This document shows positions 1 through 64,000 of a stretch of 64,000 nucleotides of DNA, one piece after another. The notes under the pieces are model-generated. The model did no database searches. It had not been told where the DNA came from and saw only the letters and a list, made by a program, of their open reading frames with translations. Numbering within the stretch: the first letter of the stretch is position 1; the number at the start of each line of letters is the position of its first letter. This DNA comes from an uncultured Roseburia sp. Lineage in GTDB: Bacteria > Bacillota > Clostridia > Lachnospirales > Lachnospiraceae. Where the stretch lies: the NCBI GenBank assembly GCA_947573605.1, contig CANPGM010000016.1, forward strand, positions 2,205 through 66,204, read 5' to 3'. The position numbers were made by a program, and so were the translations under genes.

Positions 1-36
1 TTTTCTATTACTGTCTCCTTTTGAACTTTTATCTAA

Positions 37-936
37 TTAGAGTGTGTTTGCTGTAAGCTGTTTCAAACTATCTCCAATATCCTGATATATACAAATAGAC
101 TGTTTCCTGATTTCTGCCGGAATATAGGCTTCTGATAGATTGATACATACATAAGCAGCATTGGGATTGCTATCTGTCATTTGCCAGAATGGGTATTTGA
201 TAATTCCCGGCGTATTGCCGCCAACGCCCAATTCCAGATATAAAATGTTTAATCCTTTATGACGGCGTATAAAGTCTTGATACCGTTCTGCCGCCGTATG
301 CCAGCCGCTATCTTCAACAAAGGTACTATCTGCCCTTAAATTCATTGACATAGGCGCACCGCATACGGGACAATGGGGGATTAGCCCGGACGGAATACGC
401 ATATTTTCCTGTTCGGCAACCATTTTCTTTATAACGGTTTCATTATCATAAGTCTTATCGTGACAAGGCTCCCCGCATTGCCATAACCCATAATCGCCCT
501 GCGTATAAAACAGTCTGTGTTTCTCAAACCCCGCCTTTTGGAAACAGTGGTCTACATTGGTCGTCAAAACAAAATAGTCTTTGTCCCGTACCAGACTGTA
601 TAAATCGTTATAAACGGATTTCGGTGCATTTTGGTAACGGTTGATAAAAATGTAACGGCTCCAATACGCCCAGTGTTCCTCTAATGTCTTGTATGGGTAA
701 AAGCCTGCGGAATACATATCCTTAAAACCATATTTTTCTATAAAGTCCGCAAAATGATCTTCAAAGCGTTTCCCGGAATAAGTAAATCCGGCAGAAGTAG
801 ACAGTCCTGCACCTGCGCCGATTACAACAGCGTCAGCATTTTCGATTTTCTTTTTCACTTTTTCTATGGAACGCCTTACCTGCGTATTATCCCAATAACT
901 GCTTATAGATTTTGTAGTCGCTGTCTTTGAATACAT
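37..936 (-). CDS. Class M sirtuin (SirTM-like NAD-dependent ADP-ribosyltransferase / Sir2 family)
   Basis: GAGAGLS, TTNVD, QGDY motifs and Zn-ribbon CGEPC...CPVCG; overlaps the 3' end of the macrodomain gene as in SirTM operons. Confidence 0.88.
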   Translation of the reverse strand: MYSKTATTKSISSYWDNTQVRRSIEKVKKKIENADAVVIGAGAGLSTSAGFTYSGKRFEDHFADFIEKYGFKDMYSAGFYPYKTLEEHWAYWSRYIFINRYQNAPKSVYNDLYSLVRDKDYFVLTTNVDHCFQKAGFEKHRLFYTQGDYGLWQCGEPCHDKTYDNETVIKKMVAEQENMRIPSGLIPHCPVCGAPMSMNLRADSTFVEDSGWHTAAERYQDFIRRHKGLNILYLELGVGGNTPGIIKYPFWQMTDSNPNAAYVCINLSEAYIPAEIRKQSICIYQDIGDSLKQLTANTL

Positions 937-1660
937 TAAAAACCACCTCCGGACTGTTTTGGTTTTCCTTTTGATAGTCCTGTACCGTCTGTATTGCTAT
1001 TTCGGCAGCTTTTTCATTGGGAAAATGAAACTCTCCCGTAGAGATACAGCAAAAAGCGACACTTTTCAACTGATAGGCTGCTGCAAGTTCCAGACAGGAA
1101 CGGTAACAGTCTGATAACAGGTTTTGGTCTTTCACGGTAACTGCCCCGTGGATAATCGGACCGACAGTGTGAAGAACGTAACGGCATGGAAGATTATAGG
1201 CTTTTGTGATTTTTGCTTTTCCCGTAGGTTCTTCTTTTTTTTGCTTTTCCATGATACGGGAACATTCCAGACGAAGCTCTACGCCTGCGGCAGAATGGAT
1301 CGCATTGTCTATACACCCGTGACAGGGAACAAAACAGCCCAGCATGGCGCTGTTAGCCGCATTTACGATAGCGTCTACGGACAGACGGGTAATATCGCCC
1401 TGCCATAAATAAATTCCCGGCCCGGCCAGTGGAATATCTGATAAGGAAATAATACCTTTTTCCATACATGCTTCCTGTAAATACGCGTCCTGCACTTCCA
1501 AAAATTCTTTTGAAACCGGTTTTGGGGGCCGAATGTTCATAAAGGAACGTAACAGACGTTTCCTTGCTGTGTCCTGTGCAGGAATATCTATTGATTTTAA
1601 TTCGTTATTTTCATTTTGCAGATAGTTTATCAGAAAAGTAAGCCTTTCTGTCTGTGTCAT
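887..1660 (-). CDS. Zn-dependent macrodomain protein-ADP-ribose hydrolase
   Basis: GDIT, IVNAAN, GCFVPCHGCIDNAIHSAAG (Zn loop), HTVGP, ISTGEF motifs; start moved to ATG 1660 behind AGGAG RBS. Confidence 0.9.
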   Translation of the reverse strand: MTQTERLTFLINYLQNENNELKSIDIPAQDTARKRLLRSFMNIRPPKPVSKEFLEVQDAYLQEACMEKGIISLSDIPLAGPGIYLWQGDITRLSVDAIVNAANSAMLGCFVPCHGCIDNAIHSAAGVELRLECSRIMEKQKKEEPTGKAKITKAYNLPCRYVLHTVGPIIHGAVTVKDQNLLSDCYRSCLELAAAYQLKSVAFCCISTGEFHFPNEKAAEIAIQTVQDYQKENQNSPEVVFNVFKDSDYKIYKQLLG

Positions 1661-1808
1661 AGCGTTCTCCTTTCTACCGCCTGCAAGTGGCATATTTCTT
1701 ACAATTTCTACAATTTCGTCTGCAGATACTTTTCCGCACTCCTGTAAGAAGTCCCCCTGCCTTTGGGGGCAGATGGCGTGGGGATTTGACAAAAAAGGAT
1801 TGACCTGT

Positions 1809-2438
1809 TTATTCTGCTACAACAGAAATTCTCTGCTGAATGTGGCTTCCGTTTAACGCTTCATCAACCATAGCAACCGCATAGTCGGCATAGCTGATTA
1901 CGCTTTCTCCCCTAGAGTTTAAGGTCAGTTCTTCGCCGCCCAAAATGTATTTCCCAGTCTTTGCTCCGTCTGCCTGAAAATCTCCGGCAGGACTGATATA
2001 CGTCCATTTTACATCGGTTCTGGTTCGGAGTTCGTCAAGAGCCTTGCCCATGTTAGAAGCAAGCGGCTTGAACATTTCCGGGAAGTCTGCCCCGTCCATG
2101 AGCTGTACGGTATGCTCCGGGTTTACATACAGGCTGCCTGCGCCGCCCACAACAAGAAGTCTTGTTTCCTTGCCGCTTACAAGGTCGCAAAGATGTTTCA
2201 AAGAAGTGCTGTGCTGCGGCAGGGTTTCCGGCGTCCATGCCCCGAAAGCGTCAACCACGACATCAAAACCCTCCAAATCGGCTGCATTCAAGTCAAACAG
2301 ATCTTTTTGAATGACCTTTTTTGCTGCTGACTGGTTCCCGCCACGGACAACGGCGGTAACGTCTGCCCCTCTTTCGATAGCTTCCTTAACGATTAACTTT
2401 CCCTCTTTACCATTTGCACAAATAACTGCGATTTTCAT
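1809..2438 (-). CDS. NAD(P)-binding oxidoreductase (YwnB/NmrA-like atypical SDR)
   Basis: N-terminal Rossmann MKIAVICANGKEG, LLVVGGAGSL, WTYISP, ISYADYA motifs. Confidence 0.85.
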   Translation of the reverse strand: MKIAVICANGKEGKLIVKEAIERGADVTAVVRGGNQSAAKKVIQKDLFDLNAADLEGFDVVVDAFGAWTPETLPQHSTSLKHLCDLVSGKETRLLVVGGAGSLYVNPEHTVQLMDGADFPEMFKPLASNMGKALDELRTRTDVKWTYISPAGDFQADGAKTGKYILGGEELTLNSRGESVISYADYAVAMVDEALNGSHIQQRISVVAE

Positions 2439-2534
2439 AGTTTTGTCCTCCTGAATTCTATTTTGTTTTTTGCGGCTGGTTTTTTTCGGCTTGCAAGATT
2501 ATAATATAGCCGTAAAGAGAAAACGTAAAGTAAG

Positions 2535-2570
2535 CACTTTAATGTGCCATAGTTACCAAAAAGTAACTAT
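2535..2570. promoter_or_regulatory. Two inverted repeats, probable HxlR operator(s) in the divergent promoter region
   Basis: GCAC-N6-GTGC (2535-2548) and perfect ATAGTTAC-N6-GTAACTAT (2549-2570) between the divergent oxidoreductase and hxlR-family genes. Confidence 0.6.
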
Positions 2571-2591
2571 TGTGAAGAAATGAGGATTTTT

Positions 2592-2912
2592 ATGGATAAA
2601 AATTTACCTGCCTGCCCGGTGGAAACGACGCTGATGCTTATCAGTGACCGTTGGAAAGTATTGATTATCCGTGATTTACTGGACGGTACGAAGCGGTTTG
2701 GGGAATTGAAAAAGTCTATAGGAAATGTATCACAAAAGGTTTTAACGGCAAATTTGCGCTCAATGGAAGATAGCGGGTTACTTACCCGAAAAGTATATCC
2801 AGAAGTGCCGCCGCGGGTAGAATATACTTTAACGGAAACGGGGTACAGCCTAAAACCTATTTTAGACGCTATGGTGGCGTGGGGGACGGAATATAAACAG
2901 AAAAACGGCTGA
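2592..2912 (+). CDS. HxlR-family winged-helix (redox-sensing) transcriptional regulator
   Basis: ACPVETTLMLISDRWKVLII...RFGEL...VYPEVPPRVEYTLT; conserved N-terminal Cys; start ATG 2592. Confidence 0.92.
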   Translation: MDKNLPACPVETTLMLISDRWKVLIIRDLLDGTKRFGELKKSIGNVSQKVLTANLRSMEDSGLLTRKVYPEVPPRVEYTLTETGYSLKPILDAMVAWGTEYKQKNG

Positions 2913-2980
2913 AACGAAAAAACATCGGGAGAATAGCACCGTTTAAACTTGTACTTTCCTTTACCGCACTCTTCCCGATT

Positions 2981-3508
2981 TGCTTCACCGAAACGCTGAA
3001 AATGCACAATTTCACGCTGCCTTAAGAACCGAATCGGATCGCATACCTCCGGGTCCTTTACAAGACGCAGAATATTGTCATAAGTTGTTCTGGCTTTTTG
3101 TTCTGCTGCCATATCCTCAAATAAATCGGTAATCGCATCCCCTTTTGACTGGAACTCGCAGGCGTTAAAAGGAATACCTGCCGCCGCAGTCGGCCAGATC
3201 CCTGCCGTGTGATCTACATAATACGGTGCAAAACCGGCCGCTTCCAATTCCTCTGCGCTAAGTCCCTTTGTAAGCTGTCTTACAATTGCGGCAATCATTT
3301 CAAGATGCGCCAGTTCCTCGGTACCGATATCGGTCAGGATACCCGTCACCTTACGGTACGGCATACTGTACCTCTGTGAAAGATAACGCAGGCTCGCTCC
3401 CATTTCACCGTCCGGGCCGCCGTACTGCGTCATAATAATCTGTGCAATCTTCGCATTCGGTCTCGTGATATTTACGGGATACTCTAATCTCTTTTCATAA
3501 TTCCACAT
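2981..3508 (-). pseudogene. cotJC: CotJC manganese-catalase family protein, C-terminally disrupted (frame reads through to 2567)
   Basis: MWNYEKRLEYP...GGPDGE...TEELAHLE...AAEQKAR...REIVHFQRFGEA, then similarity stops abruptly and the frame continues antisense through hxlR. Confidence 0.7.
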
Positions 3509-3795
3509 TAACAGTTCCCCCCTTCCCAGGGCCACGGCTGCTCTGCCCATTTCCAGCAGTTTGTCGGATTTGCAGTATCAATCGTAAGCGGTCCAAACTG
3601 ATCCGCATACAACTGAAGCGCGTTTCTTCTCAAATCCATATAATAATTAAAATGTCCGATTGCCTCTTCATCCTGCGTATGACTGTCTAAATATAACTGG
3701 GTATCAATGACCTGAAAGCTCACTACATTTATAAAATTCAAAAGCTGCTCCTGGTTCATCTGGCTTAACTGATTCATCTGACACATCATCTGCAA
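3508..3795 (-). CDS. cotJB: Spore coat protein CotJB
   Basis: LYLDSH...YADQFGPLT...WKWAEQPWPWEGG motifs; TAATG overlap with cotJC. Confidence 0.9.
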   Translation of the reverse strand: MQMMCQMNQLSQMNQEQLLNFINVVSFQVIDTQLYLDSHTQDEEAIGHFNYYMDLRRNALQLYADQFGPLTIDTANPTNCWKWAEQPWPWEGGNC

Positions 3796-4043
3796 AATGC
3801 CCTCCTTCCTAAGAATGGCTTATCAAGGTCGGCAAAAATAGTTCCGGCATTTAAACCGCGCTCCGGCTCATAAATATCCTGAAACTTCGACCAGGGAACA
3901 TATGCCATTCCAACAGGAAATTCCTGCCCCTTCAAAAACATGCCATTATCACGACAGGAGGCAGATTCCGCTCTGTCTGTTCTGCATCTATCGGAAAAAT
4001 TGCGATTCTGCATATTACAATTGGAATAATTATAATTCTTCAT
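3786..4043 (-). CDS. cotJA: Spore coat associated protein CotJA
   Basis: PVGMAYVPWSKFQDIYEPERGLNAGTIFADLDKPF signature; first gene of cotJ operon. Confidence 0.88.
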   Translation of the reverse strand: MKNYNYSNCNMQNRNFSDRCRTDRAESASCRDNGMFLKGQEFPVGMAYVPWSKFQDIYEPERGLNAGTIFADLDKPFLGRRAFCR

Positions 4044-4072
4044 TCTCTCCCTTTCACTACCTTACTTCATAT

Positions 4073-4102
4073 TAATTTATGTTCTGTTTTCCGATTTTGT
4101 GC
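4073..4102 (-). promoter_or_regulatory. Possible mother-cell (sigmaK/sigmaE-type) promoter of cotJ
   Basis: Minus strand GCAC-N17-CATAAATTA upstream of cotJA. Confidence 0.35.
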
Positions 4103-4350
4103 ATATATTTACAGGAACTACATTTAATTCTGCTTTTATCGGCCGTTTCTGCAATGCTTTTTTAAATATTTGCCTGTAACTTATTTTTTCCTGTGCCTGA
4201 TGATTTCTGAAAAGAAAAAAGGCAGCTGATTTTCTGTTAAGATAATCGCTACCCAATCGGAAATACTATTTCATTTTTATGTCTTCATGCTGTTTCCCGG
4301 ACAGACCGTTAATCTGTTTTTCGCTTTAACTCTAAGCTCTTTCATAGCTT

Positions 4351-5565
4351 TTACTTGTAGTCGCTATTTATGATATTGTGATATGCAATTGTCATTCTCC
4401 CGTTAATGGTTGAAACTCCGATTACATTTTGGCAATAAGAAACCGCAGGGGGAACAAAAATAATGTTTTTAATTTCATAATTTCCATAATCGGAGGGTAT
4501 GTCAAGCAATGTCAAATTAGTGACACCCAATTCCCTCTTATTTTTCCCATAGTAACTCATGACTTTTGCTGTTTTTTCCGCTAAGCGATTCCTGTAAGAG
4601 TTATATGTATTCAACAGTACGGCGTCTATCAAGGTCATAGGCAGCTCAGCAAGAAATTGCAATACAAATACCCTATTCCGTTTTAACGCCTTTGCTATTC
4701 TTTTATGAACCTGCACCGCATTTTCAGCAAAAGTTTTTCCTGCATCATACTTATAATTAATTCTAATACCAGAAGTCAGATTTGACATCGCCTCGTTTTT
4801 ACTTTGCCGGATGCTAACGGGTATCCCTACTTCACACCGTTTTGGATAGTTTTGTAAAAACTGTGTTACAAGGTAACTATTGACGGAACAGCCTATTTTC
4901 TTTGCGTTGTCTATTATTCTTTGTGTTTCGTCAACAGACAACGTTTCACATTTTATGTCGGATGAAACTGTTTTCCAATATTTATTGTGCAGGTGATAAT
5001 AATCCCGCCATGTAAAAAAACGGTTATTCCATTTCTGCTTACAGTAACGGGCATATAATTTTGCTGTTACAGACAACCCTTTTTGCGGCAGATTTCTTCC
5101 AAGCAAAGTAAGAGGCTTGTATGTAAGTCCAATAGCGGATAACGCATTCATAATATCTTTGACAAAATAGATGATGGATTTACCGTCGCCTGCTAAATGA
5201 TGTGCCATAATCAAAATCTGCGTGTTGTCCTCCGATGGTATGATAAAAACTCTAACTAATTCACCCTGATCAATTGCGAACGGAATTTTTTCATTTTGGC
5301 TCACAATCTCAATCCAATTCTTATTTTCATTCTCAATCGCTATTTTACAGCATGATACAGGTATTTTTTCATAATATGCACAACCATGTTCTAACATGAT
5401 TTTCGACATAGTAGCTTCATTTGCTCCAAACGCCTGTTTTACAGCGGCAGTCAGCTTTTGAGGACAAACTTTTCCTGCCATTTCAACACATACCGCGATA
5501 TAGACATTCGGTTCAAACAGATGCGGGCGTTCCGTTACAATTTCATTCATTTGCATAATCTCCAA
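4351..5565 (-). CDS. Stand-alone condensation-domain / alcohol acyltransferase-like protein
   Basis: HHLAGDG (HHxxxDG) catalytic motif, PVSIR, LGVTNL; no A/PCP domains. Confidence 0.7.
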   Translation of the reverse strand: MEIMQMNEIVTERPHLFEPNVYIAVCVEMAGKVCPQKLTAAVKQAFGANEATMSKIMLEHGCAYYEKIPVSCCKIAIENENKNWIEIVSQNEKIPFAIDQGELVRVFIIPSEDNTQILIMAHHLAGDGKSIIYFVKDIMNALSAIGLTYKPLTLLGRNLPQKGLSVTAKLYARYCKQKWNNRFFTWRDYYHLHNKYWKTVSSDIKCETLSVDETQRIIDNAKKIGCSVNSYLVTQFLQNYPKRCEVGIPVSIRQSKNEAMSNLTSGIRINYKYDAGKTFAENAVQVHKRIAKALKRNRVFVLQFLAELPMTLIDAVLLNTYNSYRNRLAEKTAKVMSYYGKNKRELGVTNLTLLDIPSDYGNYEIKNIIFVPPAVSYCQNVIGVSTINGRMTIAYHNIINSDYK

Positions 5566-5613
5566 TACCGACTTTTCATTCTCTACGGCTGCGTGATAAA
5601 GTTCGAGTTTGAT

Positions 5614-6480
5614 TTATCGCCGCCATTTCCGCAGCCCGCATGATTCGATCGCATGAACCGGACAGGCCTTTTTGCATGCTCCGCATCGAATGCATTCCAA
5701 ATCGTTTGCATTTTTAACCGGATCTGCCTGCATTTTACAAACATCGGCACAGACGCCGCAGCCGATACATTTTTCCTGATCAACCCGATAACGAAAAACA
5801 GAAATTGGGTTAAATACGGAATAAATTGCGCCTAACGGACAGATATATTTGCAAAACGGACGGTATATCACTACAGAAAGAAAAATCGTAACAGCCAACA
5901 GCACATTTTTCCAGGCATAAAGCCATCCGATCGCACTCCGCATGGACTGATTCAGCAGCACAAGAGGAATCCCGCCCTCTAATGTACCGGCAGGACAAAT
6001 AAGCTTACAGAAATAAGGCGCTCCCTGTCCGAGGACATCAACCAGAAACATCGGCAGAAGAATGACAAATACTGCCAAAATTACATATTTCAGCTTCCTC
6101 AGCGCTTTATCGCCCCAAAAGGTCTTTATTTTTTTCGGAAACGGGATTTTATGCAGCAAATCCTGTACCAGTCCGAAGGGACAGAGGAAACCGCAGACAA
6201 ATCTGCCGATTAACGCACCCGTAAACATCAGAAAACCGGCCACATAAAATGCGAATTTGAAATTCCAGCTTCCGATTACTGCCTGCAGCGCTCCTATCGG
6301 ACAAGCTCCCACGGCGCCCGGACAGGAATAGCAGTTCAATCCGGGAACGCAGAGATTTTTCAGCTTCCCTTTGTATATTTTTCCATGAACAAATCCCATG
6401 AAATAACTGTTGGTAAGCAATGCCCAAAGCGCCTGAATGCCGTGACGCTTCCATTCATTTGTTTTTTTCTCTTTATCCAA
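5614..6480 (-). CDS. Membrane 4Fe-4S binding protein (NapH/polyferredoxin-like)
   Basis: CVPGLNCYSCP, CGFLCPFG, CKLICPAG, CKYICPLG plus two C-terminal CxxCxxCxxxC clusters; TTG start 6480 overlapping upstream stop. Confidence 0.85.
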   Translation of the reverse strand: MDKEKKTNEWKRHGIQALWALLTNSYFMGFVHGKIYKGKLKNLCVPGLNCYSCPGAVGACPIGALQAVIGSWNFKFAFYVAGFLMFTGALIGRFVCGFLCPFGLVQDLLHKIPFPKKIKTFWGDKALRKLKYVILAVFVILLPMFLVDVLGQGAPYFCKLICPAGTLEGGIPLVLLNQSMRSAIGWLYAWKNVLLAVTIFLSVVIYRPFCKYICPLGAIYSVFNPISVFRYRVDQEKCIGCGVCADVCKMQADPVKNANDLECIRCGACKKACPVHAIESCGLRKWRR

Positions 6481-6622
6481 TTCCGATACACTCCATACAG
6501 ATATTGATTGCTTTTTCCAATACGACTGACATCTCTCCGCGGTAAATTCCAAAAGCCATCAGCAAAAGTCCTAAGACGGCGGCAATCACTCCGGTACGCG
6601 GAGCGCGGAAGAAGCGGCTCAT
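6473..6622 (-). CDS. Small membrane CxxC peptide (CD1871A-like family)
   Basis: 49 aa, one TM helix, ends KAINICMECIGIG; ATGA overlap with TlpA gene. Confidence 0.8.
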   Translation of the reverse strand: MSRFFRAPRTGVIAAVLGLLLMAFGIYRGEMSVVLEKAINICMECIGIG

Positions 6623-7728
6623 TGTTGTACCCCTTTCAGAATTTCCTCCACAATACTTTTCCATTCCTCTAAAGAATGAGCGCCCGTATAAGTCTCGCCG
6701 ACAATATTTCCTTCCTTATCGACAAAAAACGTCTCCGGGACAGCATTGATTCCCGCAAGCCTTCCGTTTAATAATCCCGTATCCGGAATCAGGAACGGAT
6801 ATGTCGCGCCGGTCCGCTCCGCAAGAAGTTTTGCCTTCTCTACCACTTCTTCATCTACGCTGCCTGATTCGCCGATTGTGTCCAGCACAATTCCGACAAC
6901 ACCCACGCCCTGATCCGCCATTTCATTTTTCAGCATTTCGAGCTCCGGAATCTCTTTGACACATGGTGAACACCACGTTGTAAATATATTTACCAATGTC
7001 AGATCATAATCCGCAAACATTTCCTGCGTATAAGATTCTCCTGTAATATCTTCCATAGAGAACTCTCCCACATTGACCATTGTTGCGGAACCGGACGACT
7101 CTTCCTCATCCAGAGAAGTCATCGGGATCAATTCATAGGAAATACCTGTTATCTCCTCCTGCATCGCATCTTCAACTGCCGGATTTGTACTCAGATAATA
7201 CGAATATGCGCCGTCTTCGCTTTTACCGATTTCCTTATGTTCCGTACACCCCGTCAGCTCGTTAAGCCTGCCTGCCGCATCCGAATCATAAATACCGATT
7301 GCGCCTATCGCTTCCAGACTGTCGGCCCAGTCATAAAAACCGTTACCGCCGTTCTCTACTTCCATATCCCGCTGTTCTTCCGTCATAGATTTCCAGCATA
7401 AAAAGGCTGAGCGAATCGCCGTTTCGTCATCGTTCACTTCCCATAGAGGAAGCATCGCCACTTCCTTTTGATCCATACGCTCCAAAAGACTCTCAGGCAA
7501 AGAAAATCTCAATCCCATAAACGAATATTCGTAAACTTCCTGACTCGGAATCGTAAGATCAGACGGTTTGTACATTTCATGCTCCATTCCGGAGTCCGCC
7601 TCCAGATCCTCTACATCCGTATTGTCTTCAGAAGGGGACTTTTTTTCATTGGCACAACCGTTTAATAAGGTCAGACAGCATAAACCGGACAGAAACAAAG
7701 CGTACCATTTTTTCCTATTTATCTGCAT
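6619..7728 (-). CDS. TlpA-family thioredoxin-fold lipoprotein with long N-terminal extra domain
   Basis: Lipobox LLNGC; TWCSPC active site; AVPETFFVD cis-Pro motif. Confidence 0.85.
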   Translation of the reverse strand: MQINRKKWYALFLSGLCCLTLLNGCANEKKSPSEDNTDVEDLEADSGMEHEMYKPSDLTIPSQEVYEYSFMGLRFSLPESLLERMDQKEVAMLPLWEVNDDETAIRSAFLCWKSMTEEQRDMEVENGGNGFYDWADSLEAIGAIGIYDSDAAGRLNELTGCTEHKEIGKSEDGAYSYYLSTNPAVEDAMQEEITGISYELIPMTSLDEEESSGSATMVNVGEFSMEDITGESYTQEMFADYDLTLVNIFTTWCSPCVKEIPELEMLKNEMADQGVGVVGIVLDTIGESGSVDEEVVEKAKLLAERTGATYPFLIPDTGLLNGRLAGINAVPETFFVDKEGNIVGETYTGAHSLEEWKSIVEEILKGVQQ

Positions 7729-7795
7729 CGTTCTCATTCTCCTTTTCCTGTTTTCACAAATTTTAATCATTCCTGCAATTTTCCATCAATCGGGA

Positions 7796-8965
7796 TTATG
7801 CGCTGGCCAGTTTTTGAATCGACTCAATGATTTCCTGAAACTGCTGACGCATCTCTTCGTCTACCCAGCGCATCATGCCTTCGACATCCTCAATCTGGCT
7901 TTTTGTCAGCTCTGCGCTCTGCTCGATTCTGTCCCGAAGTTTCTGGCGTCGTTCAACAAGCTCGTGCGTCGTTTCCACCATCTCATGATGATTGGCAAGC
8001 GCCTGCGCCTGTGTAATCCATATTCTTGTGTCATACAGCTTACACTTTGAAAGCTGACGCATAAGCCGTTCCGTATAATAACTCAAATCATCATTATTAC
8101 GTTCAAACTTCTCACGCTGCTTAATCGCCTCCAGATAATACTCCCATACGGTATTCAGTTCCGCGGCATTTTCCACATGAAATTTTTCACAGCTATAATC
8201 AATTGCATTCGTAATATTTACATATTTTATTTTTATCTGATTCAACAGAACAATCGCCCGCTTAATACTTGCCTCAGCTTTTTTATATTCCGTTTTGGAA
8301 TTCATCAAACGCAGACTAATCAGGCTGACTCCCGCCACCGCGCAGAAAATAAGAATCGTCCATCCAAGCTGCATGGGAATTTCCAGAATAAACTGTAAAA
8401 TTAGCAGTACCAGCGCGGCGGTAACGGAAAGGCCGATTACAATATATACTGCATTTTTCAGCTTTTTCTGCTCGTGAATCAAATCTTCTTTAAACAGCTG
8501 CCAGCCTTCTTTTTCACGCTCCAGATACTTCATATCTTTATTCAGCGTATCACGGTAGGCTTCGTTTGACTTCAGCCGGTTGATAGCGCTCGGAACATTC
8601 TGCTCCTCCTGCTGCATCTGCATATACTGTACATCCGTAATTTTACGCTCCGTATGAAGAAATTCGTCGCGCGCCTTATTCAGACTCGTGATATTGTAAG
8701 CGATTTCCGTCAGCGCCGCACGCTCATCCTCAGGCAGCTCTTCAATTGCCTGAATATCATTTAAATAAGAAGTTACCACACGATATTCCGCCTTTATATC
8801 GTCAATCTCCCTTGCCGTCTGAAGCGCCTGCTCCAAATGCTCCACAACGTATTGTTCTACCTTCTGCGGGCGTTTTTTATCCCACTCCGTAAGGACATGA
8901 TCATTTAATTCGTCAAACTTTTTTTCCAGAGTTTTTTCTTTTTTTCTTTTTTTAAAAAAATGCAT
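7796..8965 (-). CDS. Uncharacterised coiled-coil protein with two central TM helices
   Basis: 389 aa, helical/charged flanks and hydrophobic AVYIVIGLSVTAALVLLILQF / LGWTILIFCAVAGVSLISL pair. Confidence 0.75.
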   Translation of the reverse strand: MHFFKKRKKEKTLEKKFDELNDHVLTEWDKKRPQKVEQYVVEHLEQALQTAREIDDIKAEYRVVTSYLNDIQAIEELPEDERAALTEIAYNITSLNKARDEFLHTERKITDVQYMQMQQEEQNVPSAINRLKSNEAYRDTLNKDMKYLEREKEGWQLFKEDLIHEQKKLKNAVYIVIGLSVTAALVLLILQFILEIPMQLGWTILIFCAVAGVSLISLRLMNSKTEYKKAEASIKRAIVLLNQIKIKYVNITNAIDYSCEKFHVENAAELNTVWEYYLEAIKQREKFERNNDDLSYYTERLMRQLSKCKLYDTRIWITQAQALANHHEMVETTHELVERRQKLRDRIEQSAELTKSQIEDVEGMMRWVDEEMRQQFQEIIESIQKLASA

Positions 8966-8976
8966 GCTCTTTACCC

Positions 8977-9810
8977 TTATATTTCACAATGATTGATATA
9001 TTCCGCTTTCCATCCGTAAAGCTGCTTTTTGAGTTCTCCATCTTCCAACAGATCGCCGCCGCTTTGCCGCAGCCACTCTTCTACCTGCTCCGCAAAACTT
9101 TCCGCCGCCGCTTTGCCGCCTGCTTCAATCAGTCTGTCCGTAAGCTCTTTTTTCTCCGCCTCCGCAATGGAGTACCGCTTTGCCGCAGCGTCAAAGTCCG
9201 TCCTGTCTTTCTGATACCAGAAACACGCAAGCGCACAATGCAAAGTAACCTGATTTCCGTTTTCCTCATATGCTTTTAAAAAACAGTCGGCAGCTTCCCG
9301 GAATAAAAATAATCCGGCATAGGCGGTTCCCAGATTATGCCGGATATTTCCGGTAAAAACCCGGTTCTCCCTGCATTCTTCCTCCATAGACAAAAGCTTT
9401 TGATATTCCGACGCCGCACGATGATACTTCTTCTGTTCCATATAGCGGTCCGCTCTGATTTTTCTGCTTTCAAACGGAGACTTTGCCTGCATTTTTGAGA
9501 GTGATTCCAGTATACGCTCCGCAGCTTCCTCATTGCAATAGGCCGTCTTTTCCAGTAAAAGCGACACTGCCTGCACCGGATGCCCCGCCTTTTGTCCGCA
9601 GAGCCGAAGTTCGTCCGCAAGCGGTTTCGCGCTCAGTTCTTTTTCTACCCATCCGAAAAAAGATTCCTGAAAAAGAGATTCCTCAATCAGGTATGGATTC
9701 TGTTCCATACAATAACACAATTCTTCGAGCGAGTAAATATTGACGGAATAATTCTCCAGATAATACGGCGTTTCCGCCGTTTTAAACCGACATAGCAACA
9801 ATTCCCCCAC
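8977..9810 (-). CDS. TPR-containing uncharacterised protein
   Basis: ADRYMEQKKYHRAASEYQKLL and HNLGTAYAGLFLFREAADCFLKAY TPR-like helices; 11-bp spacing to neighbours. Confidence 0.75.
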   Translation of the reverse strand: MGELLLCRFKTAETPYYLENYSVNIYSLEELCYCMEQNPYLIEESLFQESFFGWVEKELSAKPLADELRLCGQKAGHPVQAVSLLLEKTAYCNEEAAERILESLSKMQAKSPFESRKIRADRYMEQKKYHRAASEYQKLLSMEEECRENRVFTGNIRHNLGTAYAGLFLFREAADCFLKAYEENGNQVTLHCALACFWYQKDRTDFDAAAKRYSIAEAEKKELTDRLIEAGGKAAAESFAEQVEEWLRQSGGDLLEDGELKKQLYGWKAEYINHCEI

Positions 9811-9821
9811 AGCTTTGCCTC

Positions 9822-11051
9822 CTAAACAGACATGGTATAGTCCCAGCTCTTTCCGGAGCTTTTTACGATTTCTCCAAATCCCATATCCGCAATATGTATC
9901 TGCACTTTCGTGTCGGACAGAGGCTTTGCCGTAATCCGCAGCCTTGTCGTTCGTTCCTTACGCTTTGGCAGATCCGAAAGCGTAAGCCGTTCAATTTTCG
10001 CGTCTTTTCTCCCCGGAAGCTGAAGCCAGAAATCAATTTCTCCGGTATTGCCTAAAATCACTTCACACTCCCGCATAGTTTCATAACAATTTTCCCCGGC
10101 AGCGACGAGAGGATAAAAGTCTGATTTTCGATTGTCCTTTATCTTTATACTCAGATTCATCTTCATTTCGTTGTCGCCGATATAGAGAAACGGCCATGCT
10201 TTTTCTCCCTCCAAAACGGCCGCCGCATAACAGGCGCCTTTGGAGTAAAGATTTTTTCCGATAAAAACACGTCTTCCTTTGCACAAAAACGCAATCGATT
10301 GCTGCATCCATTCCCCGTCAAATCCTTCACCGGCCAGAAATGCGGAGGAAATAACACGTTTTTTAAAACAGTCCTGCAAGATCCTCAAAAAATCCCGGTC
10401 CCTGTTTTCTCCCGAAAACTCGCATACTGCCTTATCGAGCGTCACCACCTGAGGCGATGTTTTTATATCTCTCGTCAAAAGGCAGCAGTTCAGCGTCTCT
10501 TTTCGCAGATCAAATAAAAATACGTCATGCAGCCAGAGCTCATCCTTCTGGTTTAAGACATAGTAATAAAAACTCTCTTTCCGGTTCATAATCGCTACGT
10601 TTTCTTTTCCGACTCCGAACTCCGCAGCAGCAGCAAAAAACAATTCCGTCAGTTCTTTTGTCACTTTTTCAACGGAAATCACCACCTTATCCGGTCTTCC
10701 TGCAGTCCCGGATTTATCTGTAAAGTACAGCAGCGTTTTAAAATAGCCTGCCAGCAAATCCTTTACAAAATATGTTTTCCGCTCAATTTCAATCGCTTCT
10801 CCCGAAAGAGCGCGCGTAAGCAGACGGTCAACCGGCTGTTCGCCTTTCCGCCCGGCCTCCCTTTTGGCCTCTTCCCCAATTCTCCAATAGCCGGATTCCT
10901 CCGTTTTATATATCAGCGCCGGAATCAAAAACACTTCACTGCCTTCAATCAGACTCAACGTTTCCGGCTCCTCCATCCCTGATTTGTAACAGGTTACAAC
11001 CGCATTATCGTCATCCAAATCAACGCCGACATAATAAAAGCGCTTTGTCAT
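9822..11051 (-). CDS. Degenerate Hsp70/actin-fold protein (DUF5716-like)
   Basis: VGVDLDDD (cf. Hsp70 IGIDLGTT), AFLAGEG, YSKGACYAA and a C-terminal beta-sandwich resembling the Hsp70 substrate-binding domain; DUF name from recall. Confidence 0.65.
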   Translation of the reverse strand: MTKRFYYVGVDLDDDNAVVTCYKSGMEEPETLSLIEGSEVFLIPALIYKTEESGYWRIGEEAKREAGRKGEQPVDRLLTRALSGEAIEIERKTYFVKDLLAGYFKTLLYFTDKSGTAGRPDKVVISVEKVTKELTELFFAAAAEFGVGKENVAIMNRKESFYYYVLNQKDELWLHDVFLFDLRKETLNCCLLTRDIKTSPQVVTLDKAVCEFSGENRDRDFLRILQDCFKKRVISSAFLAGEGFDGEWMQQSIAFLCKGRRVFIGKNLYSKGACYAAAVLEGEKAWPFLYIGDNEMKMNLSIKIKDNRKSDFYPLVAAGENCYETMRECEVILGNTGEIDFWLQLPGRKDAKIERLTLSDLPKRKERTTRLRITAKPLSDTKVQIHIADMGFGEIVKSSGKSWDYTMSV

Positions 11052-11071
11052 CCGTCCACCCCTCTTTCTCT

Positions 11072-14000
11072 TTACAGAATCGGAAATATTTCATGCGCCG
11101 CCGCCTGCATACGCTGATATTCTTCCATACATTTTTTTAAAGATTTCGTTTCCTTTAATGTTGCATAAAAAAACATATCGTTTAAAAGCGCATATCTGCT
11201 GTGTCCGTGTTCGCCATAGACGTCATTGCTGCATAGTCTGTCGCTGAACAAAACTTCCCGTTCTCCGGTTATTGGCTCTTCCGAAATATAATATTGCACC
11301 TCATCCCCAAAAAGCAGCAGAAACCCTTTTGTAAAAATCCCCGGATATACCTCCCTCATACGCTCCTCTTCATAATCTCTCCCGTTAAAGCAATAGCTTA
11401 TTGTCACGGAAGCAGACGGCGACGTATGATATTCCGCATAAAATTTATCATACAGCAAATACCTTTCATTCAAAGATTCGTCCAGATCTCTGAAAAAAGA
11501 AAAACAGATATTTCTACGGCAGTATTCCGACAAAAGCCGGTCTGCGAGCAGAAGCTGTTCTTTTGTCAAACGCTTTTTCTCAGCATAGGATTTCAACAGT
11601 CCCAGCCCGCAGGAATCATTTAATTCCCGATCCTTTAAATAACGCTCTTCAATATGTAAAAATACATGTGTAGGAACAACTGCGTCAAGCGCCAAATACA
11701 GATGCGAAAAAAAAGTCAGATAAGCCAGGCAAATCTTTTCTCTGCCGCCTCCGCTGCAATAACTTTCATAAATCCGTTCCACGCCTTCCAAATAATCCCC
11801 ACAATACAGCATCTGAATTAAAATCCGTTCTTCAAATGCCGTGTCCTTAATGTCGAATTTATCCGCCTCTCTCCAGATTTTTGCCATGCGTCCCACCGGC
11901 CCGCAGTAATATCTGCATAAATATTCTAAAATCACGTCGTTATATTTCCCACTGCAAAAAGCGGCATACGACAGCCGTACTAAAAAATCATCTTCTTTAA
12001 AACGTTCAGTAGTTATCCGATAGCTGCATATGGATACCAGACAGCCGGAATCCACAAAATCATATCCGTACATTTGCAGCAGTCGAAATGCATGATCAAA
12101 TAAATGCGCGTTTGAAAGCTCTTTTATAAGATACCTCCTGTCACGCCTGGAAAATGACGCATAATCCGCCTGCAGCAAATACCACTCCAGCCGTTCGTCG
12201 TATTCCCTGCCCGCAAAGTAACGTATTATTTCGGGCAGAAGCGCAGCCTTAAACGAACCGTTCACCTGTTCCGACTGAATCAATGCCGAAAAACTGACTT
12301 CGTCCGATTCCCGGAAAAGCGCCGCACGGTTTCGTTTGGAAAAAGCGTATACCAAATACGGAAGCGCCTGCGGCGCAAGTCCCATCGCATATTCCAGATA
12401 ATCCTCCGGGCAGAAAAGCGCTTCGTCATAATAGAGCTGCGGGTCTGCAAAAACATTTCCCGCCGAGTCAAAGAGCAAAACAATGTAATCTTTCGTATAT
12501 GCATAAAAATAAGCCGTTCCATCGTAAAGCGAAACCGTCTGCCACTCTTTCCATTGTTTTTGCACAATTACCGCCCTGTCAATATGCGGATGCTTACATG
12601 CCAGCTTATGGGTAAACAATACTCCGGAAAACTTCCCGGCCAATTCTTCATTTAATATGGGAAACTTTAGCATCTCGTTGTAAATAACGGCCAGATTCTC
12701 GTCAATATGCTCTGCCTCAAGCTGCTCCATTGCAAACTGCTCAATCGTGCGCCGGTATTTCTGGTAAACGTCCTCCTGCGTTTTGCGCGCTGCAATGATA
12801 TTGACAAACAATACTGCAAGCTGACGGTACGATAAACTGCTTTGATAACGGAAATACATCTGTATCATTTTAGGAACGTCACTGATTTCATTCGGATCCA
12901 TCGAAGAAAGAAACGCTTCGTATAAATTGGTAATCCGAAGCTCCCGTTTAATCCCGAGCGCAAACCATTTGTGGTAACGGACAGACAGTCTCTGACCCTT
13001 AATCAAATAGGAACAGATACAGGTCAACACAGCGTCAGTCGGTATTATTTCGTAACAGGCGCATAACACTTTATAAACGTGGCGGTCAAATTCTTTCTGT
13101 CTTGCTACCACCGCCACAATCTGAAGGGCAAGCTCTTCGGTAATCGCTTTCTGTCTGGCCGCCCAGTAAAGCACCTTTTTTTCAAACGCATTCATATGCG
13201 TAAGAAGATGCGGTTCCTGTCGGAGCAGATAAAATGCCTCCAGATAAAAACAGGGCGACGTGTTTCCCTTCATTACCCAACGTTCGATTGCCTTTAAACG
13301 CATTTCACTGCTTTCAAAATATTCTTTTCGGATAAAAAGCAAAATCCAAAATAATAGGGAACTTTCAGGATTCCGCAAAAACAGCGCTTCAATTTCCGCC
13401 GAAAGTCGGTCCACGTAAGCGCCCTCACGCTCCATAAGCGTACATAAATACAAATAATAGCCCCATTCCTCCGAAAGCCGATTCGTACAGCTTTTTTTGT
13501 AATCCTTTAAAATCCAGCCCGCCTCCTGTTTTTGACCGTGAAACAAAAGCGCCTGCGCACGCATCAGGCCGTAAAGCTCCTTTGACGGGTTTATTGCAAG
13601 AAGATGTTCCAATACCTGTATGGATTCTTTCGCCCAGGCACCGGTCGTAATACGGTTCAAACGGTAATCCGTATACAGACGCATCAGCAAAATACGTCCT
13701 GCGCCTGTCTCCGCGTGCGCAGTTACAGCTTTTTCCTCACGCTTTTTCCTCCGCGAACAGCAAACGGTAAAACACAACTGTTGTCCCGGAAAATCAAAGC
13801 AGATTCTCCCGAAATTATTCCCGGCATGAAGCTTATCCTCCCGGATATAAAATACAAAATAACAGGCGCTGCCCAGGAAATCCTCCCCCGTTATTTTCTC
13901 CTTTTCCGGTTCTAAGAAAGCGGCGTCTGAAGAAACCGTCCCGCTGATATATCCCCACATATTTTTTCGAATTACAATCTGTTCTTTTACATCTCCTGTT

Positions 14001-14623
14001 ACTCCGTAATATTCCGCATACTGCACGTCCAGCTTCAGACAAACGGGTTTCTTTGCGCCAATGGAAGTAAGATAACACTCCACCTTCTGGCCGGACGGAG
14101 GCTCTTTGCGCACCGCCTCATACAAAATCCTTTCACGCTCCCCGCTTTCTCTTAAGATATTGCGAAAACCGGATGTATAGAACATGCGGCAGGCTTTTGC
14201 ATAACTGTCTTCCGCAAGCCTGGTAAAATCATCGATGCCTTTTATTTTCCCTGTGGAAGCATCTAAAACGGCGCCGGAAATATACACAACAAAAGAAAGG
14301 CTGTATTCGCCCGTACTGCACACAACGGTAAATTCACCCTTATGAACGTCGCCGCAGGTTAAGCCTCTGCCGCAGAACCGATAGCCAATCCTCACTTCTT
14401 CCCCGCCGTCAAACTGTCTGGTCTGACACTCCATTCTGTTACTGGAAGAATAGAGAATCCCGCGCAGTTTTTCCTGGCCTGAGCCAAAAATTGAAAATTC
14501 GCCGGTGAAATCCTCTCCCTCCGGCACCTCTAATTCAATCCGCTGTTCCGAAAAGGATATTCCTGTTTTTCTATATTCAACTTTTCCCTTCGCAAGCTGC
14601 TCTATCCTCTTCTGCAAATCCAT
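11072..14623 (-). CDS. Large cytoplasmic scaffold, Ig-like N-terminal domains plus helical solenoid (DUF5717-like)
   Basis: About 1183 aa, no signal peptide, two beta-rich N-terminal modules, long TPR-like helical region, beta-rich C-terminus; AAGGA RBS favours ATG 14623. Confidence 0.7.
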   Translation of the reverse strand: MDLQKRIEQLAKGKVEYRKTGISFSEQRIELEVPEGEDFTGEFSIFGSGQEKLRGILYSSSNRMECQTRQFDGGEEVRIGYRFCGRGLTCGDVHKGEFTVVCSTGEYSLSFVVYISGAVLDASTGKIKGIDDFTRLAEDSYAKACRMFYTSGFRNILRESGERERILYEAVRKEPPSGQKVECYLTSIGAKKPVCLKLDVQYAEYYGVTGDVKEQIVIRKNMWGYISGTVSSDAAFLEPEKEKITGEDFLGSACYFVFYIREDKLHAGNNFGRICFDFPGQQLCFTVCCSRRKKREEKAVTAHAETGAGRILLMRLYTDYRLNRITTGAWAKESIQVLEHLLAINPSKELYGLMRAQALLFHGQKQEAGWILKDYKKSCTNRLSEEWGYYLYLCTLMEREGAYVDRLSAEIEALFLRNPESSLLFWILLFIRKEYFESSEMRLKAIERWVMKGNTSPCFYLEAFYLLRQEPHLLTHMNAFEKKVLYWAARQKAITEELALQIVAVVARQKEFDRHVYKVLCACYEIIPTDAVLTCICSYLIKGQRLSVRYHKWFALGIKRELRITNLYEAFLSSMDPNEISDVPKMIQMYFRYQSSLSYRQLAVLFVNIIAARKTQEDVYQKYRRTIEQFAMEQLEAEHIDENLAVIYNEMLKFPILNEELAGKFSGVLFTHKLACKHPHIDRAVIVQKQWKEWQTVSLYDGTAYFYAYTKDYIVLLFDSAGNVFADPQLYYDEALFCPEDYLEYAMGLAPQALPYLVYAFSKRNRAALFRESDEVSFSALIQSEQVNGSFKAALLPEIIRYFAGREYDERLEWYLLQADYASFSRRDRRYLIKELSNAHLFDHAFRLLQMYGYDFVDSGCLVSICSYRITTERFKEDDFLVRLSYAAFCSGKYNDVILEYLCRYYCGPVGRMAKIWREADKFDIKDTAFEERILIQMLYCGDYLEGVERIYESYCSGGGREKICLAYLTFFSHLYLALDAVVPTHVFLHIEERYLKDRELNDSCGLGLLKSYAEKKRLTKEQLLLADRLLSEYCRRNICFSFFRDLDESLNERYLLYDKFYAEYHTSPSASVTISYCFNGRDYEEERMREVYPGIFTKGFLLLFGDEVQYYISEEPITGEREVLFSDRLCSNDVYGEHGHSRYALLNDMFFYATLKETKSLKKCMEEYQRMQAAAHEIFPIL

Positions 14624-14649
14624 ACCCATCCTTTTTGCTTCGGATTTTA

Positions 14650-14709
14650 TTGCTTTTTTTTTTTACAAAGACTATTATAAATTATAAACTAATTTGGAGG
14701 AGTAATCAA
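14650..14709. promoter_or_regulatory. Overlapping divergent sigma70-type promoters
   Basis: Plus: TTGCTT(14650)-17-TATTAT(14673) with T11 run; minus: TTGATT(14709-14704)-17-TATAAT(14686-14681). Confidence 0.55.
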
Positions 14710-15800
14710 TGATAAAACATAAAGACCATTTCCACGGCAGCGATTTGGAAAAAATTGAAGCCGTATACGGCGTAAAAAAAGAAGAAATCATCAGCTTTTC
14801 CGCAAACGTAAATCCGCTTGGCGTATCGCCGCTCCTTCGGAAAACGCTCTCCGATAAAATTGACGCGATTACCTCCTATCCGGACCGGGAATACGTCTCT
14901 TTGCGCAGATGTATTGGGGAATATTGCGGCGCAGACCCTGAAAACATCATTGTCGGCAACGGTTCCACGGAGCTGATTTCCCTCTTCATTCAGATTGAGC
15001 GTCCGAAAAAGGCAATTGTAATCGGCCCCACATACTCGGAATACGAACGGGAGATATCGCTCGGAGGCGGCGCGGCTTTGTACTATCCCCTGAAAGAACA
15101 GGATGACTTCCGTTTAAACGTCACGGATTTTATTGCGCACTTAAACGAAAGCATCGATCTGCTCGTTATCTGTAATCCGAATAACCCGACGTCTTCCTGT
15201 ATCAAAAGAAAGGACATGCGCCGTATTCTGGATGCATGCAAAGAATACGACGTTTTTGTAATGGTAGATGAGACTTATGTGGAGTTTGCGGAACAGATGC
15301 AGGAAATTGATGCCGTTCCGCTTGCAAATTATTATAACAACATTATAATTCTCCGCGGAACCTCTAAATTCTTTGCTTCTCCCGGTCTTCGGCTCGGCTA
15401 TGCCATAACAGGAAATCGAGATTTAATAAAAGCTGTCAATACCAGAAAAAATCCCTGGACGATTAACTCACTTGCCGTAATCGCAGGAGAAACCATGTTT
15501 GGCGATACGGATTATATTCGGAAAACAAAAGATCTGATTTCCTCCGAACGCAGAAGAATCTATGATTTTTTCTCCGGATCTGATCAGTTTAAGGTATATG
15601 AACCAAACGGAAACTTTATGTTAGCAAAGATATTAAAAGAAAATTTAACTTCTCAGGACTTATTTGACCGCGCGATTAAGCAGAAGATGATGATTCGGGA
15701 CTGTTCAACCTTCCCGTTTCTCGATAACCGATATATTCGTTTCTGCTTTATGAACAAAGAAGATAACGACCGCCTGATTGCCTGTCTGACAGAGCAATAA
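14709..15800 (+). CDS. PLP-dependent class I/II aminotransferase (threonine-phosphate decarboxylase CobD / HisC-like)
   Basis: HGSD, FSANVNPLG, GNGSTE, CNPNNPT, VDETY, TSKFFASPGLRLGY. Confidence 0.88.
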   Translation: MIKHKDHFHGSDLEKIEAVYGVKKEEIISFSANVNPLGVSPLLRKTLSDKIDAITSYPDREYVSLRRCIGEYCGADPENIIVGNGSTELISLFIQIERPKKAIVIGPTYSEYEREISLGGGAALYYPLKEQDDFRLNVTDFIAHLNESIDLLVICNPNNPTSSCIKRKDMRRILDACKEYDVFVMVDETYVEFAEQMQEIDAVPLANYYNNIIILRGTSKFFASPGLRLGYAITGNRDLIKAVNTRKNPWTINSLAVIAGETMFGDTDYIRKTKDLISSERRRIYDFFSGSDQFKVYEPNGNFMLAKILKENLTSQDLFDRAIKQKMMIRDCSTFPFLDNRYIRFCFMNKEDNDRLIACLTEQ

Positions 15801-15852
15801 AGCTGCGGGTTTGCGCCTGCCGTAAAAAGGTACAGGCGCAAACCCGCAGCTT
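15800..15852. terminator. Bidirectional terminator hairpin
   Basis: Perfect 20-bp inverted repeat AAGCTGCGGGTTTGCGCCTG / CAGGCGCAAACCCGCAGCTT between convergent genes. Confidence 0.8.
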
Positions 15853-15879
15853 CCTGACTCAAGACAACAAATCGAGCTC

Positions 15880-17157
15880 TTATGACAGCTCCTTTTTCCG
15901 GTTCTCATATTCCTCTCTGATTCTTTTAAATGTTTCCTCGTCTCCCGTTTCATTGTCGGGATGATATGTCTTGCACAGCGCCCGGTAACGCTTCTCAAGC
16001 TTTTCAGATGTGCTGCACCCGGAGAAAAATCCCTCTCTCGCCGATTTTGCTTCTTTTTCCTTCCTGTTACGCACTTTATCGCCGTGCCGGATCAGATTTT
16101 TCTTTATCGTATCCGCTTCTTTAATCTTCCCGACATATGTCTCAAAAACAGAAAGCGGCACATTTCCCTCATAAGAAGAAAACGCCTCTGAAATTTCCTG
16201 CAGCAGACAAAGATATTCTCCAAGATAAGATCGCAGTATATAATCTCCGCTTTCTTCCGCCAGCAGAGAATATTCCTCCACAAACAGATCAAATTCTTTC
16301 ATATGACCATTTAAGCTTTCGCATGCCTCCATGCAACGGCTCATATTTTTGTCTGTTTCGCCTTCCTTTTGTTCGACCTCTACTTCCTGCCAGAGACGGC
16401 GGATATTTTGCGCCGATTCATCATAATCTGTAGTGGAAGCTCTCATCTCTGCGCCCCACTCGTTCCACTCCAGTCCAAGCGAAATCAGGACGGAAAAAAT
16501 ACCAAATGTAAATACAAAATAGAGCACAACGCCGGACACAATTTCATACGCCGGAAATAACTTCAGATATTCAAACAGATGAACGCCAAATGTTCTATGA
16601 ATTTGAATGTCAAATAAAACAATTCCGCCAACGACAATTAATACGCCTGCCGACGCCAGAATTTTAAGCGCATGCGAAACAAAAAGGATAATTAATTTAT
16701 TCACGGCTTCTAAGAACGTAAACAGAAAACACGAAACCCTCTTTATAGCCGGCTTTTCTCCCACGTTCAGACTTTCGTAATCGCTTTTACAGATCTGAAA
16801 CAGCGCCGTATAGCAGAAATAAATTCCCGCATAAACATATTCCAGCAGATGAATGACGGCCCCAACCGCTCCCATAATCAAAGCGGAAGAAATCGTAAGC
16901 AGCCAAATCACAATAGCCGTAAAAATACCTCCGATCACAATTATCGCAAATACGATTACAACAACTTCCAGCGCTCCTCCAATGTCACGCGCTGCTTCAA
17001 ACAAAAGTGCAACGGCAAATGTAATCACAATAGTTCCGATAATTGCCAACGCCTTCTGCAGCGCTTTTGAAATCAGTCTGACGCCGGTAGCCGCTAAAAG
17101 GAGCGGCAGAGCAAGTAACGCCAATACATTTATCTTAATTATTTTTATAACCTTCAT
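15880..17157 (-). CDS. Multi-pass membrane protein with C-terminal J-domain
   Basis: Hydrophobic N-terminal 230 aa; C-terminal LEKRYRALCKTYHPDNETGDEETFKRIREEYE (HPD motif). Confidence 0.8.
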   Translation of the reverse strand: MKVIKIIKINVLALLALPLLLAATGVRLISKALQKALAIIGTIVITFAVALLFEAARDIGGALEVVVIVFAIIVIGGIFTAIVIWLLTISSALIMGAVGAVIHLLEYVYAGIYFCYTALFQICKSDYESLNVGEKPAIKRVSCFLFTFLEAVNKLIILFVSHALKILASAGVLIVVGGIVLFDIQIHRTFGVHLFEYLKLFPAYEIVSGVVLYFVFTFGIFSVLISLGLEWNEWGAEMRASTTDYDESAQNIRRLWQEVEVEQKEGETDKNMSRCMEACESLNGHMKEFDLFVEEYSLLAEESGDYILRSYLGEYLCLLQEISEAFSSYEGNVPLSVFETYVGKIKEADTIKKNLIRHGDKVRNRKEKEAKSAREGFFSGCSTSEKLEKRYRALCKTYHPDNETGDEETFKRIREEYENRKKELS

Positions 17158-17190
17158 CCCTGTCGTATGCCATCCTCTCCGAAATCGGTA

Positions 17191-18105
17191 TTATTCGAAT
17201 ATTGCAAACTCATATGTCATTGAAATAATGTACTCCCCCTTCGGATCGCTTACAATCGTAATTTTATCTCCCGAAGATTCGTTCCGATAAACCGCCTCCG
17301 TCCGATCCAGGTCTGCTCCGAAGAAGACCGTTCCTTCAAACGCATCCGGCAGACCATATACGCCGTCCTCTTTATGAACGATTCCGGACAGCGGCTGACC
17401 GACGGCCGCTCCTTTCCCGAAAATCATCTGGCTCCCTTTTACGGTCACAGACATGAGCGCGCATTCCTGCCACGGCAGTTCCTGTTCCGTTCCGTTTAAA
17501 ACAGCGATCCAGACCTGTTCGTCCGGATTGTGCAATGTAATCTGCTCGTAAGGCTTTACCTGCCTGTCACAGGTAAATTCCACATAATTCGCAATATCCT
17601 TTAACGATATCAGTTCTCCCTTCCACTGTGCCAGACGGGAAAACTGATCCGCGGCGAGAATCTCTTTCGACGGTTTTATCCAGTCGAAATACTTCGACAG
17701 CTCGGTTAGATTTGTAATCGTAAGCCCCAGGTAATTATTGCCTTCCGCACCCACAACCAGACTTTCCTGTATAGAGTCAACATTGATCCCGAAATAAGAC
17801 GGCGACGCATAGCAATATCGTACCTGATAAAACCCTGGATTTAGCGACGCATCCTGTGAAAATCCGTTTTCCTCATTTAAAACAACGCTGTAAGAACGCT
17901 GTGTCTGTTCGTTTATCATATAAACTTCAATCCTAAGGACCTTTTTTAAATCGCCGTTGAGCGTTTCAAACTCTTTCGGAACCTCTTTAAGTTCTATCAC
18001 GCATGGAATTTTACCCTCGTCCAGCTTACCGCTCCGGATACAGCCAGTCAGAAAAAACATAAAAAACAATAAAAAACCCGTACAAACCCATCGTTTTCGT
18101 CTCAT
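17191..18105 (-). CDS. Uncharacterised lipoprotein
   Basis: Signal peptide with lipobox FLTGC; 33 bp upstream of the J-domain gene. Confidence 0.75.
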   Translation of the reverse strand: MRRKRWVCTGFLLFFMFFLTGCIRSGKLDEGKIPCVIELKEVPKEFETLNGDLKKVLRIEVYMINEQTQRSYSVVLNEENGFSQDASLNPGFYQVRYCYASPSYFGINVDSIQESLVVGAEGNNYLGLTITNLTELSKYFDWIKPSKEILAADQFSRLAQWKGELISLKDIANYVEFTCDRQVKPYEQITLHNPDEQVWIAVLNGTEQELPWQECALMSVTVKGSQMIFGKGAAVGQPLSGIVHKEDGVYGLPDAFEGTVFFGADLDRTEAVYRNESSGDKITIVSDPKGEYIISMTYEFAIFE

Positions 18106-18226
18106 TTTATCCCTGTCTGCGCGCTGCGGCGCGCAACGTATTTTAAAACCGGATACGCCTTTTTACCCGGCTCTCTAACAATAATTCAATTATATACGAG
18201 TTTATTCTGCAAGGCAATCTTTTCCA

Positions 18227-18997
18227 CTATAATTTTTCGTACTTTCTCCCGATCGTATAAACCGGTATAAATAAGCCAAAAACAATAGGAAAGACCAGAA
18301 TATATTGTACGATCTCCCATACGGTATGAGCGAATACCTGTTTTAACAAAAAAAAGAGAATCGGATTCAAAAGCATTACAACCATAGTATATATTCGGAC
18401 AACCACAAGAACAGGAATCCAGTTTCTGTTATTAAAATGCAGCCCCGGCATAGACAGATGCATAAAACCGTCCGTGAAATAATTTATCTTATTTTCGTCA
18501 TAATAGCGAGGAAGCGTTTCTTTTGCTAACACACAGGCCCAAAATCCGAACGTCAGCATTAATATCTCCGTCGTTATATTCCCTGTCAAAACCTCCGTCG
18601 GCGGTACTCCAAGCATCAGAAAGAAACAGATTTCCAACGCCGTCAGACAAACAGACAGAAAATAAAGAATCATCCACTTTTTCCGGCGTTTTTGATACGG
18701 ATGCTGTTTGGAAGCGCCTATTTGAACCGCACCCTCCAAAAGCCGATTCACCTCATCAATTTCCAGTTGCCGCCGTTCCATCCGTTCTCCCTTCAGAAGC
18801 TCCGTAACCGTAACATTCAGATGTTCTGCAAGCGGAAGTAAAAGCGATACCTGCGGCATTCCGGCTCCTCTTTCCCATTTGCTTATCGTCCTGTCTGAAA
18901 CATAAAGTTTGTCTGCAAGTTCTTTCTGCGTCATATGTTTTTCTTTACGAAGCTCGGCAATAAACATTCCAAATTTTTGGTTATCAATTTGGCACAT
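18227..18997 (-). CDS. XRE-family HTH regulator fused to a 4-TM membrane domain
   Basis: LRKEKHMTQKELADKLYVSDRTISKWERG HTH; hydrophobic C-terminal half. Confidence 0.85.
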   Translation of the reverse strand: MCQIDNQKFGMFIAELRKEKHMTQKELADKLYVSDRTISKWERGAGMPQVSLLLPLAEHLNVTVTELLKGERMERRQLEIDEVNRLLEGAVQIGASKQHPYQKRRKKWMILYFLSVCLTALEICFFLMLGVPPTEVLTGNITTEILMLTFGFWACVLAKETLPRYYDENKINYFTDGFMHLSMPGLHFNNRNWIPVLVVVRIYTMVVMLLNPILFFLLKQVFAHTVWEIVQYILVFPIVFGLFIPVYTIGRKYEKL

Positions 18998-19087
18998 CCT
19001 TAACCCCTCCTTCCAATCTCATTTTATTCGTTTACAGAGTTCTTTTCAACCAACGTTCCGTAGAGCAGCCGATTTCCGAAAAAAATA

Positions 19088-19130
19088 CCCTGCCGAAAAA
19101 AGAAGACATGATCCTCTTTTTCCGGCAGGG
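19088..19130 (-). terminator. Probable terminator after the DegV-family gene
   Basis: CCCTGCCG...CGGCAGGG inverted repeat with A-run on the plus-strand left side. Confidence 0.55.
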
Positions 19131-19160
19131 CAACCCGTAAACAAATACAACTGAAAAAAG

Positions 19161-20045
19161 TTATGACACAGATTCCGACAGCTCCGGTACTTTTTTGGAG
19201 CAGGCAATTGCAAGCGCCCCCGGTCCGATATGACAGGAAACACTCAACGATAACGGATTCATTACAATTTCCTTTCCGGGAAATGCTGCCTCTACCTCTT
19301 TTTTAAATTCCTCGGCGGCGTGCAAGTCGTACGTATAAGCAAGCTCCAGATAAATATCCTTTCCTTCCGCATCCAAAAAACGCTCCGCGAAATCGTTTTT
19401 CATTGCCTCAATCATAATACTTTTCGCCTGTTTCACAGTCCGCGCTTTTGCAAAAGCGTCCAGTTTTTCTCCCTGAATCTGCAGCACCGGCTTAAGCTTT
19501 AATAAGGTGCCAAGCGCCGCGGCGGCAGGTGTAATCCGCCCGCCTTTTTTCAGATAATATAATGTATCGACCATTATATAGATGGAGGACTGCATTTTCT
19601 CACGCTCTAATATTTCTTTAATCTCTTTGGCCGAAAACCCTTTTTCCGCCAGATGCATTGCGTCAAGTACCGACTGTCTCTGTGTAACGGAAATCCGTTG
19701 GTTATTTACTACCTGTACGCGTCCGTCATACTCCGCCGCAAGCATGGACGCCGTTTCACAGGAACTGCTGAGTCCGGAAGACATCGGAATATGGATAATT
19801 TCATCGTATTCCTGCAATAATTGATCCCAGGTATCGGTAACGCTCCCGACAAGAGGCATGGACGTTGAAATCTCGGCCTTGTCGGTCAGCATGCGGTAAA
19901 ATCCCTCCTGATCCAGATCAATATCCTCATATAAAGTCTTTCCGTTTATAAAAAACGGCATCGGCATAATTGTAATGCCAAGTTCTTTAGCCTGTGTCTG
20001 CGTAATCCCACTGTTACTGTCGGATACAATTGCAACCTTACTCAT
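19161..20045 (-). CDS. DegV-family fatty-acid binding protein
   Basis: VAIVSDSNS, MSSGLSSS, YLKKGGRI, LKPVLQ, CHIGPGALA. Confidence 0.92.
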   Translation of the reverse strand: MSKVAIVSDSNSGITQTQAKELGITIMPMPFFINGKTLYEDIDLDQEGFYRMLTDKAEISTSMPLVGSVTDTWDQLLQEYDEIIHIPMSSGLSSSCETASMLAAEYDGRVQVVNNQRISVTQRQSVLDAMHLAEKGFSAKEIKEILEREKMQSSIYIMVDTLYYLKKGGRITPAAAALGTLLKLKPVLQIQGEKLDAFAKARTVKQAKSIMIEAMKNDFAERFLDAEGKDIYLELAYTYDLHAAEEFKKEVEAAFPGKEIVMNPLSLSVSCHIGPGALAIACSKKVPELSESVS

Positions 20046-20133
20046 GAAAGCCCTCCCGTAATGCCTCTGTTATGTTACCTATTTTATATTATGGATCTTT
20101 CCCTGCCGTTTTAGTCACCGGCAAACCGAACGC

Positions 20134-21864
20134 CTAAATATTCTTAAATCTTCTGACTTCATCCTGAAGCTGTGCGGAAATCTCCTGATTGGTGTCTGCC
20201 TCTGATTTAATCATGCTAAGCGCTTCTACCAATTCGCTCGTACTCTCCGCCGCCATAGTCACGCCCTGCGCGCTTTCATCAACCGCCGTATTAATGCCGG
20301 CAATTCCGTCTGTCATATGCGCCATTGTCGCTTCCAGATTCTGCGTCCGTTCATAGAACTCACGAAGCATATCGTCCATATTGTCGGCGTCGTCGTGATA
20401 CCTGTTTGCAACGTCTACAAACTTATCGTAGTCCGAAAGAACCGTTTGATCGATAAACTGAAGCATATTATCCGCATTCTTCGCCAGTTCTTCTACGGCA
20501 TTTGTCACAAGCGCGCTGATATGCTGAATATTATTTGCCGTATCACGGCTGTTGTCAGCGAGTACACGAATCTCGTCTGCAACGACCGCAAATCCTTTTC
20601 CGGCGTCTCCGGCTCTTGCCGCCTCTATGGATGCATTCAGAGCAAGCAGATTCGTCTGACTGGAAATATCCAGAATATCGCCGGTAAGCTCGTTAATCTT
20701 ATCAACGCTTTTACTGTTTTCAATCGCGTTTTTAAGCAGAAGTCTGATACTGTCAAGCATCCGGTTCGTACTTTCCTTACTTCCGGCAGCCAGATTCTTA
20801 ACATCCTCGGCTCTTCCTTTCATTTCGCGTACATATCCGGCTCCGTTCTCCGCACGGCTGCTCATTGCTCTCGAAGCTTTCAGGATCTCCTCCGTTCCCT
20901 CCGTAATCTGTGCAAGAGTCGCGGAAACTTCCTCCATGCTTGCGGAAAGCTCTTCCATTGTCGCGGAAACATTGCTTGCGTTTTCGTTGGAATGATTGAT
21001 ACCGCCCGTAATATTATTCACAAGCTCATTCATATGTAGCGATTCTTTCTGAATCTTTTGCATAATGAGCTGAAGCTGACCGATAAAACTGTTGACGCCT
21101 TTTACCAGCTCGCCTACTTCATCCTGCGTTTTCGCCGCAATTCGTTCCGTCAGGTCTCCTTCGTTGTTCTCTATCTTCTGAATTATCCGGGAAAGCTGGC
21201 GGCTTGCAAGCTTCGCAGGCTTTGCAATAGTATGATTTACAACAATAATAACTAAAACAACGGCGGCGGCATAAACCAGAAAAAGAATAATCGTCAAAAT
21301 ACTCATCTGTTCCGCCGCCTTCGTCCGTTCCCCAACCAGCCCGTCCGCTTCTCTTGCGAGCGTACTGTCAAACTCATTTCCCTTTTCCGTCACCGTCGTA
21401 ACCGCAGTATACATGCCGCTGTTGGCTGAAATCGCGGCAAACAGATTCCCGGAAAGATACGCGCTTGCAATCCGCTCCGTAAGATCCTCCAGATTCTGAG
21501 CCGCCGTTTCGTATTCGCCCAAAATCTCAAGAAGCTCCGGATTTCCTTCCTTTTCGCAAATTGTGCGCATTTCTTCGAACACCGTTTCTATTTTTTCAAT
21601 CGTAACCGGTACGGATTCGGCAATATTGGACGCCGTTTCTTTATCATTCAGCATCGTAATCATATTGCCGTAAAGCTTACATTCGTCAATTGCCTTGACA
21701 AGTTCCGTGTTCTTTTCCTGTAGTTCCAAATAAATCCCGGAAACCTGCCTGACTGCCTTTAGAGATTGTTCTGATGCGACGCGGTTGATCAGCGCATTCA
21801 ATAAAAAAACCGCAACCAGAACCACAATCATTGAAATAATTTTTGTTCCAATGTGCTTTTTCAT
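20134..21864 (-). CDS. Methyl-accepting chemotaxis protein (TM-4HB sensor-TM-HAMP-MA)
   Basis: [31 protein letters not shown] hairpin tip; two TM helices; HAMP DEVGEL. Confidence 0.93.
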
Positions 21865-21969
21865 TTGCCGTTCCCCTCTCCGATGAAATTTGTATACCCC
21901 GATATTTTCTTTATTATAGCATACTTTTTATCACAGGGAACCCCTAAAATAACATTTCAGACACCGGAT

Positions 21970-22347
21970 TTACTTGTTTCTTACCTTATCCATAAATCTT
22001 TGATTGTCTATCACAAAACGCTCGTGCGTCCCCTCGCCGATAAGTCCCGCTTTGTCATAAACTTTACCCGTAAACACCAGACGTTTCCTGTCTACCTCCG
22101 TCAGAACCGTTTCGCAGGTAACTTCTTCTCCTACCGCCGTAGCGGAACTGTGACTGACATGAACCAGCGTACCGACCGTCCCCTGACCGTCCTCTAAAAA
22201 CGCCGCTACGCTTTCACTGGCCGTATTTTCCATTAATGCAATCATGGCCGGTGTTGCAAATACCTCAAGCGATCCGCTGCCGATTACTTTTGCCGAAAGC
22301 TCTTCCGTTACCCGGATTGTCTTTTTTCCCTTAATTCCCGCTTCCAT
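21970..22347 (-). CDS. Hot-dog fold thioesterase (FlK-like)
   Basis: VFATPAMIALME, TVGTLVHVSH, GEGTHERF motifs. Confidence 0.88.
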   Translation of the reverse strand: MEAGIKGKKTIRVTEELSAKVIGSGSLEVFATPAMIALMENTASESVAAFLEDGQGTVGTLVHVSHSSATAVGEEVTCETVLTEVDRKRLVFTGKVYDKAGLIGEGTHERFVIDNQRFMDKVRNK

Positions 22348-22397
22348 TTTTCCTCATTTCCGCGCGGCTGTTTTTCAAATATCTGATTCATCACACA

Positions 22398-22448
22398 CTT
22401 GTATAACAGGTTAGCGGATGCCGCGCGATCGCCAACCTGTTATACAAG
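22398..22448. terminator. Hairpin downstream of copA
   Basis: Perfect 15-bp inverted repeat CTTGTATAACAGGTT / AACCTGTTATACAAG. Confidence 0.65.
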
Positions 22449-22477
22449 CATTTTTACAAGAATAGTTTCTTTGACAT

Positions 22478-24997
22478 TCAATGAATGGCAGTAACTTTAT
22501 AATCCTTCTCCTCGACCGCCTGTTTTAAAATCTCGTCCGGAATCTCTTTTTCAAGAGTAACAACTGCCGTTTTGCTCTCATGACTGACTGCCGCGCTTGT
22601 CACGCCGTCTATCGCTTCCAGGCTTTTCTTTACCGCAGCCTCGCAGTGACCGCACATCATTCCCTCAATATTCATTGTCTTTTCCATTGTTTTTTCCTCC
22701 ATTTTCTTATTTGATTTTATTTTCTTATCCTTTCCCGGGTCATAAATTGACAACAGGTTCAGTCTAAGCGCATTCGTGACGACGCAAAAGCTGGATAAGC
22801 TCATTGCCGCGGCCGCAAACATGGGATTTAACTGCCAGTGAAAGAGCGGAATCCATACGCCTGCCGCCAGAGGGATCCCTATAATATTATAGAAAAACGC
22901 CCAAAACAGATTTTCGTGAATATTTTTAAGCGTGGCGCGGCTTAATCGAATGGCTGCCGGCACATCAATGAGTCTGCTTTTCATCAGTACAATATCCGCG
23001 GCATCAATCGCAATATCGGTTCCCGCTCCGATCGCAATGCCGATATCCGCCCTCGTCAGCGCGGGAGCGTCGTTAATTCCGTCTCCGACCATAAAGACTC
23101 TGCCCTCTTTTTTAAGTCTTCTGATCACGCTTTCCTTTCCGTCCGGCAGCACGCCGGCAATTACTTCGTCCACCCCGGCCTGCGCGCCGATTGCCCGGGC
23201 GGTCCTCTCATTGTCTCCCGTCAGCATCACTACGCGGATTCCCATATCCTTAAGCTCGGAAATCGCCTGAGGCGCATCGCTTTTCATTACATCGGCAACT
23301 GCGATAATTCCGAGCAGTTTTTGATCCGCTGCAAAAAACAGCGGCGTTTTTCCCTCATTCGCAAGCTGTTCCGACTGTTTCGTAAGCCGCTTTGAAATCT
23401 CGGTCTTTGACGAAAGATACGAAAAGCTTCCTCCCAGAAGCGCTTTCCCTTCGTAAACTGCCGCCAGGCCGTTTCCCGGCAGAGCCGTAAAATCCGTCAC
23501 TTCCGCTTCCTTTGCCTTTTGTTCTTTTGCATACGCCAAAACGGCGCGCGCCAGAGGATGTTCGCTTTTTTTCTCCAAAATCGACGCGTAAAAAAGAAGC
23601 TCCTCCGCGCTTATCCCTTCCGCGGGTATTACATCCGTCACTTTCGGTTCCCCTTCGGTGATCGTTCCTGTTTTATCAAGCGCTGCAATCTGCATTTTTC
23701 CTGCCTCTTCAAGCGCCGAGGCCGTTTTAAACATGATTCCGCTTTTTGCACCGACGCCGTTTCCGACCATAATCGCGACAGGTGTCGCAAGCCCCAGCGC
23801 ACAGGGGCAACTGATTACAAGCACGGAAATCCCGCGGGATAACGCATAGCCAAAATCCGCCCCTGCCAAAAGCCAAATGAAAACCGTCGCAGCCGCAATT
23901 GCAATTACAGTCGGTACAAACACACCCGAAACCTTATCCGCCGCTTTTGCAATCGGAGCTTTCGTAGCGGCAGCGTCGCTGACCATCCGAATAATCTGTG
24001 AAAGCGTCGTATCCTCTCCGACCCTCTGCGCTTCGCACTTTAGAAATCCGGACTGATTTACCGTTGCGGCGGATACAACATCTCCGGCCGCTTTATCCGT
24101 GGGAATGCTTTCACCGGTTAATGCAGCTTCATTTACTGCGCTGCTGCCTTCCAGCACAACTCCGTCCACCGGAATATTCTCTCCCGGCCGCACCAGAAAA
24201 ATATCTCCCTTTTTCACCGATTCAACAGCTACTTCTGTCTCCTTTCCATCTGAAATCACAGTTGCTGTTTTCGGTGCCAGCTTCATAAGTCCCTTTAATG
24301 CATCTGTCGTTTTCCCCTTCGATCTTGCCTCAAGCATTTTCCCGACCGTAATTAAGGTCAGAATCATTGCTGCAGATTCAAAATAAAATTCATGCATACC
24401 TGCCATGACCGCGTCCATGTCGCCCTTAGCCTGCGCATCCGTCATGAGAAACAATGCATAAACGCTGTATCCGAATGCTGCAGCAGATCCAAGAGCTACA
24501 AGTGTATCCATATTCGGCGCGCCATGAAACAGACTTTTAAATCCGCTTATAAAGAACTTCTGATTGATTACCATTACCGCTGCAGTTAAAAGAAGCTGAA
24601 GCAAACCCATTGCGATATGATTATGCGCCAAAAAAGCCGGAACGGGCCAGCCCCACATCATGGCTCCCATCGAAAAATACATCAGTATAATTAAAAAGAT
24701 CAGCGAAGAAAACAGGCGTTTTTTCAGTACCGGCGTCTCTGTATCCTTTAACGCATCCTCCGCCGCGGCTGCGGTCTTCTCCCGGTCTCCTGCGTCCGCG
24801 CCTTTTTTCGACGCACCGTACCCCGCAGCCTCTACCGCCCGAATAACTGCCTCGGCTCCGGCGCTTCCCTCCACGCCCATTGAGTTCGTCAGCAGACTGA
24901 CGGAACAGGAAGTCACGCCCGGTACTTTTCCGACCGCCTTTTCTACCCGCGCGCTGCAGGCTGCACAGCTCATGCCGGTAACCGTATATTGTTCCAT
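22478..24997 (-). CDS. copA: Copper-translocating P1B ATPase with N- and C-terminal HMA domains
   Basis: GMSCAAC, TGES, CPC, DKTGT, HP, GDGIND, YN/MxxSS Cu(I) motifs, C-terminal GMMCGHC. Confidence 0.95.
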   Translation of the reverse strand: MEQYTVTGMSCAACSARVEKAVGKVPGVTSCSVSLLTNSMGVEGSAGAEAVIRAVEAAGYGASKKGADAGDREKTAAAAEDALKDTETPVLKKRLFSSLIFLIILMYFSMGAMMWGWPVPAFLAHNHIAMGLLQLLLTAAVMVINQKFFISGFKSLFHGAPNMDTLVALGSAAAFGYSVYALFLMTDAQAKGDMDAVMAGMHEFYFESAAMILTLITVGKMLEARSKGKTTDALKGLMKLAPKTATVISDGKETEVAVESVKKGDIFLVRPGENIPVDGVVLEGSSAVNEAALTGESIPTDKAAGDVVSAATVNQSGFLKCEAQRVGEDTTLSQIIRMVSDAAATKAPIAKAADKVSGVFVPTVIAIAAATVFIWLLAGADFGYALSRGISVLVISCPCALGLATPVAIMVGNGVGAKSGIMFKTASALEEAGKMQIAALDKTGTITEGEPKVTDVIPAEGISAEELLFYASILEKKSEHPLARAVLAYAKEQKAKEAEVTDFTALPGNGLAAVYEGKALLGGSFSYLSSKTEISKRLTKQSEQLANEGKTPLFFAADQKLLGIIAVADVMKSDAPQAISELKDMGIRVVMLTGDNERTARAIGAQAGVDEVIAGVLPDGKESVIRRLKKEGRVFMVGDGINDAPALTRADIGIAIGAGTDIAIDAADIVLMKSRLIDVPAAIRLSRATLKNIHENLFWAFFYNIIGIPLAAGVWIPLFHWQLNPMFAAAAMSLSSFCVVTNALRLNLLSIYDPGKDKKIKSNKKMEEKTMEKTMNIEGMMCGHCEAAVKKSLEAIDGVTSAAVSHESKTAVVTLEKEIPDEILKQAVEEKDYKVTAIH

Positions 24998-25018
24998 ACG
25001 AATCATCCCCTTTCCGCG

Positions 25019-25324
25019 CTAACGCATGATTTTCTGCAAAATATGAACAAGCTCGTCAACCGTCTCCTCTTTGCCGTCAAGGATATCCCGCGTAACACAG
25101 GTTTTAATATGGTTCGCCAGCAAAACCTTGTTAAAACTGTTCAACGCCGCCGTTACCGCCGCTACCTGTGTTAAAATATCCGTACAATAGGCATCTTTTT
25201 CAATCATCCCCCGAATTCCGCGAACCTGGCCCTCAATGCGGTTCAGACGATGAATCAAATCTTTATACTCTTCACCGGTTCGCTCCTTTGTTTTTTGACA
25301 ACAGCAGTTTAATTCTTCACACAT
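25019..25324 (-). CDS. csoR: CsoR-family copper-sensing repressor
   Basis: RLNRIEGQVRGI...YCTDILTQ...HIKTC; directly upstream of copA. Confidence 0.93.
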   Translation of the reverse strand: MCEELNCCCQKTKERTGEEYKDLIHRLNRIEGQVRGIRGMIEKDAYCTDILTQVAAVTAALNSFNKVLLANHIKTCVTRDILDGKEETVDELVHILQKIMR

Positions 25325-25407
25325 GCTTATCCCCCGTGCAAATCGCAGCTTTGAAAGTCTGCATTTTGTTTTTATAGTTATATTCAAATTCCCTGTTTTT
25401 ATCCATT

Positions 25408-25428
25408 ATATACCCCTAAGGGGTATAT
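25408..25428. promoter_or_regulatory. CsoR operator
   Basis: Perfect ATATACCCC-TAA-GGGGTATAT inverted repeat with the C/G tracts typical of CsoR sites, upstream of csoR. Confidence 0.85.
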
Positions 25429-25570
25429 TGCAAGCATTTTCCGTCAATTGACAATGAAAAATGGGTTCAAATACTTCCTGTACAAGCGACGTCCTTTGGA
25501 GGAATTTCCTTATAGAATGAAAAAACTTCCCGAAAGCCATTCGCTCCCGGGAAGCCTGTTATATCCGTCT

Positions 25571-26347
25571 TTACTTTTTGTTCTCCATATCGGCAACCAC
25601 CTCCGCAATCTGCGTCACGCGCTGCTCGATCTTGGCATTCACAATAGAACTCGTTTCCGAAAGCTTTCCGACTTCCTTCGCAACTACCGCAAATCCGGCC
25701 CCGACTTCGCCTGCCCTTGCCGCCTCTATGGAAGCATTCAGCGCTAAAATCTTCTGCCTGCTTTGAATCGCCTTTAGTTCCTTTGTGTTTTCCTTGATTT
25801 CATTCACCAGCCGATTCGTCTCTTCTATTCCGCCGCGAAGCGTATCATAGGCCTGGCCTCTTACTTTCTGATTAAACTCCGCATTAATATAATTGTTAAG
25901 CACCTGTCCCAAAAGCTCTGCGGAAGCTTCGATCGCCTCCTTACTGCGAACATTTACTTTATGTAAAGCAAGCAGATAGCGTTCCTCGTCTACACCGATC
26001 TCACGCGCAACCTGTCTGAACTTCTCCTCGTCCGGCTTCTCCGGAAGCACCTGTCCGCCGATTACGGCGCCGACCTTCTCTCCGTTTAACACCAAATCAA
26101 TGGAAAAGTCAATCAATCCCGCATGACAATTGTAGACACCGCGTCCCTCTCTGTCACACCGTTCGCATCTGGCGCGCCCTTCGTCGCTCCCCCTCGTATA
26201 TTTAATACAGAAATCCGTAAAATTAAAGCAATCGGAGATGTACTTTCCGTCCATACCCACCGCAACCGTAGCAAGACCGGTAGCGGCCGCCCAGTTACTC
26301 ATTATCTTTCCGAAACCATCCATATCCACATATTCTTCAATCCTCAT
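25571..26347 (-). CDS. Soluble PocR-sensor chemoreceptor with short MA signalling domain
   Basis: PocR FTDFC...CERCD...CHAGLIDF; C-terminal [26 protein letters not shown]; no TM. Confidence 0.85.
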
Positions 26348-26533
26348 AGCTGTCTCCATCTGCGCCTTGCGGTGTGCGCCCAAATACAACGGTTGAATAC
26401 GCCTTTTTATTCAACCCTTCTCCGTCCTCTATTATATCGCTTTTTTCTCCCTTTTTACAACCTTTTTCTGTCAAAAAAAGCAAATTTTCTGTCATAAGCC
26501 GGCCTTTGGCCGAATCGTTTTCCGGCACTCCTT

Positions 26534-28327
26534 TTAATCCGCTGCAACAGCAGCCATCATAAGACCTACAAGCCGAATCAGACCGCTGTCTAAAACACCG
26601 TATTTCGGTCCGCGGTTAAAGAAATCAAAGGATACGAGTGAAACTGGCTTTCCTTCTTTAAACATTGCAAACTGGTAAAATTTTTTGCATTCCTGCCGCT
26701 CATTGAGCTTATACGCATCAGGAAACTTATTCATCAGACGCGGAACGTTTCCTTCGCTGTAAAAACCGTCTTTGTCAAACAGTTCCTGATAATCCTTATC
26801 GAATATACAAGTATAGTTCTGAATCGGTTCCACATACTTTCCCGCAAATGCGCTGCGGGTCATCTCAGGTCCGGTGTAGAGTGCTACTCCGTCAATATCA
26901 AACCAGGTCTGTATCTGCTTCATAGCCTCTTCCATCGCCGCCACACCTTCTTTATGAAGTTTTAAGATCAGCTCCGATACGACTTCATTCTTTTTGTCGT
27001 TACTGAGCGCCGCTTTAAGTCCGATATTCCGCACGGAATCTTCTTCTCTTACGATTGCGCCGTGCATCGCCTCTCTGTAAATAATATAGCGGTTTTTTCC
27101 TTTGGCCTTTGCAATATAAAGACATTTATCCGCTTTAAAAAACAACTCTTCATAGGTAGATCCGTCCTCAGGAAATTTGGAAATTCCGATGGAAAATGTA
27201 ATTTTTAAGTCTTCTCTGTCCGAAAACGCCCATTTTGTATGGGTATTAATCGTCGTCAAAAGCCTGCGCAGCTCCAGCTCGTTTTCAATATTTTCAAATA
27301 CAATCATAAATTCGTCGCCGCCGAATCTGCCTGCAACGCCGTATTTTTTTGAAACACTTCGAATAATCTCCGCAACTTTAGACAAAACTTCATCGCCGCA
27401 CATATGCCCGAATACATCGTTAATCTTTTTAAAATCATCCACATCCAGAATAGCCAGATAAAGTCCGCTTGTCTTTTTCTGAATTTTTTCAATGGCATAT
27501 TCGTTAATCGCACGTTTGTTTAAAAGTCCCGTACCTGGATCAACGGCATTATCCGATAAATAATAACTTTTTTTCGGCTCATCCCCGTTTATGCTGCGGA
27601 CAAGCCCTATAATCATATGACGGACATCATCCTTATAAAGAGTACTGCATTTCAGTTCGTAACGGCATCCGTTCATCTCTTCCTGCAGCAGCAGCCCATC
27701 CACTTCCAGCTTGAACTGATCTCTGCCGTTTTTAATCGTTTCATATAAAATCTGAAATTCTGCGCGCTGTGTTTCAGAGAATTCAGGATTCGCTTCCACT
27801 CTTTTTCTGATTTTCTCCAAAGTAGTGTTACATAAAATCTGACCGCGCACGTTATGATATAAATAAAACTTAAAAACATCTGTTTTATGTTCATACTCAA
27901 AAAACATACCCGGATAGAGCGTCATAAATTCTCTGTACTTTTCCACAATATCCGTATAAATAATATAACGCTCCGCAAGTGTCATTACTTCGCAAAGTTC
28001 CATATCAAAAGAACGGAAACCCTTGTACACCTTTCCGTTGTCTTTTAATATCATATAAAAACACCGATACTTATCGTTATAACACATCATTCTCGCAATC
28101 AGGCACTGTGGCCGTTCTCCAAGCTTTTCCGCCGCGTCCATAAACTCCGCCACATCCTCTGGATGGAGCAGCTCCGGTATGGAATAGCAGGCCTTTTTCC
28201 CTAAAAGGTGATAAAATCGTTCGTCTGCCGTCGCAATATAAAACTCGCCCTTCAGCGATGCCTTGCCGTAAAACATCTGAAACTCATCCGGTGCAGTCTG
28301 ATAGTCGGTAATATTTGTATTGTTCAT
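26534..28327 (-). CDS. Cytoplasmic diguanylate cyclase (PAS-like N-terminus, GGDEF, C-terminal GAF-like region)
   Basis: DPGTGLLNKR, LDVDDFKKINDVFGH, GRFGGDEF, ADKCLYIAK. Confidence 0.88.
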   Translation of the reverse strand: MNNTNITDYQTAPDEFQMFYGKASLKGEFYIATADERFYHLLGKKACYSIPELLHPEDVAEFMDAAEKLGERPQCLIARMMCYNDKYRCFYMILKDNGKVYKGFRSFDMELCEVMTLAERYIIYTDIVEKYREFMTLYPGMFFEYEHKTDVFKFYLYHNVRGQILCNTTLEKIRKRVEANPEFSETQRAEFQILYETIKNGRDQFKLEVDGLLLQEEMNGCRYELKCSTLYKDDVRHMIIGLVRSINGDEPKKSYYLSDNAVDPGTGLLNKRAINEYAIEKIQKKTSGLYLAILDVDDFKKINDVFGHMCGDEVLSKVAEIIRSVSKKYGVAGRFGGDEFMIVFENIENELELRRLLTTINTHTKWAFSDREDLKITFSIGISKFPEDGSTYEELFFKADKCLYIAKAKGKNRYIIYREAMHGAIVREEDSVRNIGLKAALSNDKKNEVVSELILKLHKEGVAAMEEAMKQIQTWFDIDGVALYTGPEMTRSAFAGKYVEPIQNYTCIFDKDYQELFDKDGFYSEGNVPRLMNKFPDAYKLNERQECKKFYQFAMFKEGKPVSLVSFDFFNRGPKYGVLDSGLIRLVGLMMAAVAAD

Positions 28328-28382
28328 CCTTCAAACACGTCCATTCCATCGTTGGTAATTACAGTCTTTATACAAGGCAAAC

Positions 28383-28409
28383 ACGCCCCGGACAAATGTC
28401 CGTGGGCGT
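28383..28409 (-). terminator. Probable terminator after the ArsR gene
   Basis: ACGCCC-CGGAC-AAAT-GTCCG-T-GGGCGT hairpin followed by GTTTGCCTT on the minus strand. Confidence 0.5.
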
Positions 28410-28551
28410 ATACATTCCTGACGAAAGACGGTAAAATATACTCACCTACATCATACCTTTTCTTTCGTTATTTTGCAATATCTGAAACCCTTACTTTTTC
28501 ATTAAATTTCACGAAAAAGTATCGTCGGGACTTTGTTTTTCCGTCAAGATT

Positions 28552-28917
28552 TTATAAATCCTCCTCAATATGCTCTCTTCCCTGGGCGATTATCGTCCTT
28601 ACATGACCGTCCGCAAGAGAATAAAATACGGACTTTCCCTCCCTGCGGCTTTTTACCAGTCTGCTCTGCTTTAAAATTTTCAGCTGATGCGAAATCGCCG
28701 ACTGTGTCATCGACAGCGCCTGCGCCAGATCACAGACACAGACTTCCGCCTCAAATAAAACAAACAAAATACGGATACGGGTCGAATCCCCAAACACTTT
28801 AAAGAGTTCCGCCAAATCATAAAGCTCCGTTTCCTCAGGCATTGTTTCATTTACTATTTTCAGCAGATCCTCATGTACCTCGTTCGAATCACAGCATTCC
28901 AATTCTTTTTCTTCCAT
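28552..28917 (-). CDS. ArsR/SmtB (CadC-like) metal-sensing repressor
   Basis: ELFKVFGDSTRIRIL, EVCVCDLA, SHQLKIL, YSLADGHV; N-terminal CC; GGAGG RBS before ATG 28917. Confidence 0.92.
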   Translation of the reverse strand: MEEKELECCDSNEVHEDLLKIVNETMPEETELYDLAELFKVFGDSTRIRILFVLFEAEVCVCDLAQALSMTQSAISHQLKILKQSRLVKSRREGKSVFYSLADGHVRTIIAQGREHIEEDL

Positions 28918-28968
28918 GCTAACCTCCATGTCGCAAGCTTTGCCGCGTTCCAATCCGGGACAAGCTTA

Positions 28969-29187
28969 CTATAAAAATATTTCACAGTCGCTTTCTACTT
29001 TTTTACAGTTCTTTAAAACGTCCTGCATTACAAGTTGCGGATCGCTTCCGTCCACAAATTCAACGCTCATTTTTAATGTCATAAAATTTACGGCCGCGTC
29101 CTTTACCCCCGCTGTCTTTTTCGCCGCCTCTTCCATTTTGTTGGCGCAATTCGCGCAGTCTACTTCGATTTTATACGTTTTTTTCAT
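28969..29187 (-). CDS. Small HMA-domain metallochaperone
   Basis: MKKTYKIEVDCANCANKME; 72 aa. Confidence 0.88.
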   Translation of the reverse strand: MKKTYKIEVDCANCANKMEEAAKKTAGVKDAAVNFMTLKMSVEFVDGSDPQLVMQDVLKNCKKVESDCEIFL

Positions 29188-29209
29188 ATTTTTGCCCCTT
29201 TCTACTTTG

Positions 29210-29227
29210 TATGAACAATTATTCATA
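29210..29227. promoter_or_regulatory. ArsR/SmtB-type operator
   Basis: TATGAA-CAATTA-TTCATA inverted repeat (TGAA...TTCA core) just upstream of the HMA-arsR unit. Confidence 0.75.
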
Positions 29228-29337
29228 TGTTTGACTGTATTATATCACCTCAGGCGTATTTGTCAATCCTGTTTTTCTATTTGGACACAAGAATGGCACA
29301 GTCGCTCTTAAGACGACTATGCCGCTTTATCAGTTAC

Positions 29338-31152
29338 TTATATCTGAAACCGATGTGTTTCCTCATTTTGTCTGTCGCTTAATTCTACCAGCTTTTGCGT
29401 ATCGGTATAACACTCGTCAATCGAATCTGATACAAGCTGCATACCGGCGCTTGTTTGTTCCGCAGAAGCCGAGCTCTCCTCAACCACGCTCCCAAGATTC
29501 GATATAGAATCGGAAACGACAATTTTCAGTTCGTTTAGCACTTCGGTCTGTCTGCCGATTGTCTTTGCAACATCATCTACCGTATTTATTTCTGCATACA
29601 GATTTTCAAATGCAGTTTGTGTCTCCTGAAGCTGCCGCTGCTGTTCATTTACATTCGTAATCACTTCTTGCATCCGTTCTGAAGATACCACTGCATTCGT
29701 CGTAAGTTCTTTTACAACAGATTCGATTTCCGCCGCACTCCCTGCCGATTCCTCCGCAAGTTTGCGGATTTCTTCCGCGACAACTGCAAAGCCTTTTCCG
29801 GCCTCTCCTGCACGGGCGGATTCAATACTTGCGTTCAATGAAAGCAAATTTGTCTGGGACGCCATACTTTTAATGATTTCTACCATATTGTTAATATGGA
29901 CCGCGGATTCATTCGTCTGATTTGTCTGTTCCGAAACCACTTGTATTGCGCTGTTGGTAATCTCCGTAATTTCATATAAACGTTTAATACATTCTGAAGC
30001 GCCGTCCGAAAACTTCATCATTGTGCCTACGGACACGGATAACTTATCCATCTCGTTTTTCTCGACGTCGATGACATCGCCAAGCTCCTGTACCTTTACG
30101 CTGACTGTTTCCGTCTCGTCCGCCAGACTGGCGGCTCCTCGCGCCATTTCCATAACCGCCTGATTTGTATTGTTAATACTTTCTGTGATGTTTCCAAACT
30201 TATCGCTGAAATCCGTACTGCTTTCTTTTAACTGCGTACTTGCTTCTCCGATCTTGCCTATCATTCCTGCAAGCGACCGCTTTACCGCATCCATAGACTG
30301 CGCGATTCTGCCGACCTCATCCGATCGTTTTAAAAGCGCGGGATCGATTTCAAAAGAAAGGTCACCTTCCGATACCCGCTGCAGCGCCGCCGCGACTCTC
30401 TGAATCCCGCCTGCAAGCCGTCTTCCGAAAAGAATGGACATAATAGCCGCCAATGCAAACAAAATCAAAATAGATACTGCATAAGCCATCAGCATTCTGT
30501 AAAACTCCTGTCTGATTTCCGTTTTCTTTGTCTCTATTTCCGCATTCATATCATCTATGTAGTTACCGGTAGCAATCACCCAGTCCCACGGCTCAAATAT
30601 TTCGGAATAGGCAAGCTTAGGCGCAACCGTTACGCCGTCTGCTTTGGTAAAGTAAAACTCATTATACCCGCCGCCTGCTTCCGCTGCCGATACAATACTC
30701 TGAGTGATCTTTATGCCGTTTTGATCGGTCAGATCATAGCGGTTGGTTCCCTCCTGCTCCGTAAGAATCGGATGCATAACCAAATTATAATCGGCGCCGT
30801 CAATCCACAGATAGCCGGAATCATCGTCGCGATACCGCATACTTCGAATCGCTTCCTTTGCCATCGTCATGGCTTCTTCTTCTGTCATCAGACCGGCTTT
30901 AGAACGTTCGTAGTATGCTTCCACAATTTTAATTGCACCCTGTATTTCGGACTTGATTTCCGTCTTATACCCGTCGTACATTGCCTCTTCATATGTTTCC
31001 ATGTCTTCCTTCATAAATTTTTGCAGAAACGTAATGCCAAGCGCTCCAAAGACGACCGCCGTTACCGCTATCAGAGAAAGAATCATAGCCACCAGTACCG
31101 TTGCCAGACTCTTTGACCGCTTTTTACCGTATTCCCTGTTTTCATTCCCCAT
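29338..31152 (-). CDS. Methyl-accepting chemotaxis protein with Cache sensor
   Basis: GYLWID...MHP...DQNG...KLAYS...WDWVIATG Cache domain; [31 protein letters not shown]. Confidence 0.93.
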
Positions 31153-31763
31153 TATAATACCTTCTCTTTCACTTCTTTTTCCTGTTCAGACTGCAGATCT
31201 TCCTGCATTTTCTCCATAACGGCAATTCCTTTATACGTTTCTTCCACGTCCTCCTCCGGTCTCCACGCCCGCCCGAATTTTACATCCTTAAACAGCGCCG
31301 CCAGTCCGGTTATTTGCTTTAAACGCAGTATTTCATCCCGATCCATGCCCAGATGTTTGGCAATCCAGGAATCCGATCGTCCCATTTCATGGAGTTCTCT
31401 TACGATATTGCTCATCAAATCGACATCATGGCTTCCCCTTGCCCGGTTATGCCGGATGGTACTTGCCATACGCTGGTCAATCGGCTTTTTTATCACGGAA
31501 ACCGGCAGCAGACCGTTTTCTCTTTCATAGATATCCCGATGTTCTAACATAATCCGATAGCGATGGAACCCGTCGACAATCACATAAATATCTTTTGCGC
31601 TGCTGTAGCAGCAGACAATCGGCATTGTATATCCGTCCGCCTTGATACTTTCGTAAAGCAGTTTCATTTCGGGCGGCGCCACCGAATTTGGATTATAGGT
31701 ATTCGGCTTTACTTTCTCAATCGGAACCGCTATCACTTCATATACCGGGCTTTTATACTCCAT
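31152..31763 (-). CDS. ibrB: IbrB-like ParB/sulfiredoxin-fold protein
   Basis: PNTYNPN...DGYTMPIV...IVDGFHRY...[12 protein letters not shown]; follows the IbrA-like gene with overlap. Confidence 0.8.
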
Positions 31764-33084
31764 ATTCCATTTCCTCCACAACCTTATATTTGCGCTCAAG
31801 CACATCGATACGTTTTTTCTGCTCCCTCGTTATGCCGAATCCCATAAAACGGCAGATATGGTCATTTTTTAATATACAGTAGCACATCCGCTTCCAGCTC
31901 GGTATATCCTTGCACGTTTTGATATCGTCCGTATTGTCCGGAATATTTCCGATAAAAATCACCCGTGTCTTTTGACTTCTGGTATAATTGGATACGCCGT
32001 TCCGGCGAATCTGATAGCCGTGTTCCTCCAGTTCCCTGATCGTGTCCTCGTTCAGACCTCCTCCGGTTTTATGCCAGAATTCAATTGAAGTATTAAACTT
32101 TTTCGCATAATTATTTCGGAGTCTTGCAGGCAGAGTATCCAGCAGAAACATCGTATACGACTTCCAGGTATAGCCTTCGGGCAGCGTTATGTTCCGATAC
32201 CCCATCGCCTTCGTCCTGCCGTAAATGCTCGCAAAGTTGGCGCCCTGCACCCTTCCCACCAGCTTTACCCAGATCTCGGGATCGATGACGCGGTACAGAT
32301 TGAGCGCATCCCTCGAATAATCGTTGAACGGAGATGCCACCCGCATTTGAGAAATCTTTAAACCCGCTTTGTAATAAAGGTCATAAAGACGATTATAATC
32401 GTATCCGAACTCGTAATTGGCATGCCAGACATCCCGTGAAGTCCAGTCATACATTGGAGACGCGCACCAGACATCTTTAAATTCCTTGCTGATCCAACAG
32501 AGTCCGTTATAGCCGTATTTTCTGTTTAAAAAACCGTTATAACGCTGCAGGGACTCGTCCGCCCGCATACCAAGCAGGCAAACCGTCTTTTTTTTGCCGT
32601 GCGACAGACGGTACCAGCGTCCGAACTGCCTCGCAAGATCTTCCTGATGCATACGATAACGATATGTACTGATCGGGTTATTTTCCATGTTTATCACATA
32701 TTCCTTGTCCGGCATTTCTCTGACCCAGACTTCCTTCTTTGTATCGTCCCACGGATACCAGTACATTTCATAGTTGCCAAGCGCCGTCCTTGTCGCCATC
32801 GGAAGACATACCCAGTATGATTCTACCTCATCTTTAATCCTTTCAAACGTTCGTTCGATATACTCCGACGTTACCGTATACTGCGCTTCAAAATCCTGAT
32901 GGAACACACCGACGTTCCGTTGCGGATAATACTTTTTTCGAAAATCCAATACCATATTTAAAAGCAAGCCGCTGTCTTTCCCGCCGGAAAATGAGACATA
33001 GACATTGTCAAACTCTTCAAAAAGATATTTCATCCGCATTAAAAAAGCATCATATACGTTTTCTTCCAATAGCCTTTTTTTCAA
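31753..33084 (-). CDS. ibrA: IbrA-like PAPS-reductase/PP-loop protein (DUF3440)
   Basis: VSFSGGKDSG PP-loop, LGMRADESLQR, SPMYDW, MRVASPF, PSWKRMCYCILKND; TTG start 33084 behind GGAGG. Confidence 0.82.
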   Translation of the reverse strand: MKKRLLEENVYDAFLMRMKYLFEEFDNVYVSFSGGKDSGLLLNMVLDFRKKYYPQRNVGVFHQDFEAQYTVTSEYIERTFERIKDEVESYWVCLPMATRTALGNYEMYWYPWDDTKKEVWVREMPDKEYVINMENNPISTYRYRMHQEDLARQFGRWYRLSHGKKKTVCLLGMRADESLQRYNGFLNRKYGYNGLCWISKEFKDVWCASPMYDWTSRDVWHANYEFGYDYNRLYDLYYKAGLKISQMRVASPFNDYSRDALNLYRVIDPEIWVKLVGRVQGANFASIYGRTKAMGYRNITLPEGYTWKSYTMFLLDTLPARLRNNYAKKFNTSIEFWHKTGGGLNEDTIRELEEHGYQIRRNGVSNYTRSQKTRVIFIGNIPDNTDDIKTCKDIPSWKRMCYCILKNDHICRFMGFGITREQKKRIDVLERKYKVVEEMEYGV

Positions 33085-33110
33085 ATTACACTCCCTCCTG
33101 CTTCCATAAT

Positions 33111-33176
33111 TTACCAATTTTGGAAGAAATTGGTAATCTTCTCTATTAATTTACCATATCAAAGAACTAAATTCAA
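33111..33176 (-). promoter_or_regulatory. Promoter and operator of the ibrAB-like operon
   Basis: TTGAAT(33176)-17-TAAATT(33153); perfect TTACCAATTT-N6-AAATTGGTAA inverted repeat at 33111-33136. Confidence 0.6.
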
Positions 33177-33180
33177 CAAA

Positions 33181-33228
33181 ATACGACAAAAGCGCTTATG
33201 TCTGTAGGCATAAGCGCTTTTGTCGTAT
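33181..33228. terminator. Hairpin after the rsiV-like gene
   Basis: Perfect 20-bp inverted repeat ATACGACAAAAGCGCTTATG / CATAAGCGCTTTTGTCGTAT. Confidence 0.75.
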
Positions 33229-33241
33229 AATACAATCTCTT

Positions 33242-34132
33242 CTATTTTCTAATGTCTGTCAGAACTTCCGGTGCAATGACAAACTCTACGCATCCCATAT
33301 ACATAGGCGCCACATCTCCTTCATTAAAACAGATCACAATGTTTCCGTCCTCATTGACATAGAATGACGTTTCGTCCGTTATAGCCGTAAAGCTCCATTC
33401 CGGAACCTTTTCATAATCGAGCCAGTAAAAAGCATTCTCATCCTGCGCCATTCGTTCCGCCATTTGCAGTTTAATGTTTTCACTGATTGCCCCAATGTAA
33501 TCGGCGCCGTCTGAAAACAGTTCTTTTAACGCAATACGTTCCCCCGTGTTCAAATCAATTGTATAAAAAAAATCCCATTCGGCGCCGCTTCCCGCTCCCT
33601 GATAGCAAATCAGCTTAAGCGTAAAATATTGATCCGTTGTTTGAAGAAGCTCTGTCTTCACCACAATGTCCTGGCGCCCCTGTTCCTGTTCGAGATTTTT
33701 ATTGAACTCGTTCACTATTTCATCCGTGATTCTTTCAATCTCCGCGTTGATTTCTTCTGCGGAGGTTTCAAGGCTTTCTTTTTGCTGCATATCCGTTTCC
33801 GATACCGCTATTTTATCGACGGCAATTTCTGCCCGGTTTCGTTCGTCCTCATAACGGAAACTCTGAAACGATACGGTATTTACAAGATTTCCGACAAAAG
33901 GCACGCCATCCATTGCATATGCGGCGTCCGGCCATACATTCGGCATAAGCATTACCGTTACTGCAGCGGCTGCGGCAGCGGCAGCCGCTTTCCACTTATA
34001 CGTTCTCTTCCTCTTCACCCTTTTAGCCTGTTCCATTTTTTCCTTCATCGCCTCAAACTGTTCCTCCGTCATAAACTTCTGTCTGTACTCCTGTCTGCTC
34101 CATTCGATATCCTGCCTGCGAATTTCTCCCAT
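33242..34132 (-). CDS. RsiV-like anti-sigma factor (DUF4163/DUF3298)
   Basis: Short N-terminus, TM AAAAVTVMLMPN, YTIDLNTG, FYVNEDGNIVICFNEGDVAPMYMG. Confidence 0.85.
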   Translation of the reverse strand: MGEIRRQDIEWSRQEYRQKFMTEEQFEAMKEKMEQAKRVKRKRTYKWKAAAAAAAAAVTVMLMPNVWPDAAYAMDGVPFVGNLVNTVSFQSFRYEDERNRAEIAVDKIAVSETDMQQKESLETSAEEINAEIERITDEIVNEFNKNLEQEQGRQDIVVKTELLQTTDQYFTLKLICYQGAGSGAEWDFFYTIDLNTGERIALKELFSDGADYIGAISENIKLQMAERMAQDENAFYWLDYEKVPEWSFTAITDETSFYVNEDGNIVICFNEGDVAPMYMGCVEFVIAPEVLTDIRK

Positions 34133-34658
34133 TCCGATCCCCTCTTTCCTGCCATATTTTTCTTCCGGTGCCATCGTCTTCCAGCTTCAGTCTCAATTTT
34201 CGAAGTCCGCGGTAAAGCCTGCTTTTTACGGTGTTCCTGTTTTCGTTTAAGATTTCCGCAATTTCCTCCAGCTTCATTTCTTCAAAAAAGCGAAGTTCGA
34301 TCACAGCCTTATCTTCTTTTGTAAGAGTTTCAAGCGCCGCCATTAAATCCGTATCCGTATAACTGTCTTCCGTTTCCATTTCAACGCATACCTCTTCAAA
34401 TGAAACCGTTACGCGTTTTTCAAAAGAACGAAAAATTTCGTTTAACATAATCCGGTAAATCCAGGTGGCCGCAAATTCCTGTTTCCGAAGCGAACCGCTG
34501 TTTAAAATCGCCTTATACGCTCCGTTCTGCACAATATCACTTGCATCCGCATCGTTGTGGACATAACTGTATGCGAGCCGATAATACCGGTTATAATTTT
34601 CGAGTAAAATCCGTTCCACCGTTTCTTCTTTTGTTTCTTTCTGAGAAAAACCAATCAA
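34053..34658 (-). CDS. ECF sigma factor (SigV-like)
   Basis: YYRLAYSYVHNDADASDIVQ (region 2), LRFFEEMKLEEIAEIL...TVKSRLYRG (region 4); paired with RsiV-like gene. Confidence 0.88.
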   Translation of the reverse strand: MIGFSQKETKEETVERILLENYNRYYRLAYSYVHNDADASDIVQNGAYKAILNSGSLRKQEFAATWIYRIMLNEIFRSFEKRVTVSFEEVCVEMETEDSYTDTDLMAALETLTKEDKAVIELRFFEEMKLEEIAEILNENRNTVKSRLYRGLRKLRLKLEDDGTGRKIWQERGDRNGRNSQAGYRMEQTGVQTEVYDGGTV

Positions 34659-34688
34659 AATTCTCACCTCCCCGTCGTTTCTGATAAT

Positions 34689-34717
34689 TAGACAATGCGC
34701 GGATCCAAAAAGTTTCA
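34689..34717 (-). promoter_or_regulatory. Autoregulatory ECF promoter
   Basis: Minus strand TGAAAC-N17-TGTCTA, close to the Bacillus SigV/W/X TGAAAC-N16-CGTC consensus. Confidence 0.6.
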
Positions 34718-34832
34718 CTCCGGGAAAAATTTTTTCCTTTTCAATATCATTTGATTTTTCACAGATTTTATGAAAGACGTCCGATCCTGACGTTTTGTAT
34801 ATGCCTGACCATGCAGTTTTACATTAAAGTGA

Positions 34833-34866
34833 AAAAGAGATTCGCCCTGTCGGCCGAATCTCTTTT
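34833..34866 (-). terminator. Probable terminator after the PFK gene
   Basis: AAAAGAGATTCG-N10-CGAATCTCTTTT inverted repeat. Confidence 0.6.
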
Positions 34867-34959
34867 CATCATAAAATTCTGTTTCGTATTGCAAGAATCT
34901 CTCCCCTCTCCTTTCGGAACGTGTATGCCCTTGTCAAGAGAGGGTAATATAAGCAAAAA

Positions 34960-36189
34960 CTAATTCATATCAACTACAATATGACGCGGCTGACCCGTAA
35001 TCATAATCGGAGTAAGTTCCGCCTGAATCAGCGGTCTGGTATAATTTACAAAATCCTGTGTGACATTGGTACCGTCTTCTGTAATCCACTCCATCGGAAC
35101 TTTTTTTTCGATATTTGCAATTTTGTGAACGTCATATAAATCTGTTGTACAAATATACGGGTCGTCGGAATCGCGCTTTAAAATTACCATCTTTCCGGTA
35201 TCTCCGGCAAAAGCAGCTTTTACGGCAGAACCGCCAACCTGATATGCCTCGGTAATATCCACTCGGGACGTCAGATGTCCGGCGCATCTTTGCAGCGTAG
35301 AAAGTTCAACCGTTCGCGACTTGCAACCAAATTTTTCGCTTACGAGCGTAGCAAGATATCTTGCCGTACCGCTTAACTGCTTATGTCCGAACGAATCCAC
35401 ATATTCGGTATGGTTTGTCAGCTCAAATACGTATTCGCCTTCCGCTGTCTTAATACCTTCGGATACGGCTACCACTACGGAATTCTTCTTTTCCAGAAGC
35501 GCTCCGACCTTCTCTACAAAGGAATCTACGTCAAATGGAAGCTCCGGCAGATAGATCATATCCACGCCTTCGCAGTCCTCACATTTTGCAAGCGCAGCCG
35601 CGCCGGTAAGCCAGCCCGCATTACGTCCCATAATTTCAATGACCGTTACGTTCTTAATATCATAAACTAGTCCGTCGCGGATTACTTCCTTTGTCACGGA
35701 AGCAATGTACTTAGCCGCGCTGCCAAAGCCCGGCGTATGGTCGGTAACGGCAAGATCGTTGTCAATCGTTTTCGGAACGCCCATAAAGCGGATCGGACTG
35801 TTAATTACAATTGCATAATCCGAGAGCTTCTTGATCGTATCCATCGAGTCGTTTCCGCCGATATAAAAAAACGCCGTAATTTCGTATTCATTTAAAATTT
35901 CAAATATTTTGTCGTAGAGCTCTTTGTTGTCGTTGATCTCCGGCAGCTTATAGCGGCAGGAACCTAAAAATGCAGACGGCGTTCTCTTTAACAGCTCCAG
36001 ATCAAGGTCTGTCCGAATTTTCTCGCTCATATCTACGATTTTCTTCTCCAAAAATCCCTGAATCCCGTGTCTCATACCGTATACCTTATCGGCTCCGAGA
36101 TCCTTTGCCGTCTTAAATACGCCTGCAAGGCTGGAATTAATAACGGCGGTCGGTCCGCCCGACTGTCCTACAATTACATTCTTTGCCAT
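34960..36189 (-). CDS. pfp: 6-phosphofructokinase, PPi-dependent type
   Basis: GQSGGPTAVIN, GGNDS, PKTIDND, EIMGRNAGW; Asp/Lys at the phosphoryl-donor determinants. Confidence 0.85.
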   Translation of the reverse strand: MAKNVIVGQSGGPTAVINSSLAGVFKTAKDLGADKVYGMRHGIQGFLEKKIVDMSEKIRTDLDLELLKRTPSAFLGSCRYKLPEINDNKELYDKIFEILNEYEITAFFYIGGNDSMDTIKKLSDYAIVINSPIRFMGVPKTIDNDLAVTDHTPGFGSAAKYIASVTKEVIRDGLVYDIKNVTVIEIMGRNAGWLTGAAALAKCEDCEGVDMIYLPELPFDVDSFVEKVGALLEKKNSVVVAVSEGIKTAEGEYVFELTNHTEYVDSFGHKQLSGTARYLATLVSEKFGCKSRTVELSTLQRCAGHLTSRVDITEAYQVGGSAVKAAFAGDTGKMVILKRDSDDPYICTTDLYDVHKIANIEKKVPMEWITEDGTNVTQDFVNYTRPLIQAELTPIMITGQPRHIVVDMN

Positions 36190-36289
36190 ATGTACCTCCA
36201 ATACGTTAATTTTAAATACCCTTTATTCATATTAACATAAATTGGCAGACAGCACAACAAATGATAAAAAATAGACAATCTTTAAGTTC

Positions 36290-38038
36290 TTATATCTGTC
36301 TGTCTTCAAACAGCTTTTTCACCGCATCCTCCGATACAACGTCTTCCGTCTCTTCATTTTCTTTTCCGCTTTCTATCTTTTCCGTTCCGCTCCGTTCTTC
36401 CTCGTCAAGGACTTCTTCAAATTTATTTTCTGCACAACGCTTTAAAAAGTCCAGCAATAAATCTTTCCAACGCGCGGCATTACCATCCTTTAACGCCATT
36501 TCTTCCGTAGTTCCGTTTCGAACCGCCTCAATCCAGTTTCTCTTTTTTGTAAGAAAATCATCCAGCGTATCCGCTGTATATCCATCCTCATAATAACCTG
36601 CGGTATAATCGATCAGATTTCGGTAGATCCTGCCTGCTTCGACATCTCCCTGCGCCTGTGCATGACTGCATAATGCAAACATTTCAATCTGCGTCGCATT
36701 TTGTGGATCAATTTTATTGACTGCAACGGTCTGTTTCTCCTCGTAAGAGTCCGTCACCGGATTATAGACGCTGACCAGAATAATCGGATTTTCCTGTGTG
36801 GAATTATCCGCATATCTGGCATGCATCAGATATGTATGATTACCTGCCCCAATCGATTCAAAACCAATCACGCCGCTTTGCGTTCTTCCCTCCATGCGAT
36901 AAATCTGACCAAAGCCTGCTAAATTGGCGGCATATTCGCTCTTTCCGGTCATATCGTCGCTAATATTGAGCAAATCGTTGCAGATAATTGCCGTTTCTCT
37001 GCAGCCGACCATCTCGCCCCTGTCAAACTGACTGTCACGGAACTTTCGCAGAACGCCTAAATATCCTTCTATTTTTTCCGGTGAAAAAACGGCTTCGCTG
37101 CCGTCTTCGAGATTTTCGTCCGCACCGGCCTTATAAAAAATACCAAGCAGCTTAATCCCCTCCTGGAATTGTATTTCACCCCCGTTTTTCCTTCCGTGTT
37201 CCTCCATCGTTTTCTCTACGGCTTTCACCCAGTCTTTTTTTCCGCCCACAAGATTTTCAATTGCGTAACTGTCAATGCCGTTTATATTCATACCGGGCGC
37301 GTTCTTTACAAAGTCCTTCAGCATTTGAAAAGAATTTTCCTTTCCAAAGCTCCATCCTGCCGCGTCGGCATAACTGCACAAAGCAAACATTTCTACCGCT
37401 GTTGCGTTTCTCGTATCTACATCGTTGACATGTACCTGATAGGAAACCTGCTTTCCGTCCTGTTCCGCAGTGACTAAAATGACCGGATCCGCCTCTGTGG
37501 AATTTTCTGCATATTTCGCCGTCATGACGCAGGTTGTGTCTGAATCCGCAGATTTTAATTCTATTTTTCCAAGCAGACTGTTTTCCATGATTCCCTGCTT
37601 TTGTTCCGATCCTGCGGCTCCCTCTTCGTTTGCCGTACGTCCCTTATAAATATTATAAAGAAACCCCGGCATTATTTCCGATACATACATTTCTTTTTCT
37701 TCTCCCTTCTTTTCCCATGCTTCCATTGCAATCCGCTCAATCGGATCTTTTGTGTCCTTCTGAACGTTCATCGGATTGATGCGGCAGCTTTTTATGGTTC
37801 CGTCCTCTGACTTTTGTTCCACATAAACCTGTCTGCCTTCCACTTTTGCCTTAAGCGTATACCCGTTTGCGGCACAGATTTTTATACGGTCGCACTCTTT
37901 GAAAGACAGATTTCGTACACTTTCCTCTTTTTCTGTTTCCGTTTCACAGTAAAACGCTCCGAGCACTTTCCGGCTGTCCCTGCGGCCCTTATTTACTTTG
38001 TTATAATAAGACGATCGATCCACTCCAAAGGTCTTCAT
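36290..38038 (-). CDS. Soluble uncharacterised protein with internally repeated domain
   Basis: Two clear copies AxYAxNSTxxxPxILV...VNxxDxxNATxxEMFALCS plus a diverged N-terminal copy; no TM or signal peptide. Confidence 0.75.
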   Translation of the reverse strand: MKTFGVDRSSYYNKVNKGRRDSRKVLGAFYCETETEKEESVRNLSFKECDRIKICAANGYTLKAKVEGRQVYVEQKSEDGTIKSCRINPMNVQKDTKDPIERIAMEAWEKKGEEKEMYVSEIMPGFLYNIYKGRTANEEGAAGSEQKQGIMENSLLGKIELKSADSDTTCVMTAKYAENSTEADPVILVTAEQDGKQVSYQVHVNDVDTRNATAVEMFALCSYADAAGWSFGKENSFQMLKDFVKNAPGMNINGIDSYAIENLVGGKKDWVKAVEKTMEEHGRKNGGEIQFQEGIKLLGIFYKAGADENLEDGSEAVFSPEKIEGYLGVLRKFRDSQFDRGEMVGCRETAIICNDLLNISDDMTGKSEYAANLAGFGQIYRMEGRTQSGVIGFESIGAGNHTYLMHARYADNSTQENPIILVSVYNPVTDSYEEKQTVAVNKIDPQNATQIEMFALCSHAQAQGDVEAGRIYRNLIDYTAGYYEDGYTADTLDDFLTKKRNWIEAVRNGTTEEMALKDGNAARWKDLLLDFLKRCAENKFEEVLDEEERSGTEKIESGKENEETEDVVSEDAVKKLFEDRQI

Positions 38039-38529
38039 TGCCCCGCCTCCTTCAAAATCTTTTTTAATGCCTCTCTGCCGCGCCGCAAATTGCTTTTTAC
38101 CGTGTTTTCCGGCTGTTTTAAAATCTCCGCTACCTCTTTCACCGCATAATCTTCATAATAAAACAGATACATACAATTCCTGTAATTTTCCGGCAGCTCC
38201 AACACCGCCCATAACGTATCGTCTTCTTCGATATACGGAACCTGAAAATATGCTTTTTCCTGCTCCGGCACTTTTTCCATACCGACAGTCACGCTCTGCC
38301 ATTTATTTTTACACATATCCCTGCAGAGATTTACCGTCGTCCGAATCATCCATGCTCTTTCGTGTTCCTCACTGAGAAACCCTGGCTCCGCCCGCATCAA
38401 ACGCATAAAAACCTCCTGCGCAATATCCTCTGCGTCGGCATGTCTTTTTACATTTGTAAATGCAATGCGATAGCAAAGTGCATAATATTCTTTAAAATAA
38501 TGTTCAATCCGATTTGTCCCATAGTTCAT
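38035..38529 (-). CDS. ECF sigma factor
   Basis: CYRIAFTNVKRHADAEDIAQEVF, AWMIRTTVN, LFYYEDYAVKEVAEIL...TVKSNLRRG. Confidence 0.9.
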   Translation of the reverse strand: MNYGTNRIEHYFKEYYALCYRIAFTNVKRHADAEDIAQEVFMRLMRAEPGFLSEEHERAWMIRTTVNLCRDMCKNKWQSVTVGMEKVPEQEKAYFQVPYIEEDDTLWAVLELPENYRNCMYLFYYEDYAVKEVAEILKQPENTVKSNLRRGREALKKILKEAGQ

Positions 38530-38584
38530 TTTTATACCCGCTACAGCGTCGTTTGTCTATCTGCACTCAGCCTTTTCTCATTCT

Positions 38585-39064
38585 TTAGCTTATAGAAGGA
38601 TTTTTAAGTAAATCCATAATCATATCATAGGATAAAGACGAAGTGTCAACAAACCGTCCGCTTCCGTCTTTTGAAATTATGACGGTGCCATTCGTTCCCA
38701 CATATGCAGCCGAATCATCGTCAGGATACTGAATGATTCCCGTCATTTCAGCAAACTTTTTCAGCCACGGCTCTCCCTGTTCCTGACACATCTTCTTAAA
38801 CTTCACTGCATCTTCGCCAATCATATAGGGATGCTTTCCGTCTCTGACGTACCATGAGCAACCTGTTTTGGCATCTGTATATTTCGGGTCTTCTGACGCC
38901 CATTCTTCTAATCGCTTTCCTCCGTACCAGGTCTGCAGTCCCGTTTGTTCCTGCGGCGCAGTATCCTGATTTTGCGGACAGAGCTGCCCCGCCCTGTTTT
39001 TATTGCACGGATATGCCGATATGCTGTTGTAATAATAATTCATTCCGATTCCTGTGATCCCCAT
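38585..39064 (-). CDS. Uncharacterised protein
   Basis: 159-aa ORF with GGAGG-type RBS; MGITGIG N-terminus. Confidence 0.65.
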   Translation of the reverse strand: MGITGIGMNYYYNSISAYPCNKNRAGQLCPQNQDTAPQEQTGLQTWYGGKRLEEWASEDPKYTDAKTGCSWYVRDGKHPYMIGEDAVKFKKMCQEQGEPWLKKFAEMTGIIQYPDDDSAAYVGTNGTVIISKDGSGRFVDTSSLSYDMIMDLLKNPSIS

Positions 39065-39182
39065 TTTCCTCTTGTTCCTCCTGTAAATCTTTATCTTTAA
39101 TTATAATACGATTCAGGAATTTGATTGGTTGCAAATTTACTGTTTTTATTTTCAGGGCAAGCGTTAATTTTATTATAACAAA

Positions 39183-39894
39183 CAGAATCCGGTAAATTCA
39201 TTGATGTTTTTAGTAAAAAAGGGAAAAGCATGTTCAGATAAGTGTGAGTTCTTCTGGGAAACGTATTATAATCATAAAATAAAAGAATTGTAAGACAAGA
39301 TAAATTTACTAACAGGGAAAAAAGATGAAAGAAGGCGGTCTTTTGAACGAAAAATTTACTGTATTGCCCCTTATACCAGATCCGGAAGTTCTTGCCGAAC
39401 AAAGCGATTATACGTTAAGGCAGTTATTTCATAAAAAAATAAGAGGACATTAAAAGCGTATCTGCCAAAACCAAAGACAAAAGTCTGCTTATCTTCATTA
39501 CGGCTGGGTAGACGAGATTGACGGATATCATAAAATAGCAAAACAGTCTCCCTATTCGGTTTCCGGTATTATAACTTTTCTTAAATACAAGTATACAGAT
39601 AAAATTCCAGAATTAAATCTGCTTGAATGGTTTTATAAATCATGTCATGCATATACGCACGGCAGTATCCAAATTGCAAAATATCCGGTACTGCATTACT
39701 TTGAAATTTCAATGATGCTTTATTACATCATTCGCGGCACATTTTTTCTGTTATGTAAAGAATGCAAGATTGAACCTGCAATAAACGGAATTAATATGAT
39801 TTCTGTCATTGACAGAGATTTTAAGATATTAAAAGAACAGTATGACATTCGTTCTACCGAAAAATTTGATGAATATTATCATACTAACTCATAA
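39183..39894 (+). pseudogene. Decayed AT-rich gene (possibly DUF5677/HEPN-like)
   Basis: Start-less open frame 39454-39894 (..SAYLHYGWVDE..FYKSCHAYTHGS..) preceded by fragments with stops and frameshifts. Confidence 0.45.
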
Positions 39895-40016
39895 TACAAT
39901 CAAGTTTCAAACTTACTATTACGGAAAGCCGTTGTCGAAACGCATATTTATAAAGGCAGGAATACATTGTCAGAGATTTCTGTCCTCCGTTATGCCACGA
40001 ATTATGTAATGTTTTT

Positions 40017-40053
40017 AACAGGCTGCACGGATCTTTTATCCGTGCGGCCTGTT
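40017..40053. terminator. Hairpin downstream of the Gfo/Idh/MocA gene
   Basis: AACAGGCTGCACGGAT-CTTTT-ATCCGTGCGGCCTGTT. Confidence 0.6.
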
Positions 40054-40061
40054 TACCTCCA

Positions 40062-41216
40062 TCATTTTACGTTACTTTCCGCGACAGCCTCCGCAAGCCG
40101 GCGCTCGAACGCTTCCTCAAACTCCCGCTCTTCCCTGCTTCCTTCTACCGGTATCGTCACCATCCGTTTTTCCCAGGAGGAAAGATAAATAGCGTTGGAA
40201 AGGAAAAGGCTAAGAATCCCTTCTTTTCCGTCTACAATCAACGATTCTCCTTTCAATACCGCATCGGAGAAATTCTGCAGAATTCCCAGCTGCTGCGGGT
40301 TTTCTCCGCCGCAGTCGATTGTATGCCATTCGCCGTTTAATTTCTTAAAACATTCCGTCGCAGTTCTTCGGTAATCCGGCTCATGGAACCCCAGTTCACA
40401 GACCTTAAGCGCTCCCTTATCACAGACAAGCAGGGCGTCCTCCAGCGAAATCTCCAGCCGATTAATACCCGGAGCTTCCCCAGTCGATGCAAAAAACACG
40501 CCGGTAGCGCCTCCGTCAAACTCCAGATATGCCGTAACTTCGTCTTCTACCTCAATCTCATGATATTTTCCGTTGTGGCAAAAAGCCTGCACGCGTTTCG
40601 GCATACCGCAAATCCATTGCAGCAAATCCAGATTATGTGGACACTGGTTTAAAAGCGTTCCGCCGCCGTCTCCCTTCCAGGTGGCGCGCCAGCTTCCCGA
40701 TTTGTAATAAAAATCCGGCCGATACCAGTCCGTCACGACCCAGTTCACTCGTTTGACCGCTCCATAACGACCGCTTTCCACCAGTTCTTTCATTTTACGG
40801 TAAACAGCATTGGTACGCTGATGAAAGATCATGGAATATACAAGCTTCTCTTCTGACGCAGCCTCATTGATTTCCCGCGCCTGCCTGCTGTATACGCCCG
40901 CCGGTTTGTCGCAAAGCACATGAAGACCCAGTTTTAGCGCCATAACAGCCTGATCTCTGTGCGCGTAATGCGGCGTAGCAATCATAACGGCATCCAGTTC
41001 TAACTCTTTTTGTCTTACCGCCTCATATAAATCCTCTGCAGAAGGATATACCGGAAGCTCAGGCGGCAGCACCTGATTCAGCCGCTCCCTTACCTCGTTT
41101 CTCATTCTTGTTACCGCAGCAAGCCTAAGCCCTTCCACTTTTCCCCCGGCAATCATTTCCGCATACTGCGATCCCATATTCCCCATACCGATCACTGCAA
41201 CCTTCATCTTATCCAT
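40062..41216 (-). CDS. Gfo/Idh/MocA-family oxidoreductase
   Basis: VAVIGMGNMG, IATPHYAH, LCDKP, GGGTLLNQCPHNLD. Confidence 0.92.
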   Translation of the reverse strand: MDKMKVAVIGMGNMGSQYAEMIAGGKVEGLRLAAVTRMRNEVRERLNQVLPPELPVYPSAEDLYEAVRQKELELDAVMIATPHYAHRDQAVMALKLGLHVLCDKPAGVYSRQAREINEAASEEKLVYSMIFHQRTNAVYRKMKELVESGRYGAVKRVNWVVTDWYRPDFYYKSGSWRATWKGDGGGTLLNQCPHNLDLLQWICGMPKRVQAFCHNGKYHEIEVEDEVTAYLEFDGGATGVFFASTGEAPGINRLEISLEDALLVCDKGALKVCELGFHEPDYRRTATECFKKLNGEWHTIDCGGENPQQLGILQNFSDAVLKGESLIVDGKEGILSLFLSNAIYLSSWEKRMVTIPVEGSREEREFEEAFERRLAEAVAESNVK

Positions 41217-41244
41217 TCCTCTCCTCCATTCGTATTCCTGAAAC

Positions 41245-42027
41245 TCAGCCGAACGCCACGTCCAGCACCATCATTAGTGAAAACCCCACCGCAAACATCA
41301 CGGTTCCTAAATTCGCACAATTCCCCTCCGTTACTTCGGGAATCAATTCCTTAATCACAACATAAAACATCGCTCCTGCGGCAAGCCCCAGCAGATACGG
41401 CAGCGCAGGTACAAAAATCCCCGCAGCGGCAATCGTTAAACACGCTCCGATTGGTTCCACAATCCCGGAAAGAACGCCGCAGACAAACGCTTTTGGCTTT
41501 GACATGCCCTTCGCGCAAAGCGGCATGGAAATAATCGCTCCCTCCGGCAGATTCTGTATTGCAATTCCGACCGACAGCGCAAGCGCGCCGGATAACATAA
41601 TCTGCGAGTTTCCGGAAAGCCACCCGGCATAAACAACGCCGACCGCCATACCTTCCGGTATATTATGCAATACCACCGCCAATACCAGCATTGTAGATTT
41701 TTGAATCCTGCAATTTTTCTCATGCGCCGTCTTCATATTTTCATGCAGATACGGAATCAAATAATCGAAAAGAAGCAATACCGAAATTCCAATCCAAAAT
41801 CCGATCACTGCCGGTAAAAACGACCATCGCCCAAGTTCTTTCGCCTGTTCAAACGCAGGAATCAGCAGACTCCAAATGGACGTCGCAACCATAACCCCGG
41901 CGGCAAAGCCGATTAAAGCGCCCTGCATGGCGGCATTTATTTTCTTCTTTATAAAAAATACACCAAAAGCTCCGATTGCCGTTCCCAAAAACGGTATCAT
42001 TATCCCCTGGAAAACCTTTTCTATCAT
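41245..42027 (-). CDS. ZIP-family (ZupT/GufA) metal transporter
   Basis: GFAAGVM, LHNIPEGMAVG, IAIQNLPEG, SGIVEPIG, GAMFYVV.KELIPE. Confidence 0.92.
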   Translation of the reverse strand: MIEKVFQGIMIPFLGTAIGAFGVFFIKKKINAAMQGALIGFAAGVMVATSIWSLLIPAFEQAKELGRWSFLPAVIGFWIGISVLLLFDYLIPYLHENMKTAHEKNCRIQKSTMLVLAVVLHNIPEGMAVGVVYAGWLSGNSQIMLSGALALSVGIAIQNLPEGAIISMPLCAKGMSKPKAFVCGVLSGIVEPIGACLTIAAAGIFVPALPYLLGLAAGAMFYVVIKELIPEVTEGNCANLGTVMFAVGFSLMMVLDVAFG

Positions 42028-42125
42028 TTAAAAAAATACTGTCTCCGTATGATTTATCTTAAGGTATGCGTGAAACCTTTCGTTGTTTCCTTCGGAGAAA
42101 ATACAAAAAACGTCTTTCTTATTAA

Positions 42126-42677
42126 CTACAATTGCAATGAAAGAAAGTCTTCTTTTGAAAATCTGTGATAGACGGTATGCCCCATTTCCATTTTTATACA
42201 GTAATAATACCGATCGACGGATTCATCGGAAAACGAAAATACATAGTCAAAATCCGCTCCCTCCGGCATCCGTTCACATACATAATCATTGCCGCACGCG
42301 TCAAAAACAGCTTTTATCTGTTCCAGACTGCAATGATGATTTTCCCGGAACAAAGCAATCAGCGCAGCCAAATGCTCAGGCGCTATCACCTGTTCGTTGA
42401 CATAACGCGCTCCCTCCGGCGGAACGCCGATCTCAATCCGTTCGTCTCTCACAGTAAACGACAGCGCTCCCAGCTCTGCGGGGACTGCATACGCTTCTTC
42501 TAAAATCGCTTTCATCTCTTGCGCATTCCGCGCGTTCACGGAAAGGATCGCATTCAAAGAAGAAAGCGGAAAAATAAGTCTTGTCGTCTCTTCTGCATAG
42601 CCAAGCTTTAACTGCGCTTCTTTCATTTGATCCGTAATATTTTTTGTCAGATTGTCTTTCTTCACTCTAACCCCCAT
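42126..42677 (-). CDS. DUF3877-like uncharacterised protein
   Basis: KNITDQMKEAQLKLGY...RLIFPLSSLN, DRYYYC...YHRF motifs (family from recall). Confidence 0.7.
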   Translation of the reverse strand: MGVRVKKDNLTKNITDQMKEAQLKLGYAEETTRLIFPLSSLNAILSVNARNAQEMKAILEEAYAVPAELGALSFTVRDERIEIGVPPEGARYVNEQVIAPEHLAALIALFRENHHCSLEQIKAVFDACGNDYVCERMPEGADFDYVFSFSDESVDRYYYCIKMEMGHTVYHRFSKEDFLSLQL

Positions 42678-42734
42678 GATTTCGCCCTGCACAAGCTCTG
42701 ATCCGTGCAAAAAAGCGGCTCTTCGTGACGAGTG

Positions 42735-42797
42735 CATGCGTCGACGACGCAGTTTCCTATATGGCCAAAAAGGCTCTGTGCAAAAAGCACAAAGCCC
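42735..42797. repeat. REP-like intergenic repeat, copy 1
   Basis: CATGCGTCGACGACGCAGTTTCCTATATG matches 55284-55313 except for one indel; adjacent GGCTCTGTGC-AAAAA-GCACAAAGCC hairpin. Confidence 0.7.
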
Positions 42798-42879
42798 AAG
42801 CTAATTACAACATGTAAATTCACTATAGCATACTATCAGAGAAAAAGAAACCCCCATCCTCCGCCAGTGCGCTTTCCGT

Positions 42880-43014
42880 TCACGAATGACAGCCACGACA
42901 GCGGCTGCAGTCGCCCCCGCAGGACGATTTTCCTTTCTTCTTATCGGAAATCATACTGCGAATCGCCAATCCCACAAGAACTGCTAACGCAATTCCCACA
43001 ATTATTGTTCCCAT
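42880..43014 (-). CDS. FeoB-associated Cys-rich membrane peptide (44 aa; not in ORF track)
   Basis: MGTIIVGIALAVLVGLAIRSMISDKKKGKSSCGGDCSRCRGCHS, 27 bp downstream of feoB, with RBS. Confidence 0.88.
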   Translation of the reverse strand: MGTIIVGIALAVLVGLAIRSMISDKKKGKSSCGGDCSRCRGCHS

Positions 43015-43041
43015 AACACGCCCCTTTCTTTTTTCCATCCA

Positions 43042-45210
43042 TTATTTGGCCTGCGCCGTCATTTTTATTTTTATATTCCGCGATTCTCTTTCCTTATAAG
43101 GACGAAGCAGCAGATATAGAAATCCGATGACAAACAGAAAAGCGATTACGGTTCCGATTCCGAACGTCCCGGTTGTAAGGAATGTTCCAATCTGATATAC
43201 GCACATCGCAACAATATAAGCAAGCGCCGTCTGATAACCGATTGCAAACCAAAACCACTTTGTATTGTTCATCTCACGTTTGATTGCCCCCATCGCCGCA
43301 AAACACGGAGCGCATAAAAGGTTAAATACAAGGAAGGAATAAGCTGCCACGCCGGTCATGGTACCTGCAAGCGCCTGCCATATTTCGACGCCGTCCTCCG
43401 TTACTTCCGCAAACCCAAAAAGGATTCCGAATGTCGTTACTACATTTTCCTTAGCAATCAGGCCCGTTACCGCTGCAACAGCCATTTTCCAGCCGTTTGC
43501 ACCGGCGCCCCATCCAAGCGGAACAAACAACGGTGCAATCACACTGCCGATTACCGCCAATATACTGCTGTTTAGCTGTTCTGCTTCCAACATGGTAAAA
43601 TGTCCGTCCACCCATCCGAAACTCTGTAAAAACCAGAGCACCATTGCTGATAACAGAATAATCGTTCCGGCCTTTTTGATAAAAGACCATCCGCGCTCCC
43701 ACATACTTCTAAACACGTTTCCGACTGTCGGCATATGATAAGCGGGAAGCTCCATTACAAACGGCGCCGGTTCACCTGCAAACATTCGTGTTTTCTTTCC
43801 TATTATCCCGGAACAAATAATCGCCCCGATTCCCAAAAAATAAGCGCTCCATGCCACCCATCCCGCATTATCGAAAAAGGCTCCTGCAATCAGAGCAATA
43901 ATCGGCAGTTTTGCGCCGCATGGTATGAATGTAGTTGTCATAATCGTCATTTTCCGGTCTCTGTCATTCTCAATCGTTCTCGAAGCCATAATGCCCGGTA
44001 CACCGCATCCGCTTCCGATCAGCATCGGAATAAACGATTTTCCGGAAAGACCGAACTTACGAAAAATCCGGTCCATAATAAAGGCGACGCGCGCCATATA
44101 GCCGCAGCTCTCCAAAAATGCAAGAAAAAGGAACAATACGAGCATTTGCGGAACAAAACCCAAAACGGAACCGACGCCGCCTACGATGCCGTCCGAAATA
44201 AGTCCGGTAAGCCAGTCTGCGCAGCCGATTGCTTCAAGGCCGCCTCTTACGCCCGGAACAATCCATTCGCCAAATAACGTATCATTCGTCCATCCGGTAA
44301 GAAGATCTCCGATCGTCGTCACCGATACATAGTAAACCAAAAACATGACAAGCGCAAAAAACGGCAGCGCCAGCCATCGATTTGTAACGACACGGTCAAT
44401 TTTATCGGATACGGTCAGTTTCTCTTTCCTGTTTTTCGTAACGCATTCCCCGATTACGGAAGAAATATAGACATATCTTTCATTGGTAATAATACTTTCG
44501 GTATCGTCGTCAAAACGGTCTTCCAGCTCTTTTATCTCGGAGGATACGTCGGGAACGTTTCCGTGAATCATTTCCGTTATATTATCGTCCCTTTCCAAAA
44601 GCCGGACGGCAAAAAAACGCTTCTGCTCCTCTAAGACCCTGGAAGAAAGCTTCTGCTCCACCGATGCAATCGCAGATTCCACCGTTTCCGCAAACTTATG
44701 ATTCCAAACAGCCGCTTCTTTTTTTCCGGCCAGGGCAACCGCTTTTTCCGCCGCTTTTCTGATTCCGGTACCTTTTAAAGCGGAAATCTCCACAACCTCG
44801 CAGCCCAGTTTTTCAGCCAGCTTATCAATCTGAATCCGATCGCCTCTTTTCTCTAAGACGTCAGTCATATTGACCGCAACAAGAACCGGAATCCCAAGTT
44901 CCATAATCTGCGTTGTCAGATAGAGATTACGCTCGATATTCGTGCCGTCGACAATATTAACGATAACGTCAGGCCGATCGGAGATCAGATAATTTCTGGC
45001 TACGATCTCCTCTAACGTATAAGGAGACAGGGAATAGATCCCCGGCAAATCCATAACGGTTACATCTTGCCATCCCTTTAATTTCCCTTCTTTTTTTTCT
45101 ACCGTAACGCCCGGCCAGTTTCCAACAAACTGGTTGGAACCGGTCAGCGCATTAAATAATGTGGTTTTACCGCAGTTTGGATTTCCTGCTAACGCAATTT
45201 TAACTGACAT
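43042..45210 (-). CDS. feoB: Ferrous iron transporter B
   Basis: GNPNCGKTT, VGNWPGVTV, DLPG G-domain; GCGVP, PFVMELP, LLCAPC. Confidence 0.97.
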   Translation of the reverse strand: MSVKIALAGNPNCGKTTLFNALTGSNQFVGNWPGVTVEKKEGKLKGWQDVTVMDLPGIYSLSPYTLEEIVARNYLISDRPDVIVNIVDGTNIERNLYLTTQIMELGIPVLVAVNMTDVLEKRGDRIQIDKLAEKLGCEVVEISALKGTGIRKAAEKAVALAGKKEAAVWNHKFAETVESAIASVEQKLSSRVLEEQKRFFAVRLLERDDNITEMIHGNVPDVSSEIKELEDRFDDDTESIITNERYVYISSVIGECVTKNRKEKLTVSDKIDRVVTNRWLALPFFALVMFLVYYVSVTTIGDLLTGWTNDTLFGEWIVPGVRGGLEAIGCADWLTGLISDGIVGGVGSVLGFVPQMLVLFLFLAFLESCGYMARVAFIMDRIFRKFGLSGKSFIPMLIGSGCGVPGIMASRTIENDRDRKMTIMTTTFIPCGAKLPIIALIAGAFFDNAGWVAWSAYFLGIGAIICSGIIGKKTRMFAGEPAPFVMELPAYHMPTVGNVFRSMWERGWSFIKKAGTIILLSAMVLWFLQSFGWVDGHFTMLEAEQLNSSILAVIGSVIAPLFVPLGWGAGANGWKMAVAAVTGLIAKENVVTTFGILFGFAEVTEDGVEIWQALAGTMTGVAAYSFLVFNLLCAPCFAAMGAIKREMNNTKWFWFAIGYQTALAYIVAMCVYQIGTFLTTGTFGIGTVIAFLFVIGFLYLLLRPYKERESRNIKIKMTAQAK

Positions 45211-45318
45211 TTTTTCTCCATTTCTGCGCTGCTATTTCACAGAACGAATTTCGGAAGGCAGCGCGCATTCTGCATATAGTTTGTCTTTGCTACTCTCAAT
45301 TTGTTCTTGCTATAATAT

Positions 45319-45345
45319 ATTAGTTTAAACTAACTACAGGTCAAA
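45319..45345 (-). promoter_or_regulatory. Internal feoB promoter with metal-regulator box
   Basis: Palindrome (A)TTAG-TTTAAA-CTAAC overlapping a TTGACC...TAATAT promoter-like sequence in the 141-bp feoA-feoB gap. Confidence 0.55.
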
Positions 45346-45351
45346 AAAAAT

Positions 45352-45573
45352 TTACTCCACTTCAATCATTTCCGCATCGGCTTTTCGAAGCGAAAGCTCG
45401 TATCCGCGAACCGTAATTTCAATCGGGTCGCCAAACGGCGCTGTCTTTCTGACATAAATATCTATACCCTTTGTAATTCCCATGTCCATAATTCTTCTTT
45501 TTACCGGGCCTGTGCCGGACAGTCTTTTGACTGTAACAGTCGCGCCGCAGGCAGTCTCCTTTAATGTTTTCAT
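45352..45573 (-). CDS. feoA: FeoA family protein
   Basis: RRIMDMGITKG...APFGDPIEITVRGYELSLRK. Confidence 0.95.
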   Translation of the reverse strand: MKTLKETACGATVTVKRLSGTGPVKRRIMDMGITKGIDIYVRKTAPFGDPIEITVRGYELSLRKADAEMIEVE

Positions 45574-45597
45574 TACATAAGCTCCTTTTCTCCATTT

Positions 45598-45807
45598 TTA
45601 CACTAAAATTTTGTTTGCCATGTCTTTCCCTATGGCTACGCGGGAGTCCTTTACATTCACAATTAAGTTCCCTCCCGTCTCCGATACGACAGTTACCGTT
45701 CCTCCCGTAACAAATCCAAGATTTTCTAAAAATCTGCGGGTTTCTTCCTTCCCGCCGATTCTTTTAATGATATTCGGCTCTCCTGTACCTGCCATTGATA
45801 ACGGCAT
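45598..45807 (-). CDS. feoA: FeoA family protein (second paralogue)
   Basis: RFLENLGFVTGG...LIVNVKDSRVAIGKDMA. Confidence 0.93.
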   Translation of the reverse strand: MPLSMAGTGEPNIIKRIGGKEETRRFLENLGFVTGGTVTVVSETGGNLIVNVKDSRVAIGKDMANKILV

Positions 45808-45853
45808 TCGCTCATCCTCCTGTCTTCACAATTTAGAATCGTTTCCTTTGTTA

Positions 45854-45885
45854 GTTAGTATACTCTAACCTTCATTAGTTGTCAA
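45854..45885 (-). promoter_or_regulatory. feo promoter with overlapping DtxR-family operator
   Basis: TTGACA-17-TATACT on the minus strand; GTTAG-N6-CTAAC (45854-45869) covers the -10. Confidence 0.75.
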
Positions 45886-46028
45886 TAATTATTTTATTTT
45901 TTTCTTCCGTCGGTTCTGCTTATGAAATATTTGAAAAATCCTCTCCTTCATGTTACAATAAAACACAGAATCAACATAGATATCTCTTTCGTTCGGAACA
46001 TCTGAATCGGACGGGAATGGAGGCTTTT

Positions 46029-46388
46029 ATGACAACAACCGAATCTGCGGAAAATTATTTAGAGACAATCTTAATTCTAAGCAAAAAGCTTCCCGTTGTC
46101 CGTTCGGTAGACATCGCAAACGAACTTGGCTTTAAAAAATCAAGTGTAAGTATAGCCATGAAGAATTTGAGAGAACAACGGCATATTACGGTTACGGACG
46201 CCGGTTTTATTTATCTGACTGACACAGGCAGAGAAATTGCGGAAATGATATATGAACGCCATGAACGGATTTCCTCCTGGCTCATTTCACTTGGCGTACC
46301 GGAGGAAATCGCTACTGAAGACGCATGTAAAATAGAGCATGTCATCAGCAAAGAAAGTTTTGAGGCGATTAAGAAAAACGTGCTTTAA
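46029..46388 (+). CDS. DtxR/MntR-family metal-dependent regulator (short, no SH3 domain)
   Basis: ESAENYLETI...VRSVDIA...SSVS..M; ERHE...EDACKIEHVIS; divergent from feo. Confidence 0.92.
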   Translation: MTTTESAENYLETILILSKKLPVVRSVDIANELGFKKSSVSIAMKNLREQRHITVTDAGFIYLTDTGREIAEMIYERHERISSWLISLGVPEEIATEDACKIEHVISKESFEAIKKNVL

Positions 46389-46522
46389 GTTTCTGTCACC
46401 CGACGCCTTGCAAAAATCTTACAGGAAGTAAAAATGCCAAATCCCGTATCAATAAATGCCGCAGTCATTTCTAATATTTTCTCATACATCTGATTTACCT
46501 CCGAAAGACATGTATAAACGCA

Positions 46523-46552
46523 CAACCGGCGTGACTTACGCCACGCCGGTTG
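46523..46552. terminator. Hairpin downstream of the isomerase gene
   Basis: CAACCGGCGTG-N8-CACGCCGGTTG. Confidence 0.5.
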
Positions 46553-46576
46553 AAAAAAAATTATCTGTTGTCTCAC

Positions 46577-48061
46577 CTATGCAAACGGATTTTCTGTCGG
46601 ATAGGGCAGAGATTTCGGCTGATTGTAGTTAATATCCTCCATCGGAACGCCAAGATATTTAAATACCTCAAACAGCGCTTTTCCATGATGTCCGAACGCA
46701 ACCGCTCCGTGATGCGGATAGTTTTTCTGAATCAGGACATGACGGTAAAATCTGCCCATTTCCGAAATCGCAAATACGCCGATCGCTCCGAAAGAACGCG
46801 TTGCTACCGGAAGTACCTCTCCCTGCGCCACATATGCGCGAATCCGGCTGTCGGAGGTGGACTGCAGACGGAAGAACGTAATATCGCCCGGCGCAATATC
46901 TCCCTCTAACGTTCCGTTTGTTACTTCAACCGGAAGACTTCTTGCCATAATCATCTGGTATTTCATTTCATGACTGCAGAGCTTGCTGGAGCAGGTATTT
47001 CCACAATGGAAGCCCATAAACGTATCGGAATGACTGTAGTCGAATTTTCCTTTAATGGATTCTTCGTACATATCCTTCGGTACGGAGTTATTGATATCAA
47101 GCAGCGTTACGACATCTTCGCTGACACAGGTTCCGATAAATTCGCTTAACGCGCCGTAAATATCAACCTCACAGGAAACCGGGATGCCTCTTCCTGTCAG
47201 ACGGCTGTTGACATAGCACGGTACAAAACCGAACTGCGTCTGGAATGCCGGCCAGCACTTTCCTGCGATTGCAACGTATTTGCGGTATCCCTTATGCGCT
47301 TCTACCCAATCAAGGAGCGTCAGCTCATACTGTGCAAGCTTTGCAAGGATTTCCGGCTTTTTATTGCCCGCGCCAAGCTCTTTTTCCATATCGGCTACGA
47401 CTTCCGGAATTCTTTCGTCTCCGGCATGTTTGTTGAAAGATTCAAATAAATCAAGTTCGGAATTTTCCTCAATTTCAACACCCAGATTATAAAGCTGCTT
47501 AATCGGTGCGTTGCATGCAAGGAAATTCGTCGGTCTCGGACCAAAAGATATAATCTTTAAATCGGAAAGACCGATAATCGTTCTTGCTACCGGCAAAAAC
47601 TCATGAATCATATCCGCGCAGTCAGAAGCGTCTCCGACCGGATATTCGGGAATATATGCGTTTACGTTGCGCAGTCTTAAATTATAACTTGCATTCAGCA
47701 TACCGCAGTACGCGTCGCCGCGTCCCTGAACTAAATTCTCCTGCGTCTCTTCTGCAGCGGCTACAAACATTTTCGGTCCGTCAAAGTGCTTTGCAAGAAG
47801 CGTTTCTGAAATTTCCGGTCCGAAATTTCCAAGATATACGCAAAGTGCATTACATCCGGCTTTTTTAATATCCTCCAAAGCCTGTACCATATGTATCTCG
47901 CTTTCTACAATACATACCGGACATTCGTAAATATCCGCTGCGCCGTATTTATCGGTATATGCCTTCACCAGCGCTTCTCTTCTGTTTACGGATAAAGATT
48001 CCGGGAAACAGTCACGACTTACCGCAACAATACCGACCTTTACCTGTGGAATGTTATTCAT
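46577..48061 (-). CDS. L-fucose-isomerase-family sugar isomerase (XylA-II-like xylose isomerase)
   Basis: KVGIVAVSRDCF, LGNFGPE, RGDAYCG, CEVDIYG, FHCGN, PHHGAV; co-transcribed with xylulokinase. Confidence 0.8.
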   Translation of the reverse strand: MNNIPQVKVGIVAVSRDCFPESLSVNRREALVKAYTDKYGAADIYECPVCIVESEIHMVQALEDIKKAGCNALCVYLGNFGPEISETLLAKHFDGPKMFVAAAEETQENLVQGRGDAYCGMLNASYNLRLRNVNAYIPEYPVGDASDCADMIHEFLPVARTIIGLSDLKIISFGPRPTNFLACNAPIKQLYNLGVEIEENSELDLFESFNKHAGDERIPEVVADMEKELGAGNKKPEILAKLAQYELTLLDWVEAHKGYRKYVAIAGKCWPAFQTQFGFVPCYVNSRLTGRGIPVSCEVDIYGALSEFIGTCVSEDVVTLLDINNSVPKDMYEESIKGKFDYSHSDTFMGFHCGNTCSSKLCSHEMKYQMIMARSLPVEVTNGTLEGDIAPGDITFFRLQSTSDSRIRAYVAQGEVLPVATRSFGAIGVFAISEMGRFYRHVLIQKNYPHHGAVAFGHHGKALFEVFKYLGVPMEDINYNQPKSLPYPTENPFA

Positions 48062-48114
48062 GTTCTCATCCTCCATTTTTTATATTTTACGGAAAATCCG
48101 TTATTGAGACTTTT

Positions 48115-49584
48115 TTACAGCAACTTTGAAAACAGCCCTTTGCAGGCCGGATAAATCTTTTTAAACGCCGCATAGCGCGCCTCATATTTTGCTGCCAGCT
48201 CCGGTTCCGGCTCTACCGTATCAACCACTTTCACAATCGCCTTAGCCGCTTCCTCTACCGAAGCATACTCGCCGCAGGCTACGGCTGCAAGCATAGCGCC
48301 GCCCATCGACGGCCCTTCCTCGCTTTCAAGTACGTCTATTTTTATATTCAGTACGTTAGCCACAATCCGTTTCCATAACGGGCTCTTTGCGCCGCCGCCG
48401 CAGATTTTCGATCGTTCGATATGTACGCCCAAAGACTTTGCCACCTCAAACGAATCCCTTAACGCAAATGCCACGCCTTCTAATACGGCCTGTGTCATAT
48501 CGGCGCGCGTCGTATCCATCGTAAGTCCGATAAAGGTTCCCCTTGCGTTCGGATCATTGTGCGGAGAACGCTCTCCCATCAGATACGGCAGGAAATACAC
48601 ATGGTTCTCTCCCAGTTTATCAATCGGCGCCTGCTCCGTGGCATAGTCCTTTGTTCCGATAATTTCATCCATCCACCATTTATTACAGGATGCCGCGCTT
48701 AACATACAACCCATCAGATGATACGTGCCGTCCGCATGGTCAAACGAATGAAGCGCATTGTTTTCGTCTACGCCGAAATTCTTTGACGAAATAAATACGG
48801 TTCCGCTCGTTCCGAGCGAGATATTGCAGGCTCCGTCTCCGACGGTTCCCGTTCCGACTGCAGCAGCCGCATTGTCGCCGCCTCCCGCCGCAACCTTTAC
48901 GGTTTCCGAGATCCCCGGTTCTTTCGCAACTTCCGCTTTTACGCATCCGACTGCTTCATAGCTTTCAAATACCTTCGGGAGCCATTCTTCTTTTATTCCG
49001 CAGATTTCGCACATTTCCTTCGACCAACAGCGGTTCTCTACGTCAAAGAACAGCGTACCCGAAGCATCGGATACATCCGAACAGTGTACGCCAGTCAGTC
49101 TATATGCCAGATAATCCTTCGGAAGCATAATTTTACAAATTCGTGCAAAATTCTCCGGCTCGTTTTCCTTCATCCATAAAACCTTCGGAGCCGTAAAACC
49201 CGTAAAGGAAATATTGGCCGTGTATTCGGAGAGCTTTTTCTTTCCGATTTCTTCATTCAGATAATCGCACTCTTTCGCCGTTCTTCCGTCGTTCCATAAA
49301 ATTGCAGGCCGAATGACCTCGTCCTTCTCATCCAAAGCCACAAGACCGTGCATCTGTCCTCCAAAACTGATACCTGCGACCAGAGCTTTATCGGATCCTT
49401 CCAAAAGCTCCTTTAATCCGTCCATCGTCTGTATGTACCAGTCCGTCGGATTCTGCTCGGACCATCCCGGTTTCGGGAAGCTGATCGGATATTCGCGGTT
49501 TACAATTTTTAAGATCTTTCCGCTCCCTTCCATCAGCAGCAATTTTACAGCGGATGTTCCCAGATCAATTCCAATATAATTCAT
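48115..49584 (-). CDS. xylB: Xylulokinase (FGGY family)
   Basis: IGIDLGTS, GQMHG, WNDGRT, GGGDNAA, SLGTSG, YLMGERSP, GGGAKS. Confidence 0.92.
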   Translation of the reverse strand: MNYIGIDLGTSAVKLLLMEGSGKILKIVNREYPISFPKPGWSEQNPTDWYIQTMDGLKELLEGSDKALVAGISFGGQMHGLVALDEKDEVIRPAILWNDGRTAKECDYLNEEIGKKKLSEYTANISFTGFTAPKVLWMKENEPENFARICKIMLPKDYLAYRLTGVHCSDVSDASGTLFFDVENRCWSKEMCEICGIKEEWLPKVFESYEAVGCVKAEVAKEPGISETVKVAAGGGDNAAAAVGTGTVGDGACNISLGTSGTVFISSKNFGVDENNALHSFDHADGTYHLMGCMLSAASCNKWWMDEIIGTKDYATEQAPIDKLGENHVYFLPYLMGERSPHNDPNARGTFIGLTMDTTRADMTQAVLEGVAFALRDSFEVAKSLGVHIERSKICGGGAKSPLWKRIVANVLNIKIDVLESEEGPSMGGAMLAAVACGEYASVEEAAKAIVKVVDTVEPEPELAAKYEARYAAFKKIYPACKGLFSKLL

Positions 49585-49609
49585 AGTAACCCTCCAATTT
49601 GCCTGTGCT

Positions 49610-49623
49610 TGTGCCCGTGCACA
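49610..49623. promoter_or_regulatory. Probable LacI-family operator
   Basis: TGTGCC-CG-TGCACA near-palindrome with central CG, 26 bp upstream of xylB. Confidence 0.6.
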
Positions 49624-49792
49624 TTCTAATATCATCCTACAACTTGCCCTCCGTTTTTGCAACCAGTTTTTTCGAGGTTTTTGAATTTATACATGCTGTA
49701 CAATTTGCACCATTGTATTTTGTTGACTTTTTCCGCTTATAATGCTACTTTAAATGAATAGAAATCGACATGGGAAAAACGAGGAATTTATC

Positions 49793-50812
49793 ATGGCTAC
49801 CATCAAAGAAATCGCAGAACTTTCCGGCGTTTCCAGAGGAACCGTAGACCGCGTCTTAAACAACCGCGGCTCCGTCAGCAAAGAGACCGCCAAACGCGTC
49901 AGGGAAATTGCAGAAAAACTTAATTATACCCCAAACAAAGCGGGACTTGTTCTGGCCGCCCAGAAAAAAAATCTGAAATTCGGCGTGATTCTTTTTAACG
50001 AAAGCAATCCGTTTTTTTGCGAGGTATTGAATGGCGTTCATGCAAAAGCCAGAGAGCTTTCCTGCTATAACTGCAGAATAATTATCAGACAGGTTTCTTT
50101 CAACGAAACCGCACAATACAAAGCAATGGAAGAATTACTCTCCGAAGGAATTCACGGACTGGTGATCTCCCCTTATAATTCTCCCTATATCGCAGCGGAG
50201 ATTGACCGCTACCACGAATTCGGTATTCCGGTTATTACTGTAAATACGGATATCAATTCCAAACGAATCGCGTATGTCGGAAGCAATTACCTGCTCTCCG
50301 GCGAAACGGCGGCAGGATTGCTTGGGCGGATGACTTTTGGAGATATAAATGTCGGAATCATCTCCGGTTCTTCGCACGTACTTTGTCATACGGAACGGAT
50401 TGCGGGTTTTACACGGGTACTTTCCGAACGCTTTCCGCACATCAAAATTGCGGCTACTACGGAAAACCATGATGACGACAGCAAAAGCTTTGAACAGGTC
50501 TCTGCCATGTTGTCGGAACACCCCGAAATTAACGCTCTGTTTTTTGCCGCAGCCGGCGTCTACGGAGGCTGTAAAGCCGTCGTATCGCTTGGTCTGTCCG
50601 GCAAAGTAAAAATCTTTACTTACGACAACGTCAGCACTACGAAAGATTTAATCAAATCCGGCGTCATATCCGCCACCATCTGTCAGCAGCCCTACAAGCA
50701 AGGCTACTGGCCTCTGGATTTGCTCTCCCGTTATCTTTTGGAAGGTGCCCTGCCGGAAAACGAAATGAATTATGTGGATATCGATATCCGAATCCTGGAA
50801 AACATCCAATAA
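49793..50812 (+). CDS. LacI-family transcriptional regulator
   Basis: ATIKEIAELSGVSRGTVDRVLNNRG HTH plus periplasmic-binding-protein-type effector domain. Confidence 0.93.
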   Translation: MATIKEIAELSGVSRGTVDRVLNNRGSVSKETAKRVREIAEKLNYTPNKAGLVLAAQKKNLKFGVILFNESNPFFCEVLNGVHAKARELSCYNCRIIIRQVSFNETAQYKAMEELLSEGIHGLVISPYNSPYIAAEIDRYHEFGIPVITVNTDINSKRIAYVGSNYLLSGETAAGLLGRMTFGDINVGIISGSSHVLCHTERIAGFTRVLSERFPHIKIAATTENHDDDSKSFEQVSAMLSEHPEINALFFAAAGVYGGCKAVVSLGLSGKVKIFTYDNVSTTKDLIKSGVISATICQQPYKQGYWPLDLLSRYLLEGALPENEMNYVDIDIRILENIQ

Positions 50813-50845
50813 TCGTTGGTCACAGTTTCCTGAATAACCAAAACA

Positions 50846-50873
50846 AGCCCTGCGTACAAACTGACGCAGGGCT
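50846..50873 (+). terminator. Terminator after the LacI gene
   Basis: AGCCCTGCGT-N8-ACGCAGGGCT followed by GTTATTTTT. Confidence 0.7.
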
Positions 50874-50915
50874 GTTATTTTTGCCGTCCGAATAATGCGG
50901 AAAAACCGCTGTTTT

Positions 50916-52589
50916 TTATTTTTCGTAAATAAATTCCTTTGCAAACTGATCAAATCTGCACGGTTTCCCAAAATAATACCCTTGTATGTAGTCCGGATTA
51001 ATCCCGCATATTTTGTTCAGTTCTTCTTTCGTCTCAATTCCTTCTATACAAAGCTTTAAATCAATGCTGTGCGTCATATCTACCATGTATTGAAGCAGAC
51101 GGTATTCGTATTCGCTCCGCAATGCCTTTAAAGTAAAACTGCGGTCAATTTTAATCGTATTCGGATACAACTCGGACAGATAATGGAAGTTTGAATATCC
51201 GGTTCCGAAATCATCCAATGCAAGCGGAATATTATAACGCTTAAGCCCTTCGCAGAAATTGATAAAATTCTCGTTCGCCTCTAAAAATCCGCTTTCCGTC
51301 AGCTCTATCATAATACTGCCCGTGCTGAGATGATTCGTTTCAAGCGCAGATATAATCTCCGTAAGCACATTGCTCTTTAACACCTGTACATACGATACAT
51401 TGACCGAAATACGAAAATCCGGAATCCGCTTTTGAATCTCCCTGCAGGCCTTCATCGCCTGGTGCAGGACCCATTTGCCGACCGGGATAATCAGACCGCT
51501 CTCCTCAAGCAGCGGAATAACCTCTACCGGAGAAACGTCGCCCAGTTCTTCCGTATGGAATCGAAGCAGCGTCTCCGCAGCCGACAGGCGCTCGTTTCTG
51601 ATATCTACAATAGGTTGAAAATAAGTCTCAAAACCTTCGAAATCCGTACTTATGGAATGACGTATCTTCTGCAGCAGCTCTCTTTTCCTCAGAAACGCTT
51701 TATAGTCTGCTTTGCAGTAAACATAATGCTTATTTCTTCCCGTGTCCTTTGCCTTGTTCAGAGAAAATTCGGAAAGCTTCATCAGGTTAAAATAACGCTG
51801 CTCGGTCACATCGTTTAAAATAAGTATGCCTGCGGAAATGGTAAAAAACACTTCATAGCAGTTCGCCTCAATAAATGCACAGATTTTGTCCCTGATTTGG
51901 TCGTACATCTTCTGCGCTTCTTCAAGCGTTCTTCCGGATAAATCGAGAATCATAAATTCATCGGCCACAATTTTAAACAGCTTCTGTTCCGGTAAAAGTC
52001 CGGATTCGATACACTCTGCGGTTTTATGAAGAATCATATCGCCGTAGTCCATTCCTTTGTTCTCGTTAATCTCTTTAAAGTTGTCAATGCCGATACGAAG
52101 CATAAAACCGTCCATCCGCGTATTTCGACGTTCCCGGATTTCATTTTCAAGACTGGATTCTCCAAGAAGTCCGCTGACATTGTCCGCCTTCTGCTTCTTT
52201 CCGATTTCATTGATACATCCGATCAGATATTCCGGCTCTCCGTTATCGTCGTCAATCACACTACCTCTGCAGTTGATCCAAACCGCTTTATTCTTCTTAT
52301 CAAGCCACCGATACTGTAGATTATGGAAACTCGTCTTTTTACTGAAAACCCTGTCCAAATCCTCCTGAAGTACTGCAAAGTCATCGGCATAGACAAACTT
52401 TCGAAGCGTTTCCGTCACATCCGTGAATTCACTTGAGGGTATGCGGAAACGAAGCAGTGCGTTCGGTGAAATGCAATAATGGTCATTTTTGATATCAAAT
52501 ATATAGAGATAATCATCCATACAGGGATTTAAAATATCAATCACTTCTTTAAACTGGCCCATTGAAATTTTGTTGATACTGTCTTCCAT
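50916..52589 (-). CDS. PAS / degenerate GGDEF / EAL c-di-GMP phosphodiesterase
   Basis: GGDEF replaced by VADEF; EAL variant ETLLRF, ELTES, DDFGTGYS, IKIDR, EGIET, QGYYFGKP. Confidence 0.9.
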   Translation of the reverse strand: MEDSINKISMGQFKEVIDILNPCMDDYLYIFDIKNDHYCISPNALLRFRIPSSEFTDVTETLRKFVYADDFAVLQEDLDRVFSKKTSFHNLQYRWLDKKNKAVWINCRGSVIDDDNGEPEYLIGCINEIGKKQKADNVSGLLGESSLENEIRERRNTRMDGFMLRIGIDNFKEINENKGMDYGDMILHKTAECIESGLLPEQKLFKIVADEFMILDLSGRTLEEAQKMYDQIRDKICAFIEANCYEVFFTISAGILILNDVTEQRYFNLMKLSEFSLNKAKDTGRNKHYVYCKADYKAFLRKRELLQKIRHSISTDFEGFETYFQPIVDIRNERLSAAETLLRFHTEELGDVSPVEVIPLLEESGLIIPVGKWVLHQAMKACREIQKRIPDFRISVNVSYVQVLKSNVLTEIISALETNHLSTGSIMIELTESGFLEANENFINFCEGLKRYNIPLALDDFGTGYSNFHYLSELYPNTIKIDRSFTLKALRSEYEYRLLQYMVDMTHSIDLKLCIEGIETKEELNKICGINPDYIQGYYFGKPCRFDQFAKEFIYEK

Positions 52590-52666
52590 AATCACTGACC
52601 TCCTATTTAGGATAGTACCATTTTACCACAACTCTCCAGTTTATGGTACTGTTTTTTATAAATTTT

Positions 52667-54271
52667 TTACAAATATTTGATCAATCCTTTCCAACCTTCT
52701 TTTTCGTAAATTGCCTTATAATAGCTTACCTCATTTTGAATCAGATCATCGATCACCTGCATCCCCAAAAGCTCGACCGGCGCTCTGTCGTCCGTCATCC
52801 GGTAATCCCCCGCCTCATATTCGGAAAGCCAGTCCGATACATGCGTCATAAGCTGTAAAAGCTTTTCATCCTCTACGGTCTCTTTTCCTTCTTCTAACAT
52901 CCGGAGTGCATCCGTCGAGTTGAATGCAAACAATTCGCGGTTTGTGGAACCCTGCACGTCAATCGTATAGACATACGGGAAAACTCCCGCAATCGTATCG
53001 GAAAGATACTGGTTGATATTGCCCTCGCTCTGTCCGCGCATATTCATATTGACAACCATTACGCCGTCCTCTTTCAAATGCTCGCTTACCAGCGTAAAAA
53101 ATTCTAACGAAGACATTTGAAACGGAATCGTAATATCCTGATAAGCGTCTACCATAATGACATCATATTTTTTGTCAATCGCGTTCAGGTAAGCTCTTCC
53201 GTCATATGTAGCAACGGTTACCTCTTCCGGAAGTTCGAAATACTGTTTGGCAAGCGTAGTGATTTTTTCGTCAATCTCCACTCCCTCTATTTTCATGCCG
53301 TCAAAATAACGTCTGCACTGAGCGGCGTAGGTTCCCGTTCCCATTCCGAGAATCAGCGTCTCCGTCTCTTCCTTTTCCGCCGCACCCGCCATAAGAGGCG
53401 CAGCGAGCGCGTAATCATAATACATTCCGGTCAGGCTTTCATCTTTTTTCAAAATAGACTGTACGCCGAACAAGACATTTGTAGATAAAATAATCTTATT
53501 CTCATCCTCTTTTACCTGCAGATAATTATAAACGGATTCTCCCTCGTAAAGCAGATTCTTTTCCCAAAATGCAAAGCTGTCGGATGCTCCAAACACACAG
53601 CAGAACAAAAAGACAGCGCCTCCTGCCACGGCTCTTTTACTCTTTGTCCTCGTGCTGATAAAATAAATCAACGCCAAAAGCAGCAAAATTCCCGCGAATA
53701 TCAAAAATGTCACCGACGTTCCGACCGCCGGAATCGTCACAAATGTAGGCAGAAAAGTTCCTATGATACTGCCGACGGTATTAAATGCGTTTAACGTGCC
53801 GACTGTCTTTCCGCTGTCATCCAGGCTGTCTATCGTATATTTTACCAGAGACGGCGTAACCGTCCCCAAAAGAAAAAGCGGAAACACAAAAATCACCATA
53901 CAGGCCGCAAACGCCGCCCATATCAGAAAGTTTGTATTTACGGAAAAGATAAGTATGGCGGAAATGCCGAGAATAATATATTTTCCGACAACCGGAATAG
54001 CGGCGATCCAGACGGCGGCAATGACAATTCTGCCATACAGCCTGTCGGGATTCGGATTTTTATCCGCGGCCCTTCCGCCGTAAATATTGCCGAGCGCCAT
54101 TGCAATCATAATGGTCCCGATAATAATCGTCCATACAATCTGAGAAGAGCTGAAATACGGGGCTAACAGCCTGCTGGCTCCAAGCTCTACCGCCATTACG
54201 GACATACCTGCAAAAAATTCCGTAAGATACAAATAAAGTTTATTGGACAGAATCGTTTTCTCCTTCACCAA
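52667..54271 (-). CDS. Membrane-fused spermidine-synthase-like SAM-dependent protein
   Basis: 7 TM N-terminus, then ILGMGTGT, VEID, DGRAYL, IMVDAY, TDDRAPVE. Confidence 0.85.
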   Translation of the reverse strand: MVKEKTILSNKLYLYLTEFFAGMSVMAVELGASRLLAPYFSSSQIVWTIIIGTIMIAMALGNIYGGRAADKNPNPDRLYGRIVIAAVWIAAIPVVGKYIILGISAILIFSVNTNFLIWAAFAACMVIFVFPLFLLGTVTPSLVKYTIDSLDDSGKTVGTLNAFNTVGSIIGTFLPTFVTIPAVGTSVTFLIFAGILLLLALIYFISTRTKSKRAVAGGAVFLFCCVFGASDSFAFWEKNLLYEGESVYNYLQVKEDENKIILSTNVLFGVQSILKKDESLTGMYYDYALAAPLMAGAAEKEETETLILGMGTGTYAAQCRRYFDGMKIEGVEIDEKITTLAKQYFELPEEVTVATYDGRAYLNAIDKKYDVIMVDAYQDITIPFQMSSLEFFTLVSEHLKEDGVMVVNMNMRGQSEGNINQYLSDTIAGVFPYVYTIDVQGSTNRELFAFNSTDALRMLEEGKETVEDEKLLQLMTHVSDWLSEYEAGDYRMTDDRAPVELLGMQVIDDLIQNEVSYYKAIYEKEGWKGLIKYL

Positions 54272-54283
54272 ACCTCTCCCTTC

Positions 54284-55159
54284 CTATGCTTTTTGGGCCT
54301 TTTCCAGCCCGGCCAGATATTCCAGTACGCTGTGCGCGGCGACATTTCCTTCTCCTGCCGCCTTCATATACTGATAAGGCCGCCCGGTACAGTCTCCGCA
54401 GGCAAAGCACCCCGGAAGATTTGTCCGCATCTGGCGGTCCGTTACAATGTGCATTCCGTCATCGTTTAAACCCGGCAAAAGTGTCGACGGCGCAAGCGCA
54501 TCTTTCAAAAAGAACATTCCGTCGATCTTAAGTTCCTTTCCGGAATTCAGCGTCAAAGTCTCTACCCGGTCTGCTCCGGAAAGCGCTTTCGGCCTGTCGG
54601 AAAGCACTTCCACATTAGCGGCGGGCCGAAAATCTTCAGAGGTTTGATAAAGCGGCAGATAATAAACTTTTTCCGCCAGCTCCGCCAGGAAATGAAGTTC
54701 CGTTTCCGCCTCGCTGCCGGAACCTGCGACCGCAATGCACTTACCCCTGTAGAAATTTCCGTCGCAGGTGGCGCAATAACTGACGCCGCGGCCCAAAAAC
54801 GCATCCTCACCTTCTATTTTTTTTGAAAATTCGACTCCGGTCGCCAAAATTACCGTTTTCGTTTCAAACACTTCGCTGCCGGCGGAGAGAAAGAAACCGT
54901 TTCCGGAGGACATAATGGAATTTACACGGTTTTCCGTAATTTCGATCTCCATCGCCGATAAATGATCCGACAGCGCATTTGAAAGCTCCATACCCGACAA
55001 TTCCGGCATTCCGACATAGTTTTGAATATGATGCGCCTTTCTGACCTTTGTACTGAACTCCCTGCTCCCAAGAATCAGAAACTGCTTTTTACGAATTTTT
55101 AAATTCACGGCTGCCGAGACACCGGCAACGCCTGCTCCAACGATAATACAATCGTACAT
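54284..55159 (-). CDS. Thioredoxin-reductase-like FAD/NAD(P) oxidoreductase
   Basis: IVGAGVAG, ATG, GRGVSYCATCDG, FACGDCTG. Confidence 0.88.
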   Translation of the reverse strand: MYDCIIVGAGVAGVSAAVNLKIRKKQFLILGSREFSTKVRKAHHIQNYVGMPELSGMELSNALSDHLSAMEIEITENRVNSIMSSGNGFFLSAGSEVFETKTVILATGVEFSKKIEGEDAFLGRGVSYCATCDGNFYRGKCIAVAGSGSEAETELHFLAELAEKVYYLPLYQTSEDFRPAANVEVLSDRPKALSGADRVETLTLNSGKELKIDGMFFLKDALAPSTLLPGLNDDGMHIVTDRQMRTNLPGCFACGDCTGRPYQYMKAAGEGNVAAHSVLEYLAGLEKAQKA

Positions 55160-55229
55160 CAAATATCCTGCCTTTCTTTTTTCATTTACTATTCCTTTTT
55201 TTCGATAATTTAATACATCTGTCTTATAT

Positions 55230-55369
55230 ATAAAAAAGAGTGCTTCGCACTCTCTGCAAGTTCGCAAAGCGAACTTGTGAATACATGCGTCTGACGACGC
55301 AGTTTCCTATATGATAAAAAAGAGTGCTTCGCACTCTCTTATATGTATCCGGCGACGCAGTTTCCTATA
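55230..55369. repeat. REP-like mosaic hairpin repeat cluster
   Basis: ATAAAAAAGAGTGCTTCGCACTCTCT twice (55230, 55314), CAAGTTCGC-AAA-GCGAACTTG (55257), CGACGCAGTTTCCTATA twice (55295, 55353). Confidence 0.8.
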
Positions 55370-55420
55370 AGGTAAAATGCTTCGTCATACATGTTTACCG
55401 GGCAAAATCCGCCCCCTTCG

Positions 55421-56533
55421 TTATAAGATAATGATATTGGCGCAGTTCATGTCATTTGCCAGATCATATACTTTTCCTGATAGAATGCCGACTACCTTTG
55501 GACGCATCGTATAATTTGCATTATTTTCAACTACCTTTGCCTTCTCTCCGTTGCTTAAGCGCACAATACTGTCGACCGGATAGAGAATCACGCTGTCCAT
55601 AAAACTCTTCATTATGGAAATATCAAGCTCTGCTGTCATCGACATAATCATTTCAACGGCGTCGCGTTTGGAAAACGCTTTTTTATAAGGACGCTCCGTC
55701 ACAAGCGCGTCATAAATATCCGCAACGGAAATAATCTTCGCATACAGATTAATCTTCTCCTCCGCCACTCCTAACGGATAGCCCTTTCCGTTTATTTTTT
55801 CATGGTGCTGCAATACTCCCATCAAAATCGGCTTGGACAAGTCCTTTTTTTCCTTTAAAATATCATACCCGAAAAGCGAGTGTTGTTTCATAATATGAAA
55901 CTCTTCATCGGTCAATCGATCAGGCTTATTCAAAACTTCGTTCGGAATCTTCGATTTTCCGATATCATGAAGCAGACCTGCAATACCGATATCGTAAATC
56001 TCTTTTTTACTTAATCCATACTGCTTCGCAATAATCATCGCCATCGTCGCGACATCGACACTGTGTTTAAATGTATACTCGTCGCTGACCTTTAACATAT
56101 CGATATCTATTGCAATGGCGTCGTTGTCCGTGATTGCCTTCATCAACTCGTTTGTAATACTGCTGGTCGCATTTTCAAAATCCGTCGACTCCGTATTCCC
56201 GTAAAGAAACTGCACGCCTTCCACCACGCGCGCCTTTACACTTTCCGTCAGCTTTACCCGTGAACGATCCGAAACCTTTAATTTTTCAATCAGCTTCTGC
56301 GTCTGTTCGGGAATCTCTGTCTCTTCCGGCTCATCCTCTCCGTCGTTGACATAGATGCCGTTGATACCGAGGCGCGGAAGCGCTTCAATCATAAAATCGT
56401 CTAAAACGGTACCGTATGCAATCAGCGTTCTCCCTGTTCTGTCTTTAATCGTCTGGTCGATTTTCATTCCGTTCTGAAGTGATCTTGTACTCACAAATCT
56501 GCTTCTGCTCTTTTTCCCCACTTTTCTTCCCAC
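55421..56533 (-). CDS. HD-GYP c-di-GMP phosphodiesterase
   Basis: FKHSVDV, LLHDIGK, HHEKINGKGYP, ADIYDAL, RPYK. Confidence 0.93.
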   Translation of the reverse strand: MGRKVGKKSRSRFVSTRSLQNGMKIDQTIKDRTGRTLIAYGTVLDDFMIEALPRLGINGIYVNDGEDEPEETEIPEQTQKLIEKLKVSDRSRVKLTESVKARVVEGVQFLYGNTESTDFENATSSITNELMKAITDNDAIAIDIDMLKVSDEYTFKHSVDVATMAMIIAKQYGLSKKEIYDIGIAGLLHDIGKSKIPNEVLNKPDRLTDEEFHIMKQHSLFGYDILKEKKDLSKPILMGVLQHHEKINGKGYPLGVAEEKINLYAKIISVADIYDALVTERPYKKAFSKRDAVEMIMSMTAELDISIMKSFMDSVILYPVDSIVRLSNGEKAKVVENNANYTMRPKVVGILSGKVYDLANDMNCANIIIL

Positions 56534-56534
56534 C

Positions 56535-58175
56535 TTAACATGCCGCTATTTTTTCCTGCTTCATCATCAGCTTTTCATGATACATCATTTTATCCGCACG
56601 CCGCAGCGTATCCCCAATATCATAATCAATCGATTTATCAAACATCTTATATCCGCATGCAATCTGAATCGGAAATTCCTCCGGATGCGTCCTGTTATAT
56701 TCCGACAGACTTACTTTTAACGCCTGTATTCTGTCTTTGCATTCCTCAATCGTACTGCCGTTTATCAATATGCAAAATTCGTCTCCACCCAAACGAAAGC
56801 ACCTTCCGAGATTTTCAAATATGGCCCGGATTTCTTTTGCACTTTGGATAATATATCGGTCCCCCGCCTCATGACCATAAGTATCGTTACATTTTTTCAG
56901 ATTATTTAAATCACACATCACGACAATGCAGTCTTTTACGTTGAAACTATCGTTGCAGGTAAAATCGACATAGGCGGCCCGGTTATACAGCCCGGTAAGC
57001 TGGTCGTTAAATGCCATCTTCTCCAAACGCTTTACCTGCATTCCCGCCGCCATCAGCTTTTTCGTATCCTGTAAAGAAAGCGCGCCGAGTACAACAACAT
57101 ACGCTACGAAACCCATAATCCCCAGAACCGTCATTGTCGTCCCTTTGGAAATATAATAGACCCCAATATCCGCCGCAACGCCTGTCACGCATGCCGCAAT
57201 GCATCCCGTCGTCGCTTTCAGCCTTTTATTCCATCCGTGCTGCTGCAGTTCCTGATGCATCCGGCAAAGTACAACAACGATCAGCGCTCCCATCACCAAA
57301 TGATTCAGCCAGAGCATTTCACGTAAATCCCTGATATGTAAAAACTGAAGCAGAAGAGAAATTCCTGCCACCGCAAGCCCTGCAATACAAAGAATATCCC
57401 AAACCAGGCCGTTCTTTTTCGTAAACAATTCCTTCACAAACAGAACAAACGGCACCACTACAAGCAATAGCGCCAGATAGGGCAGATTGGCAAATAAGAG
57501 AGAGCCGGGAAACAAAAGCGCCACCGCATCCATATCCGCAAACTTCCAGGTTCCGATCATTACGGAAAAAATACCGAGCATTAAAAGGCTCTTGTCGGTT
57601 TCCGTATTTCTGTAATTATAAAGCGAAAACATCACAAAAACCAATCCCAGCACAATCGCGACAACCGACAGGAAAAAGATAAAAATATTTTTCCTGATAA
57701 TATCGTTGTACAGGGTATACTGCGTTCCGAGATAAAAATCAGGTATTACGCCAACCGTATTTTCATAAACCGGCGTCAGCAGGATACGCACAGGCTTTCC
57801 TTCATCCCTGTGAAAAATCGGAATGGAATTCCAGCTTTTTCCGGATGTTTTTCCAAACAAATTCTCAGAATCCGGCTTTAAGCTGTAAACCAGTTCCTCA
57901 TTGATGAATACTTCCACATTCTGATGCTTTGTAAAAAAAATCAGACTGAAGTTTCCGTCCGAAACATCCTGAATCGTAAAACTGATTTCGCTTTTTATGC
58001 GCTGCGGAGCATCCTCATCCTTCAGCCAGGATGTCTCATACTCTTTTAGCTGTTTATATCCTCCGTCCGTTCTTTTCTGATAGATATCTTCTTTAAAATG
58101 GACAGACAGATAGATGACTAATAGAAAAATCCCGGCCAGTAAAACCGTATAAAAAATATGAATGAATTTTTGCAT
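56535..58175 (-). CDS. Membrane-sensor diguanylate cyclase
   Basis: TM, extracellular domain, 7-TM region; DQLTGLYNR, CDLNNLK.CND.YGH, RLGGDEF. Confidence 0.9.
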   Translation of the reverse strand: MQKFIHIFYTVLLAGIFLLVIYLSVHFKEDIYQKRTDGGYKQLKEYETSWLKDEDAPQRIKSEISFTIQDVSDGNFSLIFFTKHQNVEVFINEELVYSLKPDSENLFGKTSGKSWNSIPIFHRDEGKPVRILLTPVYENTVGVIPDFYLGTQYTLYNDIIRKNIFIFFLSVVAIVLGLVFVMFSLYNYRNTETDKSLLMLGIFSVMIGTWKFADMDAVALLFPGSLLFANLPYLALLLVVVPFVLFVKELFTKKNGLVWDILCIAGLAVAGISLLLQFLHIRDLREMLWLNHLVMGALIVVVLCRMHQELQQHGWNKRLKATTGCIAACVTGVAADIGVYYISKGTTMTVLGIMGFVAYVVVLGALSLQDTKKLMAAGMQVKRLEKMAFNDQLTGLYNRAAYVDFTCNDSFNVKDCIVVMCDLNNLKKCNDTYGHEAGDRYIIQSAKEIRAIFENLGRCFRLGGDEFCILINGSTIEECKDRIQALKVSLSEYNRTHPEEFPIQIACGYKMFDKSIDYDIGDTLRRADKMMYHEKLMMKQEKIAAC

Positions 58176-58278
58176 TCATTTGTCTCCTGTTCATTCGTCG
58201 AATCTATACAATATTTTATCATCTTATTTTACAAAAGTCACTTGTTATTTTTTTCACCGTCAATTTCCATCCGTTCTT

Positions 58279-59085
58279 CTAATTTCCGGCGCTTTCATAG
58301 ACATGCGTTCCCCGCTCAAATACAAAGTATGCAATGCAACAGAATACGGCCGCTATCCCACATTCCATTCCGATGACGACGGGAGAGCCGCCCGCTTTTA
58401 AAAAGAAAGAAGCAGGAAGATAGGCTACAAACGCAAACGGAATCACCCACGTAATCATAAAACGAATTCCCTTCGCATAGATTTCAGTCGGATATTTTGC
58501 AAAATTCGCCGTCTCGTACGCCACCTGCAGAAACGGACCGCTGACCTTTAACCAGAATGCCAGCGCGGCAAAAAACGTTTTTATCGAAGTATAAATCAGA
58601 GCTCCTGCCAATATTGAAACGAAAAACAAAACCGTATGCAGCGCGTCTGTGATCACAATCCCCTTTATCATGGAACGGGTAACAAGAAGAATTCCCACAA
58701 GAAGTTCTCCAAGCGCATCCGGCTGAAGCTTCTCTGAAATAATCTGAAACAGAATATTCATCGGACGCAGCATATAGCGGTCGAACTCCCCGTTCACAAC
58801 AAAGCGCCACGCCACCATCCAGATATTATCCGTAAAAAGATGGTCGATTCCTCTTGGAATCTGCGCGAACCCGTAGATAAAAATCAACTGGTCCAACGTC
58901 CATCCCTGCAGGGACGGAATCTGTTCAAATACCAGATAAAGAAAGGCAATTCCCAAAATCTGAGAAAAGAAAAATCCAAACAGTCCCATAAAAAAATCAA
59001 CCCTTGACTGCAGAATTATTTTAAAAAACTGTGAAATTATTACACGGTAAAGGCGCAGATATCGCCTGCATTTCATTCTCATCAT
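58279..59085 (-). CDS. ABC-2 type exporter permease
   Basis: GEFDRYMLRP, FAKYPTEIY, PFAFVAYLPA; six TM. Confidence 0.88.
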   Translation of the reverse strand: MMRMKCRRYLRLYRVIISQFFKIILQSRVDFFMGLFGFFFSQILGIAFLYLVFEQIPSLQGWTLDQLIFIYGFAQIPRGIDHLFTDNIWMVAWRFVVNGEFDRYMLRPMNILFQIISEKLQPDALGELLVGILLVTRSMIKGIVITDALHTVLFFVSILAGALIYTSIKTFFAALAFWLKVSGPFLQVAYETANFAKYPTEIYAKGIRFMITWVIPFAFVAYLPASFFLKAGGSPVVIGMECGIAAVFCCIAYFVFERGTHVYESAGN

Positions 59086-59137
59086 TCATTCCTCATCATC
59101 CATTCTTCAGAATCAAAACTTCAGGACAGTCTGCAAA

Positions 59138-59956
59138 TCAGCCTCCCAATATTACCAAACGTTTTGTAACCTTTCTCCAGATAAGACTGCCGAACAGATA
59201 CAAGAGTACAACCCACGCCGCCTGGCGAAGCAGCATAAAGAAAAGCTTGTTTCCGGTATATTTTCCGAGGTAAATCATAACCGGCGTATATACCATAGAA
59301 GAAAACGGCAGAAAATCAAACACTCGCTGTACTGCTTCCGGAAAAAAGCTGATTGGAATGAGCTGCCCCGTTAAAAATGCGATCAAAGCCTGTTTTACCA
59401 TCATAAGTCCGAAAATATACGTCGTAAAAAATGCAATCATTCCGAAGCAGAAGTCAAACAATACATAAATCAAAAAGCTTAACACCGTACTGACCAAATA
59501 AAACAAAACTTTCTCTGCCGAAAAAGGAGGAAGCCCCGGTACCGCAGCTCTGTAGATCTCAAGACCGATCCAGATAAACACCGAGGGAACCAGAAACTGA
59601 TAGATCATATCGCCAGATGCCCTTGAAATCAAACTCATACGATAATCAATCGGTTTGATCAGATTCATTGCAACCGTTCCCTGAACAACGTCTTCGCTAA
59701 CCCAGTTCGAGACCGAAACCGTTACGATGGTTCCTGTAAGATACGCCATAAAAATATAGATTACCATTTCCCCCTGCGTCAGTCCGCCCAGCGTATTTTG
59801 GTTCGTGCTGCCATAGATAGCCATCCAGAGATAATAATTGATAAAAGCGCCGAACATCTTAACCAGTATAAACAGATAAAACGCTCCCTTATATGCCATC
59901 TGCCGCTTCAGCTCATTTATCGTAAACGGCAGATAAGCCTTTATTCTTCTTTTCAT
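59138..59956 (-). CDS. ABC-2 type exporter permease
   Basis: GTVAMNLIKP, GQLIPISFFP, LPFSSMVYTP. Confidence 0.88.
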   Translation of the reverse strand: MKRRIKAYLPFTINELKRQMAYKGAFYLFILVKMFGAFINYYLWMAIYGSTNQNTLGGLTQGEMVIYIFMAYLTGTIVTVSVSNWVSEDVVQGTVAMNLIKPIDYRMSLISRASGDMIYQFLVPSVFIWIGLEIYRAAVPGLPPFSAEKVLFYLVSTVLSFLIYVLFDFCFGMIAFFTTYIFGLMMVKQALIAFLTGQLIPISFFPEAVQRVFDFLPFSSMVYTPVMIYLGKYTGNKLFFMLLRQAAWVVLLYLFGSLIWRKVTKRLVILGG

Positions 59957-60972
59957 TCTCCCTCCGTTCCGTGCCGGTAAATCTCCTTCACAATTTCGGC
60001 AAGTTCCGTCTCTTTGAGCTGTATATCCGTAATCTCGATTTCATTCATAACTGTCGAAAGAATCTGCGGCGCCTGCAATTTATGCCCGTCAAAAGTAATT
60101 TTCAGCAGACTGTTTTCGAAATCCAACTCCGTTATACATTCCTCCTCCCTTACTCCCAGTATCTCGGCCGGAGAAAAGCCGGACGCCTTTTGGATCTGCT
60201 TCACTTCAAGAGATAGCGTCCGTTTTGTTCCGTAAGTATCTTTCAGCGCTTCTAAAGAACCGTCATAAATCTTTTTTCCCTCATCAATAATAATGATTCT
60301 GCTGCAAAGTTCTTCAATATCTCCGATATCATGTGTGGTCAATACAACTGTAGTTTTATATTTTTCATTTATTTCCCTGATTGCTCTTCGGATATTATCT
60401 TTCACAACCAAATCAAGACCAATCGTCGGCTCATCCAGATAAAGTACCTTCGGGTTATGTAACAGCGCCGCTCCGAGATCCGCGCGCATACGCTGCCCTA
60501 AGGAAAGCGTTCGAACAGGCTTATCGAAAAAGGCGGAAAGCTCCAGAACCTGATTTAGAAATTCCATCTGCTCCCGATAAGCCTGATCCGATACATTATA
60601 AATTTCTTTTAATATTGTAAATGATTCGCTTAGCGGCAGATCCCACCAAAGCTGTGTCCGCTGCCCGAAGACAACGCCGATATTCTGTGCGTTTTCCTTC
60701 CTCCTTCGGTTTGGATCGATGCCTGCTACAAAACAGGTTCCGTCAGACGGAGATAAAATTCCCGTCATGATTTTAATCGTCGTGGATTTACCCGCGCCGT
60801 TACTTCCTATATAACCGACAATTTCCCCCTGTCCAATCTGAAACGATATATCGTCAACTGCTCTTTTTACTGTCTTTTCATTGGAAAACAATCCTTTGAT
60901 TGCTCCGCGCAGTCCCGGATACTTTTTTGGCATTACAAAGTCCTTTGTAACATGGCTAACCTCAATCATCAC
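59953..60972 (-). CDS. ABC exporter ATP-binding protein
   Basis: GSNGAGKST, LSLGQRMR, YLDEPTIGLD, LTTHD. Confidence 0.95.
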   Translation of the reverse strand: MMIEVSHVTKDFVMPKKYPGLRGAIKGLFSNEKTVKRAVDDISFQIGQGEIVGYIGSNGAGKSTTIKIMTGILSPSDGTCFVAGIDPNRRRKENAQNIGVVFGQRTQLWWDLPLSESFTILKEIYNVSDQAYREQMEFLNQVLELSAFFDKPVRTLSLGQRMRADLGAALLHNPKVLYLDEPTIGLDLVVKDNIRRAIREINEKYKTTVVLTTHDIGDIEELCSRIIIIDEGKKIYDGSLEALKDTYGTKRTLSLEVKQIQKASGFSPAEILGVREEECITELDFENSLLKITFDGHKLQAPQILSTVMNEIEITDIQLKETELAEIVKEIYRHGTEGE

Positions 60973-61166
60973 AAAACCGCTCCTTCCCCCGTCGTTGCTG
61001 CCGCACCTGCCTGTACCGTTTCCGAAACAGCTATTATATCCTTATTATAAACATTGGTTTGCTCATGTCAAACAAAAAAAGAGAGAATGCGTCTTAAAAA
61101 CTCGATTGAAAAAATCTGCAAAAAATGCTATTATAATAGAAATTTTTTACTGTTATGGAGAATGCT

Positions 61167-62408
61167 ATGAAAAGAAAAAACAGCCTTTGCCTGGCGGCCC
61201 TTCTGCTGACCGTATCATTGACCGGATGTCAGAAACAGGAATTACAGCCTTCGGAAAAAGAACCGCTTCCCGATTCGGAAACAGTCAGTCTGACTGTCTG
61301 GGGCGGAGAGGAAGACGAAGAACTGCTGCTGCAGATTATCGAATCATTTAAGGAGGAATACAGCGGTCAGGCGGATTTTCTTATTACTTATGAACCGCAG
61401 AGTGAAAGCACCTGTATGGATGCGCTTATGGCCGATCTTGAACATGGCGCGGACGTATTTGCATTTGCAGACGATCAGCTCAATACGCTGGTTGCCGCCG
61501 GAGCGTTAGATCCGGTATCGCGTGCAGACGATATAAAAAACTCGAATCTGCCGGAATCCGTTCTTGCCGCATCGGTAAACGATACGCTGTACGCCATGCC
61601 ACTCACCGCAGATAACGGATATTTTCTCTATTACAATAAGCAATATTTTTCTGAAGAAGACATTGCCTCTTTCGATCGAATGCTTACCATCGCCGCGGAA
61701 CACGACAAAAAAGTATCGATGGAATGGTCTTCCGGATGGTATGTGTATTCCCTGTTCGGCAACACCGGTCTGACTGTCGGTTTAAATGACGACGGCATCA
61801 CCAACTACTGCACCTGGAACAGCGCGGAAGGAACCATTAAGGGTATTGATGTGGCAGAGGCTATGACGAATATCGCAGCACATCCGGGTTTTATCAGCAC
61901 GGATGACGCAGGATTTGTCGAAGGCGTCAAAAACGATACTATCATTGCCGGTGTCAACGGCGTATGGAATGCGGTCGCTTTGGAAGAAGTCTGGGGCGAT
62001 GATTTCGGCGCGGCAAAGCTGCCCTCTTACGTCTGCGCCGGACAAGAGGTTCAAATGGCCTCTTTTTCCGGTTATAAACTGATTGGGGTAAACGCCTACT
62101 CGCAGCATAAGGAATGGGCTGAAAAACTGGCCGAGTGGATCGCAAACGAAGACAATCAAAAACTTCGATTTCTGATGCGCGGACAGGGACCGTCCAATAT
62201 CAATGCCGCAGCATCCGAAGAAGTGAAAAAGGCGCCTGCCATTTCTGCGTTGTTAGAACAGTCGGAGTATTCCTGCCTGCAGCGCATCGGCGGAAATTAC
62301 TGGGAACCTGTCACCCAATTTACCGCTGAAATTCTGGCCGGAAACCCTTCCGGTATCAGTCTTCAGGAACAGCTTGATACGATGGTTGAAGGGATTACCG
62401 CCCCGTAA
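61167..62408 (+). CDS. Extracellular solute-binding lipoprotein (MalE-like)
   Basis: Lipobox LTGC, ADVFAFADDQ, YAMPLTADNGY.LYYNK, GAAKLP. Confidence 0.9.
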   Translation: MKRKNSLCLAALLLTVSLTGCQKQELQPSEKEPLPDSETVSLTVWGGEEDEELLLQIIESFKEEYSGQADFLITYEPQSESTCMDALMADLEHGADVFAFADDQLNTLVAAGALDPVSRADDIKNSNLPESVLAASVNDTLYAMPLTADNGYFLYYNKQYFSEEDIASFDRMLTIAAEHDKKVSMEWSSGWYVYSLFGNTGLTVGLNDDGITNYCTWNSAEGTIKGIDVAEAMTNIAAHPGFISTDDAGFVEGVKNDTIIAGVNGVWNAVALEEVWGDDFGAAKLPSYVCAGQEVQMASFSGYKLIGVNAYSQHKEWAEKLAEWIANEDNQKLRFLMRGQGPSNINAAASEEVKKAPAISALLEQSEYSCLQRIGGNYWEPVTQFTAEILAGNPSGISLQEQLDTMVEGITAP

Positions 62409-62449
62409 AGATGAAAACATTCTATACCGGATTTAAAGGAGTACCCGTT

Positions 62450-64000
62450 ATGATGAAGAAAATCAGTTTAAAACATCGATTGATCATACCTATCGCTCTT
62501 TTGGGTATTGTGGCGCTTTTATCGAATATCCTTTCCATAGTAAATATTCGAAATGTAAACGCAAGCGCCTCTAATATTGCCGATAATTATATGGACGGCA
62601 AAAGCCGGCTGGCAGAAATCAGCCACTCTTCTCTGAACATACATAATATGGCGTTAAGTCATATCGTTGCAACAGATTACAATACCATGATTGACCTTGT
62701 ACAGAAAATCAAACAGGAAGAGGCGCTTTTGGATGATATGCTTACAGAATATCAATCATTTTTAACGCCTTCGGATCAGGAACAGTACGACTTACTTCTG
62801 TCTGATTATGCCGGCTTTAAACACGCGCTTGTATTTCTGGTCTGCGCAAGCGCCAGCCATAAAACCCAGGACGCCTATGCTTTAGCAAACGGCGATGTTG
62901 CTAATTATATCAGTGCAATGGAGAACGACATCGATTCTTTAAATACCTCCATTCATACGCAGACTTCAGAAGCAAGGACGCAGCTTTCCGCCGTTTATCT
63001 TGTCTCTCTTGCAGTCGCTGCGGCTGCAATAATCGCCTGTATGATACTTATTTTTGCAGATATTAAACTCATTATCAGCTATGTAGTAATTCCTGTGAAA
63101 AGTATGTTGAAAACGATTCAGGAAAGTTCCGAACGCATCAATCACATGACCGGCGAAGTACTTAAAAGAACCCGCGCCTCAAAAGGAAACGCGGCGGATC
63201 TCTCCTCTTTTGCCGAGCAAATGTCGGCAGCCTTTCAGGAGGTAGCAGGCAACATATCATCCATCAACGGCAATACGGAAAGTGTCGCGCAAGACGTTCA
63301 TAATATCGCGGAAGAATGCGGCGCTATTACGGAATATACCGTACAAATGAATGCCCGTGCAGACGCTATGCAGCAGTCCGCAATGAGCAGCGTAGAGATC
63401 ACCAGCGCCAAAGCGGAAGAAATTCTATGTTCGCTTAACGAGGCAATTGAAAAAAGCAAAAGCGTGGATCAAATTAAGACGCTTACCGGCGAAATTCTGG
63501 CCATCTCCCAGCAGACCCGGTTAATTTCTCTGAACGCCTCCGTAGAGGCAGCCAATGCCGGAGACGCAGGAAACGGCTTTGCGATTGTTGCCAGTGAAGT
63601 ACGTGATCTCGCCAATTCCAGCCAGGAAACCGCAAACCGTATACAGGAAATCAATGACGTAGTTACTACAGCCGTATATAATCTGTCCGAAAATGCCCGT
63701 CAATTGATCGAATATATGAATCAGTCTGTTCTTACGGAATTTCAGGCGTTTGTACAATCCGGCAGCCAGTATAAAGAAGACGCCGCTTACATCCGTCATG
63801 TTATGGATGAATTTTATGACCAGACGGAACATTTGAAAAATGCAATGTCCGGGATTGCCGAATCTATTAGTACCATTACGAAAGCGGTTGACGAAAGCGC
63901 TAACGGTATCGCCGGTGTCGCCGGCAATACCAAAGATCTCGCCGATGATATGGAAGATATCACACAGCGCATGGGCTCCAACCAGGAAATTGTACAAGGT
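62450..64000 (+). CDS. Methyl-accepting chemotaxis protein (runs off the window end; absent from ORF track)
   Basis: Open frame from ATG 62450 (AAGGAG RBS): TM, 4-helix sensor, TM, QTRLISLNASVEAANAGDAGNGFAIVASEVR. Confidence 0.9.
   Translation, partial: MMKKISLKHRLIIPIALLGIVALLSNILSIVNIRNVNASASNIADNYMDGKSRLAEISHSSLNIHNMALSHIVATDYNTMIDLVQKIKQEEALLDDMLTEYQSFLTPSDQEQYDLLLSDYAGFKHALVFLVCASASHKTQDAYALANGDVANYISAMENDIDSLNTSIHTQTSEARTQLSAVYLVSLAVAAAAIIACMILIFADIKLIISYVVIPVKSMLKTIQESSERINHMTGEVLKRTRASKGNAADLSSFAEQMSAAFQEVAGNISSINGNTESVAQDVHNIAEECGAITEYTVQMNARADAMQQSAMSSVEITSAKAEEILCSLNEAIEKSKSVDQIKTLTGEILAISQQTRLISLNASVEAANAGDAGNGFAIVASEVRDLANSSQETANRIQEINDVVTTAVYNLSENARQLIEYMNQSVLTEFQAFVQSGSQYKEDAAYIRHVMDEFYDQTEHLKNAMSGIAESISTITKAVDESANGIAGVAGNTKDLADDMEDITQRMGSNQEIVQG

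Follow-up and report, generated by a model that had tools for sequence, protein, structure and literature searches.

Four adjacent genes on the minus strand of the window (the whole 64,000-nucleotide stretch analysed here, taken from a contig of an uncultured Roseburia sp.) form a real and previously undescribed operon that is inherited vertically as one unit. The genes, termed here A to D, encode a large scaffold, a protein with the fold of Hsp70 and a predicted loss of the ATP site, a probable TPR protein and a membrane coiled coil, and comparison with sister families of the Lachnospirales indicates that the operon is a reduced form of a larger, multi-Hsp70 cluster.

Layout and inheritance of the operon

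The four ORFs are separated by gaps of 20, 11 and 11 nt, span about 6.8 kb and follow a near-consensus promoter (Table 1), such that the four-gene layout proposed in the first-pass annotation was borne out in full. The start assigned to A fits both a public gene call (P0121, 1183 aa) and the better-placed AGGA ribosome-binding site, and the -35 hexamer of the promoter and the start codon of the divergent aminotransferase gene overlap. Among the 23 relatives with a placeable A start, 19 have a match of at least 9/12 upstream of A (18 of these lie 10–56 nt from the start), which, in AT-rich intergenic regions and without a shuffled control, is weak evidence that the promoter is conserved. A thioredoxin-like lipoprotein gene that follows D after a 25-nt gap was considered as a fifth member and rejected: only one of 80 relatives has it within 10 kb, and there it is upstream of the operon, not after D.

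Table 1. Positions of the operon, its neighbours and the domains of protein A (window positions unless marked as residues).
Feature	Position	Strand	Basis or detail
Promoter, sigma-70-like, TTGATT-17-TATAAT	14681..14709	-	10/12 matches
Gene A, DUF5717 scaffold, 1183 aa	11072..14623	-	ORF open from 14629
Gene B, DUF5716 pseudo-Hsp70 (predicted), 409 aa	9822..11051	-	Pfam and AlphaFold2/Foldseek
Gene C, probable TPR protein, 277 aa, GTG start	8977..9810	-	weak TPR matches and homology
Gene D, putative coiled-coil membrane anchor, 389 aa	7796..8965	-	hydropathy scan and alignment
Aminotransferase gene, divergent, between operon and J-domain gene	14709..15800
Membrane J-domain gene	17157..15880		Pfam DnaJ 28.0 bits against cut-off 27.8; HPD at residue 399
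A, beta-sandwiches	residues 22-127, 196-289		AlphaFold2 model
A, helical linker	residues 130-187		AlphaFold2 model
A, flexible loop	residues 296-300		AlphaFold2 model
A, alpha-solenoids	residues 302-669, 743-1054		AlphaFold2 model
A, beta domains	residues 671-735, 1060-1131		AlphaFold2 model
A, C-terminal helices	residues 1143-1182		AlphaFold2 model

Conservation of the gene neighbourhood, which had been proposed as a check, was clear: A, B, C and D are present in 79, 80, 79 and 77 of 80 species-level genomes, in this order, and the misses that were checked (L031, L034 and L048) are contig ends. Across 84 loci, the median gaps are about 19, 11 and 16 nt. A-B-C is retained in 12 further genera of Lachnospiraceae, with D detected in eight of them, and A and B are jointly present or jointly absent in 15 of the 16 genomes sampled for both. 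The DUF5717 family, to which A belongs, occurs in 146 of 301 genomes of Lachnospirales, including 32 of 32 Lachnospiraceae, and no protein exceeded the family cut-off outside the order in samples of 300 genomes from the class and 401 from the phylum. The chromosomal site is fixed, with the divergent aminotransferase gene, valS or both flanking the cluster even in distant families. No homologues were found among 72,556 plasmids. Four records labelled "Bacteriophage sp." match A, and a phage origin was rejected on inspection of one of them, MT835486 (labelled UNVERIFIED), which is flanked by rarA, valS, a glycosyltransferase gene and MoxR and is a fragment of a bacterial chromosome. The locus is thus fixed, single-copy, vertically inherited and confined to the Lachnospirales. 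Proteins A, C and D evolve fast, with median identities of 37–41% against 78% for the neighbouring aminotransferase. Alignments of the operon's proteins contain many invariant residues.

Predicted architecture of the four proteins

A and B are clear members of Pfam families (DUF5717_N, DUF5717 and DUF5716_C) that are names without a described function, and searches of the literature for the DUF5717 and DUF5716 names, Hsp70-vWA proteins, lidless Hsp70s and Hsp70 paralogues of Firmicutes yielded no account of the system, in agreement with the first-pass annotation; the one match for DUF5716 is a computational paper on mismatch-repair genes in cancer, with no bearing on the system. None of the four proteins matches an enzymatic or defence family in Pfam, NCBIfam, PADLOC (PADLOC-DB v2) or PHROGs, and the latter three returned nothing informative. 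The folds that had been assigned from the sequence are supported by Foldseek, profile and AlphaFold2 analyses and by a hydropathy scan: a scaffold of Ig-like and solenoid modules for A, the fold of Hsp70 for B, probable TPR repeats for C and, for D, a coiled coil with two membrane helices.

A exceeds the 25-bit gathering cut-off of two models along their full length: DUF5717_N (PF18984; E 1e-257, 857.7 bits, model positions 2–874 of 875) and the C-terminal DUF5717 model (PF18983; E 1e-94, 317.6 bits, positions 1–306 of 306). No relative was found by sequence in the PDB. Its AlphaFold2 model (mean pLDDT 86.9, pTM 0.58) agrees with the earlier description of a cytoplasmic scaffold with two Ig-like beta modules, a helical solenoid and a beta C-terminus, and adds a third, middle beta domain that divides the solenoid in two. 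By Foldseek, the tandem N-terminal sandwiches match ASH/PapD-like Ig domains (ciliary central-pair proteins, CEP192 SPD-2 and 2qsv), and the solenoids match the TPR/HAT scaffolds Naa15, PRPF6, Ski3 and Ctr9. No transmembrane segment, signal peptide or enzymatic domain was found in A, which is, according to its model, a large, cytoplasmic and non-enzymatic scaffold of Ig-like sandwiches and TPR-like solenoids.

B matches DUF5716_C (PF18980) with E 3.5e-104 and 348.4 bits over residues 122–408 (gathering cut-off 34.7 bits). The Pfam DUF5716 model carries no flag of a relationship to Hsp70. In the AlphaFold2 model of B (pLDDT 85.9, pTM 0.73), an actin-like nucleotide-binding domain is followed by a beta-sandwich substrate-binding domain, as in Hsp70, and the top Foldseek matches are to the nucleotide-binding and beta substrate-binding domains of DnaK (E 5e-19, probability 1.0), which substantiates the Hsp70 fold claimed for B in the first-pass annotation; DnaK, BiP and Hsc70 all match at E 5e-19 to 1e-14 with probability 1.0, and Ssz1 and Hsp110 are also among the matches (6sr6, 7x3k, 2qxl and 3c7n). 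By sequence, the relationship is faint: Pfam HSP70 (PF00012) gave no match to B at E ≤ 0.01, B as a single sequence found nothing in the PDB, and a profile built from B homologues matches DnaK at only E 0.037 (residues 7–125). Homology to Hsp70 is established through B1 and B2, proteins of the enlarged cluster in sister families (see below), which match both Pfam HSP70 and DUF5716_C.

Canonical Hsp70s (of the DnaK/DnaJ/GrpE, HscA and HscC systems) share with B the fold of the nucleotide-binding and beta substrate-binding domains, whereas B lacks their ATP-binding loops, lobe IIB, hydrophobic linker and lid. The phosphate-1 loop GIDLGTTNS reads GVDLDDDNA in B, the phosphate-2 loop DLGGGTFD reads DLRKETLN and the adenosine motif LVGGSTRIP (VGGxTRxP) reads LAGEGFDGE, with both phosphate loops differing freely among 11 genera of Lachnospiraceae. 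The interdomain linker is a polar, nearly invariant GDNEMK (residues 292–297) as opposed to the hydrophobic DVLLLD of Hsp70, and the beta domain (about 299–409) ends with the protein itself, leaving no alpha-helical lid. Lobe IIB, which in Hsp70 binds GrpE and adenine nucleotide, is reduced to about 27 residues aligned to an 83-residue segment of DnaK (24–40 in the B proteins of other Lachnospiraceae, against 81–94 in B1 proteins) and is modelled as a single helix at 217–229. Docked states of DnaK fit the model best (TM 0.57–0.59 for 7kru, 7krv and 7krw versus 0.46–0.48 for the undocked 2kho, 4ani and 2v7y). Because the lid is absent, lobe IIB is nearly gone and the phosphate loops vary freely, we infer from motifs and model that B is a pseudo-ATPase without an ATP site and has lost nucleotide binding, although it might retain some non-canonical binding by analogy with the pseudo-Hsp70 Ssz1 of the yeast ribosome-associated complex, which is reported to bind ATP still. 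Ssz1 and Hsp110 (Sse1) resemble B in combining an Hsp70 fold with a degenerate cycle and docked domains, and act as partners or adaptors rather than foldases; this likeness is one of analogy, not orthology, as both bind ATP and keep lobe IIB, whereas B has neither the motifs nor lobe IIB, nor a J-protein partner such as Zuotin.

C has a conserved domain of about 60 residues at its N-terminus and, at about 90–210, probable TPR repeats. Its best Pfam match, TPR_2, reaches 22.7 bits (below the cut-off of 27), its weak PDB matches are all TPR proteins (OGT, MamA and designed CTPR), and it is homologous (tblastn E 2.6e-7) to a 393-aa protein of the enlarged cluster that is clearly a TPR protein (TPR_2 E 2e-21, 74.6 bits). 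In one metagenomic protein (P0028, from a contig found in two samples), B and C are fused in frame, with 40% identity to C over 277 residues; none of the 84 loci has such a fusion. D, examined in an alignment of 20 homologues (three of them from enlarged clusters), consists of a coiled coil predicted to be cytoplasmic (residues 1–168), one hydrophobic hairpin (about 169–223; window 8297–8461) whose outer loop is very short, a conserved KIKYVN..DY..EKYHV block and a C-terminal coiled coil, with both ends of the protein predicted to be cytoplasmic. It matches no Pfam or NCBIfam family, and its profile finds only keratin coiled coils in the PDB. A dynamin-like identity was rejected: a PADLOC LeoBC match (E 4e-4) in one of 20 D homologues, together with the keratin matches, is compositional or coiled-coil noise.

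The shapes of A and D lend themselves to a structural reading, in which the operon would serve the envelope or the cell cycle of Lachnospirales, for example as a coat associated with the membrane, as a factor in division or shape, or as a sporulation assembly. A and D would form a lattice that the Hsp70s of the enlarged cluster might assemble or disassemble, as Hsc70 uncoats clathrin. With its solenoid and beta-sandwich modules, A resembles coat and tether proteins of eukaryotes, D has a membrane hairpin flanked by coiled coil, the locus is order-specific, vertical and universal in the family, and its sigma-70-like promoter suggests vegetative expression. However, the argument is purely analogical, the promoter evidence is weak and no sporulation-type promoter or neighbour was seen, so that we consider this reading improbable as stated, and it overlaps with the adaptor complex preferred below.

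An enlarged multi-Hsp70 cluster in sister families

Other families of Lachnospirales carry, at the same chromosomal site and flanked by the aminotransferase gene, valS or both, a larger cluster that was seen in L016-L024, L117 and L128, numbers seven to nine genes where it was inspected and is undescribed in the literature searched. It holds orthologues of A (often split in two, at about residue 300), B (as B1, still with lobe IIB), C and sometimes D, and adds three motif-intact, lidless Hsp70s (H1, B2 and H4-vWA, the last a fusion to vWA; 56–84% identical across families) and a protein of 560–645 aa with a C-terminal GrpE domain. In contrast, tblastn found in the window's genome a single canonical Hsp70, the housekeeping DnaK, with a J-domain match on the same contig some 3 kb downstream, and no relatives of the cluster's extra Hsp70s or of the long GrpE-domain protein. 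Similarly, an orthologue of H1 was found in none of 300 genomes across the class, among them all 10 Lachnospiraceae, in a search whose positive control recovered seven of seven. The operon is the reduced form of this cluster, a relationship that the first-pass annotation, made from the sequence alone, could not have seen. D does not follow C in six of the nine enlarged loci examined, and membrane tethering may therefore not be ancestral.

Reduction alone might suggest a functionless, decaying relic: five genes and all ATPase motifs have been lost. However, four intact ORFs (one of 3.5 kb) remain in order and closely spaced at identities of only 30–50%, in no fewer than 77 of the 80 species and in another 12 genera. 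Together with the many invariant residues, this pattern requires purifying selection and effectively refutes decay.

The description of the system as chaperone-like is doubtful for the Lachnospiraceae form, because every ATP-driven part of the ancestral cluster has been lost there. The operon has no GrpE-domain gene, and the dedicated co-chaperone and exchange factor of a DnaK-DnaJ-GrpE type system are both missing from it. The first-pass annotation had pointed to a membrane J-domain gene upstream, and HscC too is paired with a membrane-anchored J-protein. That gene exists (Table 1), but its link to the operon does not stand: within 10 kb on either side, neither the J-protein nor its lipoprotein neighbour accompanies the operon in any of 80 related genomes, the divergent aminotransferase gene lies in between, and B lacks an ATPase site for a J-domain to stimulate. 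A–D themselves contain no HPD motif and no DnaJ match, and the enlarged cluster has no J-domain or HPD apart from one incidental HPD tripeptide within the Hsp70 paralogue B2.

A motor might instead be borrowed, with A-B-C-D serving as a platform that brings housekeeping DnaK, along with DnaJ and GrpE, to a client near the membrane, for example via the TPR protein C or through pairing of B with DnaK. The ancestral cluster was built on motif-intact Hsp70s and an exchange factor, so its client probably needs remodelling, and the genome retains the one canonical DnaK with its nearby J-domain match. B resembles Ssz1 and Hsp110, which act by pairing with active Hsp70s, as well as DnaK, and eukaryotic TPR proteins commonly dock Hsp70 tails. 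However, bacterial DnaK is not known to carry an EEVD tail; B has no lobe IIB, through which Hsp110-type factors contact the nucleotide-binding domain of their partner; no J-domain or HPD motif occurs in the operon or the enlarged cluster (B2 aside); and the local membrane J-protein is not conserved with the operon. We regard recruitment of DnaK as a possible but rather unlikely explanation.

A candidate ATP-independent complex at the membrane

We favour, with moderate confidence and on the grounds of synteny, co-occurrence and the one fusion, an ATP-independent, membrane-tethered adaptor complex of four proteins. The proposal of the first-pass annotation that the gene products form one machine stands to the extent that strict co-occurrence and the in-frame B-C fusion make a single complex the natural reading, while the chaperone and J-domain links attached to it are not supported. 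A–D would assemble on the cytoplasmic face of the membrane, with D as the anchor and A as the platform. B, locked in a shape with docked domains, would serve as an adaptor or holder that needs no nucleotide, its beta domain and the conserved surface of linker and lobe IIA binding a partner or client, and C would provide a bridge to B. The Lachnospiraceae complex would thus run without a dedicated ATPase, although the term ATP-independent could prove wrong if housekeeping DnaK, DnaJ and GrpE act in trans.

The fast evolution of A, C and D, far exceeding that of the neighbouring housekeeping gene, would also fit a role in conflict, in which a rapidly evolving sensor scaffold (A and C) is coupled to D as a two-helix membrane effector; two-helix membrane proteins are common among abortive-infection effectors. 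However, defence systems are typically patchy and mobile, whereas this operon exists as one copy, lies between housekeeping genes at the same chromosomal position across the order and occurs in every sampled genome of the family. PADLOC matches did not rise above noise, no plasmid copy was found, the "phage" record examined is chromosomal, and A–D contain no GTPase, nuclease, protease or other effector domain, with no SLATT match in D. A parallel comes from the NTPase-centred, GAP1-N2 GTPase-centric conflict systems with membrane-proximal components, whose firmicute and actinobacterial neighbourhoods bring together Hsp70, GrpE and a protein in which FNIII repeats are joined to DnaJ or TPR, the firmicute loci including a truncated second Hsp70 and a beta-sandwich-repeat protein fused to TPR/DnaJ (PMC7159879; Kaur, Burroughs, Iyer, Aravind, eLife 2020). 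Those systems are defined by DO-GTPases and GAP1 and are patchy, unlike the fixed and vertical locus described here, and no Pfam match to a GTPase or GAP1 was found in A–D or in any gene of the enlarged cluster. Defence, one of the roles suggested in the first-pass annotation, is accordingly very improbable.

Returning to the adaptor complex, a broader and more tentative extension, which we hold to be somewhat unlikely, is that a fourth prokaryotic Hsp70 system, one without a J-protein, would exist beside DnaK, HscA and HscC, and that the operon would be its ATP-independent minimal core. If so, the DUF5717 platform of Ig and solenoid modules, together with its pseudo-Hsp70, would arrange several motors, all of them lidless Hsp70s, at the membrane, and the platform with its dead Hsp70 would be the indispensable part, since the Lachnospiraceae dropped every motor while the platform stayed under selection in all sampled genomes.

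Lachnospiraceae rank among the most abundant gut bacteria of humans and animals, and this operon of about 6.8 kb is present in 32 of 32 sampled genomes of the family. The adaptor complex predicts that B does not bind ATP, that the four proteins form a membrane complex and that B contacts C. Sister families retain three motif-intact Hsp70s and a private exchange factor, while the Lachnospiraceae retain only fast-evolving scaffold parts and a motif-less Hsp70; the order may therefore offer a natural experiment in the conversion of an ATP-driven chaperone machine into a non-enzymatic one.

Operon layout and conservation within Lachnospiraceae

Genes A to D make up a conserved operon, none of whose four products is an enzyme: a DUF5717 scaffold (A), a DUF5716 pseudo-Hsp70 that lacks ATP-binding motifs (B), a probable TPR protein (C) and a coiled-coil protein with a membrane hairpin (D). 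ORF calls and the promoter-like site bear out the coordinates, tight spacing, promoter and protein sizes given in the first-pass annotation, with gaps of 20, 11 and 11 nt between A-B, B-C and C-D. The start of A lies at 14623 according to a public 1183-aa gene call (P0121), and an AGGA ribosome-binding site is well spaced from this start. The -35 hexamer of the promoter-like site overlaps the start codon of the aminotransferase gene, and no convincing terminator was found downstream of D.

Features of the operon region (window positions) and domains of protein A (residues)
Feature	Position	Strand	Basis or remark
Gene A	14629/14623..11072	minus	ORF
Gene B	11051..9822	minus	ORF
Gene C	9810..8977	minus	ORF, GTG start
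Gene D	8965..7796	minus	ORF
Promoter-like site TTGATT-17-TATAAT	14709..14681	minus	10/12 matches
Class I/II aminotransferase gene	14709..15800		divergent from operon; Pfam Aminotran_1_2, E 2e-54
ResA/TlpA-like thioredoxin lipoprotein, 383 aa	within 5614-7770	minus	25-nt gap after D
Polytopic 4Fe-4S (Fer4_5/Fer4) membrane protein, 312 aa	within 5614-7770	minus	downstream of D
Lipoprotein-like protein, 304 aa	within 15880-18105	minus	no family
Polytopic membrane protein ending in J-domain, 425 aa	within 15880-18105	minus	Pfam DnaJ, 28.0 bits; HPD at residue 399
A, beta-sandwich 1	residues 22-127		AlphaFold2
A, beta-sandwich 2	residues 196-289		AlphaFold2; helical linker between the two sandwiches
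A, flexible loop	residues 296-300		AlphaFold2
A, alpha-solenoid 1	residues 302-669		AlphaFold2
A, third beta domain	residues 671-735		AlphaFold2
A, alpha-solenoid 2	residues 743-1054		AlphaFold2
A, fourth beta domain	residues 1060-1131		AlphaFold2
A, two terminal helices	C-terminus		AlphaFold2

Across 80 species-level genomes compared with flanks of up to 10 kb, A was present in 79, B in 80, C in 79 and D in 77, and the order never varied; those misses that were checked (L031, L034 and L048) fell at contig ends. Median gaps were approximately 19, 11 and 16 nt (84 loci). In 12 further Lachnospiraceae genera, A-B-C was present in all and D was detected in eight, and none of the 12 had an additional Hsp70 in the cluster. 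For A, B, C and D, the median identity to the window's proteins was 41%, 46%, 37% and 40%, respectively, as against 78% for the adjoining aminotransferase, and these low values beside a better-kept neighbor show that A-D are fast-evolving. They are kept in invariant order nonetheless, and we regard the reading of the operon as a dead relic as scarcely credible.

The J-domain gene that had been linked to the operon does not share this conservation, and the link is unsupported: neither the J-domain membrane protein nor the lipoprotein encoded upstream of it occurred in any of the 80 operon neighborhoods of relatives, and the Hsp70 partner of this J-domain protein is presumably the housekeeping DnaK. 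On the other side, the thioredoxin lipoprotein and 4Fe-4S protein may constitute a small module for extracytoplasmic thiol redox chemistry. Their position is not conserved, for relatives of the pair were seen at a distance of 10 kb or less from the operon in just one of 80 genomes. Further along, a 404-aa ORF (4351-5565, minus strand) matched the condensation domain of NRPSs weakly and below threshold (28.5 bits; cut-off, 30.6) and is solitary, with no other NRPS modules nearby.

Distribution and chromosomal site

Of 301 genomes from the order Lachnospirales, 146 carry DUF5717_N (96 of 158 genera), among them all 32 from Lachnospiraceae; outside the order, no genome exceeded the family cut-off in samples of 300 genomes from the class and 401 from the phylum. 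A and B were co-present or co-absent in 15 of the 16 genomes sampled for both. In distant families (loci L021, L016, L117 and L128) as well as many Lachnospiraceae, the cluster adjoins the same divergent aminotransferase gene, sits directly upstream of valS, or both, whether it is expanded (see below) or reduced; L130 is a further example. The chromosomal address of the cluster is unusually stable, and because the same flanking genes recur across distant families, the cluster is inherited vertically at a fixed site. No plasmid copy of the operon was found. That A-D are a defence system, as the first-pass annotation had allowed, is thus very improbable, given a fixed site with vertical inheritance, the lack of plasmid copies and the lack of any meaningful PADLOC match; searches against NCBIfam and PHROGs likewise returned nothing meaningful for any of the four proteins.

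Four records from human faeces labelled "Bacteriophage sp." match A (MT835486.1, MT835719.1, MT835988.1 and MT837190.1). The one examined, MT835486 (L130, labelled UNVERIFIED), contains the operon in full, with rarA, valS, a glycosyltransferase gene and MoxR around it, and a phage origin of this record was rejected because these bacterial flanks identify it as a mislabelled chromosome fragment.

Protein anatomy and the degeneration of B

The anatomy first proposed, consisting of an Ig/solenoid scaffold, an Hsp70 fold, a TPR protein and a membrane coiled coil, is upheld by Pfam, by AlphaFold2 models searched with Foldseek, and by PDB matches. Protein A matches DUF5717_N (E 1e-257) and the C-terminal DUF5717 (E 1e-94), and in its AlphaFold2 model, built from 30 homologues (pLDDT 86.9), the tandem sandwiches resemble ASH/PapD-like Ig modules (ciliary central-pair proteins, the CEP192 SPD-2 domain and 2qsv) and the solenoids resemble the TPR/HAT scaffolds Naa15, PRPF6, Ski3 and Ctr9, with no enzymes among the Foldseek matches. 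Conservation in A is strongest in the first sandwich (residues ~55-111). TPR matches of C were under the Pfam threshold, and its weak PDB matches were all to TPR proteins. D, which matched no known family, has one hydrophobic hairpin (residues ~169-223) with a coiled-coil half on each side.

Protein B belongs to DUF5716_C (Pfam, E 3.5e-104), and its model (pLDDT 85.9, pTM 0.73) resembles the nucleotide-binding domain plus the beta substrate-binding domain of DnaK (Foldseek, E 5e-19, probability 1.0), with Ssz1 and Hsp110 likewise among the matches. When aligned with the DnaK of its own genome and with sister-family Hsp70 paralogues, B has GVDLDDDNA in place of GIDLGTTNS (phosphate-1 loop), DLRKETLN in place of DLGGGTFD (phosphate-2 loop) and LAGEGFDGE in place of LVGGSTRIP (adenosine motif). 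These loops differ even among the B proteins of 11 Lachnospiraceae genera (phosphate-1, e.g., DLGDKVS, DLCPDTT and DINDEYT), as is expected of a protein that binds no nucleotide. Lobe IIB, which in Hsp70 holds adenine and binds GrpE, is 24-40 residues long in Lachnospiraceae B as against 83 in DnaK; the lid is missing, and a nearly invariant polar GDNEMK replaces the hydrophobic linker DVLLLD. The conserved parts of B are this linker, the final helix of subdomain IIA (CKGRRxFxGKNLYSKGACYAA) and the latter half of the beta domain. Among DnaK states, the domain-docked ones fit the model best (TM 0.57-0.59; 7kru, 7krv and 7krw), compared with TM 0.46-0.48 for undocked DnaK (2kho, 4ani and 2v7y). 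From motifs and model together we infer that B is an Hsp70 unable to function as one, probably a rigid, docked pseudo-Hsp70 serving as a binding module. As an Hsp70-fold partner protein, B would resemble Ssz1 and Hsp110, but it is the most degenerate of the three.

Descent from a multi-Hsp70 cluster and predicted role

Within the order but outside Lachnospiraceae, the DUF5716 model matches tandem genes of 520-550 aa, which belong to a larger cluster (nine loci examined first, two added later). In its fullest form, the gene order is A, often present as two genes, one for the sandwiches (~400 aa) and one for the solenoid (~900 aa); H1, an Hsp70 without a lid; a 560-645-aa protein that has a GrpE domain at its C-terminus; B1, a match to DUF5716_C as well as HSP70; B2, an Hsp70; H4, an Hsp70 with a vWA domain in place of the lid; and a TPR protein (~390 aa). 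A D-like hairpin protein comes last in three of nine complete loci and is absent after the TPR gene in the other six (L017-L020, L024 and L117), so that the membrane anchor is variable in the ancestral-type cluster and constant in Lachnospiraceae. The ATP motifs of H1, B2 and H4 are canonical, and these three proteins are 56-84% identical across families, as compared with just 20-48% for A, B1, C and the protein with the GrpE domain. In B1, the phosphate loops are already degenerate and lobe IIB is kept (81-94 aligned residues). In one sister-family genome (G029, family f6), the expanded cluster is apparently dispersed over contigs C8, C15 and C19, with DUF5717 on one, the GrpE-domain gene and B1 on a second, and another DUF5716-like Hsp70 on a third.

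The four-gene operon is a reduced form of this larger cluster. By tblastn, the window's genome encodes a single Hsp70 of canonical type and nothing that corresponds to H1, B2, H4 or the GrpE-domain protein, and none of 300 genomes sampled across the class (including all 10 from Lachnospiraceae) had an H1 orthologue, although the same query recovered all seven known carriers. These absences, together with the reduced lobe IIB, indicate that Lachnospiraceae kept exactly the fast-evolving, non-catalytic parts and lost the motors, the exchange factor and the exchange-factor-binding lobe of B. An active chaperone role is not supported, given these losses and the missing ATP motifs. It is possible, if doubtful, that the complex instead borrows a motor, namely the housekeeping DnaK.

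A-D may assemble into a single complex at the cytoplasmic side of the membrane, in which D would be the anchor, A the platform, and B a nucleotide-independent adaptor or holder to which C would be bound. A direct hint of B-C contact comes from an in-frame B-C fusion of 692 aa (P0028; L131, 921-2999), in which the six residues LRRSGK link the two parts, on a metagenomic contig that occurs in two samples and continues with a 388-aa D-like gene; no such fusion was found in the 84 genome loci. That this complex works as a passive adaptor is the reading we favor, with middling confidence; a specifically structural role, which overlaps with it, seems unlikely.

We found no paper on the biology of the DUF families of A and B, and no description of this system in the literature searched on Hsp70-vWA proteins, lidless Hsp70s and Firmicutes Hsp70 paralogues. 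Bacterial DnaK derivatives beyond HscA and HscC are considered unexplored (PMC13580251, a 2026 review). Among published ideas, the Hsp70/GrpE theme in GAP1-N2 GTPase systems (PMC7159879) comes closest, but the GTPases and GAP1 that define those systems are both absent here. A-D thus represent an undescribed, Hsp70-derived system that is kept across a major gut family and is open to experiment.

Follow-up and report, generated by a model that had tools for sequence, protein, structure and literature searches.

A helicase-less IbrA/IbrB gene pair in an uncultured Roseburia sp. with a putative promoter of its own and a candidate operator

Introduction

In a stretch of DNA from an uncultured Roseburia sp., analyzed at its full length of 64,000 nucleotides (hereafter the window), two overlapping genes raise the question of what a PP-loop enzyme and a ParB-like protein do together. 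A preliminary description of the sequence had assigned the two genes to the IbrA/IbrB type and had proposed a minimal system that modifies nucleic acids or nucleotides, possibly defensive or regulatory. The family is large, and the window copy brings neither a substrate nor a product to light for it. In line with the preliminary description, no paper that solves the family's biochemistry was found in the literature searched, and the papers searched contained no modified base, substrate or binding experiment for any family member. Sandt and Hill reportedly found, in the E. coli strain ECOR-9, that IbrAB activate prophage eib genes. This is said to be the only published phenotype, and it is equally compatible with a regulator and with a modifier. 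What is new here is the placement of the window pair in a helicase-less clade, its patchy presence at varying sites in the genus, and the putative promoter and phased TGGNA-type array that precede it.

An intact pair of a PP-loop enzyme and a ParB-like protein

Both genes lie on the minus strand, are intact, and together span exactly the positions first reported for them, 31152–33084. The gene ibrA (31753..33084) encodes a 443-aa protein in which a PP-loop domain of the PAPS-reductase fold precedes DUF3440. The longest open reading frame runs from 33117 to 31753. The likely start is a TTG at 33084, which lies 7–8 nt after an AGGAGGG (33099–33093), and the 443-aa protein read from it is exactly the entry in the protein collection. 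The co-oriented gene ibrB (31152..31763) encodes 203 aa with a ParB/Noc/KorB-like N-domain and a helix-turn-helix; it begins with an ATG at 31763, preceded by GGAGGAA, and overlaps the stop codon of ibrA (31755–31753) by 11 nt. Domain matches and structure models both upheld the PP-loop/PAPS-reductase and ParB-like folds that had been read from the sequence.

In IbrA, the Pfam domain PAPS_reduct (PF01507, 2.1e-9) comes first and is followed by the 190-residue DUF3440 (PF11922, 3.6e-87); the protein also matches phrog_2302 (2.4e-97). The PP-loop SGGKDS (32988–32971) is intact and of the canonical, ATP type. Among 38 diverse homologues it is almost invariant, as are D64, E66, the motif G172-x-R174-x-x-E177-S178, and D213. 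C93 is the only almost invariant cysteine (36 of the 38 homologues), and the same set contained no fully invariant cysteine and no conserved cysteine cluster. Fe-S or persulfide chemistry was rejected because a conserved set of cysteines is absent, and no sulfur-donor gene was found for the pair. The first ~240 residues of the AlphaFold model (pLDDT 86.6) match CysH, the PAPS domain of FAD synthase, CysD, and TilS (E ~1e-6, TM 0.55–0.64). Structure comparison found no relative of the DUF3440 half in the PDB, and a sequence search with IbrA against the PDB returned no matches.

For IbrB, the match to ParB_N (3e-05, 24.4 bits) is slightly below the Pfam cut-off of 26.3, and the match to phrog_2159 is clear (1.8e-80). 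In structure comparison, its model (pLDDT 83) aligns over both domains with Noc, KorB, and ParB. DGFHR is encoded at 31574–31560, and a second invariant motif, of 10 residues, at 31463–31434. The YNPN, DGxHR, and a 12-residue motif are invariant across Bacillota, Alphaproteobacteria, and phages of Mycobacterium and Flavobacterium, and the helix-turn-helix is almost invariant among relatives. The protein ends ~30 residues past the helix-turn-helix; after residue ~172 the tail is acidic and variable, which leaves a core of only about 172 residues.

Family membership, clade, and spread

Sequence comparison makes it close to certain that the window pair belongs to the IbrA/IbrB (YbdN/YbdM) family, as had been proposed. 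IbrA is 28% identical to YbdN of E. coli K-12 over 425 aa (E 7e-59), and IbrB is 52% identical to YbdM over 162 aa (E 4e-57). The E. coli pair and its island paralogues IbrA/IbrB in ECOR-9 combine the same PAPS_reduct and DUF3440 domains, share YNPN, DGFHR, and RHNRARG in YbdM/IbrB, and have the gene order and overlap of the window pair. Two differences are that window IbrA carries an insert of ~37 residues (about residues 340–377) that YbdN lacks, and that a LysR-type gene, citR, lies upstream in E. coli whereas a TGGNA array lies upstream in the window.

The close homologues that were scored number over 6,600, the family comprises 1,873 clusters at 50% identity, and its members come from E. 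coli K-12, gut Bacillota, and many cultured phages. In 79 of 80 related genome loci, ibrB directly follows ibrA. For the cassette, pN was ~0.10 and pS was saturated, indicating purifying selection; the window ibrAB is an intact, strongly selected copy. Since there are thousands of near-identical cassettes, it is an ordinary one, set apart by a putative promoter of its own with an unusually clear repeated candidate operator.

The tree groups 79 members that lack a helicase (support 99) and places 15 helicase-linked members next to them as the sister group (support 97). By this phylogeny, the window copy sits in a well-supported Bacillota clade without the SNF2 helicase, its sister group consists of phage helicase–IbrA–IbrB modules, and the helicase of the phage relatives has been lost in the window clade. 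The phage modules (e.g., in Clostridium phage phiCs5676-1, Lactobacillus phage phiAQ113, S. thermophilus phage CHPC877, and Mycobacterium phage Gaia) encode homologous IbrA (30–63%) and IbrB (52–81%) in translationally coupled genes, as in the window, and IbrB is the better conserved of the two proteins (e.g., 81% versus 63%). Some phage pairs, such as those of phiCs5676-1 and of viral contigs, come after an SNF2 helicase (phrog_62, 1e-91 to 1e-103), and a phrog_16123 protein also precedes some of them (phiCs5676-1 and viral contigs). In the temperate phages checked (phiAQ113, CHPC877, and phiCs5676-1), the module lies between the lysis and lysogeny genes. Unlike these modules, the window clade has neither a helicase nor phage genes. 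We also looked through the rest of the genome for an SNF2 protein dedicated to the pair and rejected the idea: the sole candidate was a generic 1115-aa SNF2 protein with 27% identity on another contig.

The location outside any prophage, and the lack of flanking phage, dnd, or restriction genes, were both borne out. The neighbours are unrelated: CopA, CsoR, a PocR-MCP protein, a GGDEF protein, ArsR, an HMA protein, a methyl-accepting chemotaxis protein (MCP), an anti-sigma/sigma pair, and PFK. There is no serine integrase in the 64,000-nt window, and its G+C content is free of anomalies. Six of 37 sampled species of the genus, the window genome included, carry ibrAB, at a different site each time; the cassette is patchy in the genus, and this distribution suggests that it has moved horizontally. 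An empty-site comparison was attempted, and synteny across this broad genus was too weak to define the insertion ends.

Promoter and candidate operator

Upstream of the cassette, the sigma/anti-sigma operon ends in an intrinsic terminator (33181..33228, minus strand) with a 20-bp stem containing 8 G-C pairs, followed by TTTTGTTG. A linkage of this operon to ibrAB was rejected, given the strong terminator between the units and the occurrence of the sigma/anti-sigma pair without adjoining ibrAB elsewhere in the genus. Between this terminator and ibrA we read a putative sigma-A promoter (33148..33176, minus strand) with a -35 of TTGAAT (33176–33171), a 17-nt spacer, and an extended -10 of TGG-TAAATT (33156–33148); it has 8 of 12 matches, which is below the scan threshold. 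The arrangement TTGTTGAA ... TGnTAAAT(T) recurs before ibrA in relatives: of 78 loci, 14 have TTGTTGAA upstream of ibrA, a 40-fold excess over background, and 36 have the extended -10 there (16-fold). We infer from this recurrence that the cassette has a conserved promoter of its own, separate from the sigma/anti-sigma operon.

Between the putative promoter and the ribosome-binding site lies a phased array of four TGGNA-type half-sites (33102..33135, minus strand), laid out as TACCA-N5-TTCCA-N4-TGGTA-N5-TGGAA and including a 10-bp inverted repeat (TTACCAATTT/AAATTGGTAA), which we regard as a candidate operator. Only three tripartite arrays occur in the whole 3.08-Mb genome, two of which overlap at the ibrA leader. 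Bipartite TGGNA pairs with AT-only spacers of 4–5 bp precede ibrA in 29 of the 79 clade members, where shuffled sequences predict 0.12; relative to flanking DNA, the enrichment is 103-fold.

The AbrB consensus requires two or more TGGNA motifs at an AT-rich spacing of 4–5 bp in any orientation (PMC3738160), and by this sequence criterion the ibrA leader array is a candidate AbrB-type operator. It resembles the AbrB-type operators of Bacillus subtilis in having four motifs in phase, and in relatives pairs with this spacing stand in direct or inverted orientation; its half-site (TGG[AT]AA) is more specific than TGGNA. Because the array fits the consensus, it suggests transition-state or sporulation control of ibrAB. 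Canonical AbrB was not found in this genome, SpoVT being the only AbrB-domain protein found. The helix-turn-helix of IbrB is almost invariant, yet neither the helicase-linked nor the proteobacterial relatives have the array, which argues against IbrB as its binder. The idea that the strict motif marks a regulon across the genome was rejected, its excess over shuffles being only ~2-fold. A leader hairpin masking the ribosome-binding site was likewise rejected as weak (z = -2.08), and Rfam families gave only sub-threshold noise in the ibrA leader.

Proposed function and alternatives

The reading of the pair that best accommodates these results, which we adopt tentatively and at slightly less than even confidence, is an ATP-dependent adenylating enzyme directed to DNA by IbrB. 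The data show the family, the folds, the conservation of motifs, the obligate pairing, the purifying selection, the clade structure, and the conserved cis-element; what we infer is the chemistry (adenylation), the target (DNA), and which protein is the repressor. Among PP-loop enzymes, IbrA would belong to the PAPS-reductase branch as an ATP pyrophosphatase that most likely places AMP on a substrate oxygen, after which a nucleophile would replace the AMP, as in TilS, CysD, FMN adenylyltransferase, and DndC. IbrB, with a predicted nucleotide-binding N-domain and a helix-turn-helix arranged as in ParB, Noc, and KorB, would be its obligatory partner and recruit it to DNA. Given such chemistry and such targeting, the most likely role of the pair is to introduce or control a covalent change, either on DNA itself or on a ligand bound to it. 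The window copy would derive from phage modules with an SNF2 helicase, its own clade functioning without the helicase and spreading horizontally among Bacillota chromosomes as a unit of promoter, operator, ibrA, and ibrB. Expression is probably repressed through the phased TGGNA array, by a host regulator with an AbrB domain (here only SpoVT) or by IbrB. Counting against this reading are the DUF3440 half, for which the PDB gave no structural relative, and the absence of a conserved cysteine cluster and of a sulfur-donor gene that could indicate the nucleophile. A system that modifies nucleic acids or nucleotides, as first suggested, would still be the most plausible reading.

The pair might instead be mainly a transcription regulator, in which IbrB works as a nucleotide-gated DNA clamp or repressor in the manner of KorB or Noc, IbrA either produces or uses up the ligand of IbrB or acts on IbrB as a modifying enzyme, and DNA is left unmodified. 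We consider this unlikely. In the models, IbrB has the N-domain and helix-turn-helix fold of the CTP-dependent clamps ParB, Noc, and KorB, and the family is listed in databases as "co-activators of prophage gene expression"; in E. coli, loss of the regulator CitR raises the expression of ybdNM and also that of motility, chemotaxis, and cys genes, which does not imply causality. Against this, the CTP-binding GERRxR box of the clamps aligns with DGFHRY in IbrB, so that the arginine-rich motif is replaced, and the C-terminal dimerisation domain that a clamp requires is missing; by position, the 10-residue motif (31463–31434) appears to occupy the expected site of the ENLQR box. The phage and chromosomal versions also share no conserved IbrB-type site, and the linkage of the phage pairs to an SNF2 helicase suggests work on DNA over control of a promoter. 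That linkage likewise points away from a target other than DNA, namely free nucleotides, tRNA, or a small molecule (nucleotide depletion, a signalling nucleotide, or an RNA base change), a reading that we hold to be rather improbable. It draws on the fold relatives of IbrA, which include TilS, TtuA, NcsA, LarE, and NAD synthetase, and on the DGxHR-type motif shared with the ParB/Srx-fold kinases SerK and SbnI and with sulfiredoxin. However, IbrB keeps a full helix-turn-helix, as in DNA-binding ParB, Noc, and KorB, and its best fold matches span both domains, whereas SerK and Srx cover the N-domain alone.

The defensive option gained no support, and we judge it very unlikely. On this view, the pair would serve defence or anti-defence in the manner of Dnd, Ssp, or BREX type 4 (DNA phosphorothioation or a similar self-marking), with its restriction part elsewhere or lost. 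DndB/DndC and BrxP (BREX type 4) similarly combine a PP-loop enzyme of the PAPS-reductase fold with a DNA-acting protein of the ParB superfamily, the pair occupies the moron/lysogenic-conversion slot of temperate phages, and its distribution is patchy and horizontal. Also in favour are weak, local matches of the IbrA PP-loop to DndC and to BrxP (23.6 bits), the only ones that PADLOC gave. PADLOC, however, has no family for either protein. IbrA scores 21.2 bits for the DndC equivalog TIGR03183, whose cut-off is 290.4, the Fe-S and dyad cysteines of DndC are absent, and DUF3440 replaces its C-terminal part. DndA, DndD, DndE, Ssp, and Brx genes, those of the PglZ/BrxC/BrxL type included, are missing from the neighbourhood. 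The window neighbours include no defence island or restriction partner, and housekeeping genes adjoin ibrAB at 80 or more loci. A plain assimilatory PAPS/APS reductase (CysH), the case named beforehand as refuting a modification system, can be set aside from the sequence as virtually out of the question. All that speaks for it is the name of the Pfam domain and the resemblance in fold of the N-terminal half. The C-terminal catalytic cysteine (ECGLH-type) is not conserved in the 38 homologues, there is no NCBIfam CysH match, and IbrA has the ATP-type SGGKDS, DUF3440, and an obligate ParB-like partner in a pair that phages carry.

A further-reaching reading, which we regard as distinctly improbable, is that IbrA and IbrB carry out an undescribed ATP-dependent covalent modification of DNA, and that the helicase-less chromosomal form in sporulating Bacillota is under an AbrB-domain transition-state or forespore regulator such as SpoVT. 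If true, a DNA mark would be written at the end of growth or in the spore. 

The window copy represents a natural minimal form that functions without the phage helicase, and it provides a defined candidate operator that is amenable to gel shift and reporter assays. For biochemistry, tractable relatives are E. coli ybdNM and the pairs in phages of S. thermophilus, Lactobacillus, C. scindens, and M. smegmatis.

The downstream chemoreceptor gene

Downstream of ibrB lies a gene for a Cache/HAMP MCP (29338..31152, minus strand). It was rejected as a functional partner, since no MCP consistently follows ibrB in the 80 related loci. In the window, its ATG and the ibrB stop codon share one base (TAATG), so the sequence indicates that it is translationally coupled to ibrB. 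From this overlap it is probably also co-transcribed with ibrB; no terminator lies between the two genes, and the next one is at 29323–29295.

Identification of the ibrAB pair

Both minus-strand ORFs are real and intact. The longest ibrA frame spans 33117..31753, and its likely start is a TTG at 33084 with AGGAGGG 7–8 nt ahead. The 443-aa product read from this TTG is identical to P0001, an entry in a public protein collection, and the gene end at 33084 in the preliminary description is therefore correct. The ibrB gene (31763-31152, minus strand) begins with an ATG that is preceded by GGAGGAA and located 11 nt short of the ibrA stop. In Pfam, IbrA matched PAPS_reduct (2.1e-9) and DUF3440 (3.6e-87), and IbrB matched ParB_N slightly under the cut-off (3e-05); in PHROGs, the matches were phrog_2302 (2.4e-97) and phrog_2159 (1.8e-80), respectively. 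Direct comparison with Escherichia coli K-12 gave 28% identity over 425 aa between IbrA and YbdN (E 7e-59) and 52% over 162 aa between IbrB and YbdM (E 4e-57). By these domains, PHROGs and similarities, the pair belongs to the IbrA/IbrB family, as had been proposed. The authors of the FCL-2 study called IbrA and IbrB "proteins of unknown function" (PMC4541368), and CitR represses ybdNM in E. coli (PMC9068703); we found nothing further on the pair in the literature beyond this repression and mere annotation. Comparative-genomics papers on Dnd and BREX cover the analogous DndB/DndC and BrxP, and the IbrA/IbrB family is not described there. The family itself is already known, and what the window copy adds is a helicase-less clade and a candidate operator.

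Genomic neighborhood

The pair lies outside any prophage, as the preliminary description stated: no integrase was found in the window, base composition showed no anomaly at the locus, and apart from the adjacent genes described below, the genes up to 10 kb away serve housekeeping or metal homeostasis. Upstream of ibrA is an ECF-type sigma factor with a DUF3298 anti-sigma protein, a unit closed by a terminator with a 20-bp stem (33228-33181). Downstream, ibrB overlaps a Cache/HAMP chemoreceptor gene (mcp) by a single base, its stop running into the mcp ATG (TAATG, 31150-31154), and no terminator separates the two, the next one being at 29323-29295; the transcript is therefore probably ibrA-ibrB-mcp, with the chemoreceptor translated from it. 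Sampling of 60 other genus members found the sigma/anti-sigma pair in 18, and in the 7 of these whose flanks were inspected ibrAB was not beside it; nor was an MCP a conserved neighbor among 80 ibrAB loci from named genomes. Both adjacencies are thus local accidents.

Distribution and phylogeny

The IbrA/IbrB family is very large: 6,667 of the 8,000 candidate proteins examined matched at E ≤ 1e-10, and the full library contained 1,873 clusters at 50% identity. Close copies (70–81% identity) occurred in 5 of 36 other species sampled of the window's genus, and one genome from a different family of the same order carried a copy at 74% identity. At all of these loci and at the 80 loci from named genomes, flanking genes varied, including a symporter, an ABC-2 permease, an amidohydrolase, a CNNM protein, a GNAT protein and a MutS-like protein, and ibrB directly followed ibrA in 79 of the 80. 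Even against the nearest relatives, pS was saturated (0.67–0.9) and pN was about 0.10, a pattern indicating that both genes are old and under strong purifying selection.

Maximum-likelihood analysis of 113 IbrA rows placed the window copy among 79 rows that form a clade (SH-aLRT 99) and all lack an upstream SNF2 helicase. This clade is chiefly Lachnospiraceae, with Erysipelotrichaceae, Oscillospiraceae, Anaeroplasma, Bacilli and Clostridioides difficile interleaved, and the window's genus is spread over several of its subclades. Its sister (support 97) comprises 15 rows, mainly from viral contigs, all with the helicase. Helicase loss in the window's clade is only the likelier direction of change, because the tree has midpoint rooting and several long outgroup branches. 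The sole SNF2 candidate in the window's own genome is a generic 1115-aa protein (27% identity) on another contig.

On viral contigs, the gene order is a phrog_16123 protein, an SNF2-type helicase (phrog_62, 1e-91 to 1e-103), IbrA and IbrB. The module has cultured carriers as well, among them Lactobacillus phage phiAQ113, Streptococcus thermophilus phages CHPC877 and D4276, S. equinus phages, Mycobacterium phage Gaia, Clostridium scindens phage phiCs5676-1 and Flavobacterium phages; in the temperate ones, it lies past the endolysin gene and ahead of the cro/antirepressor genes. Helicase-less ibrAB, 79% identical to that of the window, was found on three viral contigs (L039 2735-4237, L040 3933-5684 and L052 2305-4018), where a large serine recombinase lies 2–4 kb away in each and, in one of them, ParA/ParB partition genes adjoin the pair. 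These surroundings suggest a phage-plasmid or integrative element, and by this evidence the helicase-less clade can also travel on mobile elements. On another viral contig, a 100-aa ORF is inserted between ibrA and ibrB (L044 9325-9627), an ORF for which the window copy leaves no space.

Protein features and proposed function

Among 38 diverse IbrA homologs (31–63% identity), the SGGKDS loop, D64, E66, the G172-x-R174-x-x-E177-S178 motif, D213, D218, N231, Y234, R278, G281 and D408 were invariant or nearly so. The sole conserved cysteine was C93 (36/38), so IbrA has neither a catalytic cysteine of the CysH type nor an Fe-S or dyad site of the DndC type. A sequence search of the PDB gave no match for IbrA. 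In the predicted structure (pLDDT 86.6), the first ~240 residues resemble CysH, the PAPS domain of human FAD synthase, CysD, TilS, TtuA, NcsA and LarE (E about 1e-6), and no PDB structure covers the DUF3440 half.

Conservation is stronger in IbrB than in IbrA (81% vs 63% at the same phage locus). YNPN, E32, DG, DGxHR and a 12-letter motif are invariant across Bacillota, Alphaproteobacteria, and Mycobacterium and Flavobacterium phages, a pattern more suggestive of an active site than of a surface that only binds DNA. The predicted structure (pLDDT 83) matches Noc, KorB and ParB across the nucleotide-binding and helix-turn-helix domains (E 3e-7; TM about 0.5), whereas the likeness to SerK, SbnI and sulfiredoxin is limited to the N-domain. 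At the position of the Noc GERRxR box, IbrB has DGFHRY, and unlike clamp-type ParB relatives it has no clamp-type dimerization domain; its core extends to about residue 172, followed by a variable acidic tail. In Mycobacterium phage Gaia, IbrB (gp104, L140 4308-5207) is extended at the N-terminus by a domain of ~125 residues, annotated as ectoine-synthase-like in the Gaia record, a fusion that might hint at the ligand.

The two genes encode a PP-loop enzyme of the ATP type and a helix-turn-helix protein with a ParB fold, which are kept together, strongly selected and, in phages, tied to a DNA motor. We tentatively propose, at somewhat short of even confidence, that IbrA would adenylate an oxygen on its substrate, like its fold relatives, that IbrB would bind nucleotide and DNA, directing or gating the reaction, and that the target would be DNA. 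The preliminary description had read the pair as a minimal nucleic-acid or nucleotide modification system, possibly defensive or regulatory; the pair itself is confirmed, and this interpretation is supported in part. That IbrAB is a KorB-like regulator accords with the structural match of IbrB and sits less well with its replaced GERRxR box and missing dimerization domain, and we regard it as doubtful. The same PP-loop fold relatives would suit a nucleotide, RNA or small-molecule target, an unlikely reading given the helicase linkage in phages. A Dnd/BREX-like defense module, for which the analogous DndB/DndC and BrxP speak and the missing DndC-type site does not, is improbable, and a plain PAPS reductase, suggested by the CysH-like fold and lacking the catalytic cysteine, is hardly conceivable.

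Putative control region upstream of ibrA

Saturation at synonymous sites makes any non-coding conservation ahead of ibrA informative. Among loci of the helicase-less clade, the putative promoter motif TTGTTGAA was present at 14 of 78 loci (40-fold over flanking DNA) and an extended -10, TGnTA[AC]A[AT]T, at 36 of 78 (16-fold). Half-sites TGG[AT]AA / TT[AT]CCA also occur there in pairs set one helical turn apart, in direct or inverted arrangement. Defined as TGGNA-type motifs with a 4–5 bp AT-only spacer ≤150 nt upstream of ibrA, such pairs were found at 29 of 79 loci, against an average of 0.12 in shuffles of the same sequences (maximum 2 in 200), a rate 103-fold that of flanking DNA. In the window, the candidate operator (33135-33102) reads TACCA-N5-TTCCA-N4-TGGTA-N5-TGGAA, four half-sites in phase that sit downstream of the putative promoter and ahead of the ribosome-binding site. 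The 3.08-Mb genome holds only three tripartite arrays, two of which are the overlapping ones upstream of ibrA.

This grammar matches that of Bacillus subtilis AbrB, whose sites in ChIP and footprinting are bipartite TGGNA with 4 or 5 bp AT-rich spacers and half-sites in direct, reverse, inverted or everted orientation (PMC3738160). The sole AbrB-domain protein in the window's 97% complete assembly is a 188-aa SpoVT homolog (contig C15:17806-17970; L143 1105-1671), and no short AbrB protein was detected there. The array is absent from helicase-linked and alphaproteobacterial relatives although their IbrB helix-turn-helix is almost identical, which is weak evidence that a host factor rather than IbrB reads it. 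TGTCGAA, which we take to be a form of the Spo0A box, was enriched upstream of ibrA (11/78 loci, 16-fold).

Elsewhere in the same genome (contig C34, ~7724-7800), the intergenic region after a valyl-tRNA-synthetase-like gene contains TTTTGTCGAG and, ~35 nt on, TTTCCAAAATATGGTAA. Relatives have this same composite in their ibrA control regions; on C34 it precedes ORFs of 84 aa and 348 aa and may be a second target of the ibrA regulator. In the ibrA leader RNA (33075-33145, minus strand), UUUCUUCC could pair with the ribosome-binding site GGAGGGAG (−13.7 kcal/mol, z = −2.08), a predicted fold that would offer a weak alternative to a DNA operator.
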